Below are positions 1 through 64,000 of a DNA stretch of 64,000 nucleotides, one piece after another. How positions within the stretch are numbered: position 1 is the stretch's first letter; each line of letters begins with the position of its first letter. The stretch comes from an uncultured Nitrososphaerales archaeon (GTDB lineage Archaea; Thermoproteota; Nitrososphaeria; Nitrososphaerales; Nitrososphaeraceae). The stretch spans positions 160,001 to 224,000 of the forward strand of contig CAVQMO010000001.1 in assembly GCA_963713605.1 (NCBI GenBank). Direction: 5' to 3'. The notes under the pieces are model-generated. The model searched no databases. It saw only the letters and a list, made by a program, of their open reading frames with translations, and was not told the origin of the DNA. A program made the translations under genes and the position numbers.

Positions 1-439
1 TGGCGTCATTCCCAAATAGTTTATTGCGCAAATAATTAGCTGAAATACCAAGAGAATAAGTATCATCAGATTCCAAGAGTCTAAGGTAATCGCTTAATTT
101 AAGGCGACTTCCATCTAGAACATTATATACGATATCTGAAATATCTGACTTGTCGATCAAGTTCTGAGCAAACCCGGTCACTCTATTCAATATATATGAT
201 ATGTGAATTAATGATGTTATTTATTCTTTACAAACCCTAGAATTGATGATTCAACAAACGGAATACCTTTATCACAATCAACTTGCTTTCAGGTATACTT
301 CTGATACTAGGAATGAATATGAACCTTTTAAAGCTCATTCAATGGAGTGATACTTTAAATCTACTCATATGGATCAAGCCGTGAAAAATGCAAGAAAAAG
401 ATATGAGAATTGGCCTAGGAAGCTTTTGCTAGGAGACCG

Positions 440-1585
440 TTGCATAGGTTTTATATTGACATTCATAGACATAAGTCAACTAGATTGCAACAAGGTATTG
501 AAAGAGTAACCCCTGCACTCGAGAAGGCGATGGCAGGCGAAGAACTATCACATAGTGATGGAATGCAACTCATGAATGAAGAGAACCTATTCTTACTGGG
601 AGTGGTTGCAGATAATTTACGCAGGAAAAATAGCGGAAATACCGTAACATTCGTTTGTTCGTACTATCTCAATTATACGAACATCTGTGCCGCAAGTTGT
701 CCACTCTGTGCTTTTTATAGAAAGGGTCAAGAGGGAGACGCTTATACCCTTACCGTCGAGCAACTCATCGCAAGGGCCAGAATAGCAGTGAACGAATTGG
801 GAGCCACGGAGTTACACATTGTTGGAGGCTTTCATCCAAAGTTGGGACTGGATTACTATGAACGCATGATCATTTCTATTAAAAAGGAATTCCCTCATGT
901 ATGTATAAAAGCACTCACACCAGCTGAAATTTTTTTCATTTCTAAGCTAACTAGGAATTCCGTAAAGGAAGTACTGAGTAGATTGAAGGATTCTGGGCTG
1001 GACGCATTACCTGGTGGTGGCGCAGAAATTTTTCACGAGCAAACAAGAAATTTGATTGTGAGAGGGAAATGTTCAGGAGAGGAATGGCTTGATACTGCCC
1101 GCCAAGCCCACGAAATAGGCTTGAGGAGCAACTGTACGATGCTCTTTGGCCATGTTGAGAAACCTGAACACATCGTTGATCATATCATCCGCATTCGAGA
1201 GTTACACAAGAATACCAATGGCTTCACTACGTTCATCCCACTAAAATTTAGCCTAGAAAATACCGAACTTGAGAAGAACCATATGATTCAGAGAGAAAGT
1301 CCATCGACGTACGACCTAAGAGTAATAGCAGTCTCAAGGATCCTACTATCAAACGTACTGAACAATATCTCTGTATATTGGATAGCCCTTGGAAAGAAGT
1401 TAGCTCAAGTCGCGCTCCAATACGGTGGCAACGACCTAGTCGGGACAGCGTTTTCTGAGGAAATATTCAAAGCGACAGGTAAGCATAATGTAACTTCAAC
1501 AGAAGAGCTAATTAGTTTAGTTGGTGAAATTAATAGACAACCTGCGCAAAGGGATACGTTTTTCAATATTCTCAAACGTTTTTAA
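440..1585 (+). CDS. mqnE: Radical SAM CofH/MqnE family, probable aminofutalosine synthase
   Basis: CxxxCxxC (NICAASCPLCAF), ELHIVGGFHP, LPGGGAEIF; convergent with mqnD. True start may be slightly downstream (~486). Confidence 0.8.
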   Translation: MHRFYIDIHRHKSTRLQQGIERVTPALEKAMAGEELSHSDGMQLMNEENLFLLGVVADNLRRKNSGNTVTFVCSYYLNYTNICAASCPLCAFYRKGQEGDAYTLTVEQLIARARIAVNELGATELHIVGGFHPKLGLDYYERMIISIKKEFPHVCIKALTPAEIFFISKLTRNSVKEVLSRLKDSGLDALPGGGAEIFHEQTRNLIVRGKCSGEEWLDTARQAHEIGLRSNCTMLFGHVEKPEHIVDHIIRIRELHKNTNGFTTFIPLKFSLENTELEKNHMIQRESPSTYDLRVIAVSRILLSNVLNNISVYWIALGKKLAQVALQYGGNDLVGTAFSEEIFKATGKHNVTSTEELISLVGEINRQPAQRDTFFNILKRF

Positions 1586-1675
1586 CTTATTTGAGAATAT
1601 CTTTCTGTATTTTTGGACTCTTCCAATATTGGTCATGTCCTCCCTCAGGATATCATTCCTTTAAACAGAATTCAT

Positions 1676-2509
1676 CTAAACTTTGATCAAACCTGAGATA
1701 TTTTCCTTTAGGATTCCTTTATTAGACGCCAGTTCAAACATTCTCTGGATGGATGCAACACCTTCTGTTCCCATGTCTATTGTTAGCCTGTTTACGTACA
1801 TTCCTATGAATTTACCAATCACGTCTCTTGACTGACTTCTGCTATACGTCATGGCATACTCCAGTGCGTCATCAAAATGGTTAAGCCCGTAGAGGATAGA
1901 GTCCTTAAACAAGTGCTCAAATTCCTTAATCTGGAAATCTGACATTGTTTTTGAACTGGCCACGTTTATTCCAAGTGGAACTGCCAGACCATTTGTGATG
2001 TCATTCCACCAACTTCCCAGATCTAGGACCTTTAATAGACCATGTGCATCAAAAGTGATCTGCCCCTCATGAATTACCAAACCGGCATCCACTTCTCCTT
2101 CCTTTACAGCACTTGGAATCATATGAAAAGGCATCTGCATTTCAGGGTAGTTCCCTAATGCAATCCTTGAGATCAGATATGCTGAAGTCATTCTTCCAGG
2201 TATGGCAATCGTGGTATGACTGAGTTCAGGAATTGTGATTCTTTTCTTTGCAATAATCACCGGACCATAGTTAAGTCCAAAACTAGCACCACACCGTAAG
2301 ATAACGTAATTTCTCAGGTACGCATATGCGTGCGCTGAGATCGCAGTGACATCAAGTTCGTGATTCAATGCCATCTTGTTAAGGGTCTCGATATCCTCTA
2401 TAACGTGCTTGATTTCAAACGAATTACTATTCACCTTGCCTGATGCAATTCCATAAAACATGAATGCATCATCAGCGTCAGGAGTATGACCTAACCTTAA
2501 TTCAACCAC
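1676..2509 (-). CDS. mqnD: 1,4-dihydroxy-6-naphthoate synthase (MqnA/MqnD family)
   Basis: N-terminal LGHTPDADDAFMFY, DIETLN, GLVIHEGQ and LDLGSWW motifs. Confidence 0.85.
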   Translation of the reverse strand: MVELRLGHTPDADDAFMFYGIASGKVNSNSFEIKHVIEDIETLNKMALNHELDVTAISAHAYAYLRNYVILRCGASFGLNYGPVIIAKKRITIPELSHTTIAIPGRMTSAYLISRIALGNYPEMQMPFHMIPSAVKEGEVDAGLVIHEGQITFDAHGLLKVLDLGSWWNDITNGLAVPLGINVASSKTMSDFQIKEFEHLFKDSILYGLNHFDDALEYAMTYSRSQSRDVIGKFIGMYVNRLTIDMGTEGVASIQRMFELASNKGILKENISGLIKV

Positions 2510-2561
2510 ACAACGATGAGTGTATCAGAGTCTTATATGCTTCTCCTTGCGGAGATGCCAA

Positions 2562-2774
2562 ATGCTGCCTTCACCAAATGATGATGATTTTACTCTGATA
2601 GCGGAATGGGGTAATGTGACCGTCTTAACAAGAAATAGGCACCCTGCCGGCCGATTATATCGATTACGGGTCGGAAAATCCACAATTGGGGGTAATGACA
2701 CAAAAGCACTTGTCACTCCGACTCAAGCGCCGAGTTTAGAAGGTCTTAAAAAGATTGCACGAGTATACTTCTAA
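2562..2774 (+). CDS. Small hypothetical protein
   Basis: Divergent from mqnD, ATG at 2562 after an AT-rich box, plausible composition. Confidence 0.5.
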   Translation: MLPSPNDDDFTLIAEWGNVTVLTRNRHPAGRLYRLRVGKSTIGGNDTKALVTPTQAPSLEGLKKIARVYF

Positions 2775-3487
2775 CTTCAAGGTCGGTAAGGGATCCCTTC
2801 TTAATAATGTCAGCTCCAAGGTACGACTGTTAATTATGTACGTGGACTTAGTCTGTTCTACCCGTATAGCCACGACATTGCCTGTCGACAAACTCGTTAC
2901 CATAATACGAGCTTTTCTTACGAAGTGACTTCTGTAATACGGAGCCACGGTGTGTACGTATTAAAGTATGTTGGTGATACGGTTATCGGATTTTAGACCG
3001 GATCATTGCTTGTATGAACTCAATTAAATGTGCTCGATCCGTCCTGAGTACGATTAAGAAGGGAATTAATCCAATAAATCAATATGATTAGCCTAAGTCG
3101 AGCGGAAGAATAGGAATTGACGAAGGATAGAATGTGGTTGTATTATATGGATAAGACAAGGGTTCGTCAGTCAATATCATGGGCAGAAGCATATCCTCCA
3201 AGATAACTTCCATCAGGAAGCCGATCAAATTACAGTTGGTGAGGACGTGTATTTTGCGTTTGACCCTCCTTTGAGAAAAAGGTCTTCTGTACATCACAGG
3301 TTGACGAGTGGAAGTATACAAATAGAACAGCAGGGGTAGCTATACAAGCTCTTTTCTTAGTCCTAACCATAAGTAATAGCCGATGGGACTGTATGAGTAG
3401 ATTCAGAGTTAATCAATTAGAGTTAATTCCCAATTGGCACAATTGAATTATAAGTATCTGCAGTAAGATAATAGCCTTGAACTCGTA

Positions 3488-4348
3488 ATGAGGTTGCCTT
3501 TCAAGGGTACTAACAATAGTAATATTCAAGAAATAAATTCTGTCTTCTCTCGCGTCGGAGAGTGTTTCATACGCTCTATATCTCCCAAGATCTCTATGCA
3601 TGAGATAAACGTTATGCTCGCAGATGGTACTGTGACACAGTCACCTACATTCGATATTGGAAAAGTTTCGAAATTCTACGAACACTTGATAGGATCTCTA
3701 TCTGGTTGGCAAAGTTCTGGCATATCAAGGTCCAAAATCGAGGATTTGAATAGGATTTATTGCGAATTTAGGAAATCTGTGGGCAAGTATGATGTCAGAG
3801 GGTATTTTGGAATTCAGTTTCATACTCTACCTTATTATCAGGTAAATAAAAAAGTGCTAGACATACAGAGAAATCTCAGACAATTAGAAGATAAAGGCAT
3901 CCAAGATTATTCTCAGATATCACAGCAAGCGAATAAGATGATAGAGGAAGAATTGTCATTTAGGGGGCTCGCGAAAATGAGTGAGGAAGAATTATTTAAG
4001 AACCTACTTGAAAATGAAGGGCTCTATGGTGATTTAGTGAAGAAGGTCGAGTCGATTGAGAGTGGATTCCCCCAATCCCTTGACATTGACTATCAAAAGA
4101 AGTTACTTTTCAAAGAATTGGAGAACCTCGTGATAGAACTATATCAGGTTTCTCCGGTTTTGATTGATTACAATAAATTAATGCAGGGCGAAGTTGGAGT
4201 TGCCATGTACGTGGACGTTGGGACCATTAAGAATGAAAAAACGGGAGCAATTGATTCTTTCGTAAATACTAAACGGTTGCCTTCAGTCCACTCGGAACAG
4301 ATCATTTCTGCGCTTCTAGAGGTTCAAGATGCGATGGATCGAATATGA
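3488..4348 (+). CDS. Hypothetical protein with coiled-coil middle
   Basis: 286-aa uninterrupted ORF. Confidence 0.7.
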   Translation: MRLPFKGTNNSNIQEINSVFSRVGECFIRSISPKISMHEINVMLADGTVTQSPTFDIGKVSKFYEHLIGSLSGWQSSGISRSKIEDLNRIYCEFRKSVGKYDVRGYFGIQFHTLPYYQVNKKVLDIQRNLRQLEDKGIQDYSQISQQANKMIEEELSFRGLAKMSEEELFKNLLENEGLYGDLVKKVESIESGFPQSLDIDYQKKLLFKELENLVIELYQVSPVLIDYNKLMQGEVGVAMYVDVGTIKNEKTGAIDSFVNTKRLPSVHSEQIISALLEVQDAMDRI

Positions 4349-4581
4349 CACGCTTTCTTCATGTTAATTGTATTGCATAAAATTGGTATTGCTCTAGATT
4401 CAGAAATTAATATGCAGGTAACAACTCATATTAAAATGACCAATTTGACATGAACAGGACCATTAAGATGGTGTCCTTCGGTACTTTTAGTGTGCACTTT
4501 AGAGCTTGCGGATATCGATATACGGATCAGGTAAGCAACTTCAATATAGGTAAAGGAGCCCAATGAATATTCTCAGAGAAG

Positions 4582-5568
4582 ATGCTTAAAGATATAATAA
4601 AGGATCGAATCGACTCGAAAAAACCGCGGGAAGAAGGGCTAACTTACATGATAGACAGGCTACCTAACATAGATAGCGAAGGTATTGAAACCCTTTCACC
4701 GATAGTAGATATGGTGAAGATCTATGGAGCATATCCGCTTTTGATTCCTGAGATTATTCTCGAAAAGAAAATAGGGATTTATCACAAACATGGCGTTCAA
4801 GTGTCGCTGGGAAGTACAATGACCGAGTATGCGATAATCGAAAATGTATTTGAGAGGTTCGTATCTGAGGCTGCTAGAATGGGCATTGACGTAATAGAAA
4901 TAAGTGAAAACAATCGTGATTTGAGTTTTGACGAAAAAGAGAAGATCGTCAAGACTATTGAATCAAAAGATATGCGGTACCTGTGGAAAATCGGAAGAAA
5001 GGATCCTAGGCACCAATTGAGCGTTGAACAGATTCTTTCAAGAACTGAACAAAGTATTAAGCTCGGTAGTAACAAGGTTATACTCGAGGCAAATGAAGGG
5101 ATAGGTGTAGGAATTTTCGATGAACGTGGCGCAGTGAGATGGCACATTATGGGTGCACTCACATCAAAATTTCCCCCAAGTGCGTTCGTTTTTGAAGCCC
5201 CGCTTGAATCGCAGCAATCAGCTCTTATAGCTGAGTTTGGACAACGCGTAAACTTGGCAGAAATTAGGCCAGACTTGCTCATGTCTGTCGAAACACAACG
5301 AAGAGGTTTAATGTCAAAAGCAGCGTACGGAGTCTCCTACTTTCGAAAGGATCCAGAAGGCGGTCCTGCGTCCAAATTTGTTTACTACATAATCAAAACC
5401 AAATACCCTGTAGAACAGAGTGAATTAATACGAATTAGCCATTTACCTAGGAGAACAATTCAAAATGCCATTGAAGATCTTAAGGAGCAAGGATTAGTTT
5501 TAGAGAAAAATAGCCTAGATGACACGCGACGAAAGGCCTATTATCCAGTACTTTCTGAATGGCTCTAA
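4582..5568 (+). CDS. comA: Phosphosulfolactate synthase (ComA)-like protein with C-terminal winged HTH
   Basis: KKPREEGLT, VILEANE and FEAPLESQQ motifs; tail LIRISHLPRRTIQNAIEDLKEQGLV...DTRRKAY is wHTH-like. Confidence 0.8.
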   Translation: MLKDIIKDRIDSKKPREEGLTYMIDRLPNIDSEGIETLSPIVDMVKIYGAYPLLIPEIILEKKIGIYHKHGVQVSLGSTMTEYAIIENVFERFVSEAARMGIDVIEISENNRDLSFDEKEKIVKTIESKDMRYLWKIGRKDPRHQLSVEQILSRTEQSIKLGSNKVILEANEGIGVGIFDERGAVRWHIMGALTSKFPPSAFVFEAPLESQQSALIAEFGQRVNLAEIRPDLLMSVETQRRGLMSKAAYGVSYFRKDPEGGPASKFVYYIIKTKYPVEQSELIRISHLPRRTIQNAIEDLKEQGLVLEKNSLDDTRRKAYYPVLSEWL

Positions 5569-5831
5569 TTTTTTCAGTTGTTATAGACAGCATTTGGTTC
5601 ACATGGGTATTGGGACTGGACTGGATGTCAATCATATTGATATGACACACGATACTTAACTGCCTTAGCGGTGAACAGTGTTTGATTTTATCAGCCTCAA
5701 AATTGTCCCACCACGGCTTATACTTCCTAAAACTTAATTGTGTGATAGCTGCCTCACTACAAAATCTATAAGTTTTTAAATCTCACCGATAAAAATTAGA
5801 AGGAGAAAGGTACGTAAGCAGGCGAATATTT

Positions 5832-7025
5832 GTGACCAAACAGGAAGAAACCACTACTGAACGGAAACTTGAACCCAGTGATGAGACGTTAAGATTGCCA
5901 ACATCCAATCAAGGTCAACTTACTACCGAACCGGATTCGTCTCTAGATTTCGCCCGGGAACTCGTAGACTATTCCAAGCGTTTGGAAGCGTGTCGAAAAA
6001 CGCTCCATCTGGCTGGTAAGACAATCAAAGTAGGGACAACACCTAATGAGATACTCCATGAAACGAGAAACTATACTCTCTTGCACTATATGCCTATGAC
6101 AAACAAGACTTTTCCAACTCCCATACTGATCGTATACGCCCTTATGAATAAATCGTATATTCTTGATCTCCAACCAGGAAAAAGTTGGATCCAAAATCTT
6201 CTTCGCCAAGGTTTTGATGTGTATCTGATTAATTGGAACGCTCCAACAACTATAGATAAATACATTTCTTTCGATGATTATGTAAATTACTACTTAGACC
6301 AGTGTGTTGAAATTGTAAAGAAAAAAAGAAACGTAGGAAAAGTAACTTTACACGGTTATTGTCTTGGTGCAACGATGTCCGTAATGTATACAGCAACACA
6401 CCAGGAGAAAGTTAGAAATCTAGCGACTATTGCCCCGATAATAGATGCCGATCAAGACTCAACAGTCCTCGCAAATTTTGCCAAGAATATTGATGTCGAC
6501 AAACTTGTAGATACTTTAGGGAATTTTACATCTGAACAACTTTATAGTTGCTATTCGATCCTTAAACCCTTTAAACAGGGGGTGAACAAATACATCAACC
6601 TAGTGCAAAATATCGACAATAAAAAGTTCGTAGAGAATTTCCTAGGAGTTGAGAAATGGCTTTATGATACTCCCCCTATTGCAGGTGAAACATTTAGGCA
6701 GTGGATAAAAGACATATACCAAAACAACTTGCTTGCAAAAAACGAAATGCGAATAAAAGAAATATCAGGTATGAACAATCATGCAGCAGATGATCATAAC
6801 ATTTTAGATCTTTCCAAGATTTCAGTACCACTACTAAATATAGTCGCTGAAGAGGACCACTTAGTTGCGCCGGCATCCAGCTCTGCATTGAATGACTTGG
6901 TATCGAGTAAAGATAAGCGTTTGATGAGATTCCATACTGGTCATGTGGGGCTTATCGCGAGCAGCTATTCTCAAAATAACGTTTTGCCTAAAGTAGGGCA
7001 ATGGATAAAATCTAGATCCCAATAA
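5832..7025 (+). CDS. phaC: Class III polyhydroxyalkanoate synthase subunit PhaC
   Basis: PILIVYALMNKSYILDLQP, lipase-box GYCLG, EEDHLV, TGHVGL. Confidence 0.88.
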   Translation: MTKQEETTTERKLEPSDETLRLPTSNQGQLTTEPDSSLDFARELVDYSKRLEACRKTLHLAGKTIKVGTTPNEILHETRNYTLLHYMPMTNKTFPTPILIVYALMNKSYILDLQPGKSWIQNLLRQGFDVYLINWNAPTTIDKYISFDDYVNYYLDQCVEIVKKKRNVGKVTLHGYCLGATMSVMYTATHQEKVRNLATIAPIIDADQDSTVLANFAKNIDVDKLVDTLGNFTSEQLYSCYSILKPFKQGVNKYINLVQNIDNKKFVENFLGVEKWLYDTPPIAGETFRQWIKDIYQNNLLAKNEMRIKEISGMNNHAADDHNILDLSKISVPLLNIVAEEDHLVAPASSSALNDLVSSKDKRLMRFHTGHVGLIASSYSQNNVLPKVGQWIKSRSQ

Positions 7026-7334
7026 TCCATGGCCCAATAGAAGTGGCAATAGCAGTAATGAGCCAGATGAACGTTTTTCCTTGCATGAATTCTTGCGATG
7101 GGACTTAAACATACCAACCAACTCGTTGCAAGGAAGGATAAGAGGTTGTTCGCTTCTCATGAACATCGTACCGTTCTTCTTGGTTTCTATGCCTCGGTAC
7201 TTTGAAATTGTAAGTTTAATGGAGAAAATGCAGAGTTGCATCCGCTAGGCAGAACTTTGGAATGTCCAGTAAATATCACAAGCGGGCCCGTGCACCGCTC
7301 GCTTATTAGGCAGCCCCCATTATCCGATAGGACA

Positions 7335-7739
7335 ATGATGAAATCCAGAACGATGAATACCTCGATAAATAGCAATCCTCAAATAGTTTATGACTTCGTC
7401 TCAAACTTGGAAAACCTGCCTAGGTGGGCTTCTAGCACCTTTCCATCCATAAAGGAAGTGAATGGGGAATGGGTCATAGACACTCCGCAAGGACAGAATA
7501 AAGTCATGCTTGCGGAAAGAAATAACTTTGGAATTTTAGACCACCATGTGAAGTTGACTTCTGGGGTAGAGATATACGTTCCTATGCGTGTGGTGAGAAA
7601 TGGGAATGGGAGCGAGGTAATGTTGACGGTGTTTCAGGCACCGGAGATGACAGACAATGGATATGCCAAAGATGTAGAAACGGTCGAAAAGGATCTGAAT
7701 CACTTGAAGGCAATTATCGAAGAGTTAGAACAAAGCTAG
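7335..7739 (+). CDS. SRPBCC/polyketide cyclase-like protein
   Basis: VYDFVSNLENLPRWA, FGILDHHV, VPMRVVRNGNGSEV; start reassigned to ATG 7335. Confidence 0.75.
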   Translation: MMKSRTMNTSINSNPQIVYDFVSNLENLPRWASSTFPSIKEVNGEWVIDTPQGQNKVMLAERNNFGILDHHVKLTSGVEIYVPMRVVRNGNGSEVMLTVFQAPEMTDNGYAKDVETVEKDLNHLKAIIEELEQS

Positions 7740-7759
7740 CTGGGAGTAGTCCCATCACA

Positions 7760-8136
7760 ATGACAGAGATGTCAAAAAGTGAACTTAATAGATTTCTAAG
7801 TCTAGGGAACGGAAACTAGTTCAGTTAAGGGAAAAAATATCTCGCGTGATCCAAGAGTGTGTATTTGCACACATTGCAGAATTGCAGTATGCATTTGCCA
7901 CAATATTTGGCGAAGCCGAGAGTTTCAGGCGATATCGAGAGAGTCCAAGTATAGAAGACAAGAACATACTAGATGAATCCAGGGATTTTCTACATTGGAT
8001 GAGAAAAATATCTGCAAGATATGTAGGATCAGAAAAGGCAGACATGTATGCCAAAAGGAATACTACTGACGGAGCAGTACGATATAAGATGAAGCCAAGA
8101 CGAGTAGTTTCCGAGAAAATTATTGCAGATTGGTGA
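7760..8136 (+). pseudogene. PPOX-class (pyridoxamine 5'-phosphate oxidase-like, F420-dependent) protein, internally deleted and frameshifted
   Basis: Three frames give MTEMSKSELNRFLSLG / ETSSVKGKNISRDPRVCIC / YAFATIFGEAE...RYVGSEKADMYAKRN. Confidence 0.65.
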
Positions 8137-8384
8137 CTTTGAAAGAAAAGACTTCTGATGGTTTGCTGTTAGCGTCCTCACTAAGACTCATTGAAGTCTT
8201 CAATCGTCTTCTAACTCTCCGAATAACTGCAGACATCGTAGGCCTTTCTTGGTGATTTCGTAAGTATGTAAAACGTCGGGTAATATTTAGTGCCCCCAAT
8301 TAATCTCCCATACATCCATCTAGTCGTCAGATGAATTGCATTTAGAACCGTAGAGATAAATAAGGAGGTCGACAAATAATTGAT

Positions 8385-8495
8385 ATGGTAAGTCCAGCAA
8401 CTACAAGGGCAATTGGCGCAATTTTGTTACCACTGGCTATGGTTGGCGTCCGAGAATTGATGAAAAGATTTGGGCCTAGGTTATCAAAAAGATAA
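8385..8495 (+). CDS. Small 36-aa hydrophobic/basic peptide
   Basis: MVSPATTRAIGAILLPLAMVGVRELMKRFGPRLSKR; TAAGGAGG upstream at 8361-8368. Confidence 0.4.
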   Translation: MVSPATTRAIGAILLPLAMVGVRELMKRFGPRLSKR

Positions 8496-8644
8496 ACAGG
8501 TATGGCGCTTCTCAAATTGTAAGCGAATCTGATTTATTATTACTAAGCCGTTGCTTGTTCACAAGATATGAGGAATGATTTACATGATTCAATTTTTTAG
8601 GGTATAGGTAATTTCATTTTTTATTTAAAACTAGAAATTTTATG

Positions 8645-8975
8645 TTACACTTCCGATATGAAATGGGTAGTCCTAAATAACCAAATACAGTTAAAATCAG
8701 TTTCTTTCCTATGCGCGTAGGTTGACGGTTTTACCTTCTTAACATCTTTCAAGTATGATATGTGCGATATGATTTTGGATTCGATAACCAAAGGCTTAGT
8801 GTCCAGCAATGCGCGTAAGTCTTGGTTCTTTGCTGTCTCGTTAAGAAAAATCTGGAATGCGACGCGATATGTGTCTCTCGTATATTGAGATTTTACGCCT
8901 TCTGTAAATTGGTATCGTTTTGTTGTGTATAACGCTCTGAAGGTGATATAGACTATCCATCATCCACTGCCAACG
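8645..8975 (-). pseudogene. Tyrosine integrase N-terminal fragment
   Basis: QFTEGVKSQYTRDTYRVAFQIFL...LLDTKPLVIESKIISHISYLKDVKK resembles N-terminal domains of Nitrososphaera-type integrases; no catalytic domain. Confidence 0.55.
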
Positions 8976-9034
8976 TAATGTATTCTCGACTTACAAATTA
9001 TTTATGTGCAGTAAATGCTTCACACTAACCTTTT
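8918..9034. repeat. Diverged direct repeat, copy 1 (pairs with 12677-12773)
   Basis: Shared blocks TAACGCTCTGAAGGTGA, CCAACGTAATGTA, CTTCACACTAACCTTTT. Confidence 0.85.
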
Positions 9035-9182
9035 ACTGTATAGCATTTGCATCCTCTTAAATTCCTAGGCACAAGTTCAAACTTCAACTTTCGTTCTTCG
9101 ATTTAGCGGGATACGTGAACTCCCTGAGCTCCTGATGCACGGATTCGCTTACTAGGCCCTATAAGAGAGGTTACGAAAACCG

Positions 9183-9211
9183 TGATTTTAGCTATTATCA
9201 AGCTAAAATCA
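9183..9211. repeat. Perfect inverted repeat, 11-bp arms with 7-bp spacer
   Basis: TGATTTTAGCT-ATTATCA-AGCTAAAATCA. Confidence 0.85.
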
Positions 9212-9517
9212 AGTGCAGCCTGGTCTAGTATATGCAATTTGATCCAATAAAAGTAAGTATACTTTCTATAGGTAACTGCTGCATACTTTGCATTTGAGAT
9301 CAGTCTGAGCTCTGCTTAGATCTATTTAAAGTAGTTAATGGGTATCGGTTAGAGGATTCAGTTTTTGCTTAGGCTGTGAAACTTGGCTATGACTTGACGG
9401 GCCTGTTCTTCTGTCCTGACCTGCTGTGCTTTCATTGCCAAAGACCTGTTGTCATCCATGGGCCTTTTTTAGACAACATTGTATTTATCTGATTTAGATA
9501 GTCAATTACTAGTCAAA

Positions 9518-9740
9518 TCATATCATAGGGAATTGTAGACTCATGCGGAAGGCATCAAACAGGTCATCGTGTGTGAAGTGTCCCCTCTCCCCTCTCAACT
9601 GCAGTCCTTAATGCAGTGATGAGTTCGGTATGCTCAGGGCCAATGGCCACTACTCCACTGCCATACTCCATCAATTTCTTGGCGTATGCCAGCATGTTCT
9701 TGTGTTCTTTTGAGAAATGATAGGAACCAGAAAGTTCAGG
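9518..9740 (-). pseudogene. Terminase large subunit-like C-terminal nuclease fragment
   Basis: HFSKEHKNMLAYAKKLMEYGSGVVAIGPEHTELITALRTAVERGEG, then after a shift HDDLFDAFRMSLQF (HDDxxDA motif). Confidence 0.55.
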
Positions 9741-9986
9741 TCAACAAATGACTAGTTGCGATAGATGTACTAGTGCTGAATCAGTCATGTGTCTTAGCGA
9801 CCTTAGTGTAGAATACTATGTGAAATGATTTACATAAACTATAGGTGATTAATCAGATTTATGTGGGAAACCTTTTTCACCGAATCCATATAAGTCAATT
9901 TTTCATCTATTTGCCGCTGAAGTTATTGTTCGGGAATAAAACCAAAGGACTTCTGGTGCTATCCACGTCAACTCCCCCCGTCATCT

Positions 9987-10697
9987 GGTGACACAGGTCC
10001 AGAAGGTCCTCAAGGGTTGACTGGATCAGCAGGACCTCAAGGGTTGACTGGACCTAAAGGTGATACTGGTGACACAGGTCCAGAAGGTCCTCAAGGGTTG
10101 ACTGGTCCACAAGGCGATGTTGGTCCACAAGGTCAGCAGGGATTAATAGGTCCAGGGGGTCCTCAAGGGTTAACTGGTGAACAAGGGCTTCAAGGAGTAC
10201 AAGGACCTCAAGGAGCAGCGGGAGCGACAGGAGCTCAAGGACTACCAGGACCTCAGGGTATAGAAGGACAGCCAGGACCCACTGGACCTCAGGGAGTAAC
10301 AGGAGCAACAGGACTGGCAGGGCCAGCAGGACCGGTCGGCCCGGTAGGAGTAACTGGAGCAACAGGACCGGCAGGGCCAGCAGGACCGGCAGGGCCAGAA
10401 AAAGTACTACAAGTAAGAAGTGTTTATGGCCCTAATCTAGAAGTGCCAGCAGGACAGCTTGGAATCCAAGATGTGTTCTGCGCAACAGATGAATTTGCAA
10501 CTGGGGGAAGTTATTTTTCAAGTGGGGGTGGAAACGTAGAAAATGAATTTAAGAATGATTTCGGGAGAGGCATCGACCCTGATCTAATAGGATCGTCAGG
10601 CAGCCATGGTTGGCGAATAGTATACGCTAACCCTGGTGACAACCCAGTTACTATAAAAGGGGTCGTAGAATGTGCAAAGTTAGTCGACGCACCCTAA
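9987..10697 (+). CDS. Collagen-like (Gly-X-Y) protein with C-terminal Cys-containing domain, probably 5'-truncated
   Basis: Over 40 GXY triplets starting at ~9987 with no ATG or signal peptide; duplicated DNA 9985-10024 / 10066-10105. Confidence 0.8.
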
Positions 10698-11109
10698 TGA
10701 ACTTCCTTTCATTTTTTCCTTGCCTTCCTTTTTTAATACCAGAAGTATAACTATGCTCCGCCTACTACTTTCTTGTAATTGTGCAATGAGCGCCATTTCT
10801 TTATTTTGTATTCCAGATATAATAGCAGCATAAACACTAGATGATATGATTAGAAAAGGTGGCACAAGTACCAGTATAAATGACGATTGTAGCCGTGCCC
10901 TTTTTTCTCTAGTAATTTGGACAATCCTTGTTGGTCTCCTATCTATGAAAGGACTTGTGTAGATCTATTGTAATATCTATCATCCTGTTAAAGTCAGGTC
11001 GGGTATATTCTTCTGCATGCAGTAGTGGATTAGGCCATCTATTCCACCTAAGAATAACTCGTAACAATATTTCTGAATGCAGATATCCAAAAACCGAGAG
11101 ATACATGAC

Positions 11110-11580
11110 ATGGCCGAGTTAGGTCTCGAAGGCCTATTTGGGATAGGTGAAGCGATAGGAATTATGGCCACTCTATTTGTTATATTATACTTTTCAAGAA
11201 AGCAAATGCAGAGTCTCTCAGTAGACATCCAGACAAAGGTTCTCAATGATTTGGATGAAAAGGTTCGCAAGATGTGTGAAATCATAGTTGAAAAACCATC
11301 GATGCAAAGAGTCATATATAAACTTGAAAAACCATCAGATGAGTTAGCATTTGCTTATTATATCTTGTTTATTTGTTCTCATGCATATGCTATGCACCAA
11401 AGAAAAGTGCTTAATGATGATGAATGGACAGGATGGTTACTGTGGATGAGAAATTGCTTTAAGTATGGAACCATAGGTGAACATTGGAAACAAGAACTGT
11501 CAGAGAGATGGTTCCATACTGATTTCGAGAACTTCATAAACAAAGAAGTAGCGCCGAAACCAGAGCCTAAATCGATATAA
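11110..11580 (+). CDS. Hypothetical protein with N-terminal TM helix
   Basis: Hydrophobic LFGIGEAIGIMATLFVILYF followed by a helical domain. Confidence 0.7.
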   Translation: MAELGLEGLFGIGEAIGIMATLFVILYFSRKQMQSLSVDIQTKVLNDLDEKVRKMCEIIVEKPSMQRVIYKLEKPSDELAFAYYILFICSHAYAMHQRKVLNDDEWTGWLLWMRNCFKYGTIGEHWKQELSERWFHTDFENFINKEVAPKPEPKSI

Positions 11581-12180
11581 TCAATGCCAGAACTGCAGAG
11601 ATAGTTTGAAAGCATATCTCAAATTGTTGAAGATGAGGCTAACCGGGTTCCTGCGGTTTTCATAACATACGGAGTCTGAAACGGACTAGTTCTGTGTCAT
11701 CCCCTGGGGTTTCCTCTTTAGTATATAGGTTATACTGCGGTGCTGCGTGATCTTCAAATGGCATTTCCTAATTATAGCCTACAAATGAACCAAATGATAA
11801 CATTAGGTTAAACACTTGACAATCTCGCAGCGTTCATTGTTCCTACTCGACATATAGCAGCCGAAAATACTAAAAAATTGTGTAGTCTATGCTAGAATTG
11901 CAGACATCCTAACCCATCGTCTGCATTTTTCGCAGGGTCGGCAGTGGGTACGACTGTTAGGTCCAGGGGAATATATTGTAACAGAGGAAATTCCTAGCAG
12001 TCCATACTTTCCCAGTCCCAATATCAGAATCCATTTGTCACCAGATTGTAACGGCGTGATTTCTGTCGGCGAATCTAAGACTTGCGTTGTCACGAACGAA
12101 TTATTGGTTTTTAGCCCGTAGTATGTAACAAGTTTTTAGGATCTTGTAATAAGATATAGCCCTAATTCATGCACACATAA

Positions 12181-12473
12181 ATGGATAGCATAAGAAAGGA
12201 AACAGACAAACTGGACCAGGAGTTGGAAGAGGCACACGGAGAGTTCGACAAAACGAAAGCAGTTCTAGAAAAAAAGATAGCCCTCTACAGTAGATATGAA
12301 AACAGCGACCGACTAACCAAAATGGACAGGCTAGAAGTCCAAAATAAAAAGAATTGGTACATGGGCTCATTTACTAGGTCTAATAGAACATGAAGATTTT
12401 ATTAATAAATTAAGTGAATTTACAGAACGTGTAGCTAAGTTAGAAAAGGCTATCCAAATAGAAGAAGAATAAT
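12181..12473 (+). pseudogene. Coiled-coil hypothetical protein, frameshifted remnant
   Basis: 70-aa ORF continues in another frame (EDFINKLSEFTERVAKLEKAIQIEEE). Confidence 0.35.
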
Positions 12474-12676
12474 AGCGGGTTGGAGAAATTCGGCTGACCT
12501 TACCTTTCCTATTTCGTAGGCTTCGAGACATTCACATTCTTGTCTTTCCATCTGCTGCTTCAAATCCTGTTGCCAGTGTTGGCAACACTTAATTAATTAA
12601 AATGTGTTAAAAACGAGATAGGTAAGTAAGATGCATGATGGAACCATACACGTATATCCTTTCCTGTTGCTCATCA

Positions 12677-12773
12677 TTTTGTTGTAGGTAACGCTCTGAA
12701 GGTGACTCCAACGTAATGTAATCTGGGTCTAAGAAATATTTAAGGGAAGTAATTCCTTCACACTAACCTTTTT
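12677..12773. repeat. Diverged direct repeat, copy 2 (pairs with 8918-9034)
   Basis: Same three conserved blocks; minus strand encodes LESPSERYLQQND versus SPSERYTQQND in copy 1. Confidence 0.85.
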
Positions 12774-12799
12774 AAGAGAAATAAAATTGAACTAGATAT

Positions 12800-13123
12800 A
12801 TGCAGTATTTCACCGCCCTTAAAATAGGTCAAAAGAGGGTCAAATCCGCCCAGGATTTCTTGAAAATTTATGCGGAAAATGCTATGCCTGCATTGGCATT
12901 GAAGGATAACAAAGCCGACAAATGGGAGCCAGTGGGTGAGGAGAATTATTACGGAGTTGTAAAGGAACCAAATGGATACATGATTGTAATATGCGACAAA
13001 AATGGAATCGCAAAGAGTCTTGCAAATTGGTTTAATGAGGAGGAAAAAAACAATATAGTATCTAGAATAAAGTCAGAACACGCGATGGAAGAATACGTAG
13101 GGAGATTGTCACTGCCAGTTTAA
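12800..13123 (+). CDS. Hypothetical protein
   Basis: 107-aa ATG ORF with typical composition. Confidence 0.7.
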   Translation: MQYFTALKIGQKRVKSAQDFLKIYAENAMPALALKDNKADKWEPVGEENYYGVVKEPNGYMIVICDKNGIAKSLANWFNEEEKNNIVSRIKSEHAMEEYVGRLSLPV

Positions 13124-13260
13124 TCATTATGCGTTTATATTCGAACTTAGAATTTGTAATTGTATCGATTCATAGTATATCATTGATGATAAATTGCGAG
13201 CCTCTTATTTTTTATATTGTTAAACATTGCTGGCTTGACTAGTTTTGTAAAAACAGAAGA

Positions 13261-14295
13261 CTAATCTGACCTCCGATTTTTCCTCTTTCTCTTACTTTGC
13301 ATGATCCCGATTAGCTGATATCCATACTCCAGGTTATGCTTAACATGATTTATTCCATGAGACTTATCAGGAACAAATTTATCGTCAAGAATGTTCTCAA
13401 TGTATATTTTTGATCTTCTCACCGACAGGATCGCATGCTGAACCTGACTATCCAGTAACTTCCTTCCCACTTCTTTTTCCGCTCTTTCCTTGAATTCCTT
13501 TTCGTCTGCAGCAACGTTGTAGTACTTTTGTAGCTTGGTGTAGTTACTACATAGGTCATCGAGGCTATTCAAGTCGTACTCAGACAATCCTTTAAGTGCA
13601 TCATGGACTGACTCCGTAGTTCTTCCTGTTATCTGTACTAAACTATCAACGAGCCCTTTGTCAGATATCGCCCTTTCAGTAACTGGTTTACGTATCTGAT
13701 TAGCTGGAGACTCGGTAGAGAAATCCAAATTCAAGGAGTGTGCCAAATTTTCTTGAGCTTTTCTAGTTCGATAATACGCTTCAGCATTGTACGAATCAAT
13801 GCGTACTCCCGAAGCATCTTTTCCACTATAGATAACAGAAATCACATTTACAAGTATTTCTGGATAGGATGCCTTTATGGAGTCGCTGAAACTTTGGTAG
13901 TTTTCATTAAGATCCTTGTAGATGTTAAAAACGACTTGATCAAATGTTTTAAGGTTTTTTTCCTCTGTACTGCGACCCTTCCTTATCTTTCCCACAGAGA
14001 TAGTAAGTATGTCTGATAATTCAGAAGGACTAAAATAATATCTAATTGCCCTTGCAGCGTGGACAATTACTCTTACTGCCTCCAAGAAACCCGGCTGGAT
14101 CTGAAGCTCCTGAACAGAAATCTTCTCTACATATGACATTGAGGTAGAGTACAAAGGATCATCTGACGAAATTTTCAAATTATTAAAATAATCTAACAGT
14201 TCTTCGAACAGGGACTCCCTAAGGCGCATACTGATGTCCTCCTTTATCCTCTGTTTGAGATCCAAATTCACGCTTTTTCTTTTACTTGCATCCAT
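13261..14295 (-). CDS. Hypothetical helical protein
   Basis: 344-aa ORF; C-terminal SHGINHVKHN motif. Confidence 0.75.
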   Translation of the reverse strand: MDASKRKSVNLDLKQRIKEDISMRLRESLFEELLDYFNNLKISSDDPLYSTSMSYVEKISVQELQIQPGFLEAVRVIVHAARAIRYYFSPSELSDILTISVGKIRKGRSTEEKNLKTFDQVVFNIYKDLNENYQSFSDSIKASYPEILVNVISVIYSGKDASGVRIDSYNAEAYYRTRKAQENLAHSLNLDFSTESPANQIRKPVTERAISDKGLVDSLVQITGRTTESVHDALKGLSEYDLNSLDDLCSNYTKLQKYYNVAADEKEFKERAEKEVGRKLLDSQVQHAILSVRRSKIYIENILDDKFVPDKSHGINHVKHNLEYGYQLIGIMQSKRKRKNRRSD

Positions 14296-14648
14296 ATTAT
14301 TTGAATCTCCTAATGATATTGGTGCTCACCACTATGAATGAAGGGTTGTACATTTGAAGTTATTTTGCTTAATGAATACAATTTTAACAGGAATAAGTGT
14401 ATCACATTACTTAAATATGTCATGACTATATTTAACGTTACTATGTACGAGTAATTTATCACTATACCTGAGCTGAGTAGAATTTAGTAAGAAAACAAGT
14501 TGGGATAGATGGGTGTTCCATCTTTTATTATATGAAATTCGTGGTAAAGTCGGCAGCCCAATGGTCAATCATCTATTCTGGTGTTCTCTGTGCAATATTA
14601 CTTGTAAACTACTGTTCTATTTTGTTCTCCTAATCGATCCAATCATTA

Positions 14649-15929
14649 TCAATTATGCAAAAACTGTGCACGCTTGTCCCTGCTCGATGTCCTAATTTGT
14701 GTCAGATGATCCACTATCATAGGCAGGAATGTCCCTACGTCCGTCACTACCCCGATTGCTTGAGTTGTGCCTCTATCCAATAGTTTTGTTACCACAGGTT
14801 GGCTGATGTCTACTGCAACTACCTTTACCGATGACGGTAGCATATTGCCTACTGCGATGGAATGCAGCATAGTCGAAAACATCAAGACCATCCTGGCATT
14901 TTGCAGTAATTTTTTATACCTGCGTTGAGCTTGGACTACATCAGTCACAACATCAGGAATGGGACCATCATCTCTAATGGAACCAGCCAAAACGTACGGC
15001 ACCTTCTTTGTAACGCATTCATACATTATCCCGCTACGTAAGGCACCTTTTGTCACCATTTTCTTTAAGGATCCTGCTTTGAAAACTTCGTTTATAGCTT
15101 GCATATGATTTCTATGACCTCTTACCGCTAGAGTTCCATCTTTAACGTGCATGCCTAAAGAAGTACCCATGATGGCGTTTTCTACGTCATGAACTGCTAA
15201 AGCATTACCAGCAAGTAGTCCATCAACGTATCCCATTCTTATCAATTGTGATAAGGCCACTGAGGCACCAGAGTGGACTATAACTGGTCCTGATACTACA
15301 ACTATTTTTCCATGAGATTTTTCTTTAGTATTGTAAATGTCGTAAGCTACTTTTCGAGCGATTTGTTGAGTTGGTCTTTCACTTGAACTCGAGCTACTCA
15401 TGAACTGAAATATATCCACTCCTTCTCTTGGACGTTCCTGAGGAATGATTCGAATTCCTAGATCGCCTGTGACAATCATGTCTCCTTTTCGTATCTCACG
15501 AATCATCTTACATTCCGCGGTCTTGCTTTCAATGTTCAACGAGATGCATTTGTCCATCATCATATTCTTTACATTTATCCAAGAACTTCTAAAGTAGATT
15601 TGAGTTGGATTATTTGTAGTGCTATAGAAAGCATTCGGTAATACCATGTCCTTTCTAGCTGGTTCTAGTACAACTTCATCTATGTGGAGCGGCTGTGCTC
15701 CTTCACGGTACACTGATTCCAATAGTCTGTCCAAATGGTCCCTGTCTTTCCCTATTATAAGAAGACGCGAAGTACTCTCCTCTCTTTTTTTCTTGCCGAC
15801 AAGAAATTCTAGAACCTGAAACTCCCCCTTGAGATCCATTATGGTATCAAGAATTCTGCCTAAGATCATTGAATCAATTAAATGACCCCTAACTTCCACT
15901 TCCTGGGCAAGGTCTATTTTTTTATCCAC
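14649..15929 (-). CDS. TIGR00300 family (LOR/SDH-like, ornithine cyclodeaminase-related) protein
   Basis: GHLIDS, FYSTTN, LAGNALAVHD, LAGSIRDDGP, TMLHSIAVGN, KLLDRGT motifs. Confidence 0.85.
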   Translation of the reverse strand: MDKKIDLAQEVEVRGHLIDSMILGRILDTIMDLKGEFQVLEFLVGKKKREESTSRLLIIGKDRDHLDRLLESVYREGAQPLHIDEVVLEPARKDMVLPNAFYSTTNNPTQIYFRSSWINVKNMMMDKCISLNIESKTAECKMIREIRKGDMIVTGDLGIRIIPQERPREGVDIFQFMSSSSSSERPTQQIARKVAYDIYNTKEKSHGKIVVVSGPVIVHSGASVALSQLIRMGYVDGLLAGNALAVHDVENAIMGTSLGMHVKDGTLAVRGHRNHMQAINEVFKAGSLKKMVTKGALRSGIMYECVTKKVPYVLAGSIRDDGPIPDVVTDVVQAQRRYKKLLQNARMVLMFSTMLHSIAVGNMLPSSVKVVAVDISQPVVTKLLDRGTTQAIGVVTDVGTFLPMIVDHLTQIRTSSRDKRAQFLHN

Positions 15930-16069
15930 TTATTTGTAGTTAAATCCTTTTGTTCATTTTAAGTTTTCACTAGTCGTTTTCAAATACAAATGCAATATGT
16001 GTTCAGTTTGCTTTTATGAACTAGTAGAATTATTTAATTGCAAGACGAGTTATTCTATTCTACAGACAT

Positions 16070-16639
16070 TCACTTAGAAAAAATAGCGTCCTTAGTACGT
16101 TTTAGAAGCAGCAGCACATCGTTACCATCTTCTCCATCCGTTGTATAAGTAAAGAACTGCTCAAGAACTCTGGACGGATATCCTTGACTTTCATATGTCT
16201 TGGCTTGAATAGCCATTTCGAATTTGTCCACACCATGAACAAGCTGTGACGTATCAGTCTTATTTTCAAGATACTCTTTCCAAATATCTTCATATTCGTT
16301 CCGTGTTTCTGGCGGCAAGTGATTTAGAATACGATCGATTGCCTCAGTTTCTTTGATTCTCTTTTCATTGATAGAGATTTCGTTTGGTTCATAGTCTCCA
16401 ATGATTGACTCCCCCAGATCGTGCAAGATTGCCATCTTCAGAGCTCTCTCTGTCTTCATACCTAAAATGTCAGAGAATACCATGACCATTGTACTCAGTG
16501 CATAGGTGTGATCTGCCACAGATTCAGGATTCTTTACTTTTACCTTGTTGACCCATCCTGATCTCTTTATTGCTTTTAATTCCACCACATAATTAAAGAA
16601 ATTTGCCAACAACTGATAGTTAAGGGGTGACAATACCAT
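16070..16639 (-). CDS. HD-domain hydrolase (YfbR/HDDC2-like 5'-deoxynucleotidase)
   Basis: KRSGW, ESVADH, AILHDLGESIIGD, DKFEMAIQA. Confidence 0.85.
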   Translation of the reverse strand: MVLSPLNYQLLANFFNYVVELKAIKRSGWVNKVKVKNPESVADHTYALSTMVMVFSDILGMKTERALKMAILHDLGESIIGDYEPNEISINEKRIKETEAIDRILNHLPPETRNEYEDIWKEYLENKTDTSQLVHGVDKFEMAIQAKTYESQGYPSRVLEQFFTYTTDGEDGNDVLLLLKRTKDAIFSK

Positions 16640-17057
16640 CGATGTTGTCCTACAAATTACCTAATAAAAGATTTCGCTCATGATTGTACCTAACATCAGG
16701 ATATTCATGCTGAAACTTTCAATATTTAGCAAGCCATCATTTTTAATTTCAACATCTAGTGTAGTAACTTGTACTCAATCATATCCAAAATCGAGCTATA
16801 TTCGTAGACATAACTTGTCATTTATCTTATTCTAAGGTGATGTAAATACTTACGCGTTATTATCTTGAATATAAAACTAACATTTTTGGACTATACTAAC
16901 TAGGCAAGACCTGACATGTCAATTTCTCATACCAGTCTTTGTTACCAGTCTAAAAAGACTACTTGTTGTGAAGATATAGTTCAACTAAGGAACATAACCC
17001 AATATGAGTGAGCTTTTTGAAGCCAGACTACAGAGCCAAAAATGAAGAGGACGAAAG

Positions 17058-17633
17058 TTAATGTGCCTTCTTCCATGCATTATCTGGAATGCCAAGCCGC
17101 TTATTTGCTGTTCTAGCCATAACGAAAAATAGATCAGAAAGTCTATTCAGATAGATTATCGCGAGAGGATTAATTGATTCAGCCTTTGATAAACCCACAA
17201 CTGAAATCTCTGATCTTCTGGCAATGCTTCGACTCAGATGCAAGTGACCAGATTCAAGACTGCCTCCAGGCAGTATAAAGAAAGAAATCGGTGCAAGTTC
17301 CTGTTCAAGAGTGTCTATGGTCTTCTCAACCTTGGTTATCATGTCTTCGTTTACCCGTGGGCTTCCATAGCGGCTATCGGTACTCGGACTGTCATCGGCT
17401 AAATCTGCACCTAGGATGAACAGATCGTTTTGAATTGTCAACAGAATCTTCACAAAATCTGAGAAACTGCTGATATGTTGGGAAGTTTGCAAAATTGCCA
17501 AGATTAAGCCAACGCTTGAGTTTAGTTCATCAACTGTTCCATAAGCAATTATTCTTGCATGATGCTTTGATATTTTCCTTCCGCCTATGAGTCCTGTCTC
17601 ACCTAGATCACCAGTTTTAGTATATATTTTCAT
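17058..17633 (-). CDS. PduO-type cob(I)alamin adenosyltransferase
   Basis: KIYTKTGDLGET, YGTVDELNS, FILPGG, YLNRLSDLFF. Confidence 0.9.
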   Translation of the reverse strand: MKIYTKTGDLGETGLIGGRKISKHHARIIAYGTVDELNSSVGLILAILQTSQHISSFSDFVKILLTIQNDLFILGADLADDSPSTDSRYGSPRVNEDMITKVEKTIDTLEQELAPISFFILPGGSLESGHLHLSRSIARRSEISVVGLSKAESINPLAIIYLNRLSDLFFVMARTANKRLGIPDNAWKKAH

Positions 17634-17784
17634 ATGCAGCAGTAATAGTTCACTCAAGATTTAATTAATTTTTGATGTCCATATTGGACTTGTTAGATAG
17701 GCCGCTTTCGTTCGATCATGAATGAGGTAATTCTAGTAGAAACCTTGACGAAAACTACGAAAAATTTGATTCTCCAATAGCCAC

Positions 17785-17955
17785 TTAGTATGAATGAATT
17801 TCGGCCTTGTGTTCTCTGAGATACTTCTTTTTCTTAAACCTTTCATTACACTTTTCACATTTAAATGGCTTTTCAAATTCGAGTAAGAATCGTTCCCTTC
17901 TTTCTTCAGGAGTTTCAATTAGCGATTCTGGTTCACTTTCGGCTGAGTTTATCAT
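17785..17955 (-). CDS. Small C2H2 zinc-finger protein (56 aa, absent from the ORF track)
   Basis: MINSAESEPESLIETPEERRERFLLEFEKPFKCEKCNERFKKKKYLREHKAEIHSY. Confidence 0.75.
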   Translation of the reverse strand: MINSAESEPESLIETPEERRERFLLEFEKPFKCEKCNERFKKKKYLREHKAEIHSY

Positions 17956-18214
17956 GCTGAATTATAATCAAAACCATATATGTTAGTATATTTAGCTTGA
18001 GTAAGAAAATTACATTAGAAAGATTCCTGCCAATCGTACTGAGAATTTACATCTAATTAGATAGTTTGGCGATTAATTTAGGGACGTACTGAGCCGTTGT
18101 TAACCAAGATAAACCATCGAGTTGAAGTCCCGAAAGTAGATGATATGTTCAACCACAATGACAAAATTATGGGCATGAGCTTCAGCGCTGAAGGACCAAC
18201 TTCAGAAGATTGGC

Positions 18215-19204
18215 CTAGTCGACCATTAAGCGTGTTTTTCTCCCCTGTAAAATTTTTATGATATTCTGAGCAGCAATTTCTGACATTTTCGATCGAACCT
18301 GATATGTCGCACTTCCGATGTGGGGCAATAGCACCGCATTCTCCATTCTCATTAGCGGACTGTTAGTTCTTAATGGCTCACTTTCGAAAACGTCTAGCGC
18401 AGCCCCAGCAATCCACTTTTTCTTTAGTGCTTTGATAAGACTCCTTTCATCAATTACTTGACCACGTGAAGTATTTATTATATAGGCCGTATTTTTCATC
18501 CGCTTGAGTTTTGACTCGTTAATCATGTTACTGCTTTCACTGTTTAAATTAGCGTGTATGGAAAGAAAATCACTTTCTTTTAGGATAGTATCCATCTCTA
18601 CATACCTGGCACCCATTTCATATTCGAGTTTTGTCTCCAACCGGCGGCGGTTGTGATATAGAATATTCATGTCAAATCCTTTCGCTCTTCGGGCTACCGC
18701 TCTCCCTATTCGCCCTGCACCAATTAGCCCCAGTGTCTTGCCGTAGACATTTGAGCCTAGAAAAAGATCAGGTGACCATCCCACTTTCCATTTTTTTTGT
18801 CTTATGTAATTGTCTGCATGTACGATTTTTCTGGATACAGCAAGAATTAAAGCGAAGGTCAAATCGGCAGTTGCTTCAGAAAGAACTTCTCCGGTGAAAG
18901 TAACATAAATCCCTCTTTTTTTTGCCTCGTTTACGTCTATATGGTCATATCCGGTGCTTAAGGTGCTAATGACTTTAAGATTAGGTCCTGCCTTCTCCAT
19001 AACCTCCTTATCGATACGCTCATTCAAGCTGCAAAGTAATGCGTCCTTGCCAACAACATTTCTCAAGATTTCCTTTCTAGAAGGTGACAACGAATTTCTA
19101 TTCATCGTAACAGAGTATTTTCTAGCTAACATGGTAGGACCGGGTTCAAGGATTTTCCTCATTATATAAACAGCGAATTTGATCCCCAACAGGATACCAC
19201 TCAA
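18215..19204 (-). CDS. D-2-hydroxyacid dehydrogenase (glyoxylate reductase/D-glycerate dehydrogenase)
   Basis: GAGRIG, INTSRG, ALDVFESEP, LPHIGSAT. Confidence 0.9.
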   Translation of the reverse strand: MSGILLGIKFAVYIMRKILEPGPTMLARKYSVTMNRNSLSPSRKEILRNVVGKDALLCSLNERIDKEVMEKAGPNLKVISTLSTGYDHIDVNEAKKRGIYVTFTGEVLSEATADLTFALILAVSRKIVHADNYIRQKKWKVGWSPDLFLGSNVYGKTLGLIGAGRIGRAVARRAKGFDMNILYHNRRRLETKLEYEMGARYVEMDTILKESDFLSIHANLNSESSNMINESKLKRMKNTAYIINTSRGQVIDERSLIKALKKKWIAGAALDVFESEPLRTNSPLMRMENAVLLPHIGSATYQVRSKMSEIAAQNIIKILQGRKTRLMVD

Positions 19205-19490
19205 AGGCCTCCTATGAATAGGTTCTTGTGTCCGTCTACAACGGTCTGAGTCTAGCTTTTCAATTCATATTTTCCCCAAATATCTTATTGAAACAAATAG
19301 GCTACTCATATATTTCCGAATTACACTATGAGCCTAATGACTTCCTAAGCTCAAACAGACATAAGCTGATCTGGTTGCCTCCTAATCTACAGGTAACTTA
19401 GATCTATGATTCTCAAATAAGGCTATCTGACCAAAACAGCTGAGCCCAAAAAGTATAACACTCAAGTTGTTACATATAGCGACACATTCA

Positions 19491-19841
19491 TCATGTCGCA
19501 CTTTCCATGCAGGCTGGCAGAGTCCCATTATGCCTAAGCTTATAATCTTTCAGCAGTTCTGCTTTCAAATTTTCTAGGGAGCCATGACTAACCAAATAAC
19601 TGAATCTTTGACCCTTCCCTAGACAAGGATCTAAGATAGAATCTAATAGTGTTGATTTGAGGTTCTGAGCACTTCCTATATACAATATTTTCATACTAGC
19701 ATGAACTTTGAACAATCCCGATTCATCGGGTACAACAGAATTGATGGTATCTCGGCTGAAATCAAGCCACTTCGACCATTCCTCTACAATTGATTTTGAA
19801 ATTTCTTCATCTATACCACTTTTTCCCAAATTCCTTTCCAC
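19491..19841 (-). CDS. Hypothetical protein, GIY-YIG-like fold
   Basis: VPDESGLFKV...ILYIGSAQNL...LPAC. Confidence 0.55.
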   Translation of the reverse strand: MERNLGKSGIDEEISKSIVEEWSKWLDFSRDTINSVVPDESGLFKVHASMKILYIGSAQNLKSTLLDSILDPCLGKGQRFSYLVSHGSLENLKAELLKDYKLRHNGTLPACMESAT

Positions 19842-19942
19842 AAAACTCTATACTATTTCGTATATAATTGCTATCTTGACTTGTATTGGCAGGTTTATTA
19901 AGACATTTTCATATGCAATGGAAGTTCTAGTGGGCTAAATGC

Positions 19943-20239
19943 CTATGCCTGTTGCCGGGAAGGATGGGATAAATTATAGCTTCCACCATAGAGATGGGCC
20001 ATTTCACCCATGTCTCTCTGCAATTCCAGAAAATCTCGTCCCTTTACTGTTGTTCTGTAAGTTCTGGCAGATCTATCGTATTCTATTAATTCTTGCTGTT
20101 GTAGAAAAATAAGGTAATCCTTAAGCTGATTGTAATTGACGAGACTCTTGTACATGATATGTGATCTGGATTCCCCGTCTATTGCATTTGCCGCGTTCAA
20201 TATAAGTCCAATAATATCAGTTCTGCATCTATACTTCAT
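19943..20239 (-). CDS. Winged-helix transcription regulator
   Basis: MKYRCRTDIIGLIL...IMYKSLVNYNQLKDYL...YRTTVKG. Confidence 0.85.
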   Translation of the reverse strand: MKYRCRTDIIGLILNAANAIDGESRSHIMYKSLVNYNQLKDYLIFLQQQELIEYDRSARTYRTTVKGRDFLELQRDMGEMAHLYGGSYNLSHPSRQQA

Positions 20240-20641
20240 ATTCTTGTTCTGTCAAGATCATGGTGAATATTGAGTATTTAAGGTGAATCAAAGTGAGTAC
20301 TTGATCTATGCTTTATTTTTTTATTATGTTACATTATTGAGATCCTATCTTAATATCCTGTGCCATGGTAAATCTATGTCCTTGTTCTAGAGTCAAACAT
20401 GATTAAATGTATGTATGTATGTTTACGAAGGGGAACTTTGGAGTTTAATTTCTTCAAAAACCCTCGTTCCTGCGAGTGAGACCAACAAATCTATTAAGCT
20501 TGAAACAATGTACGTATCATGTCTTATCTCGTTTGCTAGTAGACATAATTCCCAGCAAATATGAGGGTCAAATTCTGATTGGATAATGCAATACGATAAA
20601 CTACGCAAGCTCATTTAAGCACAGAATGAAGAAGCGAAATT

Positions 20642-21469
20642 GTGAAGGGATTAGTGATCGGAGGAAAACTGGCATGCAATAAATACATCATCGCAGCCAC
20701 GACAGTTGCATTTTTTCTCATTATGATGATGACAAGTTACAGTGTATTGGCCTATACAGAGCATGGAGGTGGAGATAAACCATCTTCTGATACAATGTTT
20801 TTCAGGATCCTAAAAGGAGACTTAAATGTATGTTCACCTAATTACCAATATAATATAACAATATGTCAAATGGTTATGAAGGATGAAGAACTTTCGCCAA
20901 ATGCTGGGGAGGTTACAAACAGTACCCGCACTAATAATGCTACAAACACCACAAATTCTACAAACAGTAGTAGTTATCCGCCGTTATCTGTTAATCCTGA
21001 AATGGTAATTAACGAAGAGCAGCTGCAAGCGCTATTGACGAATAGCTCTTTAAACCCACATGAAGGAGCTGAAAATGTAATACAGAACGATACTGGTACT
21101 AGTCCTAATAACAATACTCAAAGCAAGGGCGTAGGGAAAATATATGTTGATGAATATCCACAATATGAACCTCTGGTTGCCGAACAACCTCTAGAAGAGG
21201 AGATAACTACCGATAATTCTTTGCAGACACCTTGGCAAAGCAATCAACAATGGCAATTCATGAATAACCAAACAGTATTAAATGGACTTCATGACATAGA
21301 ACAGCCGGCGCAACCGAAAAACACTATTCGCCAACAGGACAACCATCAAGAATCTGTGTTAACCAAAGAAGGTTCGAGTTTAGGTAATAGCATTGATAAT
21401 CGCAAAGCAGACACAAGCAATTCGTACAGTAGTATTCCTTTAGGTATGTCGTTGCCTCTTAGAAACTAA
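20642..21469 (+). CDS. Secreted or membrane-anchored low-complexity N/Q/T-rich protein
   Basis: N-terminal hydrophobic stretch, many NxS/T sequons. Confidence 0.6.
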   Translation: MKGLVIGGKLACNKYIIAATTVAFFLIMMMTSYSVLAYTEHGGGDKPSSDTMFFRILKGDLNVCSPNYQYNITICQMVMKDEELSPNAGEVTNSTRTNNATNTTNSTNSSSYPPLSVNPEMVINEEQLQALLTNSSLNPHEGAENVIQNDTGTSPNNNTQSKGVGKIYVDEYPQYEPLVAEQPLEEEITTDNSLQTPWQSNQQWQFMNNQTVLNGLHDIEQPAQPKNTIRQQDNHQESVLTKEGSSLGNSIDNRKADTSNSYSSIPLGMSLPLRN

Positions 21470-21488
21470 TCACTGAGTTGAGGCAAAC

Positions 21489-22163
21489 TCAGTAAATACG
21501 TTCTATTATATTTTGCTTCAGCCGAGAGAATTCTTGTTCATTTATTACGCCTTCGTTTTTCAATCTAGCTATCTTGAAGAGCTCATCGGCTGGTGAATCC
21601 AATGTAGAGAATGAGGCAACAATATGTTCAGTTGCATCGGAGACCGATTGATGATCTTCCGACAAAGACTCCCATTTACATATCATAGATCTGACTATTT
21701 TGACTAGGAGAAGTGCTTTACTCTTTGGAATATTCTCAATTATCCATTCAAATTTGTTTCCAGTAATTTCGAATTGATCCAGTGCAGGTAGTTCATTGTC
21801 ACCTTGAGATCGATTCACTCTCAACCTTATACAGGCTGAAATTAATCCTTCCTTGTGGTTGATGTCGGTAATTATTGTGTACGGCAATCCAACGGTGTTT
21901 TCCTTCAATCCATGCAATGAAATATCTCGGATAATTATTCTCCTGTCAGTAGCATATATAACGTAAGAAGAGAGCGGTAGACCAACTAATCTTACTTTGC
22001 TCTGGGTTATAACTAATAGGACTTTTTCATTTATGTCTAGCATACTACTTATGTCTGTGATTCTGTATAATTCATCTTCGTCCTTGATCGGCATGGGCGT
22101 ATCTTTAGGGTCAGCGTCGATATTGATTACTCTCTTTGTTCTAGAACCGAAGAGCACGCGCAT
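21489..22163 (-). CDS. Bacterial-type PH domain protein with C-terminal SHOCT
   Basis: EKVLLVITQS, IYATDRRIIIRD, ADELFKIARLKNEGVINEQEFSRLK. Confidence 0.8.
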   Translation of the reverse strand: MRVLFGSRTKRVINIDADPKDTPMPIKDEDELYRITDISSMLDINEKVLLVITQSKVRLVGLPLSSYVIYATDRRIIIRDISLHGLKENTVGLPYTIITDINHKEGLISACIRLRVNRSQGDNELPALDQFEITGNKFEWIIENIPKSKALLLVKIVRSMICKWESLSEDHQSVSDATEHIVASFSTLDSPADELFKIARLKNEGVINEQEFSRLKQNIIERIY

Positions 22164-22508
22164 TATCCTGCCAGTCTATTATTTAAGTGGCCGACCACGA
22201 TGAAGTGTACAATTTGGATAATAATAACTGTCTACATGACATTCAATTACATTATTTATTAATGTGAGGCATAGTACGAAATACAGAGTATTTTGAAGGG
22301 ATAAATGGGGGCTATACCATCGAATGAAAGAAAGTCAGTCGATCAGGTTGTTATAGATCTTGGTGTTTCATCAGATTCACGAAGACTAGCAGACGAATAT
22401 GTAACAACTCGTAAATCTTACAGACTTACCACCGGAGCAAACGAACTAGTAATTACTGTGTGTTATGAGTTCTTGAGGTTTTGAATTAAAGAATGGGCTA
22501 TTGCTGGC

Positions 22509-22576
22509 GTTAACGGCTATTGTTAACTGTTAACAGGTGGTGCTAGCAGAATTTCTATCGAGTTGTTAACGTTAAC
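22509..22576. repeat. Cluster of five GTTAAC palindromes
   Basis: GTTAAC at 22509, 22522, 22529, 22565 and 22571. Confidence 0.8.
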
Positions 22577-22681
22577 AGATTTATGAGTCGTTCAATTAGA
22601 TTTCACGCTCAAGCACGTTAATGTTCAAAATGACCGTTCAGTAACGATTCTATCCCCAACCGATTTACCTTATGTACCTAT

Positions 22682-23380
22682 TTGCAAAAGTGTTCAAGAC
22701 GTTCAACAAGGTGTTCAATATTATATAGCACTATCACTCACCGACTTCCTGATAAGCTATCGGGTTTAGTTAATGAATTTGCACAGTATGGAGGACTGAA
22801 GTCTGCACGAGATATTGCAATGAGAAGATTGACATTAAATCATGCTCCAGACATTCCGTACATAGAGATTATTGAGCCCGATGAAGTTGTAACATGGGTA
22901 GATATGGATGGATCTGAAGAAGGGGTTCTAGCCTCCTCATGGCTGAATGATCATGAGGCAAGGGCTTGCACAAAAATTTGTAACCATTTGAGAACTTTAA
23001 CTAATAAATCAATAGTCGTAATTACTAGGTTTACAGGACAGAAAATGCAAATTAGAAATTATCTATCTGATATCAGGGTAACAACTACTACGGGAGCCTT
23101 GGGTACCCAATCAGATATAGTGATATTCTCGCTTGTCAGAAATAATCCTGAAAGAATAGTAGGGGAAGCAGGGACGCTTCAGGATCTCAATGTGGCCATT
23201 TCTCGATCCAAAGAAAAATTAATTATTTTGGGAAATTTTGAGATGATGCTTAATGGATAGTCAGGACATAATCAATATTATAATTATTGGCGCAAGAGTA
23301 GTTCGAGGCCTCTTGCGCGACTAATTGATTCAAAGTATGGGAGAGTAATTAACACTCCACCTGTTATAAGAAGTACTTAA
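22682..23380 (+). pseudogene. SF1 (Upf1/DNA2-like) helicase C-terminal domain fragment
   Basis: HRLP, NDHEA, VITRFTGQ, DIVIFSLVRNN, LNVAISRSKEKLIILGN; N-terminal ATPase domain absent; TAG at 23258 with the frame continuing to 23380. Confidence 0.7.
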
Positions 23381-23543
23381 TTTCATGTCTGAAGTTGTCA
23401 TAAAATGATGTAATGTTCATAATTTTTTATTTCAATTGAAAATTGATTCGCGTTTAGATAGGTCGATACCATTCTAAAAATGAAGCCTCACAAATTGATT
23501 CCTACATTGGACTGGCTCAATTAGTATTCATTCCAGGAAATCA

Positions 23544-23825
23544 TTGGGATCTTTGCCTTTTGGTCTAGTGGTGAAGTTAACAGAACCTCGCGAAGAGGGT
23601 GAACATGTCGTCATCCTAAATGGTACAGTAGTCATTAGTACAGAAGGAGCAGACGATTTAGATATGAATGAATTTCCACCTGTAGGAATAACTGTCGTTA
23701 CAACTAATGATACTATAACAGTAACGTATCACACAGTAACTATAGGTGGTGGCATAGGTAATCCTGGAAGTAACAATTGTGATGATGGAGGAGAAGATGA
23801 AGGTGATGAGGATGATGAGGAATAA
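23544..23825 (+). CDS. Hypothetical protein with acidic tail, possibly a fragment
   Basis: 93-aa ORF, beta-rich with D/E tail. Confidence 0.4.
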   Translation: MGSLPFGLVVKLTEPREEGEHVVILNGTVVISTEGADDLDMNEFPPVGITVVTTNDTITVTYHTVTIGGGIGNPGSNNCDDGGEDEGDEDDEE

Positions 23826-23929
23826 CTAGTATCTCTCACCATCTCGAAAGTAATAGGTAGCGACTACCTACGAGAACAAAAATTTGACAACCTTTAAAAC
23901 ATACCAAACATATAATATTAAATTAACAA

Positions 23930-24684
23930 ATGAGCAGTCCAACAACAGACTCCAATCCAGGCTTTATGGCTGAGTCAGAAGTGAAAGCTTTCATTAGCGG
24001 CATCGGCGATTCCAGAGTCAAGTTGTGGCTCGACGGGAAGCAAGATCTTGAGATAACTGGAGGAGAACCTTATTCTTATGATCGTTATGAAGACATAGCG
24101 AGTACGGGATACAATTCCGAAACCGTAATAGATGAATGATACAAATGGTACCTAAGAAGGGAGAATAATGGTACAAGCGAGTCTGAGAATTATACCTCTT
24201 TCGAAGATCCAACATCGCCATTTATTTACTTTGTTGAACCCATCCCCTTCCAGAGACCTCATTTTGAGAGAATCATTATTCGAGAAGAAGGGGCTTCACT
24301 TTTGATCCCTATTTACGCAATGTCTGTATCTACCCAGGAATACCCTTCGCTGAATTCTAATACAAGTTTACTTAATTTGATTAAGAAGGATTTATTCGGC
24401 ATTGAGTGGAATACTGTTAAGGCTACTTTTGATCGTACAGAATGTACGGCAGATGCGTGATCAGAAGCGATCCACTTCCCGTCGACGGGATCCCACCGAC
24501 CAATAGGATCGGAATACCTAAAGAGAGACTTAAAAATGGGGTCAGTGTAGATCTACTTCATGGGGGCTTTTGGCTTTTGATACGAGCAGACCGTATTGAC
24601 TCTGGTGACCACTTTCTATATGTTCGGGCCGACTCAAAGACGTATCAGAGTGAAGCTAAAATTCTAATTAACGCAATCAACTAA
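23930..24684 (+). pseudogene. Divergent signal-peptide-less member of the 'WWxW...DGYW' family
   Basis: Reads DE*YKWYLR through TGA 24137, then IYFVEP...LLIPIY...EYPSL...KKDL; frameshift ~24440; then HGGFWLLI...GDHFLYV. Confidence 0.6.
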
Positions 24685-24729
24685 TCTCAGAGAAAAACAT
24701 CCTTCACATAGTATTAAATTCCTAAGCAG

Positions 24730-25254
24730 TCAAACGAGTACGCATGGATGGCCAGTGGCTGACATAACTACTCTACCTTCCTGGTTAAGATGAAACACGT
24801 AATCCACAGATTCAAATTTTCCGGGTTCAGTCTCCCTAAACCCCAACGATAAATTGATGATTCTTCCCTGTATTTCCGTCTCCGTACATTCCTTAAACCT
24901 GAATCTTTTTTCTTCAGGAAAGATCCAACCAGCAACCGCCCGTTTGTGATCAGCTCCAGCATAGCATTCTAATGTTCCCATTACGAACTGATTTGACCTT
25001 GTCAAGACTTGCAGATCTCTAAGCTCACCTGCCAGTTTCAATAATCCTTCGTCATTACCAAAATTTGATCCTCCATCGAAACTAATGGACAGTCGTACGA
25101 ATCCGTCCTTAATGTATATAACCATAATTATATCGTTATTGACAGCATAAAAGCTTAACCGTTCTAAACCGCTACGGTCAAATTGGAATCCTCGACCTTC
25201 ACTCTGCACTGTGCTGCTCATACCTAATGAAGTTCCTCTGTAATTTATAAACAT
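24730..25254 (-). CDS. Hypothetical beta-rich protein with one Asp-box
   Basis: ISFDGGSNF (S-x-D-G-G-x-x-F); co-oriented downstream of the membrane gene. Confidence 0.65.
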   Translation of the reverse strand: MFINYRGTSLGMSSTVQSEGRGFQFDRSGLERLSFYAVNNDIIMVIYIKDGFVRLSISFDGGSNFGNDEGLLKLAGELRDLQVLTRSNQFVMGTLECYAGADHKRAVAGWIFPEEKRFRFKECTETEIQGRIINLSLGFRETEPGKFESVDYVFHLNQEGRVVMSATGHPCVLV

Positions 25255-25331
25255 TATTCACGCAAATTGATTTCATCAATTAGTTAGAAGCGAGGAGTCT
25301 CATTGCGACGCTACATAGGAACAGGCTGGCA

Positions 25332-26675
25332 TTATGAGTCGTCAACCTGCTTAACTTCCCTAATCACAAGATCAAGATATTTCTTTAGTTCTTCTCCGTC
25401 TAATTCCAAGTTTGTTCTAATGTCTGCCTCTATGACGTCCTTATCTTGCAAAATCTTACCTACTGTACGTTGAAGTTCTATATCCATCTCAGCCTGCCCT
25501 ATAAGACCTAAGAGCCTGGAATTCACGGCGTGTCTGTATATGGATTTACGTAAATCCGTATTCACTGCTACAAGTCTTGCGGAGTTGTAGATCCCAAATA
25601 ACATGAGGTATGTACCCAATATCAAGGCAGTACTGGTTGCCAGTCCAAATGGAGGAAATGGACCTAAACTTTGTGACACTGCTTGATTACAAGCGAACGT
25701 CAATAAGATTCCCCACCCAGAGATAATCATGCATGTCTGTATTTTTCGCTCATATCCTACTGTTTTTGATATCCTCCAAAATACTACGCCAAATGTTAAG
25801 CCTCCTATCGGTTTACTTAAAGAGAGAAAGGCTGTTAAAATGATAGAGACCGTGACTGGGTTCGTAGTTGGATATCCTGCGAGTAAATTCATAATGATAA
25901 ATTGGTAAGAGTAATCCACAAGAAAATAAACCAACGGCAGCGATAAAAGAGACCAGTAGGCAATAGAGCCTATTAGATTTTTGGCATAATTCTTCATTAG
26001 TGTCCCCGTAGCGATCCACAGACACAGGAATGCCGCGCCCGAAAATATAGAGTAAAGAATGCTTAGAGTCGAATAACGACCATAAGAGATGTCTATGCTG
26101 CCACCAATGTATATACGTATTTCACTTGGTCTATCGCTCAGATTAAGGGATGTGTACACTGCTGTCACAAGAAGGTTGACCGAGATCAGCGCCATTGAGA
26201 GAAAATAAAGAAAACTTACCAAATCACGATTAGATCTATACCACGAAAAGAACAGTCCCGCCAGAAACAATAGGAACACTGATGATGTTCCATAACTCAA
26301 GAGTATAATGGAAATAGAGATCGAGTTAGAATAATAACCAAGGTAATTTATTTGAATAATCAATATTCCGAAAGTAATTGCGAGAGCGGACAGTGAAATT
26401 AAGGTCATGATATTGAAGAAACTTACATTTAAGCCGCTACGACCTAGTTTATACTTTGTAAACAAATTTCGTAGATGGTAAATGATTAAGAACTGAAGTA
26501 GTAGACAGGTGCTGCTGATAATTGCGAATGCTATAACTCTAATCTGTTTAGAAATGAATTGCTTGTAAATAAGGTCATAGATCTTAACCAAAGATGTATC
26601 TATTAGTAAGACTGCAAAGAGGCAAATCATCAAGAACAAGAGCTTCTTATTTCTGCCATAACTCCGAAGTAACAA
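25332..26675 (-). CDS. Multi-pass (~10 TM) membrane protein of unknown function with charged C-terminal tail
   Basis: About 10 hydrophobic segments; LSKPIGG, PFPPFGL, IGQAEM, EELKKYLD shared with 37262-38622. Confidence 0.85.
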   Translation of the reverse strand: MLLRSYGRNKKLLFLMICLFAVLLIDTSLVKIYDLIYKQFISKQIRVIAFAIISSTCLLLQFLIIYHLRNLFTKYKLGRSGLNVSFFNIMTLISLSALAITFGILIIQINYLGYYSNSISISIILLSYGTSSVFLLFLAGLFFSWYRSNRDLVSFLYFLSMALISVNLLVTAVYTSLNLSDRPSEIRIYIGGSIDISYGRYSTLSILYSIFSGAAFLCLWIATGTLMKNYAKNLIGSIAYWSLLSLPLVYFLVDYSYQFIIMNLLAGYPTTNPVTVSIILTAFLSLSKPIGGLTFGVVFWRISKTVGYERKIQTCMIISGWGILLTFACNQAVSQSLGPFPPFGLATSTALILGTYLMLFGIYNSARLVAVNTDLRKSIYRHAVNSRLLGLIGQAEMDIELQRTVGKILQDKDVIEADIRTNLELDGEELKKYLDLVIREVKQVDDS

Positions 26676-26742
26676 TCAGCAATATTATTGGCATCAAGTT
26701 AAACATAATCTTTTTGTATTAGTAATATCTTCTAAAATCGAA

Positions 26743-27453
26743 TTGATATTAAGCATTATTGTAATTTTCTTATCACTACTAGCCTATACATTGGCGGTTT
26801 GGTTCGGAACTACATTTGCAAGTCCTGCTATCGAAATCCTTCCACCCCCACCTACAGAAAAACCTTATGGCATGTCTTACGAGCAACATGTTGAGAACTT
26901 TTATAATTGGCTTATATCACAACCGGCCGATTCCAATCCTTCTAATGATGTGACAGGAAAAGACTGCGCTAATGGACAGGAAAACTTTAATTCATCGGTG
27001 TTTTACCTGGTGGGTGCGGGCGGGGGTGAATTTACAAAAACGTGTGAAATCCCCGCTGGAAAAGCTGTCTTTATACCAGTGATGAGCGTAGAGGTTTCAG
27101 ACAAGGAGGTACCCTATGCATCGGTGGATGACTTACATAGATTGGCAAAGAAGGATCAGGATAGTGTAAATAGTATGGCTCTCAAGATAGGTAATAAAGA
27201 ATATTCTTTCGACGACCTTAAGAAGTATAGGGTTCATACCGGAGATTTTGAGGTTGTCTTTCCCGAGAATGCTATTTTTGGAGCTTCTCCTGGCCCATCC
27301 AAGGCGGTAGGAGACGGTTATCACGTGATAACAAACAAACTCCAAAAAGGAAATTATACGATTGACTACAGTGGAAGTCTTATCTGTCCAGGAAGCGACT
27401 GTCTGGCGCCTAATTTTGCGGAAGATGTAACGTTCAATCTTATAGTAAAATAA
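26743..27453 (+). CDS. Secreted protein of the 'WWxW...DGYW' family
   Basis: Signal peptide; PYGMSY...FYNWLIS.PADSNP, VFYLVG, CEIPAGKAVFIP, YRVHT, AVGDGY. Confidence 0.85.
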   Translation: MILSIIVIFLSLLAYTLAVWFGTTFASPAIEILPPPPTEKPYGMSYEQHVENFYNWLISQPADSNPSNDVTGKDCANGQENFNSSVFYLVGAGGGEFTKTCEIPAGKAVFIPVMSVEVSDKEVPYASVDDLHRLAKKDQDSVNSMALKIGNKEYSFDDLKKYRVHTGDFEVVFPENAIFGASPGPSKAVGDGYHVITNKLQKGNYTIDYSGSLICPGSDCLAPNFAEDVTFNLIVK

Positions 27454-27760
27454 GGCAGAATGGACCTGTGAATACGGTAAGGATGCCAAAAATAGGAGTC
27501 ACCCGAAACTGAGTATGTGCGGATAGGAATTTCCTAAGGGCATAGATTGTCTGTGATGGAAAGATCAATTGAAATCTGGTTCCATTGGTTCTACATATGC
27601 AAGTATTATAACTAATAAATAGCTATTTTAGGGGTTCCAAGAAGTTCAGTTTACGAATGATCCATGACCCGATAGTTAACACCCAAAAGCAGAACCCGTC
27701 AAGTTAACAAAGCCTAAGGCCATAAGGCTTAAATATGTCTCTAGCGATATTACTAGTGAT

Positions 27761-28265
27761 ATGTTATCGAATTGGATCTCAAGGGTGGGCAGCTTCGATC
27801 CCGCGTGGTTTCTCGAGACATTATGTATTAAATTTGCTTAAGGATGCTCCTATGACAGGGAAAGAAATTATTGACAGGGCAGTCCTCCAGAGCGACGGAA
27901 AATGGAGGCCTTCTCCTGGTCTAATCTATCCAATGCTAGGTAGGCTTCTAGAAGAAGGACTAATTGAAGAGGCAGAAAACGGTAGGTACAGAATAACTAT
28001 GAAGGGACTAGAAATGGCTTCGGACGTAGAATCGATAAATAACATAATACAAAAGCAGTTAGATGTTATGCTAAGATTCGGAAATGTAGGCAAATTCATG
28101 GCATTGGACCTCATTGATAGAGCTTCTGCCATAGGCACTGCTCTTAGCTCAAACTTAGATAAGATGACGGAACAGGAGAAGGGAAAATATCGAGAATTTC
28201 TCGTTTCCGAGCTCAAGAAACTGGATGACCAAGAACTCAAAGAGAGGAACCTCGAAATAGACTAA
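27761..28265 (+). CDS. PadR-family transcription regulator (probable +1 indel near 27794)
   Basis: WRPSPGLIYPMLGRLLEEGLI; MLSNWISRVGS from ATG 27761 joins SIPRGFSR after removing one T. Confidence 0.85.
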
Positions 28266-28529
28266 AATCAAATCTAGTTTACTTTTTTTGTTATCCCCAT
28301 TCACTGCACAATGCTGGGCTGTTAACCCATCATTCGTTGGTGGGTCAATGGCTAAAATATTCACCCGTTAAGAGCGGAAAACATTAAGAATCACTAATGT
28401 AGCACGCAGTGACAATGAATAGGAGAATTTAGTGACCTACGAATTAAAGATTCGTTACCTTTCAATAGTTCTCTCTAGGTATTATTGCCGTCAATATATC
28501 AAGCACTGGTTTGTTCCTGGTCTAGATTG

Positions 28530-29057
28530 TTAGAGGCTTCTCTTTTCATTCTGTTGCGTTGCTTCAAATACATATGATAGAATCTTTTGCAAGTTTACCT
28601 CATATGGTAAGGTAGTATCTACACTTAGATGCCGTCCCTGAACAGGTTCATATATGCTCTTCATTTTGCAATAAACTGAATAACCTGCATCAGAGAAGTC
28701 ATTTTTCCGATTTCTCAATCGCTCTAGCACCATGTCCTCCGGACAGGTGCATTCAATCACATACAGCTGCACATTATTTGAGCGAAGCTTGTTTTCGACT
28801 TCCGTTCTAGATCGTTCTCTGTTAAATGTTGCATCAAGAATACAGTTATTTCCAGCGGCGGTCAAATACTTAGTCAATAACATCAACACGTCGTATATTA
28901 AACGACCTTCAGCCCTTGTATAGGCGGGGTATTTTATTAGCTCTTTCCGTATCTTGTCGGAAGATAATATGCTAGCCCCTGTTCTGGAGGCTACTGACCT
29001 AGCGAGAGTCGTCTTACCTACTCCGGGCAAGCCACAAAGGAGAATAATTACAGGCAT
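28530..29057 (-). CDS. P-loop kinase (AAA_33-like)
   Basis: GLPGVGKT, SSDKIRKEL, ILDATF. Confidence 0.85.
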   Translation of the reverse strand: MPVIILLCGLPGVGKTTLARSVASRTGASILSSDKIRKELIKYPAYTRAEGRLIYDVLMLLTKYLTAAGNNCILDATFNRERSRTEVENKLRSNNVQLYVIECTCPEDMVLERLRNRKNDFSDAGYSVYCKMKSIYEPVQGRHLSVDTTLPYEVNLQKILSYVFEATQQNEKRSL

Positions 29058-29152
29058 CACAAACGCAATGGCATCAGCATACAGTCTTGAAAATTCGATC
29101 CAGCCCCAGTTGTGACCGGCTAACAACAATAAATCGGTCTTGCGAAGACACC

Positions 29153-29731
29153 CTACTTATTCTTATCATCAGGAAATATGTAATTGATAACCATGTCGAC
29201 GGCTTTATTCTTTAGTCTGTCTTTGTAGTATCCGATACCTTTTGTTGGTGTGTTCAGTGCTTTTTCTCTTGCGACACTATCTACTGGCCTGTGATCAGGA
29301 GCACCTTCAAATCTTATCTGATAATTTTTCATTTTTGAGAAAATGGCTGAATCATAAATATCCTTATGCCAAACCGATCCAACGAGGTACAGATACGGAG
29401 GGTTAGCCCGTTTTTTTATGAATTTAAGCACATAATCAAATGTTTGCTCGATGGTCTTAGGAGAATCAGTAAATAAGATTAGATCTTCTTTAATTCCACC
29501 TTCAATTAGCATCTTTTTTATGGCCAGTCCCGTGTTGGTGTCCACAATGACTAGTACTAGCGTATTGTTACGATCAGGCTTAGAAGTTGTTACAATACGA
29601 TACAAATCGACACATACTCTTACTCGCTCCTCAACATAGTTTGGAACAGTTTCAGTTTCGGTTGCCTCGCTCTCAGTATGTACACCAAAGAGAATAATGA
29701 GATTTCCATCTGTGAAGTGAGGCTGTGACAT
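29153..29731 (-). CDS. Hypothetical protein
   Basis: 192-aa ATG ORF upstream of the kinase. Confidence 0.7.
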   Translation of the reverse strand: MSQPHFTDGNLIILFGVHTESEATETETVPNYVEERVRVCVDLYRIVTTSKPDRNNTLVLVIVDTNTGLAIKKMLIEGGIKEDLILFTDSPKTIEQTFDYVLKFIKKRANPPYLYLVGSVWHKDIYDSAIFSKMKNYQIRFEGAPDHRPVDSVAREKALNTPTKGIGYYKDRLKNKAVDMVINYIFPDDKNK

Positions 29732-30593
29732 TCAATAGAACATCTACTAGTCGTCATTTATAGGTTGCCTCTTCTCCTTTGTATGCATGACAGAGTTACC
29801 AACCCCAGGATCTATATCATCATAGAAAACACTAGACTATCATGAACAAAAAAATATTGTTTGCTGACAAATAATTTATGATTCTCTGAATGAATGGTCA
29901 TTCTGATAACTAGCATTGGAAATTGAAGTAGTTTCGAGCATAGCGTATCGGATCTTTCGGGAAAAGGATAACAAAGTCAATTCGAAATCTAGCTAAATAT
30001 ACTTACCTCCTCCTTGGGATACTGCATAAACTATCTTAGAGGTACCGATTCTTAGTAAATCTACCTGTCTTTGACGAATAGTCTGAAATATAATTTTTGG
30101 GCACCATCCGCCCGTTAAATCCAGTTATCTAGAAAAAATTATCCGTTGTACCATTAAAAAGCAGATACAAAACATATTGTACTAGTTACTACTACTACCA
30201 CACCTCCGTTCTTGTTTGAGGAATTTAACCAACCAAAAGTAAGTATAGTTCTTAATTTCACGCTGATAAACCTAAGAATTGCAAATTAGTTTGTTCTCGA
30301 CAAAAGATACTGGTTTACTATCTGTTATTTATCTAATAAATACACAAGGGGTATGCAAATATTAGATCCGCGGAATTTCCTCGTTTTTAGTAATATGAAT
30401 AGATTCGATTCTTGGATCCGTATTGGCGTATCCCGATCATTAATCTGAATCAATAAAATAACAAATCTTAGGTTATAATCTTTAATTACCCATGTTTTTA
30501 CTAGTTGATACTAGGATTCGTACCTATTTTATTTTTAGATGATGCTGTAGTCCTCCATAAATATATTGCATGAATATAGTTTAGGGAATTGCA

Positions 30594-30864
30594 GTGAAGA
30601 ATAGGGCTAGAAATGACATTATTGCGATGATCCTGAGAAGCTGCTCAAGGCAGAGGGACAAGTAAAACGAAGATCATGTTTAAGGCTTATCTATCAACCA
30701 ATCAATTAAGGGAATATCTTGCAGAATTATTGGATAATGGGCTTGTTAAATATGATGAAGATAGAAAAACATATCAGATAACTCACAAAGGAGAAAGGTA
30801 TCTGGAACTTTATAGTGGTATGGAAAGAATGATACCAATGGACAACATGAAAGTTGAAGAATAA
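30594..30864 (+). CDS. Winged-helix regulator with a +1 frameshift near 30636
   Basis: VKNRARNDIIAMIL / EAAQGRGTSKTKIMFKAYLSTNQLREYL...YQITHKG; paralog of 19943-20239. Confidence 0.75.
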
Positions 30865-31381
30865 AACAGATCGGTGTGACATTTTACTGCTGAGGTACGA
30901 CAAAAGAAGTCAAGAAACAATATATATGTAGTAACGATCATTGCAATAATATCACGACGGTTATGAAAATTGTTACGGAATTAATTTTATGAATGAAATT
31001 TACTCTTTTAACCTTTTCTACAAATTATCTCTCGAAGTAGAGAATAGAGATATCTAGACTGTTACTCATTGTAACGGTCTTGGAGGGTGTAAGAAGAAAT
31101 CTTGGTATACGCATTTTTTTAGAAACATGAAATTTTCTTCAAAAGTATTTGTAGGGTCATTATTAAGAGGAAGTTGAAGCAATACAATTAATGTATTGTT
31201 ATTACTAATTTTCGTAGATAAAATAGGTTAGTATTATTACCGGAGTAGGATATCTTTTATTGATGGTAATAGTCAGCAATTTTTTCAATGGAAAGTTTTA
31301 TCTCCAACCTGACATGTTTTTCCTTTAAAATGATACGTTTTTATTAGATGTTCGCTGGGGTAATATTGGTAGGTCTTAGAA

Positions 31382-31687
31382 ATAGGCAAAAGGAAAGTAC
31401 TGAGCGAGTCTCATTTGAAGGAATTAGTCCTCCCACAGGATGGACAATTGCTGGGCAGGGTTATTAAGCTTGTAGGGGGAGACAATGTGGTTGTCAAGTG
31501 CACAGATGGAGAAGTAAGGGTATGTCGTATTAGTGGAAAAATAAAGAGAAGAATGTGGATTAGAGATAATGATGTTGTGTTGGTAGCTCCATGGGATTTT
31601 CAATCGTCCAAAGCAGATGTTGTATGGAGGTATATTAGAGCACACGCGGAGAAATTACAGCAGGATGGTTATCTTAATAATGTTTGA
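31382..31687 (+). CDS. eif1a: Translation initiation factor 1A (aIF-1A)
   Basis: GRVIKLVGG, RISGKIKRRMWIRDNDVVLVAPWDFQ; N-terminus GKRKVLSE follows ATA at 31382. Confidence 0.92.
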   Translation: MGKRKVLSESHLKELVLPQDGQLLGRVIKLVGGDNVVVKCTDGEVRVCRISGKIKRRMWIRDNDVVLVAPWDFQSSKADVVWRYIRAHAEKLQQDGYLNNV

Positions 31688-32118
31688 GATTATGGCAGAA
31701 TAATCTGTGTAAATAACGCATAAGTCACTAGGGTTTAATTTTGACAGAATTTCTCGGCAAAATGTGCATGCCTCTTTATATCCAAACCTTTCAAATCTCT
31801 GGTGGCAATCTGCATTCAAGAATTTTTGGGGTTTGATTCTGAACAGGATTTTTAGAATTTTTGGGTTCGTTTAATTAATACGTTTACCTAATGTGATTAA
31901 CTTAAGTACTATTAGTTCGGTTTTGAATCTGCAACCCAATGACTTAATGTTGATTATTATGATTACCTGTAAAAGGATGACTCTTTCGAACTAGGTGGGC
32001 AATTGTGTTCTACTTTTGATTGCTTCAAGAGTATCATATATAATCATATTTTTACAATCCCTGGGTCAGCATCAATTATATTCTTGTACGTACCTTGATT
32101 CCTTAATCTCATAATATT

Positions 32119-32718
32119 ATGAAGCTCACCAAAGCTAGGAAAGATCAATATCGGAAGTTAGCAAAACAGGAAGGATATCGTAGTCGGGCTGCGTTTAAAC
32201 TCCTTCAGCTCAACAAGTCTCACAAGATACTCAAGAAATCTGATAGAGTGGTAGAATTTGGTTGCGCCCCAGGAGGGTGGATTCAGGTAGTTAGTCAACT
32301 AGTCGGTCAATCCGGTTTTGTTTTGGGATTGGATCTAAAGGAAATTAGTCCGTTGGCGGGTACGAGATTTATCAAGGGAAGTATAGAAGATCCGCAACTG
32401 ACACAAATTCTTCTCCAGACTATCGGCCCTGGTAACAAATTTGATGTAGTACTTAGTGACATGTCACCTAACGTAAGTGGAATTTGGGAGGTTGATCATG
32501 AAAGACAAATTTCTCTTACTAAACATGCCCTACATGTCTCCACAAAAATCCTTGAAAGTGGTGGAAATGCTGTTTATAAGATTTTTCAAGGTGTTTCAAC
32601 ACGATCCTTTGTAGAGGAACTTGCTATACACTTCACTTTAGTAAAGCTTAGCAAGCCTCCAGCCAGCAGACAGGAAAGCAGTGAACTTTACGTAATATGT
32701 CTTGGCTTTAAAGAGTAA
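32119..32718 (+). CDS. rlmE: 23S rRNA U2552 2'-O-methyltransferase (FtsJ/RlmE)
   Basis: GYRSRAAFKL, GCAPGGW, VLSDMSPNVSG, KPPASRQESSE. Confidence 0.92.
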   Translation: MKLTKARKDQYRKLAKQEGYRSRAAFKLLQLNKSHKILKKSDRVVEFGCAPGGWIQVVSQLVGQSGFVLGLDLKEISPLAGTRFIKGSIEDPQLTQILLQTIGPGNKFDVVLSDMSPNVSGIWEVDHERQISLTKHALHVSTKILESGGNAVYKIFQGVSTRSFVEELAIHFTLVKLSKPPASRQESSELYVICLGFKE

Positions 32719-32761
32719 ACTGGTTCAAGTTCGCTTCCATATGGAACTTAGTGTTGTAACA

Positions 32762-33484
32762 TCAGCAGCCGTATCGTATGCCTGTACTGCATCTACCAGA
32801 AGTAATATGATACGATATACACCCATCATCCTTGATTTTCAGGTTTTGCATCGAAACGGGGTATGAGGCCCTTGAGCCATCGTCATTAGGCAGCAAGGCG
32901 CTATAAGGATAAAAGGTAGTCGAATATTCATCGGAGGAATTATCGCTAAGTCCAAACAATAACTGGGAAACTTCTACTTCATACTTTATTGGATACGGTG
33001 AATTCCTCATTTTATTCCACCATTCTATTCCTGTGAATTGTCTTGAGCCTTGAAAATTAAACCCCGCGACATTCTTTGCAGAGAGGTCGTAGATTTCATT
33101 TTGTCCATTGTTTTTATCTGTCAACGCATATCTGATTGTTTGTTTTTTGGAATCAAGAAATATCTGGCGATTGTAGGTGTGCCCGATAACTGGAAGAACG
33201 TGCACGAACCTATACTGATTAACCCCTCGAAATATCGCTTCAAAATAGTCTTGACCATCGAATTGGCAGATTAGGTTTAGCTCCAATGCGATGCCTTGAT
33301 TGTTAAAAATTTCTAAGAGATAGAGCATCCATGATTTGTCAGGAATGTTATTCGCCATTTCATTAACGATTGTAATTCTGTCTGCTACAGATATCACTCC
33401 CAAAGGGAAGAAGGATCTGACCTTCTTAGGATTGCTCTTCTCGCTATCCGTGACAAGACAATGTGAACCTACCCAGTAATGCAT
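32762..33484 (-). CDS. Hypothetical beta-rich protein
   Basis: 240-aa ATG ORF. Confidence 0.7.
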   Translation of the reverse strand: MHYWVGSHCLVTDSEKSNPKKVRSFFPLGVISVADRITIVNEMANNIPDKSWMLYLLEIFNNQGIALELNLICQFDGQDYFEAIFRGVNQYRFVHVLPVIGHTYNRQIFLDSKKQTIRYALTDKNNGQNEIYDLSAKNVAGFNFQGSRQFTGIEWWNKMRNSPYPIKYEVEVSQLLFGLSDNSSDEYSTTFYPYSALLPNDDGSRASYPVSMQNLKIKDDGCISYHITSGRCSTGIRYGC

Positions 33485-33760
33485 TCCATATTACTAGTAA
33501 TTTATGTTATTTAATCTACCTACTTTATCCGACGTCATAAAACAATAATCTATACCAATGTCAACATTATTCGAAGCTTATGCAATTAGCAAAGTGATCG
33601 AAAATTAATTCAGTCATAAGTTTAAGAATATAACTATGAATAAGCATTTCTTATTAGGCCAATAAGATAATCAGTGGATCGCTGGCAATGGCAATGTTAT
33701 TGTTACTCTAAGTTTGTCGATGTGTGCTTGTGGTCAGGTGAAGGATAGCGCTATACATGT

Positions 33761-34312
33761 CTATTTCTTTAGAAAGGATCCTAATTCTTTCATTCGTCCA
33801 GCCAGAAATCCCAATAAACAACCGTAGATAATATGAAATACCAATGAACCACCAATAATAACTGGAAACAACGATTGGAAGTGACTGGCAATATCATAGA
33901 TGTATTGATTTGGTGCCGAGTTGGAAAGCGAGTCAAGTCGAGGCTGTATTCCAAATGTGGTAACTGGAACAAATAATATTGCCCATAAAACGACTCCTAC
34001 TATTAGTCCAGTAATTATCCCATGATGATAGTCGTATGGCGCTATCCATCTCCAAAATGTTGATGCTTGTCCAAATATGTTTCCTGCTATGGTACCAGTT
34101 AACAAGTGAAAGCTAAATCCTACATATTGTGCAACTATCGGATCGTTAAAACCTAACGATATTCCGATCACAGCAAAGAATGTTCCAGGAGGAGTTCCTG
34201 AGATAAGGTCAACAACAACGAGGAGTCCTGAGATGGCCCATACAGCTATAAATCCCGCAAGTGTACAGTATGGAATATAGGCTCTTTGATCTACTCGCCA
34301 GCTCGCTTTCAA
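33761..34312 (-). CDS. Four-TM membrane protein
   Basis: Hydrophobic helices with His (FHLLTG, FHIIYG). Confidence 0.75.
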   Translation of the reverse strand: MKASWRVDQRAYIPYCTLAGFIAVWAISGLLVVVDLISGTPPGTFFAVIGISLGFNDPIVAQYVGFSFHLLTGTIAGNIFGQASTFWRWIAPYDYHHGIITGLIVGVVLWAILFVPVTTFGIQPRLDSLSNSAPNQYIYDIASHFQSLFPVIIGGSLVFHIIYGCLLGFLAGRMKELGSFLKK

Positions 34313-34511
34313 CCCTTCTCGTTAATCGTATTGCAGTGTTTGAGTATTTAAAGAATGCCCGATAATTGGAGCGCAACATCATTTTTAACCATGCAGGATA
34401 CACACATAAAAGCCCCGTAACTCGATCCTTAGAGTAAATTACACAGCCCGATGCTCAATAAGTCGACACTAAAGTAATCTGTCTTATAACAACTCTGTAA
34501 GCCCCCAAATT

Positions 34512-34534
34512 AGGCGCGGGGTGTGGGATTCGAA
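34512..34534 (-). repeat. att-like copy of the tRNA-Ser 3' end
   Basis: AGGCGCGGGGTGTGGGATTCGAA versus AGGCGCGGGGAGTGGGATTCGAA at 48096-48118 (22/23). Confidence 0.85.
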
Positions 34535-34900
34535 TCCCTTAGCCAAAGATGGGGATTCCATCTGATTCTGTATATTGCCAGAATGCTTTATCCCACTCCG
34601 TTTGCGAACGCCATACCCTTGCAATCAACGTCAAACATTGGTTACTGCATTTACGCATAGGCTCTTCAAGCGTTTGATTGAGTCACGGCTTATTATCCGT
34701 ATTTTTCCCCCAGATCAGACATAATTTCAACAAATTAGAGTAGAAAGGAAAATCTTATAAATTGCGGTCTTGTACGTGACAATCATGAACAATCTATTCA
34801 GTTTGCTAATAAACCTTGGAAGCCGGAGGATATCAGTGTGTACGAACAAACGCATTCCAGCTCATCCGGATTGCGGCCATAACTAAGGTGTTATCCTAAA

Positions 34901-35640
34901 TTGAGTATTCAAAGGTACGGATTATGGGACGACATTCTGGGCCATAGCTATGGTTTTTGGTCAAGACAATGGTTGAAATGGGCTATATCTCCTCCTGTGA
35001 GCGGTGTTGTGAATGAGCATCCGCTGAAGGAATTTGATACGGGGGCTCACGTCGTAGTTCACGGAACACTTCCTGCAGGTGAAAATTCAGATAGAGTATC
35101 TTTTTCGGTGGATATTGGGAAGGTGACGAAGGTGAGCCAGCGCTTGATAATATCATTAAAGGCGGATATTATTTTAATCAAGCTAGAATATTTCGCAAAG
35201 TCGAGGACTTTCCAGGTAACGTTCCAATTCTCATCAATGCAGTATCCTCTGCAATTTCTCCAGAAGAGCATCCCGATGCTTTCGGACGAGCACTTTCCCT
35301 TGAAGACATTGAATATGCGGGCAAAAAATGTAATAGACCAATCTTATTCTGCGGTAAAGATTAAGTCCCCCAATGGTGAAATGCATGAATTTCATTCTAA
35401 TAAAGGAACACTCGATCGGGTTAGATACCCTGTTCATAATCCAACTGTAAGGGCAGGTATGTGGCATCACTTTGGAGAGAATAAGGAGATACACGCCGCC
35501 TAGATGGTTATTGGCTATTCCTGCGTGGATTAGAACCAGATAAGTCATCCCCATATACAATACAAATTGACTCTTACTCGCCTTTTTTTGATGTGTACTC
35601 ACGCTCACAATAGTCCGCATGATCCCTTTCAGGTTCATGT
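34901..35640 (+). pseudogene. Signal-peptide-less 'WWxW...DGYW' family protein, frameshifted
   Basis: GHSYGFWSRQWLKWAIS...HP; after a shift at ~35501 DGYWLFLRGLEP; end approximate. Confidence 0.6.
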
Positions 35641-35683
35641 CACATACGAGCTTTATGTGCCTCAATCATGAATTGGAATTAGA

Positions 35684-36328
35684 TTGTTTCAGGAGAATTT
35701 TAATCAATACGAACGCTCTCTATTCTACTGCCGCAAGGAGCATCCATTTGGAGTCTCGTGGGAGGAATGGTGCTGCAGGTGGTGGAAATGGGCACTATCC
35801 ATTCCTAGGGAATCGAACCCAGGGATAGATAGCACTGGCGAAAAATATTTCCTAAATCCGCAATGGGAATCAGTGATATTTCTTGTAGGCACGTTTGGCG
35901 GTAGGGCTCAACGCTCCTATAAGATACCCGGAGGAAAATCAATTTTCTTGCCTATTATTAATTTCGAGACTTCCTTTAATGAAGAACCATATTTGCAGAG
36001 TGAGGAAGACTTGTTGAGTAGAGTGAGACGCGATATCGATGACATTATTCGTAGGGAGCTGATAATCGATGGAAATAGAGTTGTTAACTTGGATGCCTTC
36101 CGGATCACTACCGATGTGTTTGATCTAATCCTTCCTGAGGATAATGTATTTGGAGTTAAGCCTGGATTCACGCGTGCTGCTTCGGACGGTTACTGGGCCT
36201 TTCTCAAACCCCTTCCGTTGGGCCAGCATACAATTCGAGCTTCCGGTGCATGTTCATCCGGAAAAACTACCGTCGATATCACTTGGCAAATAACCGTAGA
36301 ACAGGATCAGACATCAAACTACCGATAA
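35684..36328 (+). CDS. Signal-peptide-less 'WWxW...DGYW' family protein
   Basis: PFGVSWEEWCCRWWKWALSIPRESNP, FLVGTFGG, IPGGKSIFLPIIN, AASDGYWAFLKPLPLGQHTI. Confidence 0.85.
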   Translation: MFQENFNQYERSLFYCRKEHPFGVSWEEWCCRWWKWALSIPRESNPGIDSTGEKYFLNPQWESVIFLVGTFGGRAQRSYKIPGGKSIFLPIINFETSFNEEPYLQSEEDLLSRVRRDIDDIIRRELIIDGNRVVNLDAFRITTDVFDLILPEDNVFGVKPGFTRAASDGYWAFLKPLPLGQHTIRASGACSSGKTTVDITWQITVEQDQTSNYR

Positions 36329-36390
36329 ACGATAATGATGGAAACTTGGAATTCAGGTTTCCTGGCATACGTAATAAAATGTATTTTCCT

Positions 36391-37172
36391 CTAGGGGCGT
36401 ACGGTAAGATGGTACCTGCCATCTTGTGCGAATGTATTTGGACCGGTTGCAGTGACGTCTACGCTAGTGCCCTTAAAATGAATTTCATGCTTCCCTGGAG
36501 GTAGCGGCTTTAGAAATACATACTGTCCATTACCTGCTCCTTCGTAACTCTCCTGCGTCGACGCCAAATATGTTATTCTCTGGTAGAGTAAAGTTAAACA
36601 CAGGTGTAGCTACACGATAACTTTCAACAGGTCTCCCATCCACACTGGCTTCCATTTGGGTAACTTTGTCTTGGAAGTCTTTCGCGCATTCAATCATATC
36701 CTCCTTAGTACTTAAATTAGGAAATTCGGCTGGTGAACAAAAGGAATTGAGAATCGGAAAGAATAGTGATGCATTCGAAGGAACAGGTACAAGCTCTTTC
36801 AACAGATCCAGCAAATGTACCTGCTAGAAACCAGACTGGTCCCTGCTGTTTTTGAGCACAATAATCTCCTGTCGTATCTATTACAGGATTCGTACTTTCA
36901 GGAATTGAATACGCCCAGAGCCACCATAATTCCCCCCATTTACCGTAACTGTTTCCAAAGGGTTCAGACGATTGGGGATATACTTGGGGACCGGCAACAA
37001 CACCACTTTCGTTTTGACCCATTGCAATGGTATCTGGGGTCATTGTGAATAATGGCGCCGAGACGCACAAGAGTGTAACAAGTAAAAGTCTACTTAAATC
37101 AGGATCCGTCCATGCTAGTATCAAAGCTCGCCTGTCAAGGATGGGATGGGTTTCTATTATATAAATTCTCAC
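36391..37172 (-). CDS. Secreted 'WWxW...DGYW' family protein with two +1 frameshifts
   Basis: Hydrophobic leader, PFGNSYGKWGELWWLWAYSIP, WFLAGT / VPSNASLFFPILN...YRV / GNGQYVFLKPLPPGKHEIHF; stop at 36391. Confidence 0.75.
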
Positions 37173-37261
37173 ATTCTATTTCAATTCGGCAAAAAGATTA
37201 TTAATTATTGTGCCATCTTGAACTATAGAGGTCGGTTCATGATGCGACGGACGACTGGAAA

Positions 37262-38622
37262 ATGTATTTGCTAGATAGATTGTTTGAGGACCGGTGCATC
37301 TACGCTTCTTTTATAATATTGTTAGCTGTTTTATTCGTTGATGTTTCTCTCATAAAAATCTTGAATCTGCTTTTTGTCCAAAGTGATAATTTTTGGCGGG
37401 TAAATCTCTTCTCGACGATATCAATATTGTATGTTGTACTGATGGTGTTCATCATTACTGGTAGTCTTAAAAATGGCTGGTGGTCAGCAGTGAAGATTGG
37501 AAGTAAGAATATGCAAAAGCCACTGATAATAACTCAACCTGTCCTACTATCACTCATAGCTATAGTATTAATGCAATTGCTATCTCTCCATCACTACGGT
37601 ACAATCCTCCTAATTATTATTATTGCTACTAGCTACGTTTTGGGGATTTATATTTTGGTTGTTCTTACTAGGCACTTTGTAATTTGGTCCAAATCTAACA
37701 GGACTAACAAAGTCGTCTTAGGGTACAGTGTTTCCTTCATAGTGATCTCTGCAAACCTAATCTTAACTCTGAGCGTTGTAATGATGGCTTCTTTTGGCTG
37801 GAGTTCTACTTCTCCTTCATTTATTGGAACCACTGCCATATACATTAAAAGCGGTTCCCCTCTCTGAGCTAGTAACTTTTGCTGAATTAGTCACCTCGAT
37901 AATTGCGTTTGGAATTACATGGTAATCAACCACTCTACTCCTGTCTAACTATTCGGAAAAGATCGGGAAGAAGTCATACTGGATATTCCTTTCCATTCCG
38001 TTGGCATATTTTATGGGTCAGTATATTGTTTTCTATTTCAGTTTATTTACGCCTCTGTTTACAATTGATCCGTTTTTCTATGGGACGCTCATAACTTTGC
38101 TCTTTGCTCTGAGTAAACCAGTCGGAGGAATCCTTTTTGGCATAAGCTTTCTGGACTGTAGCAAAAAAAATACCGTCTAGCTATAGAGAACGGAGGTATC
38201 TACTCATTTCAGCCTTTGGTTTTATTCTATTGTTCGTGTCCAGTCAGGCTATCCTGTTAATAAATATCCCATTTCCACCTTTCGGTTTGATTGCATCTTC
38301 TACAATAGGATTTGCATGTTACTTAGTTTCGGTGGGCATTTACTCCTCGGCGATCTCAGTAGCCCATGACGCATCATTACGACAACGTGTTAGAAAAATG
38401 GCAACTCCAGGACTTAACTTTCTGGACAGCATTGGAACCGCTGAAATGCAAAGTTATCTTGAGCAAAGAGTTGTTGAACTGGTGGAACGAAATAGAGATA
38501 TTTTGGAGGAAGGAACCAGGGATGAGTCCGACCTGAGTGATGAAGAAATAAAGAAATATGTTGAGGAGGTCCTGGGAGAAGTTAAGGCCAGCAGAGAGCG
38601 TAAAGAAGGAAAAGGATGGTGA
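37262..38622 (+). pseudogene. Multi-pass membrane protein, paralog of 25332-26675, disrupted
   Basis: Frameshifts ~37860 and ~38148, in-frame TAA 37923; LSKPVGG, PFPPFGL, IGTAEM, EEIKKYVEEV. Confidence 0.8.
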
Positions 38623-38855
38623 GCGACAATAAATGCAATATGCAATGTGGACATGTAACTTCTTCTATAGTCGATTTGAGGATTCCTGTTCTCTTCTTGA
38701 GCTCCGTAATATCGGGAATATGATCTCCACGAGTCTTTATCCAAGTGAACCTCACCTCCAGTGGTACCGTTTTGAATATGGTCTAGGTCCTAATGCTAAA
38801 AGGCTATGGGAAAAATAGAGATGCCAAGGCCTTGTACCTGCTCTTGAATGAATAA

Positions 38856-39059
38856 CTATGAAAAGAAAGTTTGTTGAAAGCGCTTCAGTAAGAGCCCTAG
38901 GGTAATTTTACTGCAATTGGAGTCATAACTGTATGACCATGAAAATAGTGCAGGATCCATGATAATCTTTCGTATAATATCCGAATCTTCAACAAAATCA
39001 GGTACCGCCGGCAGTATCATTGTCTCAGTAAACTTTGCAATCATACCTAAACTAGTCAA
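38856..39059 (-). pseudogene. Possible MFS transporter N-terminal fragment
   Basis: FTETMILPAVPDFVED resembles the first helix of archaeal MFS proteins; then degenerates. Confidence 0.3.
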
Positions 39060-39278
39060 GATTGCATGATATCCGTGGGGAGGAAGAAAAGACGAGTATA
39101 CTGATCTGCCTTTTCACAATCCTACTTGCTTATCTTTTCTCAATATCATAATTACTATTCATTTATTTGTTCCACACTAGGAAAATGAGTGTGTGAATAT
39201 CATAATTATGAATTAAAAGTAATTAAATTGGAACTAGAAATAATAATAGGGAATGGAAAGAGGCATCGACATAACTGT

Positions 39279-41076
39279 ATGAGACCAGTTTTGCTTACCG
39301 TGGATGATAATCCGCAGGTGGTTCAAGCTATTAAGCGGGATTTAAGGCATCAATATGGCAAGCGCTTTCGTATTCTTAAAGCTGAATCTGGTCAAAAAGC
39401 TCTTGAATTAGTGAAGCAATTGAAACTGCGAAATGAGACCGTGGCATTGCTCTTGGTAGACCAGCGGATGCCTCAGATGTCTGGAGTAGAATTACTGGAG
39501 CAGTCTATTGACATTTTTCCAGAGGCTAAGCGCGTGTTACTTACGGCGTATGCAGATACTGAGGCTGCAATAAGATCTATCAACAAAGCCAAAATTGATT
39601 ACTACCTAATGAAACCGTGGGACCCTCCTGAAGAACATTTGTATCCAGTACTCGATGATTTATTAGACGATTGGTGGGCTTCTTTTAAGCCTCCATATGA
39701 GGGCATCAAGGTTATAGGAATAAGATGGTCGCCAAGATCATATGAAGTAAAACACTTTCTAGCGAGAAATGGTATACCTTATCAATGGCTAGATATAGAA
39801 TCTGATGAAGGTCGCCATTTGGTTTCTTTTGTCGCTTCGACTAGTAAGGGAGAGGAATCTGGTCAAATTTCCAACACCTCCATTTCTGATATTAATCATA
39901 ACCAGCATGAAAACGACACTGATAATACAGCGTCCTTGATTAGATCACCTTCATTAACACTGTTGCCTTCTTCCTTAAAACTGCCACTTGTTATCTTTCC
40001 TGATGGCTCATATATGGATGAGCCATCTAATTCAGGGCTTGCAGAAAAAATTGGTCTAAAGACTCAAGCACAGATGCCTTTCTATGATTTGATAATAATA
40101 GGAGCAGGACCAGCCGGATTGGCGGCAGCAGTATATGGCGCGTCAGAGGGTCTCAGGTACATTAATAATTGAAAGACAAGCACCGGGCGGACAGGCAGCC
40201 ATGAGCTCTAATATTGAAAATTACCTCGGCTTTCCTTCTGGTCTAACTGGCAGCAATCTCGCTAGACGGGCGGTTGCGCAAGCAATCCGATTTGGCGTTG
40301 AGATTTTGACCCCCCAGGAAGTTATGGGTTTACGAATCGATGGCCCATATAGAATAGTTCAATTAAAGGATGGTAAAGAGATAAGTTGCCATGCCCTTCT
40401 TATTGCGTGTGGGGTATCGTATCGTAAGTTAGAAGATATAAAGGGAATAGATAAACTAACTGGAGCTGGTGTATATTACGGTGCCTCTATGGTAGAGGCG
40501 TTATCGTCTCAGAATGAAGATGTCTATATGGTTGGAGGGGCAAACTCTGCAGGTCAGAGGGCAGTTCATTTTTCTAAATATGCGAGAACAGTAACACTTG
40601 TAGTTCGTGGAGATTCTTTAACCAAAAGTATGTCATACTATCTTGTTAATCAAATAAATAGGACATCTAACATAAAAGTATTATTAAACTCAAAAGTTGT
40701 GGAAGTACAGGGCGGAGATCGGCTTCAATTCGTTACCATATTAAATACCCACACAGGAGAGCAGCATACTGTGGATTGTTCCGTGCTCTACATATTTATT
40801 GGTGCCGTACCACATACGGATGCTCTTGCTGGATTAGTAGAACGAGATGCAAATGGCTTTATATTGACAGGTCAGGATTTAATACAGGAGGATGGGCATA
40901 AACGTCCTAGGGGCTGGTACCTGGATCGGTCCCCATTTTTACTTGAGACAAACTTGCCTGGTATATTTGCTGCTGGAGATGTGCGTCATGGCTCTACGAA
41001 AAGAGTGGCTACAGGTGTTGGGGAAGGGTCTCTAGCTGTTCAACTAATACATCAATACCTAAAGAGCGTCAAATGA
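39279..41076 (+). CDS. Receiver domain-thioredoxin reductase-like FAD oxidoreductase fusion (+1 frameshift ~40157)
   Basis: LTVDD...VDQRMPQMSG...LLTAY...KPW receiver; IGAGPAG, GGANSAGQ, IFAAGDVR. Confidence 0.85.
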
Positions 41077-41166
41077 TGTCAAATAATGGATTGCGTTTGC
41101 TTTGATCCTATGACACAGAGATGAAAATACTAATAACCTAGAAATTAGTGATATCAACAGTAGGCC

Positions 41167-42753
41167 ATGACCATCAGTTCTAATAGCAACAACATTACTC
41201 ATGATCAAGAATCTCTACTTCATCAAATACGGCTCTTCTCGGGGCTGAACGAACAGGAGTTAAATTCATTAGAAAAAGGGCAAGAGGTGTGGTTTAACAT
41301 AGGCGATAAAATACTTGCTGAGGGCCAGCATGATGCTTTTTATGTAGTTGTAGAAGGAAAGGTCGACGTCATATTAAGAGATGGGGCCAAAGAATCAGTT
41401 CTCTCCACCTATGACGCTGGAGATCATTTTGGAGAACTTCCGATCATTCTTGGATGGTCAGATCACAAATGTGCTGCTTTTGCTGCTAAAAAAAGTCGCC
41501 TGCTCAAATGGGATAAAGACGAATTCTGGCGAATGGTATACAGTTCTCCTTCTTTGACAAGACAAATACTGCATTCAATGGCGCAACTTCTTAAAACATT
41601 GGAGACAGTCTTACAACATAACCAGAAGCTCATTGCACTTGGTGGACTAGCTGCTGGTCTTGCTCATGAATTGAATAATCCCGCAGCAGCTCCCAATAGA
41701 TCCGTAACACAATTATCTGAATCCATTCAAGAGTGGAGATCTCTATCACGGAAGCTGAATGGGAAAGAAGGTATAACTCCTGCACAATGGTCATATGTTT
41801 CTAAATTAAGAGATAATATTCGAAATCCTGATCCGCCTTCTGCTGCCAGACAAACTCTTGGTGTTGTTTCTGCTTCTACTGATACTGACACAGATGATCC
41901 TATAAAGCAAAGCGAAATTGAGGAAGAGATCATCGACTGGCTTGGATCTCACGGTATTGGTGATGGATGGAAAATAGCATCTGATCTAATCGCCGCAGGA
42001 ATCACTATAAATGATTTGAATGAGATCACCAAAACTATCAACTCAACTCAATCACCAAAAGGGCGCAAGATGACAAATAATGATATGGTGGATAAAAATC
42101 TTAAGGACATCCTAAGCTGGCTTACAACTACGACAAGAGTAGATCAATTACTTTATGAAATCAAGAGCAGTACCACACGCATTAGTGATTTAGTTTCGGC
42201 TGTGAAATCATATTCATATATGGATCAGGCTCCTCTTCAGGAGGTCGATATCCATAAGGGAATAGAAAGCACATTGACAATTCTGCAATATAAAATAAGG
42301 AAAGCTGACATAACTATAAGTCGAGAATATGATTCTAATTTGCCTCATGTCAATGCTTTTGGAAACGAGCTAAATCAAGTTTGGACAAATTTAATAGATA
42401 ATGCTATTGACGGCATAGGAGAGCACGGAACTATATCAATTCGTACCAAGAACGAGGGGAATGATCATATACTTGTAGAAATAGCGGATAATGGAAGTCA
42501 AGGTATCCCAGAAAACCTAAAATCACGAATTTTTGAGCCATTCTTCACTACTAAGGATCTGGACAAAGGAACTGGTCTTGGATTGAGTATAAGCCACAGG
42601 ATTGTGACAGAGACACATAGAGGGGATATTCGTGTATACTCTCGCCCAGGAGAGACCCGTTTTCAGGTCCTCCTGCCTATCATCTATAATGAGGGACTAG
42701 AGAAAAGGTATTGGTCTTGGATTAAACCATTGGATAACCAAGAAGAAGCGTAA
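41167..42753 (+). CDS. Cytoplasmic histidine kinase with N-terminal cyclic-nucleotide-binding domain
   Basis: FYVVVEGKV...GDHFGEL; H-box LAHELNNP; NLIDNAID, FFTTK, GTGLGL. Confidence 0.9.
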   Translation: MTISSNSNNITHDQESLLHQIRLFSGLNEQELNSLEKGQEVWFNIGDKILAEGQHDAFYVVVEGKVDVILRDGAKESVLSTYDAGDHFGELPIILGWSDHKCAAFAAKKSRLLKWDKDEFWRMVYSSPSLTRQILHSMAQLLKTLETVLQHNQKLIALGGLAAGLAHELNNPAAAPNRSVTQLSESIQEWRSLSRKLNGKEGITPAQWSYVSKLRDNIRNPDPPSAARQTLGVVSASTDTDTDDPIKQSEIEEEIIDWLGSHGIGDGWKIASDLIAAGITINDLNEITKTINSTQSPKGRKMTNNDMVDKNLKDILSWLTTTTRVDQLLYEIKSSTTRISDLVSAVKSYSYMDQAPLQEVDIHKGIESTLTILQYKIRKADITISREYDSNLPHVNAFGNELNQVWTNLIDNAIDGIGEHGTISIRTKNEGNDHILVEIADNGSQGIPENLKSRIFEPFFTTKDLDKGTGLGLSISHRIVTETHRGDIRVYSRPGETRFQVLLPIIYNEGLEKRYWSWIKPLDNQEEA

Positions 42754-42904
42754 AGAATGTAGAGAGGCCTATTTCAAAATTAGAAGCCATCGAGGATTAG
42801 AATATGACACATAAAAGGCAATTCTCGGACTAATCTTCGAAACTTCGAAACTACCTTTTAATGGTTATCCTACGTCTTCCCAATCGGATATGCCACCTGC
42901 ATAG

Positions 42905-43170
42905 CGCCTCACTTTTCTTTCATAATATTATGAAATGGCTTGTAGCCAAGAAAGAATGACAGCCATATCGGCACTTTTATCTTGTCTTCTTTAGTCGAAT
43001 CCTTGAGATCAATCTCGGTTTGTTCGGCCAGAAATGTACTCACAGATAATGTCACAATTCTCTGGATTCGTTTCAATTAACCTCTTTAGTGCCTTATCAT
43101 AGTAGGGTTTGGAGTAGCCGTCTGTGGTGATGTCTATCTTTCTTATGAGTTCATGCAAGGCAGTTTCTTC
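42905..43170 (-). pseudogene. Tyrosine integrase N-terminal fragment
   Basis: SKPYYDKALKRLIETNPENCDIICEYI / AEQTEIDLKDSTKEDKIK; paralog of 47743-48030. Confidence 0.6.
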
Positions 43171-43508
43171 GTGAGATGCTCTTGTTAGTATAGATGCCAA
43201 ATTACAATCACATTGCAGAGCTAAAAAGCATATTGTTAGAATCTCCAAGCAAAGGATTCGCAGCAGCCATAATAGTTTTAATCGGCGGGTGGCTTGTTAT
43301 TGTTAATTTGGATGATAACTTGCCTATTTCCATGAGTGCGGACTAATCAGCTGACCGACCTACGTTCTGATTCTCCTGGGAGAGGCTGTCCTCTACTACC
43401 ATCACTTTTGTCCAGGATCCAAATCAACCCATCTCGAGTCTATATAAAAATCTAAGAGCTCTGAAAAGAGTTTCCCATCGTATCTCAACAGTTTACATTT
43501 TTCCAAAC

Positions 43509-43670
43509 CTAAATGTGACCTAACTGCACTATTTCGACATCAATCCCATCATCCAAATCTTTCAATGCCTTCATTACATGGTGTTCGGCGTCCTCTGTTA
43601 CGACTTCTGACTTTGATGAAAACTTTGCGATGATGAAATATGTATGACGTTTCTGACCGTGTCCGTTCAT
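43509..43670 (-). CDS. Small hypothetical protein (53 aa)
   Basis: MNGHGQKRHTYFIIAKFSSKSEVVTEDAEHHVMKALKDLDDGIDVEIVQLGHI. Confidence 0.35.
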   Translation of the reverse strand: MNGHGQKRHTYFIIAKFSSKSEVVTEDAEHHVMKALKDLDDGIDVEIVQLGHI

Positions 43671-44186
43671 CTACTAGCTTTACCACACGCTATCCAAATA
43701 ATTTGCGCACAGAGGTGTCCTTATCTCCAGAGGAATGGTAAGGCGTGTCCTTTTCTATCGCTGACTGACCTTACTCTTGACATAGTCTATGCTTTTTGTA
43801 AGTTGTCTTTCAACTAAAAAATTTCTGGAAATTTTTCGTAGAATTGTATTCATGTTCCGATACAGTGCTCAAACTAGCAATTATATCTTCAGGAAAAATT
43901 GCAGAATTTCTAGAATGAACTTTGGATATTCCTCCCACATACATTTCATGGATTTTCACCATTCGAATTACATACAGCAATGATCGGATAATGCTATGTG
44001 TATCTACCAACAGATAATTGCACATTCAATGTGCTATTTTATTTAGTTTGAAAATTAAAAATATTCATAAGATAATATGGAGATCGTCCCAGTCAGCTTC
44101 CGTCTAGAATAGACATAGGGAAACGGAAATCTCCAGCGAACCCACGCTTTAATGTCCTCCACCTGGCTTATCAGGGTCCACTCACT

Positions 44187-44207
44187 ATCATCATCATCAT
44201 CATCATC
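44187..44207. repeat. (ATC)7 microsatellite
   Basis: Direct reading of the sequence. Confidence 0.8.
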
Positions 44208-44341
44208 GCTTCAAAGGCTCACAGCATCTTTGCGGAATGCAGTGGTAATAGACTAGCAACAAACATAGCATGATGATATTCTAGACTAGTTTAGACTGGC
44301 TCTTTACAAGTTCAAGCCTCCAAAGAATCTCTGACTAAAAT

Positions 44342-45994
44342 ATGAAACTTGAACTCGCCTTATTACTTTGTACAATCAATACAACCACCAGGAGTTACAA
44401 ATTCCAGATATTTTATATTCTTCTTCAATCAAATCTTATGGATGCAATATTGTTGTTTCATCTATTTAGGATGCAGAAGTTAAGGAGAACACACTCTAAT
44501 CACTCTGGCATTATTCTTATGCTTGTTGCTGCGTTCTTGATTGTATCGTCTAGCACGTATCCAACCATTATGTCTGGAAATCAGAATAGAGAAATGAGTA
44601 TCATGGCAGTAGCACTTGCGCAAGTACTAGATCAAAAAGATAGAGTAGCAAATACTAGAAATGATCATTCTAATATTCTTTCTTCACAATCACCTACACC
44701 AACAACTACTGCAAGATTGAGCGACAGATTTGGTTCGCTTGATCCAGCAATAACAGCATGGGGTAATAATGTATATGCGGCATGGCAGCAGAGCACTGAC
44801 ATAGTATATCAAAGAAGTACAAATGGAGGCTCTGAATTTGGCGGAGAAATTAATCTAAGTAATAATGCTGGTTTTTCACAGAATCCATCTATAGCTGCGT
44901 CAGGAAATAATGTCTACGTAGTGTGGGCTGACAGTACACCTGGAAACAATGAGATCCTGTACAGAAGATCTACAAGCGGTGGAGCTATGTTCAGTAGTAC
45001 AGTTAATTTGAGCAATAATTTAGGAAATTCAGTTACCCCATCTATAGCTGCGTCAGGAAATAATGTCTACGTAGTGTGGGCTGACAGTACACCTGGAAAC
45101 AATGAGATCCTGTACAGAAGATCTACAAGCGGTGGAGCTATGTTCAGTGGTACAGTTAATTTGAGCAATAATTTAGGAAATTCAGTTACCCCATCTATAG
45201 CTGCGTCAGGAAATAATGTCTACGTAGTGTGGGCTGACAGTACACCTGGAAACAATGAGATCCTGTACAGAAGATCTACAAGCGGTGGAGCTATGTTCAT
45301 TAATACAGTTAATTTGAGCAATAATTCAGGAAGTTCATTTAGGCCATCTATAGCCGCATCCGGAAATAATAACGTACATGTTGTTTGGTTCGATAGAACA
45401 ACAGGAAACTATGATATCTTATACAGAAGATCTACAAGCGGTGGAGCTATGTTCATTAATACAGTTAATTTGAGCAATAATTCAGGAAGTTCATTTAGAC
45501 CCTCTATAGCTGCATCAGGAAATAATGTATATGTTGTATGGCAGGATTTGACACCTGCAAATAATGAAATATTCTATAGAAGAAGTGTAAATGGTGGAGC
45601 TAATTTCGGTGGTACAACTAACCTAAGCAGCAATGCGGGAAATTCAATTAATCCATATATTTCTGCATCAGGAAACAATGTATATATAACATGGACTGAT
45701 TCAACACCTGGAAATAATGAGATCCTGTACAGAAGATCACTGAATGTTGGAGCTAGCTTTAGCAGTACAATTAGTCTTAGCAATAGCGGGGGAATTTCAC
45801 AATTTCCAGCCATATCTACATCGAGCAATGAAAATGTAATGTGGGATGCTGGTAGTGACATATCTGGATTCAGTGGAATTTTTTCTAGTTTTACTGACGA
45901 GGACGGGGCTAACTTTAGCGGTCCCATCTACCTAGGCGTCAATACATTGGGTAGAGCTGGAGGTGTAATTGCAGGGATAACATCATCATACTAG
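44342..45994 (+). CDS. Secreted Asp-box/BNR beta-propeller (sialidase-like repeat) protein
   Basis: ~51-aa repeats PSIAASGNNVYVVW...EILYRRSTSGG..F; hydrophobic leader; true start probably ~44471. Confidence 0.88.
   Translation: MKLELALLLCTINTTTRSYKFQIFYILLQSNLMDAILLFHLFRMQKLRRTHSNHSGIILMLVAAFLIVSSSTYPTIMSGNQNREMSIMAVALAQVLDQKDRVANTRNDHSNILSSQSPTPTTTARLSDRFGSLDPAITAWGNNVYAAWQQSTDIVYQRSTNGGSEFGGEINLSNNAGFSQNPSIAASGNNVYVVWADSTPGNNEILYRRSTSGGAMFSSTVNLSNNLGNSVTPSIAASGNNVYVVWADSTPGNNEILYRRSTSGGAMFSGTVNLSNNLGNSVTPSIAASGNNVYVVWADSTPGNNEILYRRSTSGGAMFINTVNLSNNSGSSFRPSIAASGNNNVHVVWFDRTTGNYDILYRRSTSGGAMFINTVNLSNNSGSSFRPSIAASGNNVYVVWQDLTPANNEIFYRRSVNGGANFGGTTNLSSNAGNSINPYISASGNNVYITWTDSTPGNNEILYRRSLNVGASFSSTISLSNSGGISQFPAISTSSNENVMWDAGSDISGFSGIFSSFTDEDGANFSGPIYLGVNTLGRAGGVIAGITSSY
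44885..45790 (+). repeat. 153-bp tandem repeats encoding propeller blades
   Basis: Near-identical units at 44885, 45038 and 45191, then more diverged ones. Confidence 0.9.
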
Positions 45995-46469
45995 TGTCTA
46001 ATGATTGAAATATTAGCGGGGGAATCGGAGAACACTTGCCTGTATAAATGACTGTTTTTATGCCGTTTTCTGACAACATCTACAAGAAGGTGAATACTCA
46101 CGAACTTTTGTTGGTTTTTTTTATCAATCTCCCATCTCTGGGTACTATAAGCCTTTGACCCTTTATTACATCGTCTTGATAATCCACATGTTGGATACTA
46201 CAAAACAGGGCAATAAACTTGGTAAAATTTGGTATAGTAGATTGAACTTATGCATAGAGCTTGCATTTTCTTCCATATAGTATTAGTATAAGCACTTCAT
46301 CTGAACGAATTAACCAAAGAAATGAGTTTCAGCGTGGTTAGTTGTGGGGAGAAAATGAAACTTGATTGATGAGAAAAAGGGCAGACTGAAAATAAGACTA
46401 CACTGGATAGAAAATTAAGGCATTGGCGCAAGCCGACTAAAGCTCTTGAGATAACCAGCGCAGATGCAA

Positions 46470-46604
46470 AGACAAGGATCGACAAGATGCTAACTGAAGG
46501 CGAACAAGTACTGAATTAATGCAGACCAGGGCAGAATGATGCCAGGCGGTAGCATAGCCACACCAAACTCTATCTATGTGACAAACAAACGTATTAGTAG
46601 CTAA
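46470..46604 (+). pseudogene. PH-domain protein N-terminal fragment
   Basis: RIDKMLTEGEQVL / QGRMMPGGSIATPNSIYVTNKRI. Confidence 0.5.
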
Positions 46605-46995
46605 GTAAAGATATGATTAATGTTAAACAATGACTCTATGCTTACTCCTGTTCTACGTGGCAATGTAATACTGATCCTGATAATACATCGCTTCCTTCAG
46701 GATAAGGGATTTCTGAGTTAGGTTGAGTGTCTTAAAATGTAAAGATTTGATGGCTTTGTATGCATTTTTCGGATAAATGACTTATCCGCTTCCAGAAGAA
46801 TAGGGTCATACGATAGTCTATGGAAAAAATCCATTGCCGATAGCTTAGCCTTTGTCTGTTCGGTCTTGGACTTGCACCTGCATTAAACACAATACATATG
46901 CAATAAGACTTAGCAGGTAGCTGGCTAATTACAAATTTCCTAACCGCTTTCGTAAAACTGACCTGAAAATTTCATCTTTCATAACATCTAATGGT

Positions 46996-47226
46996 CTAGT
47001 CTTGGAAGTCTGTCGTCTGGGTCTGTTTAATCAAGTAGTTTGGAATTGGGTTAGGAAAATAGACTCCCTGGCGTCTACCAGCTATGTAATCAATGAACGA
47101 AACAATATTTCCTATGCCGTTATGCAAATTTTCGATATGGCGCTTCACACTGTACTTACGAGATGAGTACATTCCACACATGGTACAAGCCCACCTAGGT
47201 TTACCGCTCAATGTGTAAACACCCAT
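46996..47226 (-). CDS. C2H2 zinc-finger protein, probably truncated
   Basis: WACTMCGMYSSRKYSVKRHIENLH. Confidence 0.65.
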   Translation of the reverse strand: MGVYTLSGKPRWACTMCGMYSSRKYSVKRHIENLHNGIGNIVSFIDYIAGRRQGVYFPNPIPNYLIKQTQTTDFQD

Positions 47227-47742
47227 GTAAACAAATTGACGCAGTGCTTCACCGTGAAACTCATAGATTAATGTCAAAGACATATAGGACAATCTTCTAT
47301 AAAAGTGTGTATCTGTTAAAAAAGATTGCAATGTGATAGATTGCCATATCGAAGCTACGTGGGCCGATACCAAGTCCAGTATCCAATAGAATATTCGTCG
47401 GTACTGGTGGTGTCCATAATTCCTGAATAAAATAAAAACAGGAACTGAATTGAAATAATTAGCTCATCGAGATTACTTGATCGGTGTACGGAAATGATCT
47501 TCATTCTTAAGCCCTACCATCTCGAAGAGTCTCTAAATTATCGGCCTAGTGCCAGCCTATGACGAGAGCGATTTTGCGAGCTTTCAGTAACTGAATGCAT
47601 GTCTTGATGCTGAAGGAAGTCAGATTCCATTAATCTCTAACGTCCAGTTCCTCTTGCCAAGATCAATAGAGGGTCATACTGTTGCCCACATAGAAAATAG
47701 TAGATCCGTCAACACCCGTTATATGGTAATTAAAATTATCTT

Positions 47743-48030
47743 CTATGTTTTCATGCACGTCAATAATACTTTTGAAATATTACTTCCTAGAAAGGCTGAA
47801 AGCCATATTAGCACTTTTATCTTGCCCTCTTTAGTCGAATCCTTAAGATTTATTTCGCTTTGCTCGGCCAGGATGTAATCGCAGATATAGTTACAATTCT
47901 CTGGGTTTATTGCAAACATCCTCTCCAAGGCCTTGCGGAAGTAGGGTTTAGAGCAACTGTGTGTGATGGCATGTACTTTCATCTTGAGTTCATATAAGTC
48001 AGTTCCTTTGTTATCAGCTATGGTTTGCAT
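47743..48030 (-). pseudogene. Tyrosine integrase N-terminal fragment adjacent to tRNA-Ser
   Basis: SKPYFRKALERMFAINPENCNYICDYILAEQSEINLKDSTKEGKIK; begins ~70 bp 3' of the tRNA; no catalytic domain. Confidence 0.65.
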
Positions 48031-48098
48031 AAATCCCGATCAAAGCTACCGTTGCGCTGATAGCTGAAAAAGCATTCTGTTGGAATACCCAAGTAAGG

Positions 48099-48182
48099 CG
48101 CGGGGAGTGGGATTCGAACCCACGAGTTCTTGCGAACATGGGATTAGCAATCCCACGCCCTACCAGGCTAGGCGACCCCCGC
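48099..48182 (-). tRNA. tRNA-Ser(GCT)
   Basis: GCGGGGGTCGCCTAGCCTGGTAGGGCGTGGGATTGCTAATCCCATGTTCGCAAGAACTCGTGGGTTCGAATCCCACTCCCCGCG; long variable arm. Confidence 0.95.
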
Positions 48183-48407
48183 CTGACCTGGAGATTTATG
48201 GGAAGGCAATATATTGATATTGATTATGCTCTGCTTCAGGGACATAAAAATAGCTCGGGCGATTGGAAGTCGTGTACTTACTACCACCGTATTAAAAAGG
48301 TTATTAAACGGAGATCCTTGGTTATACTAGCTTTGAATATTAAGGAGTCAAATGAAATCTTTAGACTTGCAATAATAAGGAATTATTTTGAACCAGAATT
48401 GATAAAA

Positions 48408-48773
48408 ATGGATTATCGAAGGTCACTTATAAAACATCCTTTGAGCAAAGAGGGCGGCTTAAATGTTGAAGATGTATTGCACTTGTATTTCGATATATTT
48501 ACAGGTAATGATTATCCTGATGGTGATGAATGGTTTACCATCGAATACATTATACCACAGAGTATCAAGCTTCCAGACCATCTAAAAGGTCCAGATTATT
48601 TTACGACTCTTTCAGTTCCTGAAGGTCAGCATCTTTGGCGGCACCGGGAGCTTGTCAGATTCAAATATGGAAAATCAAAAAAATTATCAGAATCGCTTAA
48701 CTTTATTGATCGAAAGTATCGCGATCTCCTCAAATCCTTACATGAATCATCGGTAATTGGCCAAATAGGTTAA
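48408..48773 (+). CDS. Hypothetical protein
   Basis: Start reassigned to ATG 48408 because the longer ORF overlaps the tRNA antisense. Confidence 0.7.
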   Translation: MDYRRSLIKHPLSKEGGLNVEDVLHLYFDIFTGNDYPDGDEWFTIEYIIPQSIKLPDHLKGPDYFTTLSVPEGQHLWRHRELVRFKYGKSKKLSESLNFIDRKYRDLLKSLHESSVIGQIG

Positions 48774-48815
48774 CAAATTATAATAATAAAAATATTCGTT
48801 AAAATATTAGAAGAA

Positions 48816-49364
48816 TTAGGCAATAAGTTTCCAATTGTCGTTTAAGTATTTGTAAATATTCTTGTCTGTTTTCACAAAATCGGGAATCCACCTCGAGCGT
48901 GTAGATTCGAAACGATACGTCATTTCAATTGCCTCTGCAGGCATCTTTGATATTTGAGATTCGATTATTTCAACTAATACTTCAACCCTATCGATGGCTC
49001 TTTCAACGTTTTTGTACTCTGTTTCTAAAGTTTGCAAGATGAGCCTAGTGGTAGTACTGCGCACTCCAGAGACTCCGGGGAAGCTAAATACAATTTGCAT
49101 TTGACTCTTGCCTCTTCTTTTTTTTATGTCTGCAATAACATTCCTTAACTTGTGCCATCTGTCAGTACCAAATAGAGTAAAAAAATCGTCACCGTAGACA
49201 ACAGGGAAGTGAATTTCTATTATCGTTTGGATTTTTTGGTTGTCATTTGTAGCTATTCTTTCTTCTTCGACCGATCCAAATATGCTTGAAATGGTATGAT
49301 ATATGATTTCGGTCTCGGGTATGGAGGTCCCAGAAAATCTAAAATAAGTTGTTGCCGCTGTCAT
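48816..49364 (-). CDS. Hypothetical protein
   Basis: 182-aa ATG ORF. Confidence 0.7.
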   Translation of the reverse strand: MTAATTYFRFSGTSIPETEIIYHTISSIFGSVEEERIATNDNQKIQTIIEIHFPVVYGDDFFTLFGTDRWHKLRNVIADIKKRRGKSQMQIVFSFPGVSGVRSTTTRLILQTLETEYKNVERAIDRVEVLVEIIESQISKMPAEAIEMTYRFESTRSRWIPDFVKTDKNIYKYLNDNWKLIA

Positions 49365-49484
49365 GACATTCAGTAATACTCATCCTAAAAAAAGATCTTG
49401 ACGGAAGCGGTTCCCGTTTATATCCTAGATCTAGGCGTGAATCGGCACTAATTAAATGGTATAAGGGACGACGTATTCGAAATC

Positions 49485-49754
49485 CTAATTGGTGTCCCCA
49501 ATTACTCTCTTAATCTCCTTTGATGGACCATTCAGAGGTTTGGCCGACTCTTCTTTATAAGGACGTTTCATTCGGGATCCCTTTGTATATTTGTAGGATC
49601 TAATCTCGTATAACTTTCCATTCCTATTGCTTACTCTTAATTTTATACAGTCTGATTTACTTGCCAATTTATGGCACAACGAACAATATACTAGTCTATG
49701 TGTTTTATTTTTCGATTCAATTATGTGACCATAAGGATCTCTAAACCAAGTCAT
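49485..49754 (-). CDS. Small basic protein with CxxC
   Basis: VYCSLCHK...DC. Confidence 0.5.
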   Translation of the reverse strand: MTWFRDPYGHIIESKNKTHRLVYCSLCHKLASKSDCIKLRVSNRNGKLYEIRSYKYTKGSRMKRPYKEESAKPLNGPSKEIKRVIGDTN

Positions 49755-49914
49755 CTGTCCTTCTATCCCCTCACTAAAATGAGACTCCTGATTTAAAAAT
49801 CATCCTGATAGGAGTTCAAGATCAATTCGTGAGATTCATGGTCACTCTCGGAGAATTATGCCAGATTGAGGAGCATTTAATAATGCAGGCACATCTGTAA
49901 ATTGTGACGACCTG

Positions 49915-50907
49915 ATGCAGCTGCAAACTATCGATTCACTGGATAAACAACTGCTGAATGAAATCCAGTGGCAGTTTCCTTTAGTGGATAGACCTTTTTT
50001 AGAAATCTCTAAGCGGTACAATGTGTCTGAGGATGAGGTCCTAGAGAGGATTAGAATACTAAAAAGCATTGGCCTGATAAGGCAGATTAATGCAATCTTT
50101 GATACCAGACGATTAGGTTATAAGAGCACCCTAGTCGCTTTTTCTGTTTTACAAGACAAGCTTGAACAAGTTGCTAATGAGGTAAACAGCCATCCCGGAG
50201 TCAGCCATAATTACGAAAGGAACCATGAATACAACATGTGGTTCACTTTAGCAGTTCCTCCATTCGGTGATATGAAGCGAGATTTAGAACACATGGCTTC
50301 GCTAGACGGTGTCATGAAGTACAGAGTATTACCTACACTCAAACTCTACAAGATTGGTGTAAAGTTGGATGTGCTGAACCAGGATCCTTCTAATCCAAAA
50401 CCTACTGAAGAATTGAAAACCGTAAGTCAAGCAAAATTTACAGCCACTGAATTGGACAAAAAATTTATTCGTGTGTTACAAGAAGACATCGAAACCACTT
50501 CGGAGCCATTCAAGAAGTCTGCCAGAGTTCTTGGAATAACAACAGGTGAGCTCTTTGCAAAAGCAAAGGAATACGAGGAAATAGGTGTTATGCGAAGATT
50601 TGCTGCCATTCTGCGTCATAGAGATGCAGGTTTTTCTGCAAATGGTATGGTAGTATGGAGAGTACCTGACGACAAAATCGATGAAGTGGGACATAAGTTA
50701 GCAGCGTTTCCCCAAGTTAGCCATTGTTATCGTAGACCAGTATTTTCTGACTGGCCGTTTAACCTCTTTAGTATGGTACATGCTAGAACGCTTAAGGCTG
50801 CTGAAAAGATAGCCGAAACCATGTCTTCAGTAGTGAAAATTCAAGACTATTCTATTCTTTTCAGCACCCGTGAATTCAAGAAGCAGAGGGTAAAGTATTT
50901 TGAGTGA
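49915..50907 (+). CDS. ahbAB: Fused siroheme decarboxylase AhbA/AhbB (NirDL-like, Lrp/AsnC fold)
   Basis: Two AsnC-like halves: FPLVDRPF...GVSHNYERNH and VSHCYRRP...NLFSMVH. Confidence 0.85.
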   Translation: MQLQTIDSLDKQLLNEIQWQFPLVDRPFLEISKRYNVSEDEVLERIRILKSIGLIRQINAIFDTRRLGYKSTLVAFSVLQDKLEQVANEVNSHPGVSHNYERNHEYNMWFTLAVPPFGDMKRDLEHMASLDGVMKYRVLPTLKLYKIGVKLDVLNQDPSNPKPTEELKTVSQAKFTATELDKKFIRVLQEDIETTSEPFKKSARVLGITTGELFAKAKEYEEIGVMRRFAAILRHRDAGFSANGMVVWRVPDDKIDEVGHKLAAFPQVSHCYRRPVFSDWPFNLFSMVHARTLKAAEKIAETMSSVVKIQDYSILFSTREFKKQRVKYFE

Positions 50908-51051
50908 GTGCATTGCGATTTTTTCTTATAAATGTTGGATTTCATTTATGCACTAACAAGTAGTTGGCTTAAAGGCGGAGGCACAAACACGACTGCTAAT
51001 CTGGTTATCATTAGGACAAGATAGAATTATGACCACAAAATGCTCATTTGC

Positions 51052-52044
51052 TTATTTTCTAATTGTTGTTGTGTAAAAATCTTTGTCATACAATTGTGAG
51101 AGTGCTTCCAAGTCATTCTGCCTCAAGTACTTCCCATCAGACATGTTTGTAAATAATTCGATCTCTTCTGAATTGACTACTGTTGGCAGGACCGATGAGA
51201 TCTTGTTTTGAGACAGGATGAATTTTATAGCGAGCTCAGTAATTGTCCAACCATACGAATCAGCTACTGGCTTCATGTACTCTATTTTCTTAAGCGCTTG
51301 AACGATCCATTCTTTCTTGCGCGTACTTCGGTGATCATTCTTATCAAATACCGTATCCATGTTTACTTTTCCTGTTAGCACACCGGACGCATCAGGAACT
51401 CGAACCATAAGGCCCACGTCATTAGCTTCAGCAATCTGAAAGAAATCTTTTACAGGGTCTTGTTCCAAAAGATTGTAGACGCTTTGAAGACAAGTTACAT
51501 CCCTTTTTTCCATTGACAAAATACCTTCCTCTTTCCATCCTATGGCCGGTCCCAAGGCGACTCCATAACTTTTAATCTTACCTTCTTTGCGTGTTCTATT
51601 AAGTGTCTCAAATAGAGAATCATTCTGGATCGCATTCATCTTAGGGTTGTGTAGACTATACACATCTACGAAATCCGTTTGCAGTCTCTTGATACTTTCT
51701 TGTAACGCATAATTCAAGAAAGATGGGTCATGTTTCTGCGGGAGTTCGTTATGGCCAACTTGTTCAGCACCGTAAATATCGTAACCCCATTTGGTCGAAT
51801 AGATTACCTCATCACGATTCACTCCCCTAAAGGCTTCACCTATGAGCCTTTCACTTCTCCCTTTTCCATACACGTCAGACGTTTCAAAAAAATTGATGCC
51901 TAGATCAAATGCTCGCTTTAACATTCTAATGGCCTCTTCATCGTCAATCTTTTTTCCGCCCCACCAGTCTAGCGCTATTGTCCATGCACCGAACCCTATC
52001 TCACTTACCATAATTCCACTTTTCCCCAATCGACGATATTTCAT
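51052..52044 (-). CDS. Aldo/keto reductase
   Basis: LGKSGIMVSEIGFGAW, DVYGKGRSE, RLQTDFVDVYSLHNP. Confidence 0.9.
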   Translation of the reverse strand: MKYRRLGKSGIMVSEIGFGAWTIALDWWGGKKIDDEEAIRMLKRAFDLGINFFETSDVYGKGRSERLIGEAFRGVNRDEVIYSTKWGYDIYGAEQVGHNELPQKHDPSFLNYALQESIKRLQTDFVDVYSLHNPKMNAIQNDSLFETLNRTRKEGKIKSYGVALGPAIGWKEEGILSMEKRDVTCLQSVYNLLEQDPVKDFFQIAEANDVGLMVRVPDASGVLTGKVNMDTVFDKNDHRSTRKKEWIVQALKKIEYMKPVADSYGWTITELAIKFILSQNKISSVLPTVVNSEEIELFTNMSDGKYLRQNDLEALSQLYDKDFYTTTIRK

Positions 52045-52638
52045 CTAGATTTTAAGTACCTCCATCAATTGCGATTGCCGTTCTTGAAAGATATCGTTAC
52101 TTAGAACCGGTTTTCCTATGTTATCATGATAATTTTCTGTACTTGATGATTCAAAGTCGATCCATGATCTACAGCCTGCTTGTTGTGGACTGAGAGCGAC
52201 ATTTAAGGCCTTGTTCAATCTGTATATGCGAAGAAGTATAATACTGAGAGGTTTTTCGGGGTTGTAATCCATCCTTGCGTTTATGTAATTCTCGTTCCAT
52301 ATATGAAAGTCGCGTAAGTCATGAAGTATTTTCCTGCTGAATGTCTCAGTGATGAAGATAACTTTTGCGTAAAGGTAAATCGTATTCAGATCATCTAGAG
52401 GCTTATGCTGTAATATTGACTCAAATTTATCCACGTATTCTTCCTGTAAAAGGTCCCTTGATTGATGTTCATATGTTGGAAACATGTAGAAATCATTATG
52501 TCTCAATTCAAAACCGTGCTTACGTTCCATTATCCCGCCTTTTCTTAGCAGAATTGTTTGCCTCCCTTCTTCTAATTCCTTACATACTATTGCCCATTCC
52601 TTTAGCGCAGATATTGGCATGATCGATGCTTCACCCAA
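52045..52638 (-). CDS. DUF1802 family protein
   Basis: ALKEWA...GRQTILLRKGGI...FPTYEHQ...GCRSWI. Confidence 0.85.
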   Translation of the reverse strand: MGEASIMPISALKEWAIVCKELEEGRQTILLRKGGIMERKHGFELRHNDFYMFPTYEHQSRDLLQEEYVDKFESILQHKPLDDLNTIYLYAKVIFITETFSRKILHDLRDFHIWNENYINARMDYNPEKPLSIILLRIYRLNKALNVALSPQQAGCRSWIDFESSSTENYHDNIGKPVLSNDIFQERQSQLMEVLKI

Positions 52639-53332
52639 GCCCCATGATAATACTCTGTATATCCTTTTGTACGCATACTATCATTGGAGTATCCTTCACA
52701 ACATACAAGCTCACTCTTGTTTCACGTAATTGAAGAATCAGATCCTGAAACTTTGATAGATCATCCGTCTCAAATGCAAGAGTAAAGTCATTATCATCAA
52801 TTCCATATGAATAGGATGTATTAAGCTTAATCTCTGGAAATTTTCTGCCGATTGTAATATGTTCATCCATCATTTTTTTACGCTCTTCAAATGGCAAAAG
52901 ATACCAATCCCTAGACTTAACAAATGGATACACGACAAGATATTTCAGCGGCTTTGAATCTGTCATAAAAGACGGCGTCACCTTCTCGGAATAAACAGAT
53001 TTTCTGAAAGACGAAAGGTACAAGAAAGCAGGCTCAATGTATTTTCCTAGAATTGTACCATAGATTTTAGACGTAAGCGTCTGAAACATTTCAACCGAAT
53101 CAGATACCATCCAAAGCATGAAATCTGTTCCGCTGTGAAGTCCAAGAGTTGTATATGTATAAACTCGCAATTTGGTGTTTGCTACGCTAACTAGGGTGGC
53201 AAATTCTTTAGCTGCCTCTTCCTTTGCCACTTCATTCATCCAACGCCATTTGGCGTCAATTTTGAAAAATGAATAGTTGAGAAAGGTAGATTTAGAAGTC
53301 TTATTCTGATCCTTTTTACGTTGAACTTCCAT
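52631..53332 (-). CDS. Chlorite dismutase/coproheme decarboxylase family protein
   Basis: YPFVKSRDWYLLPFEERKKMMDEH, SYGIDD. Confidence 0.88.
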   Translation of the reverse strand: MEVQRKKDQNKTSKSTFLNYSFFKIDAKWRWMNEVAKEEAAKEFATLVSVANTKLRVYTYTTLGLHSGTDFMLWMVSDSVEMFQTLTSKIYGTILGKYIEPAFLYLSSFRKSVYSEKVTPSFMTDSKPLKYLVVYPFVKSRDWYLLPFEERKKMMDEHITIGRKFPEIKLNTSYSYGIDDNDFTLAFETDDLSKFQDLILQLRETRVSLYVVKDTPMIVCVQKDIQSIIMGLG

Positions 53333-53363
53333 TATATCCTACTCTAAATGGGTTTTGTAAGGT

Positions 53364-54140
53364 CTATTTATCTTCCAAACCTAACCAGCCATATCCTCTA
53401 GCTTCGAGCTCATCGGCAAGAGTTTTATCCCCTGACTTGATGATCTTACCTCTTGCCATCACATGTACATAATCAAGTTTCGACAGGTATCGTAATATCC
53501 TAGCATAGTGAGTTATCACAAGTACGCCAGCACCAGTATCAATTAATTGGTTGATTGCTTCCGCAACAGCTTTCACGGCATCTATATCAAGGCCGGAATC
53601 AGGCTCATCGAGAATCGCTAAGTTTGGCTTAAGGACCAACATCTGCATGACTTCTGATCTTTTTTTCTCTCCTCCAGAAAATCCTTCATTCAAATACCTG
53701 CTTAGAAATGATTTGTCTAGGCCTACTGAGTCTAGATTCTTCTTGACATATTCGTGAAATTCTCTTACTGTAAGGAATACCTCACGGTTTTTTTGGTCGT
53801 CGGCTAATGATTTGTTCAAAGTATTATAGGCATTTCTCAAAAAGTGACTATACCCAACTCCTGGGATTTCAATAGGATACTGAAAGCCAAGGAATAGACC
53901 TTTCTTCGTTCTCTCATCAGTGGGTAGCTTCATGATACTTTCCCCTTTGATCAGAGCATCTCCTCCGGTAACTGAGTATTTGGGATGCCCCAGCAAGACG
54001 TTTGCAAATGTGCTTTTGCCAGAACCATTTGGGCCCATAATTACATGAACCTCACCCTTGTCAATCTTCAAATTTAGCCCATTCAGTATTTCCTTATTAT
54101 CGATACTTGCATGAAGGTCGTTGACCTCAAGAAAGACCAT
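53364..54140 (-). CDS. sufC: Fe-S cluster assembly ATPase SufC
   Basis: MGPNGSGKST, FQYPIEIPG, NEGFSGGEKKR, LDEPDSGLDIDA, ITHYARIL. Confidence 0.93.
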   Translation of the reverse strand: MVFLEVNDLHASIDNKEILNGLNLKIDKGEVHVIMGPNGSGKSTFANVLLGHPKYSVTGGDALIKGESIMKLPTDERTKKGLFLGFQYPIEIPGVGYSHFLRNAYNTLNKSLADDQKNREVFLTVREFHEYVKKNLDSVGLDKSFLSRYLNEGFSGGEKKRSEVMQMLVLKPNLAILDEPDSGLDIDAVKAVAEAINQLIDTGAGVLVITHYARILRYLSKLDYVHVMARGKIIKSGDKTLADELEARGYGWLGLEDK

Positions 54141-54273
54141 TAAATAGTGTACTTCAAAATGCTTAATATAAGTATATATCACTAGCTGGGCATTTTAAAA
54201 GCTCATTTCAGTTTTGTTGATTCTCACTCAATACACGCCAAAGCACGTCAGAGGCATATTATTTCTGAGTAGT

Positions 54274-54546
54274 TCAAGTTGCGGATAAAGTAGAGTTGGC
54301 TGATGTAGAGTTGGCTGATGTAGAGTTGGCTGATGTAGAGTTGGCTGATGTAGAGTTGGCTCCTTCAGATGAAGATTGAGGATTATCCTGCGAAGCTCCC
54401 TCGGTTGTAGGTAAATTCTGACGGTAAATTGATTCTATTACTCCGGGGTCAGGAGCAGCATTACCAAAGATGTAATATACTAAAACTCCGGTTAACGCAC
54501 CCAAACCAAGTATAGATACAAATGCTACTTTTCCAACTGATCCCAT
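54274..54546 (-). CDS. Small membrane-anchored protein with ANSTS repeats
   Basis: N-terminal TM helix; 15-bp tandem repeat x5 at 54290-54361. Confidence 0.7.
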   Translation of the reverse strand: MGSVGKVAFVSILGLGALTGVLVYYIFGNAAPDPGVIESIYRQNLPTTEGASQDNPQSSSEGANSTSANSTSANSTSANSTSANSTLSAT

Positions 54547-54719
54547 CTTGGCAGGTTCATTAAATACTGACCCATATTAAATCCTTGATACAAAGGTTCG
54601 CTGAACATTTGCATGTATCATCTTTAAATGACCAAATGCTAATTTAGTGAGTATATTGAACATAATTCCGACTGAGAAGGATTTTAAGACTCGGTCACTT
54701 TCAACAAGTAACTTTTAAT

Positions 54720-54926
54720 TTGGTCTACTATTCAAGAATGCTAAATACCAAGTTGACCAAGAACGTAGTAAAATGCATATGGTGCAAGAATGCTGTAATA
54801 TTTCGCTTCAAACCAATGGCCCAGTGGAATCTGCCACAAGATGGCTATCTTTGTGGAGATTGTTACGAAAAAAAGCTCGCTGAATATTATCTAACTCCTG
54901 ATCGTAGGAATCTTACGAAGCAATAG
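54720..54926 (+). CDS. Small Cys4 zinc-binding protein
   Basis: CIWC...LCGDCY. Confidence 0.65.
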   Translation: MVYYSRMLNTKLTKNVVKCIWCKNAVIFRFKPMAQWNLPQDGYLCGDCYEKKLAEYYLTPDRRNLTKQ

Positions 54927-55056
54927 GATAAATATGCATAGTAATTCGGCACAAATGACTGTTACCGGAATTAGCGAAACTAGGTCTTGTCCTCACTTCC
55001 TTGAGAACAAATAGGTCTGTCCTATTCGTCTAACTTGTAAGAAAGGTGGATTTAGA

Positions 55057-55500
55057 TCACCTATATGACTTTTGTTTTCTACGCCTAGCACTTGGACCAC
55101 CAAATTTCTTTGATTCAGTCTGCCTAGGATCGCCCGCCAAAAAGTGACGGTCATATTCTGTTATTTTTCTTCTTATCTCTTCACGAATGCTCTTTGACAG
55201 AGGATGATCTTTAGGGTCTTTTCCTCCTTTCCCTTCTCCGGTCAGAGCTCTAGAAATGGCAACTGCACTTGCGAAGGCTTGTCCCATGAATCCACCTCCG
55301 TGGACCTTTACGCTAAGATCTATCCTATTTCTTATCTCTCCTATCAAATGGATTGGGACCAGGACAACTTCTCTTGCGACTTCCGGTTCCATGACTTCAG
55401 CGGGAATATTGTTTATTCTGACTTTGCCGTTGCCCTTCGATATGGTGGCAGTGGCTCTACTTGTCTTACGCTGTCCAGGATAAAGATCTACCTTGTTCAT
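55057..55500 (-). CDS. rps9: 30S ribosomal protein S9 (uS9)
   Basis: GGGFMGQA, KKFGGPSARRRKQKSYR. Confidence 0.97.
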   Translation of the reverse strand: MNKVDLYPGQRKTSRATATISKGNGKVRINNIPAEVMEPEVAREVVLVPIHLIGEIRNRIDLSVKVHGGGFMGQAFASAVAISRALTGEGKGGKDPKDHPLSKSIREEIRRKITEYDRHFLAGDPRQTESKKFGGPSARRRKQKSYR

Positions 55501-55958
55501 TTATTGTATTCACCCTTCCATCCAATTTGTTTGGCAACATCTCCAACGGTAATATAATAAGACTCGGGTTTTCTTATTTTACAATCCTCAAATACTTTTG
55601 GCTGCTCGCGGCTTAATTTTTCAGGCACGCCAATATAAACCCTCAATTGCTTGAAAGCTTCGATGCCGCTAGTCTTGCGTTTGGGGATCATCCCTCTGAC
55701 CATTCTTGTTAATATTGTGTCCGGCCTACGAGGGTGAAATGGGCCATGAATGGGGTTAGTGACCGAGCTAATCTCTAAATCTTCTTTATAGATCTCTATG
55801 GTTTTGTACCTGTTTCCAGATATCATGGCTTTTTCTGCATTTATTACCGATACTTTGTTACCCTCCAACAGGAGCTTGGAAACGCGTGAACAAGTTCTAC
55901 CCGCAATGCAATTTGCTATATCAACAATAATTGTTGATGGTGGGTGTTTCTTATCCAA
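55497..55958 (-). CDS. rpl13: 50S ribosomal protein L13 (uL13)
   Basis: GPFHPRRPD, VRGMIP, VYIGVP. Confidence 0.96.
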   Translation of the reverse strand: MDKKHPPSTIIVDIANCIAGRTCSRVSKLLLEGNKVSVINAEKAMISGNRYKTIEIYKEDLEISSVTNPIHGPFHPRRPDTILTRMVRGMIPKRKTSGIEAFKQLRVYIGVPEKLSREQPKVFEDCKIRKPESYYITVGDVAKQIGWKGEYNK

Positions 55959-56301
55959 TTATCTTCACTCCCGAGCCGTGAGGGTACTTTTCAATAAGGT
56001 CAGCAAGAGCGAGGATCTGACCACCGGCCTCATTTATCTTCCTCGTAGCTAATTTTGAAATCGAATATGCATATACTATAACAGAATGACCCAAATTTCC
56101 GGCACCGAGTATCTTGCCAGGAACGATAATCACGTCTCCTTCTTTCGTAAACTTTGATAATTTATCTACATTTACCTCTCGTTTATTACTTCTTGAATTA
56201 AGGAGTCTGCGTTCAACATCTTTCCAGAGAGGTGCCTTTGTCCTTTTGGATGCCATTCTAAGCGTCCATACTGTGTCTGCAATAACACCGTCAGTTAGCA
56301 T
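55951..56301 (-). CDS. rpl18e: 50S ribosomal protein L18e
   Basis: REVNVDKL, VPGKILGAG, G.GVKIIG. Confidence 0.95.
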   Translation of the reverse strand: MLTDGVIADTVWTLRMASKRTKAPLWKDVERRLLNSRSNKREVNVDKLSKFTKEGDVIIVPGKILGAGNLGHSVIVYAYSISKLATRKINEAGGQILALADLIEKYPHGSGVKIIG

Positions 56302-56359
56302 GATTTATCTTGCAGTGTTACTTTTTGAATCCCCAAATAAATGTACTCACATAACTTTT

Positions 56360-57010
56360 TCAGGGAACATGCAAAGATGCGACAGTATCGGTAAAATTTT
56401 TTACCTTCGAATTCAACCTCTGGATTGCAGCATCAATTGTCTCTTCTGCAGTTAGTGCTCCTGTAGTCTCGACAGTCAATATTGATTGATTTTGCTCTGT
56501 CCCGTCTGTGACAATTGAGCATGTGGTCGGCTGCCACTTGGCATGATTGCTACCTACCCCTAGTCTAGCATATGCTTCAAACTTTAATTTTTGAGATGGT
56601 GCCAAAATTATGATTGGAATATCGTTACTCACTGGTCTAACAACATCGTCCTCAGAGACCAGTTCTCCCGAAGTAACAAGCTTAGTTTTGTCACTGGCCT
56701 CAGAATCTAATATTAGCAATACTCTGCATTTTGAGCAACCGAGAGAATTGTTACAATCACAATCCTGCGGCAGAACAAATCTATTCAGATCAGTACGAAG
56801 CGGAATCAGTCCTAATCTATGCGCGATCGCTTCGTCGTGCATTACCGACGAGTTTTCCATCATGACCACATCATCAATCGCTAATGCGGGAACTTCGCTT
56901 ATCGAAATCCTTCTTATTGCATTAACATATTGTCTAGGAACATTATTAAACCTCAACACGATGCGATTATTAGTTTTACTCACAACATCTAGAGAAGGCG
57001 CCTGAACCAA
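56360..57010 (-). CDS. rpoD: DNA-directed RNA polymerase subunit D (Rpo3)
   Basis: NAIRR, NSSVMHDEAIAHRLGLIPL, HAKWQP. Confidence 0.95.
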   Translation of the reverse strand: MVQAPSLDVVSKTNNRIVLRFNNVPRQYVNAIRRISISEVPALAIDDVVMMENSSVMHDEAIAHRLGLIPLRTDLNRFVLPQDCDCNNSLGCSKCRVLLILDSEASDKTKLVTSGELVSEDDVVRPVSNDIPIIILAPSQKLKFEAYARLGVGSNHAKWQPTTCSIVTDGTEQNQSILTVETTGALTAEETIDAAIQRLNSKVKNFTDTVASLHVP

Positions 57011-57117
57011 CTTTTCATTGTTAACTAGAGGCTATTAAAAATCTACCGAAAAATAGCCTCTTTCGTGCATATGTTGCCATGTCAAATACACAAAAGCTCA
57101 AAAGCGCGATAAGTTGT

Positions 57118-57444
57118 TTATGAATTCGGCAACAGTACCGTTGGATCATCAGCTCCCGTGGGAATATCTTCAGACGTTGTATTAGACATATCAGGAGTAG
57201 AGCTTGGAGGCAATGTTGGATCATTAGCTCCCGTGGGGATGTCTTCAGACGTTGTATTAGACATATCGGGAGTAGAGCTTGGAGGCAATGTTGGATCATT
57301 AGCTCCCGTTGGTATATCTTCTGAGGTAGCAGTGCCTGTTGTTGCATTCACCAAAGGCAAAGGCACGGACATCAGGAATATCCCTGCAGATATAAATGAG
57401 ATTATTACGATGACACCAGTTTGCAAGGAAGATTTTAGACTCAC
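57118..57444 (-). CDS. Secreted P/T/S-rich protein with 25-aa (75-bp) tandem repeats
   Basis: Signal-like N-terminus; SEDIPTGANDPTLPPSSTPDMSNTT x2.5. Confidence 0.7.
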   Translation of the reverse strand: MSLKSSLQTGVIVIISFISAGIFLMSVPLPLVNATTGTATSEDIPTGANDPTLPPSSTPDMSNTTSEDIPTGANDPTLPPSSTPDMSNTTSEDIPTGADDPTVLLPNS

Positions 57445-57899
57445 AAACCACTACATCTGGGCTTGACGCTTTAAACTTTACTAGAAAGTAAATGATTTTG
57501 TTGAGTTGCTTGGAATGGAACAGTGATGCGCTTTGGCGTTGCTAATTGTCAATAACAAGCTCATAAGTTGGATTCTGTCTACCTTTTGGACTGCTTGGAC
57601 TGCTTGTGGGAACATAGGCTAATGAATAATCGATTAAGATGACCGCCACTTTATTGTCGTAAGTTGAATGTAGATTGCCCTTTGAATGTTTTGGTTGGCG
57701 TTTGTCAATTGGAACGTTCACGTGTATCGTTGACTACAATCGGCAATCGTCCAGTCTCCAATTCTACATCAGGAACTAATATCCTAAAAAACAAATATTT
57801 AGTTAATAATGAAACTTTCAAACCTTATTATTATAACTGTGATGCATACAGAAAGCTAGTTATATTTTTTATAGTGCTTACTAGGTGGAATGCAATATA

Positions 57900-59349
57900 A
57901 TGCAAAAGTCACGACTATTAGCTATCTTTCCAGGTCTTGCAATTTTGGGCGTGCTGGTCTCCTTTGGCGCGGTAAATTATGCATCAGGGTATACGGAAAA
58001 TCAGTCAGGCATCCAATTTAGTTGTTTTCAGACTGACGAAAGTACCGGTGAATATCTGCTTGATGAAGAGGGTAATCTAATACCATGTGAAATAAATTCA
58101 GGAGATAACGCCTGGATGCTTACTGCTTCGGCGCTTGTTCTCGTCATGACACCGGCGGGATTGGCCATGTTCTACGGTGGTCTGGCACGACACAAAAACG
58201 CTGTAAGTACCATTCATATGGTTTTCATGGCTGTAGGACTTGTGACTATTCAATGGGTCCTTTGGGGATACTCTCTTGCATTTGGTCCGGACGCAACAGG
58301 TCATGGTTTTATAGGTAATTTTGACTGGGCTGGTTTGAATTATGTATTACATGATGTCCCTTCTGATGTGTATGCTATAACGATACCTCACGGGACGTTC
58401 ATGATCTTTCAAATGATGTTCGCCATAATCACACCGGCTCTTATTGTTGCGGCCTTGGCGGAAAGAATGAAGTGGAGCGCTTACGTAGTATTTGTAGTAA
58501 TATGGGCTACCTTTGTCTATGATTTTGCCGACCACTGGACATGGTCTCTCGGTACAGGAGGGACTGCTGTAGGTTGGACTGGAGCGCTGCCGTCACTTGA
58601 CTTTGCAGGAGGAACTGTAATCCACATTACATCAGGTTGGGCAGGATTAGTCATCGCTGTAATGCTCGGCCGACGATTGGGATATGGAAAGGTCCCGATG
58701 GAACCCCACAATGTTCCACTAATAGTGCTAGGTGCTGCTCTGCTGTGGTTTGGCTGGTTCGGGTTTAATGCTGGCTCAGCAGGTGGAGCGGGAACAAACG
58801 CAACTAGCGCATTCGTTGCAACTCAAATTGCAACTGGGGTTGCGGCTTTAACCTGGATGTTAATTTCTTGGGCGCACACTGGTAGACCGTCAACAGTAGG
58901 TGGCAGCTTCAGGAGCTGTCGCTGGACTAGTAGCAATTACTCCGGCTTCAGGTTTTGTAGGGCCGATGGCGGCGATTATAATAGGCATTGCAGCATCGAT
59001 TGTTTGCTACGCAGCAGTAGTATTCAAGAACCGCAGAAAGTGGGATGATGCGCTTGACACATGGGCTGTTCATGGCATGGGTGGTCTAGCAGGTGCACTC
59101 TTAACAGGAATCTTCGCTCAAACAATATACACTCCCATAGCTGATGGTCTTGCGTTTGGAAATCCGGTCCAATTGTTGAACAATGCTATAGGTGCATTTG
59201 CAGCTTTAGCATGGGCGGTTGGCATTACCGCACTTATAATTAAGGTGATGGACCTCGTTTGGCCTGGTGGAATACGAGTTACACCGAAGGAAGAAGAAGT
59301 CGGGCTGGACCTTTCACAGCATGGAGAAAGAGCATACGTGACGGAATAA
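57900..59349 (+). CDS. amt: Ammonium transporter (Amt family), split by a +1 frameshift at ~58901
   Basis: FQMMFAIIT, DFAGGTVIHI, LLWFGWFGFNAGS, AITPASG, DDALDTWAVHG, GLDLSQHGERAY. Confidence 0.93.
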
Positions 59350-59357
59350 AAGGTTCC

Positions 59358-59382
59358 TCCTTTTTTCCATTTTACTTTTTTT
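59358..59382 (+). terminator. Oligo-T archaeal terminator-like tract after amt
   Basis: CCTTTTTTCCATTTTACTTTTTTT just 3' of the stop. Confidence 0.5.
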
Positions 59383-59656
59383 CACTATCTTCATGTTTTC
59401 GTATTTGGATACCACACTCGGACATCTAACATAGCTCAAAGGGTTTTCTCAAGAAAAAGCGAGTGGAAGGAAGCGATGCGGAGTGGTCGATTATCGGTTC
59501 ATCACTACATGTTATTTCGTCCAATATGGTGCCTTCAAATCTTAGGCTTAATATGTTGTTCTTGATGATGATTCAATCTACCGTTGCCCGGTAGCCTCCA
59601 AATGCTACAGTATACATATATTGCTTCCAACCTGTCTAAGAATTTAGGATGGACAT

Positions 59657-60350
59657 ATGCCTGAAGCCAAGGTGACTGTCGTGAAATTGGTAATTGAAGG
59701 TAATAGATTTGAAATTTTGGTTAAACCTGATCTTGCTCTTGATTATAGACTGGGCAAGAGAAACGATCTGACCAATGTTTTGATATCTGATGAGGTATAT
59801 TCGGATGCAAACAAAGGATCTAGAGCCTCCAGTGATAAGCTTTCTAAATATTTTAAAACTAATGACTTAGGCGAAGTCGCTCAACAGATCCTGTTGAATG
59901 GTGAGCTAAATTTAACTACGGAACAGAGGCGAAAAATGGTAGAAGAGAAAAAAAAACAGATTATCGACTTCATTAGCAAGAGCCTTCGTTGACCCGAAGA
60001 CACATCTTCCGCACCCACCTTTGAGGATACAAAGTGCTATGGAAGATGTCAGAATTAGCATCGATCCTTTCAAGAAAGCAGATGAACAAGCAAAATTCAT
60101 TATCGACTCGCTAAGAAAGGTCCTTCCTTTAAAATCCGAAATATTGAAACTGACTGTGACTATTCCAGCAAACCACTCCGCTCAAGGATATAGTGCTTTA
60201 AAGAGTATAGGAAATTTCAAGAGTGATGAATGGCTTGCAGACGGTTCAGTTCGGGTCACGTTAGAAGTCAACGCAGGCATGAAAGGTAGGATTATTGAAA
60301 AGATTGGATCAGCGACTCGAGGAACAGCTCAAATTAGAGAGGATCTCTAA
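59657..60350 (+). CDS. sdo1: Ribosome maturation factor SBDS/Sdo1, split by a +1 frameshift at ~59983
   Basis: RFEILVKPD, LTTEQRRKM, then FVDPKTHLPHPPLRI in the next frame. Confidence 0.9.
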
Positions 60351-60459
60351 CTGAAATTCATTTAAAATATAAATCCCATCATGTTTCCCAAAGGCGAGAA
60401 AGAAATGACAAGTACCTTGTACTAAAAGCAATATGATATATTGGAGGAGATATTGATCA

Positions 60460-61251
60460 ATGCAAGAAATAAAGAGAAAATACGTAGTCCCGGGAGACAG
60501 GATTATTGATGGCAATTTCCGTCCTCTCTCGAATGTGACTAAATCTGGAAATTCTATTTTTGCAACTAGAATTGGTATTGCAGAAGCCACAAGAGATGGG
60601 ATCAAGGTAATTCCTTTGTCCGGAGTATATATTCCTCGTGTTAATGATATAGTGATTGGCAAAATTATCGATCATTCTTCTTTGTCCTGGCAGGTCGACA
60701 TAAGCTCATGCTTCTCTGCGCATTTGCCCGCTCAAGATGTTTTTGGAAGGGATTTTTCACCGGCCCGTGATGATATGAATAAGCAACTCGCAATAGGTGA
60801 TCTAGTTACTGCGAGAATAATGGCATTTGACAGGACACGAGATCCTATGCTAACTATTCAGGATAAGGATCTTGGAAGAATTCCGCGAGGCGAATTTCTG
60901 AAAATCTCTGCTACTCGTGTTCCACGATTAATTGGAAAACGCGGTTCTATGATACAGACAATCGAACAAGCTACTCAGACGCGAATATTGATAGGGCAGA
61001 ATGGTGTAGTAGTTGTTACCGGCAGAAATGCTGATGGCACTCAACTCGCTATTAGAGCGATTCGGATGGTGGAGGAGGAAGCACATACATCAAACCTCAC
61101 TCAACGGATTAAGACGCTTTTGAACGTTCCTGAGCCTCAATCTACTGAAACCCTCTCAGAGGTGGTTGAACCAGAAGGCCAAAAATTAAGCGGTATCCCG
61201 GAAACAGAAGAACAGGTGGTGGAAGAATTGGAAAAAGGTGACAAAGAATAA
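60460..61251 (+). CDS. rrp4: Exosome RNA-binding subunit Rrp4
   Basis: VVPGD, S1 and KH (VPRLIGKRGSMI, GQNG) domains. Confidence 0.93.
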   Translation: MQEIKRKYVVPGDRIIDGNFRPLSNVTKSGNSIFATRIGIAEATRDGIKVIPLSGVYIPRVNDIVIGKIIDHSSLSWQVDISSCFSAHLPAQDVFGRDFSPARDDMNKQLAIGDLVTARIMAFDRTRDPMLTIQDKDLGRIPRGEFLKISATRVPRLIGKRGSMIQTIEQATQTRILIGQNGVVVVTGRNADGTQLAIRAIRMVEEEAHTSNLTQRIKTLLNVPEPQSTETLSEVVEPEGQKLSGIPETEEQVVEELEKGDKE

Positions 61252-61991
61252 TGGTACAGACAAGGAGCCTAATAGACGAACAAGGGCTTAGAACTGATGG
61301 GCGAACCATCGATGAGTTGCGCAATGTCAAGATACAAGTGGGAGTAGTGAAAAATGCGGATGGATCTGCCTATATAGAGTTTGGGAAAAACAGAATTGTC
61401 GCCACTGTATATGGTCCCAAAGAAGTCCATCCGAAACACATGGCGCAACCTGATAGATGTGTTTTAAGATGTAGATATCATATGTCACCATTCTCAACTG
61501 ATACCCGTAAGAATCCTGCTCCTTCAAGGCGAGAAGTTGAAATTTCGAAAGTAATGAGGGAGGCGTTGGAGCCAGCGCTGATGCTCGAGGATTATCCAAG
61601 GGCAGCAATCGATGTATTTGTTGAAGTTTTGCAAGCCGACGGAGGCTCAAGGTGTGCTGGCATTACTGCTGCATCGGTTGCCTTGGCCGACGCAGGCATC
61701 AACATGCGAGATATTGTTCCCGCATGCGCTGCCGGAAAGGTTGATGGGAAGATAGTTCTAGACATTAATGATGTTGAAGATAAGGAAGGAAGTGCGGATA
61801 TGCCATTGGCATATATGCCACATCTTGAACGAATCACTCTTCTGCAGCTTGACGGCATTTTGAACCAGGAAGAGTTTAATGAGTGTCTAGACAAGGCGTT
61901 ACAGGGTTGCAAAATGATTTATGAGATTCAAAGAAAAGCACTTATTCAGAAATACTTTGGAGACGAACAGGGGTTGAAAGAGGAGTCTTGA
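61251..61991 (+). CDS. rrp41: Exosome subunit Rrp41
   Basis: NADGSAYIEFG, YGPKEVHPKH, SRREVEISK, ADGGSRCA. Confidence 0.95.
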   Translation: MVQTRSLIDEQGLRTDGRTIDELRNVKIQVGVVKNADGSAYIEFGKNRIVATVYGPKEVHPKHMAQPDRCVLRCRYHMSPFSTDTRKNPAPSRREVEISKVMREALEPALMLEDYPRAAIDVFVEVLQADGGSRCAGITAASVALADAGINMRDIVPACAAGKVDGKIVLDINDVEDKEGSADMPLAYMPHLERITLLQLDGILNQEEFNECLDKALQGCKMIYEIQRKALIQKYFGDEQGLKEES

Positions 61992-62818
61992 GTTCGTCAA
62001 AACGTTCGACAATAATAGTAGAGCATCTTCGAAGGCAACAGATGAGAGAGGCGATCTCGAAATCAAAGAGGCTTGACGGAAGAGACCTTGATGAAATGAG
62101 ACCGCTCGAGATAGAGCTGGGCATAATTGGCAAGGCAGATGGTTCATCAAGGGTAAGGTTAGGGAATTCTGAGGTTGTTGCTGGGGTTAAAGTGGAAACG
62201 GGAGAACCATTCGAAGGGTTGGAGAACAAGGGTGCCTTAATATTGTCAGCAGAGGTCCTTCCGACTGCATCACCTTACATTGAACCAGGACCTCCAGACG
62301 AGGAGACTATTGAATTGGCAAGAGTTGTGGATCGAGGAGTAAGAGAATCAGAAATGGTTGATCTTGACAAGCTAGCCCTAATTCCGGGAAAGGTTGTTTA
62401 TACTATTTTCGTTGATTGCAGTATCATAAATTATGATGGTAATCTCTTCGATGCATCATCATACGCCGTAGTTTCAGCACTAATGTCTAGCAAACTGCCG
62501 ATCTTTGAAGTGCAAGCGGGCGACGCAGTGGTAAACACTGGAAAGAAAATGGATCCTCCACTTACAACTATTCCTGTTTCCATAACTGCCGTTAGAATAG
62601 GCGATTCGGTGATACTCGATCCAACTGCTGAAGAAGAAGCCTGTATGGATGCAAGGATCACGATAACTACTAATTCTGAAGGTAATTTTGCAGCCCTACA
62701 AAAAGGATCCACCGGGTCATTCACGATTGAACAGATCAAAAGGGCGGCAGAAATAGCAAGAATTAAAGGAGAGGAAGTTCGAACCAAAATTAAAGAGCTT
62801 ACTAATAATGGTCACTAG
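61988..62818 (+). CDS. rrp42: Exosome subunit Rrp42
   Basis: RLDGR, EPGPPDE, LARVVDRGVRES, DGNLFDA. Confidence 0.95.
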   Translation: MSSSKRSTIIVEHLRRQQMREAISKSKRLDGRDLDEMRPLEIELGIIGKADGSSRVRLGNSEVVAGVKVETGEPFEGLENKGALILSAEVLPTASPYIEPGPPDEETIELARVVDRGVRESEMVDLDKLALIPGKVVYTIFVDCSIINYDGNLFDASSYAVVSALMSSKLPIFEVQAGDAVVNTGKKMDPPLTTIPVSITAVRIGDSVILDPTAEEEACMDARITITTNSEGNFAALQKGSTGSFTIEQIKRAAEIARIKGEEVRTKIKELTNNGH

Positions 62819-63041
62819 AAGAAAGCGCAAATCAACATCTCTTAAAGGATTAGGAGTCAAATTTGGAGCGACTGTTCGAAAGCGATATGGGGCAGTTTAC
62901 AGAATCCTTCATAAGCACAGAAAATGTCCGTCTTGTGGCTCCAAGAGATTTTCTCGGATTGCACTTGGAATATGGCATTGTCCAAAATGTCATTTTAAAG
63001 TGGCCTCGGGAGCTTATGATATTAGTACGCAGGCACTGTAA
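62808..63041 (+). CDS. rpl37ae: 50S ribosomal protein L37Ae
   Basis: KFGATVRKR, CPSC...GIWHCPKC, GAY. Confidence 0.92.
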   Translation: MVTRRKRKSTSLKGLGVKFGATVRKRYGAVYRILHKHRKCPSCGSKRFSRIALGIWHCPKCHFKVASGAYDISTQAL

Positions 63042-63291
63042 ATCAGAGATCAGATTCTCATTCCGCCAGGATAATCAAAGGACTAGACTCGTAGCAGAGG
63101 CTGCAGTCTCTGCACTTCGCCCGGATACGAAATACTTTTCAAAAGATAATTCATCTATGTCGAAAATTTTTCTCGAGGATCACATGATAACAATCCGAGT
63201 GGAGGCGGACGATATACCTTCTTTACGGGCAAGTTTGAATTCGTATCTTATGCTCTTTAGTTTGTGTATTAACACCTTGTCTGATATTTAG
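63016..63291 (+). CDS. pcc1: KEOPS complex subunit Pcc1
   Basis: ALRPD...EADDIPSLRASLNSYL; position between rpl37ae and pfdB. Confidence 0.8.
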   Translation: MILVRRHCKSEIRFSFRQDNQRTRLVAEAAVSALRPDTKYFSKDNSSMSKIFLEDHMITIRVEADDIPSLRASLNSYLMLFSLCINTLSDI

Positions 63292-63334
63292 CGCTATGAT
63301 TTTATGTTGGTGTTTGTTAATCCCTGTCATATAA

Positions 63335-63757
63335 ATGAGTGAACAAGAACTTCCACCCTGGCTGAAAGAACAAGTATCACGCTTTCAACAGCTCCAACAA
63401 AACTTACAAGCCATAATGATGCAGAAGCAGCAGGTCGAATTGGAATCCGTTGAGATAGATAGAGCATTAGAGGACCTCATTAAGGCAGGTCCAGAAGACA
63501 CCGTTTACAAGAGCGCTGGCCCATTACTGATTAGAGCTAAAAAAGAGGATATTACGAAAGAGCTTGAAGAGAAGAAGGAGCTAGCGAAGACTCGTTTGAT
63601 GGTGCTTTCAAAACAGGAAACGAGGGTAAAGGACAACCTGAAGGAAGTTGAAAACAAGATTAATCAAATGATAAGAGGTGCACAAGGGAATTTAGGTCCT
63701 ACTGGGGGACCTGGAATGTTAGGAGGCACCAACTCGTCAGCCCAAAGCCCACAATGA
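63335..63757 (+). CDS. pfdB: Prefoldin beta subunit
   Basis: ELPPW...QQLQQNLQ...VYKSAGPLLI. Confidence 0.92.
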   Translation: MSEQELPPWLKEQVSRFQQLQQNLQAIMMQKQQVELESVEIDRALEDLIKAGPEDTVYKSAGPLLIRAKKEDITKELEEKKELAKTRLMVLSKQETRVKDNLKEVENKINQMIRGAQGNLGPTGGPGMLGGTNSSAQSPQ

Positions 63758-63913
63758 TATAAACGTGATACCCTCACAAATTATCTGAAATAGCTCAATT
63801 ATACTAAATCAACAACAGCAACCCCAACCATATTAAGGAGGGATTAGGGTCGAGGAGCGGATTCATTTGGAACGTAGTTAGAAACATTAACGAGAGATAT
63901 TCAATAGCTAATT

Positions 63914-64000
63914 GTGGGGGCTAGGATCGTAATTGACGAAAGGGAGAAAGGTAGTCGGATTCCTGAGCTGCTAGGTGGCCTTGGAGCCTCAATAGAATTT
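63914..64000 (+). CDS. ERCC4/XPF-type nuclease, 5' part, runs off the window
   Basis: VGARIVIDEREKGSRIPELLGGLGASIEF (I-V-I-D-x-R-E motif). Confidence 0.7.
   Translation, partial: MGARIVIDEREKGSRIPELLGGLGASIEF

Follow-up and report, generated by a model that had tools for sequence, protein, structure and literature searches.

A many-copy gene cassette in the movable genome of soil ammonia-oxidising archaea is probably a split environmental receptor

Results

Two head-to-head gene pairs and their surroundings

We analysed a window of 64,000 nucleotides (positions 160,001 to 224,000 of contig CAVQMO010000001.1, from an uncultured Nitrososphaerales archaeon), in which a gene for a polytopic membrane protein (M) stands head to head with a gene for a secreted protein (S). 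A sequence-only reading had placed this arrangement twice in the window. As a result of our analysis, pair 1 was found whole as claimed, whereas at pair 2 the coordinates were right but both genes turned out to be broken. The features are as follows.

22176-27725, no strand: insertion 1, which adds about 4.3-5.3 kb; in relatives its two flanking genes, bPH_3 and PadR, stand next to each other
25332-26675, minus strand: M1, intact stand-alone protein of a putative membrane sensor domain (ORF, 447 aa)
26701-26719, no strand: invariant 19-nt element AAACATAATCTTTTTGTAT, from an alignment of 18 orthologous intergenic regions
26743-27453, plus strand: S1, intact secreted beta-sandwich partner (ORF, 236 aa, N-terminal signal peptide)
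34504-48121, no strand: island 2, a 13.6-kb insertion at tRNA-Ser with direct repeats at both ends
35684-36328, plus strand: S3, third S paralogue, intact, without a signal peptide, within the tRNA-Ser island
36391-37172, minus strand: S2, S-family pseudogene, in pieces across three reading frames
37190-37201, minus strand: 12-nt core of the element, ATAATCTTTTTG, upstream of S2 and oriented as in pair 1
37262-38622, plus strand: M2, M-family pseudogene, spread over three frames and interrupted by in-frame TGA and TAA stops
48097-48182, minus strand: tRNA-Ser

The start codons of M1 and S1 lie 67 nt apart. The motifs proposed for the membrane proteins (LSKP[IV]GG, PFPPFGL, IG[QT]AEM and E[LI]KKY..V..EVK) were indeed present in M1 and M2, and those proposed for the secreted proteins (P[FY]GxSY..W..W.S.P...NP..D.TG..C, [WF][FY]L[AV]G, YRV and a late GY/GQY) in both copies; the motif 'WWxW...DGYW', which headed the earlier reading, comes from S3, which shares 32% identity with S1 (E 6e-32). 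The second copy had been assumed to be functional, but pair 2 is decayed, with frameshifts and stops in both genes: the first frame of M2 stays open until a TGA at 37865-37867, the second carries an in-frame TAA and further stops, and the C-terminal end lies in the third. The pieces nevertheless match their intact relatives far beyond chance (M1 against M2, E 7e-30; S1 and S3 against S2, E 1e-13 to 8e-26).

The M and S protein families

The M-S cassette is undescribed. Neither the M nor the S family matches any entry in Pfam or NCBIfam, and a search of M1 against the same databases found no kinase and no other recognisable output domain. M is a large family of the Nitrososphaeraceae, with 1146 representatives at 50% identity, and was confined to them among the genomes searched. 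The suggestion of about ten transmembrane segments was borne out by hydropathy and by the AlphaFold2 model (pLDDT 86.8, pTM 0.86), which agree on ten helices; together with the positive-inside rule they give M1 an N-in/C-in topology with a helical cytoplasmic tail of about 85 aa. In the kinase fusions described below, the tail must likewise be cytoplasmic. The two most conserved motifs, LSKPxGG and PYPPFGL, are placed at the outer face, and the outer-face motifs are present also in clades without S. M also has conserved motifs, rich in Pro and Gly, where helices end, and an Asp (D26) within the membrane. The best structural neighbours were seven-helix receptors and rhodopsins, at a Z of 12.3 that lies below the level indicating more than a common helical arrangement, and the closest named cluster in the protein atlas was HisKA_7TM, with a weak score of 0.82. 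None of the 51 members of the M alignment matched a Pfam model of any transporter family, HisKA_7TM, MASE or 7TMR-DISM at E values up to 1.

The S1 model (pLDDT 92.1) is a beta-sandwich, a generic Ig-like fold (best Z 6.4) whose nearest, weak matches are secreted inhibitor-like or Ig-like sandwiches. The proposed secretion of S agrees with the Sec-type signal-peptide-like hydrophobic N-terminus that we found in 23 of 29 family members. Since the fold is only generic and the neighbour genes of the distant bacterial relatives are unrelated, no ligand is indicated for S. Several S copies occur in clusters, some of them without M.

Kinase fusions of the M domain

The membrane protein had been called receptor-like, and indeed the M domain serves as the N-terminal module of HisKA and HATPase_c histidine kinases. 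Six homologues of the 784-2235 aa class were found, and in all of them a complete M domain is followed by HisKA and HATPase_c. This genome encodes two such fusions (C5:15942-19098 and C5:87252-90354), and five relatives have ORFs of 888-1071 aa with the same architecture, the two of these that were scanned with Pfam both containing HisKA and HATPase_c. The 999-aa kinase P0355 nests within the S-associated M1 clade (a supported set, 100*, of 21 rows) and is 65% identical to an S-paired M. Many kinases of this genome that are without an M domain share with the fused forms a middle region of about 320 aa as well as HisKA/HATPase_c.

Pairing of M and S across genomes

M and S form a genuine gene pair, divergent in most cases, that turns up repeatedly: M adjoins the central S at 22 of 30 Nitrososphaerales/Thermoproteota S loci, 21 of them divergent, and at none of 32 bacterial or euryarchaeal ones. 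Three other genera have divergent pairs too, and a fourth has a convergent one; head to head, with about 0-250 nt between them, the two genes occur in at least ten deeply diverged paralogue lineages. None of ten tested flanking genes from the window recurs beside orthologous pairs, M and S alone being conserved together. Seen from the side of M, this genome has 23 loci, four of them beside S (three divergent, one convergent) and 19 without such a neighbour; only eight retain at least 360 of 447 model positions in one ORF, and copies riddled with stops occur in relatives too. Within five genomes of the same genus S adjoins 11 of 46 M loci, leaving 35 without it, and one complete genome contains M and no S. 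As most M paralogues are thus without an S neighbour and one genome is S-free, S is not a general requirement of the M domain. Copy number varies widely within one genus, from 0 to 40 matches per genome for S and from 9 to 26 for M.

On a tree of M (55 rows), the label of a divergent S neighbour required five changes, compared with a mean of 18.7 after shuffling (none of 500 shuffles as low), and a supported clade of 22 rows, with both kinase-fused and stand-alone members, has no S neighbour at all. The partners co-diverge at the level of deep paralogues, with a Mantel r of 0.96 between M and S distances over 29 pairs (none of 2000 permutations as high) and of 0.64 over ten deep-paralogue representatives (18 of 5000 as high). 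This co-divergence does not prove contact, because genes that duplicate together co-diverge from linkage alone.

Complex prediction offers weak support for binding between S and M. Three runs scored 0.58, 0.61 and 0.60, with at least 90% contact agreement and a partner pLDDT of at least 81, and the best of three controls reached 0.02. In calibration, 116 of 157 solved complexes passed the mark, as did 2 of 215 mismatched pairs. The overall score of 0.60 lies in a range where, without a good prior, a pass is wrong in the majority of cases; only 18 of the 157 solved complexes, and both passing mismatches, passed at or below it.

An invariant intergenic element

The 19-nt element AAACATAATCTTTTTGTAT lies midway between the two genes of pair 1, its distance being 25 nt to the start of M1 and 23 nt to that of S1. 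Its position matrix scores at least 24 upstream of S in 18 loci (99th percentile of the background, 7.0), and the genome contains one exact copy, matches with three mismatches being at control level. The core ATAATCTTTTTG has four exact copies in the 4.09-Mb genome, two of which fall between the M and S genes of pairs 1 and 2; the reversed pattern, a control for the genome-wide count only, gave six. AAACATAATCTTTTTGTAT may serve as an operator or as a compact core promoter that works in both directions.

Both pairs lie in insertions

The sequence-only reading regarded the module as possibly mobile, with one copy in a tRNA-integrated island. The idea is now better supported than its author could know, since both pairs lie in insertions that relatives do not have. 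Insertion 1 contains a Mokosh-like helicase fragment, small ORFs and pair 1; the distance between the flanking bPH_3 and PadR genes is 1232 bp in G003 and 215 bp in G001, and none of the six window ORFs in 22634-27450 matched the syntenic loci of G003, G001 and G010. At island 2, the 3' end of tRNA-Ser is repeated (34 nt, 30/34 identical, 34504-34537 and 48088-48121), and the intervening segment is absent from the syntenic site in three relatives, which upholds the tRNA-integrated island. The FtsJ-to-NirDL distance is 17.2 kb here compared with 3.5-5.5 kb in five relatives. The island contains S3, pair 2, a REC-thioredoxin-reductase gene, a cNMP-binding histidine kinase and a repeat protein; none of 11 ORFs in 34883-47463 matched syntenic loci, and no integrase was recognisable.

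According to a survey of Thaumarchaeota (Krupovic et al. 2019, PMC6563490), tRNA genes are used by 39 of 68 integrated elements, nearly all at the 3' part, and cryptic elements are mostly below 20 kb; the median repeat in that survey is 17 bp. Island 2 resembles these cryptic elements in its insertion at a tRNA 3' end, its direct repeat of the tRNA end and its 13.6 kb. It differs from them in that it lacks a recognisable integrase, has an imperfect repeat longer than the median, and looks decayed.

Discussion

We give about an even chance to the explanation that M and S are a kinase-less membrane sensor and its secreted co-sensor, and this many-copy cassette, in the movable part of the genome, is probably a split environmental receptor. 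M would be the input, a Nitrososphaeraceae-specific sensor domain embedded in the membrane, fused to a kinase in some paralogues and alone in most, including M1; the stand-alone form may signal through another protein, for which the genome's many membrane-less kinases with the core of the fused forms are plausible candidates. S, exported to the cell surface, would attach to its cognate M at the outer face, capturing a ligand or modulating the sensor there, by analogy with the periplasmic binding proteins of some bacterial sensor kinases. The 67-nt control region of pair 1 may act as a bidirectional promoter for two nearly leaderless, co-regulated transcripts, and the cassette appears to duplicate, relocate and decay as a unit in the flexible genome, pair 2 being a decayed copy.

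S might instead be a regulated output, which we consider unlikely. M and a relay would then sense a signal and control the divergent S gene, and S would have an extracellular role of its own, such as adhesion, enzyme inhibition or nutrient capture; the two would be co-regulated without physical contact. The shared control region with its invariant 19-nt element fits autoregulated divergent units, the weak fold matches to inhibitor-like or Ig-like sandwiches suit such a role, and S lives without M in bacteria and in several clusters. However, M lacks a DNA-binding domain, the flanks of the pair hold no conserved regulator, the one-to-one linkage has been stable through at least ten deep duplications, and the complex score, though weak, is separated from its controls.

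It is quite improbable that M is primarily a transporter, flippase or membrane enzyme, with the kinase fusions as 'transceptor' derivatives and S as its extracellular substrate-binding or substrate-delivering subunit, after the manner of binding-protein-dependent uptake. Transporter-like domains are known as kinase inputs, and fusion does not exclude transport, because transporter membrane domains also occur fused to kinases; the ten-helix polytopic form, the Pro/Gly-rich helix-end motifs and D26 would suit a transporter, and an adjoining secreted partner is typical of uptake systems. Yet the 51 members matched no transporter family, neither an ATPase gene nor a second permease gene is conserved next to M, and S is not a Venus-flytrap-type binding protein by predicted secondary structure. 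The nearest structures are seven-helix receptors and rhodopsins, even if their Z shows only a common helical arrangement.

No likelier is a diversifying module of surface recognition or conflict that would turn over through birth and death of copies on mobile DNA and would not sense abiotic signals. Such a module could recognise kin or self, act as a receptor or decoy for viruses, or consist of a surface ligand and its membrane receptor. The high and variable copy numbers, the many decayed copies in this genome and its relatives, the insertions (one of them tRNA-integrated), the never-conserved flanks and the Mokosh-like helicase fragment in insertion 1 could all be read in this way. However, neither M nor S matches a toxin, nuclease, immunity or defence family in Pfam, NCBIfam or PADLOC, which also leaves the toxin/immunity proposal of the earlier reading unsupported. 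The kinase fusions point to ordinary signalling, and M1/S1 orthologous pairs are kept in many genomes with an invariant control element, which argues for purifying, not diversifying, selection on this lineage. Finally, mere co-carriage of functionally unlinked genes on mobile segments, which the two insertions and the multi-S clusters with or without M might suggest, is very improbable, given the recurrence of the arrangement in at least ten paralogue lineages and at least four further genera while other neighbours change, and the strong clustering of the S-neighbour label on the M tree.

The reading of M and S as sensor and co-sensor has counterparts in the bacterial binding-protein-dependent sensor kinases LuxP/LuxQ, TorT/TorS and ChvE/VirA. 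The cassette would resemble them in that the gene for an exported accessory protein lies beside that for a membrane sensor feeding a histidine-kinase pathway, and in that this protein would offer the signal to the sensor at its outer face. In contrast to these systems, S is an all-beta sandwich of an unnamed family rather than a Venus-flytrap binding protein, M is a ten-helix membrane-embedded protein with almost no extracellular domain, the kinase is missing from most M copies, and the two genes diverge instead of forming an operon.

Membrane-embedded sensor domains of signalling proteins include HisKA_7TM (PF16927), the MASE domains and 7TMR-DISM. M is like them a polytopic, all-helical N-terminal module before HisKA/HATPase_c that also occurs alone and in lineage-specific expansions. 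PMC5847659 names HisKA_7TM among the sensors of archaeal kinases. The structural neighbours (Z 8-12.3) suggest for M a seven-helix-like core, as in domains of this type. M differs from all three in its restriction to Nitrososphaeraceae among the genomes searched, in matching none of their Pfam models (0/51), in having ten helices rather than seven or eight, and in its own conserved motifs, conserved tail and dedicated secreted partner gene.

Gene content of the two pairs

We analysed the two divergent gene pairs of the window, each made up of a ten-helix membrane protein (family M) and a secreted beta-sandwich partner (family S). Our preferred reading, to which we give about an even chance, takes such a pair for a membrane sensor lacking a kinase and its secreted co-sensor; both would be expressed from a shared promoter, and their two genes would spread and decay as one cassette of the flexible genome. 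The following M and S genes were found intact in the window or, for the third M-S locus, partly intact elsewhere in the source genome.

M and S genes
25332-26675, minus strand: M1, intact ORF, 447 aa
26743-27453, plus strand: S1, intact ORF, 236 aa
35684-36328, plus strand: S3, intact S paralogue
contig C1, 900621-905986: third M-S locus, broken M (TGA and TAG stops) divergent from an intact S

Pair 1 (M1 and S1) has exactly the coordinates and the head-to-head layout reported by an earlier sequence-only reading, with the start codons of the divergent genes 67 nt apart, and all of the motifs which that reading had quoted were found in copies 1 and 2. Its coordinates for pair 2 (36391-38622) were also correct, but both genes proved to be broken, not intact. 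Tblastn placed the S2 homology in three different frames at 36451-36980, with two frame changes needed, and matched M2 in separate frames, from 37905 to 38586. In a three-frame read, M2 opens at 37262 in a first frame that stops at a TGA (37865-37867), and is followed by a second frame with an in-frame TAA and two further stops, and then by a third frame. Since the neighbouring REC-thioredoxin-reductase gene is likewise frameshifted, some assembly error may be involved; the in-frame TAA and TGA stops, together with similarly stop-ridden M copies in related genomes, argue for real decay.

S3, absent from the earlier list, shares 32% identity with S1 (E 6e-32), has no signal peptide, and is the source of the WWxW and DGYW strings after which the module had been titled. 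At the left end of the tRNA-Ser island that holds pair 2, a 200-aa ORF (34901-35503, plus strand) matches no family, and its N-terminus is weakly like the W-rich motif of the S family (tblastn E 0.14). In the third M-S locus, the intact S lies at 902197-902964, and two more S paralogues follow downstream, at 904095 and 905381.

Size and range of the families

M1 and S1 had zero matches in Pfam or NCBIfam, and 51 M and 29 S members, scanned singly against Pfam at E up to 1, likewise gave zero family matches. The M family yielded 837 matches among 7999 scored candidates (90% clusters), those among the 120 listed being named 'hypothetical protein' at most; a library of 50% representatives gave 1146 matches at E <= 0.001 and 211 at <= 1e-30. 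M appears in the protein atlas as unnamed clusters, 100% archaeal and most often from Nitrososphaerota. At E <= 1e-90, it was present in 15 of 24 further genomes from the family, and in 13 of 18 genera once the window's own is counted, and was not found in five genomes (92-99% complete) from five other families of the order. For S, 84 close homologues were retrieved, and 11 of 12 same-genus genomes carry the family with up to 40 matches per genome; none was found in eight sampled genomes of other families. Distant S relatives (22-35% identity) occur in many bacterial phyla and two euryarchaea, and 38 scanned proteins neighbouring the bacterial S were heterogeneous and offered no functional clue. 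Our literature searches found no published description of M or S; neither family is described in the part of an archaeal two-component census available to us (PMC5847659), whose supplementary tables could list these kinases.

The M domain as an input of histidine kinases

Neither M1 nor the pieces of M2 contain HisKA (or an equivalent) or HATPase_c, and none of 51 stand-alone M members showed either domain in Pfam. M also occurs fused to kinases, but far more often alone. In each of the six homologues of a longer class (914-1030 aa), a full M domain, tail included, is followed by HisKA and HATPase_c. The source genome has two M-kinase fusion genes, each split by a frame break, and five relatives each encode at least one M-kinase ORF of 888-1071 aa, with HisKA and HATPase_c confirmed in both of those scanned against Pfam. 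One fused kinase of 999 aa, P0355, falls inside the M1 orthologue clade and is 65% identical to an S-paired M, so that fused and stand-alone M interconvert over short evolutionary distances. Intermediate M forms contain only the first half of a middle region of ~320 aa, and many kinases of the source genome have this middle region and the kinase core, without an M domain. Histidine kinases thus have the M domain as an input module, and M1, since it lacks both domains that its fused relatives carry, is a kinase-less relative of that input domain and not a kinase.

Pairing of M and S

The pairing of M and S is real. We fetched 62 loci around S relatives, of which 30 were from Nitrososphaerales/Thermoproteota and 32 were bacterial or euryarchaeal. 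M adjoins the central S in 22 of the former, divergently in 21, and in none of the latter. M-centred neighbourhoods were taken from whole-genome searches. The 23 M loci of the source genome included three divergent and one convergent with S, and S adjoins 11 of 46 M loci in five same-genus genomes, a minimum, since many contigs stop nearby. The sequence-only reading had proposed to score adjacency, and it recurs in both of these samplings, at 22/30 and 11/46 loci. In five genomes of other genera, S adjoins five of nine strict M matches, four of the pairs being divergent and the fifth, which has a kinase-fused M, convergent; in one complete genome, M occurs without S.

In a tree built from 55 M domains, five changes account for the S-divergent label, versus a shuffled mean of 18.7 and with none of 500 shuffles as low, and a supported clade of 22 rows holds most of the kinase fusions and zero S neighbours. 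Distances within M and S correlated at r 0.96 over 29 pairs, a trivial value for orthologues, and at r 0.64 over ten representatives of deep paralogues, which 18 of 5000 permutations reach. The co-phylogeny of partners, another check proposed, was thus seen as co-divergence at the deep-paralogue level. This shows that M and S have stayed together through old duplications, a correlation which does not in itself prove contact.

Complex prediction for M1 and residues 30-236 of S1, each supplied with an alignment, gave a score of 0.60 (runs 0.58, 0.61 and 0.60), with the best control at 0.02, a tool verdict of 'weak support', at least 90% of contacts agreeing between runs, and a partner pLDDT of at least 81. 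In the calibration of the tool, 116 of 157 solved complexes and 2 of 215 mismatches reach the mark; only 18 of the 157, together with both of the passing mismatches, reach it with a score of 0.60 or under. Since there is an independent genomic prior, we take the predicted complex as a modest increase in the odds that M1 and S1 are in contact.

A YcaO cyclodehydratase gene lies within three M/S clusters of other genomes (L072:1871-3244, L079:2489-3889 and L024:2504-4007), and a DyP-type peroxidase gene just downstream of M in L072 and in pair 3 of the source genome (C1:899086-900438); neither gene is universal. A ParA/MinD-like ATPase is encoded directly downstream of two related S-less M paralogues (L074:3376-4110 and L095:1680-2496).

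The intergenic element

We aligned the intergenic regions of 18 orthologous M1/S1 loci, the proteins of which are only ~50% identical, and found one short element.

Intergenic element of pair 1
26701-26719: 19-nt element AAACATAATCTTTTTGTAT, almost invariant across the 18-locus alignment

The matrix of the element scores at least 24 upstream of S in 18 loci, against a 99th percentile of 7.0 for random genomic windows. In pair 1, it is separated by 25 nt from the start codon of M1 and by 23 nt from that of S1, a geometry that fits a compact bidirectional archaeal core promoter with putative near-leaderless transcripts, on which an operator may possibly be overlaid. The 12-nt core of the element occurs in four exact copies over 4.09 Mb, and pairs 1 and 2 each have one of these between M and S, oriented alike with respect to S. 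A role of the 19-nt element as a regulon motif was ruled out, because the source genome has it in one exact copy only, and looser matches do not rise above control level.

A putative promoter between the genes would also suit an S that is a regulated output of the system and not a binding partner; beside the co-divergence of the families and the predicted M1-S1 complex, we consider this alternative unlikely.

Structure and topology

In the M1 model (pLDDT 86.8, pTM 0.86), ten helices span the membrane, beside two short half-helices, and from about residue 373 onwards the chain forms a helical tail. The Lys/Arg-rich loops of M1 alternate as predicted by an N-in, C-in topology, which the kinase fusions also require, and which would place the strongest motifs of the family, LSKPxGG and PYPPFGL, at the outer face. 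A Foldseek search of the PDB with M1 gave zero matches at E <= 0.001, and an exhaustive structural comparison ranked seven-helix rhodopsins and GPCRs first. The top neighbour (Z 12.3, rmsd 4.2 A, 225 aligned residues) is below the caution level for helical bundles of Z ~13, so that the likeness may be a mere common arrangement. No solved HisKA_7TM, MASE or 7TMR-DISM structure was among the matches of these searches.

S1 was modelled (pLDDT 92.1) as a signal helix, one amphipathic helix and a beta sandwich of eight to ten strands. Foldseek against the PDB returned generic sandwiches only (TM 0.2-0.4), as did a wider fold search, with Ig-like or inhibitor-like sandwiches and Z no higher than 6.4. 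In 23 of 29 S members, the N-terminus has a hydrophobic segment, behind which a cleavage-like site of small residues usually lies.

A polytopic M beside a secreted S could also suggest that M is transporter-like and S its binding subunit, a reading that we regard as quite improbable. Two-lobed alpha/beta Venus-flytrap folds were absent among the fold matches of S1, which does not exclude an unlisted family.

Genomic setting

Pair 1 lies in insertion 1 (22176-27725) and pair 2 in island 2 (34504-48121), with the following further genes.

Other features of insertion 1 and island 2
22682-23260, plus strand: AAA_12 helicase C-terminal fragment, insertion 1
39189-41076, plus strand: REC + thioredoxin-reductase-like fusion, island 2, one frame break near 40150
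41167-42753: cNMP-binding histidine kinase, island 2, downstream of the REC-thioredoxin-reductase gene
44342-45994, plus strand: repeat protein, 550 aa, N-terminal hydrophobic segment
43009-43248 and 47743-48030, minus strand: small paralogous ORFs with a common 86-nt repeat, 84% identical

Island 2 is bounded by a direct repeat of the tRNA-Ser 3' end (34 nt, 30/34 identical) at 34504-34537 and 48088-48121, the second copy of which overlaps the 3' end of the tRNA-Ser at 48097-48182 (minus strand). Apart from two blocks, three relatives are collinear with the window (protein identity 73-98%): none of six ORFs in 22634-27450 (the helicase fragment, small ORFs, M1 and S1) and none of 11 ORFs in 34883-47463 (including S3, pair 2, the REC-thioredoxin reductase, the cNMP-binding kinase and the repeat protein) was found at the syntenic loci. 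FtsJ and the NirDL-like gene, on either side of island 2, are 17.2 kb apart here versus 3.5-5.5 kb in all five relatives with both genes on one contig, and the genes flanking insertion 1 are 5.5 kb apart versus 215-1232 bp in two relatives; one relative has its M1/S1 orthologue on another contig. The tRNA-integrated island proposed from the sequence was thus supported by the tRNA-Ser repeat and the empty sites, and insertion holds for both pairs. The base composition is unremarkable, and no integrase or recombinase family was matched among the island 2 ORFs scanned against Pfam and PHROGs. One of the two small ORFs abuts the tRNA-Ser end of the island, with a homologous fragment at the same site in one relative (G010); neither matches a family, and taking them, including the 95-aa ORF beside the tRNA, for integrase remnants is a guess of ours without support. 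In all but the integrase, island 2 resembles the small tRNA-integrated cryptic elements of Thaumarchaeota, as far as these are described in the part of PMC6563490 available to us.

REC-thioredoxin-reductase regulators are mentioned for metagenomic archaea in the available part of PMC5847659. The repeat protein has six tandem repeats of 153 nt (51 aa), NLSNN...SIAASGNNVYVVW...YRRSTSGGA, and weak DUF and PHROG matches only. A close homologue of the helicase fragment adjoins two other M paralogues in a relative (L073:3725-4498).

The helicase fragment itself resembles the ends of Mokosh MkoA/MkoC (E 1.5e-20), and a diversifying recognition or conflict module might be considered; we judge such a module improbable. 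PADLOC, Pfam, NCBIfam and PHROGs gave zero families for M1, S1 and S3, and so zero toxin, nuclease or defence domains, although an undescribed system may be missing from these libraries. That M and S are merely co-carried is very improbable: none of ten flanking window genes (PadR, a 174-aa downstream ORF and others) recurs beside orthologous pairs, and 44 neighbours of M loci in relatives share no common family.

Implications and comparison with known systems

Nitrososphaeraceae are the main soil ammonia-oxidising archaea, and their sensing is almost wholly uncharted. According to the part of the two-component census available to us, 62% of the kinases of archaea lack a membrane segment (PMC5847659), and it is not settled how external signals reach them. 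Under the preferred reading of a membrane sensor with a secreted co-sensor, M is a concrete candidate for their missing membrane input and S for an extracellular specificity factor. The cassette is testable, as a compact pair with a sharply defined 19-nt element that is carried by complete genomes in the family. Since it rides insertions, one of them a tRNA-integrated island, the sensory capacity of these archaea may be exchanged horizontally.

A more far-reaching proposal, which we put forward tentatively and hold to be less probable than not by a good measure, is that the M and S genes are what can be seen of a mix-and-match receptor of archaea in three pieces: S, M and a soluble kinase. In such a receptor, secreted S would capture a variable extracellular cue and dock on the kinase-less ten-helix M, the conserved tail of which would recruit one of the many soluble histidine kinases with the core of the fused form; duplication of the cassette, and its horizontal transfer with small integrated elements, would generate new specificities. 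If this is true, soil ammonia oxidisers would have a mobile and rapidly evolving sensory repertoire.

Compared with HisKA_7TM (PF16927), MASE and 7TMR-DISM, none of 51 M members matched at E up to 1 in Pfam-A, and NCBIfam gave no match. Judged by sequence, the cassette is a member of none of the known systems considered here. Its working would resemble that of binding-protein-dependent sensor kinases and of sensor domains embedded in the membrane, e.g. HisKA_7TM and MASE.
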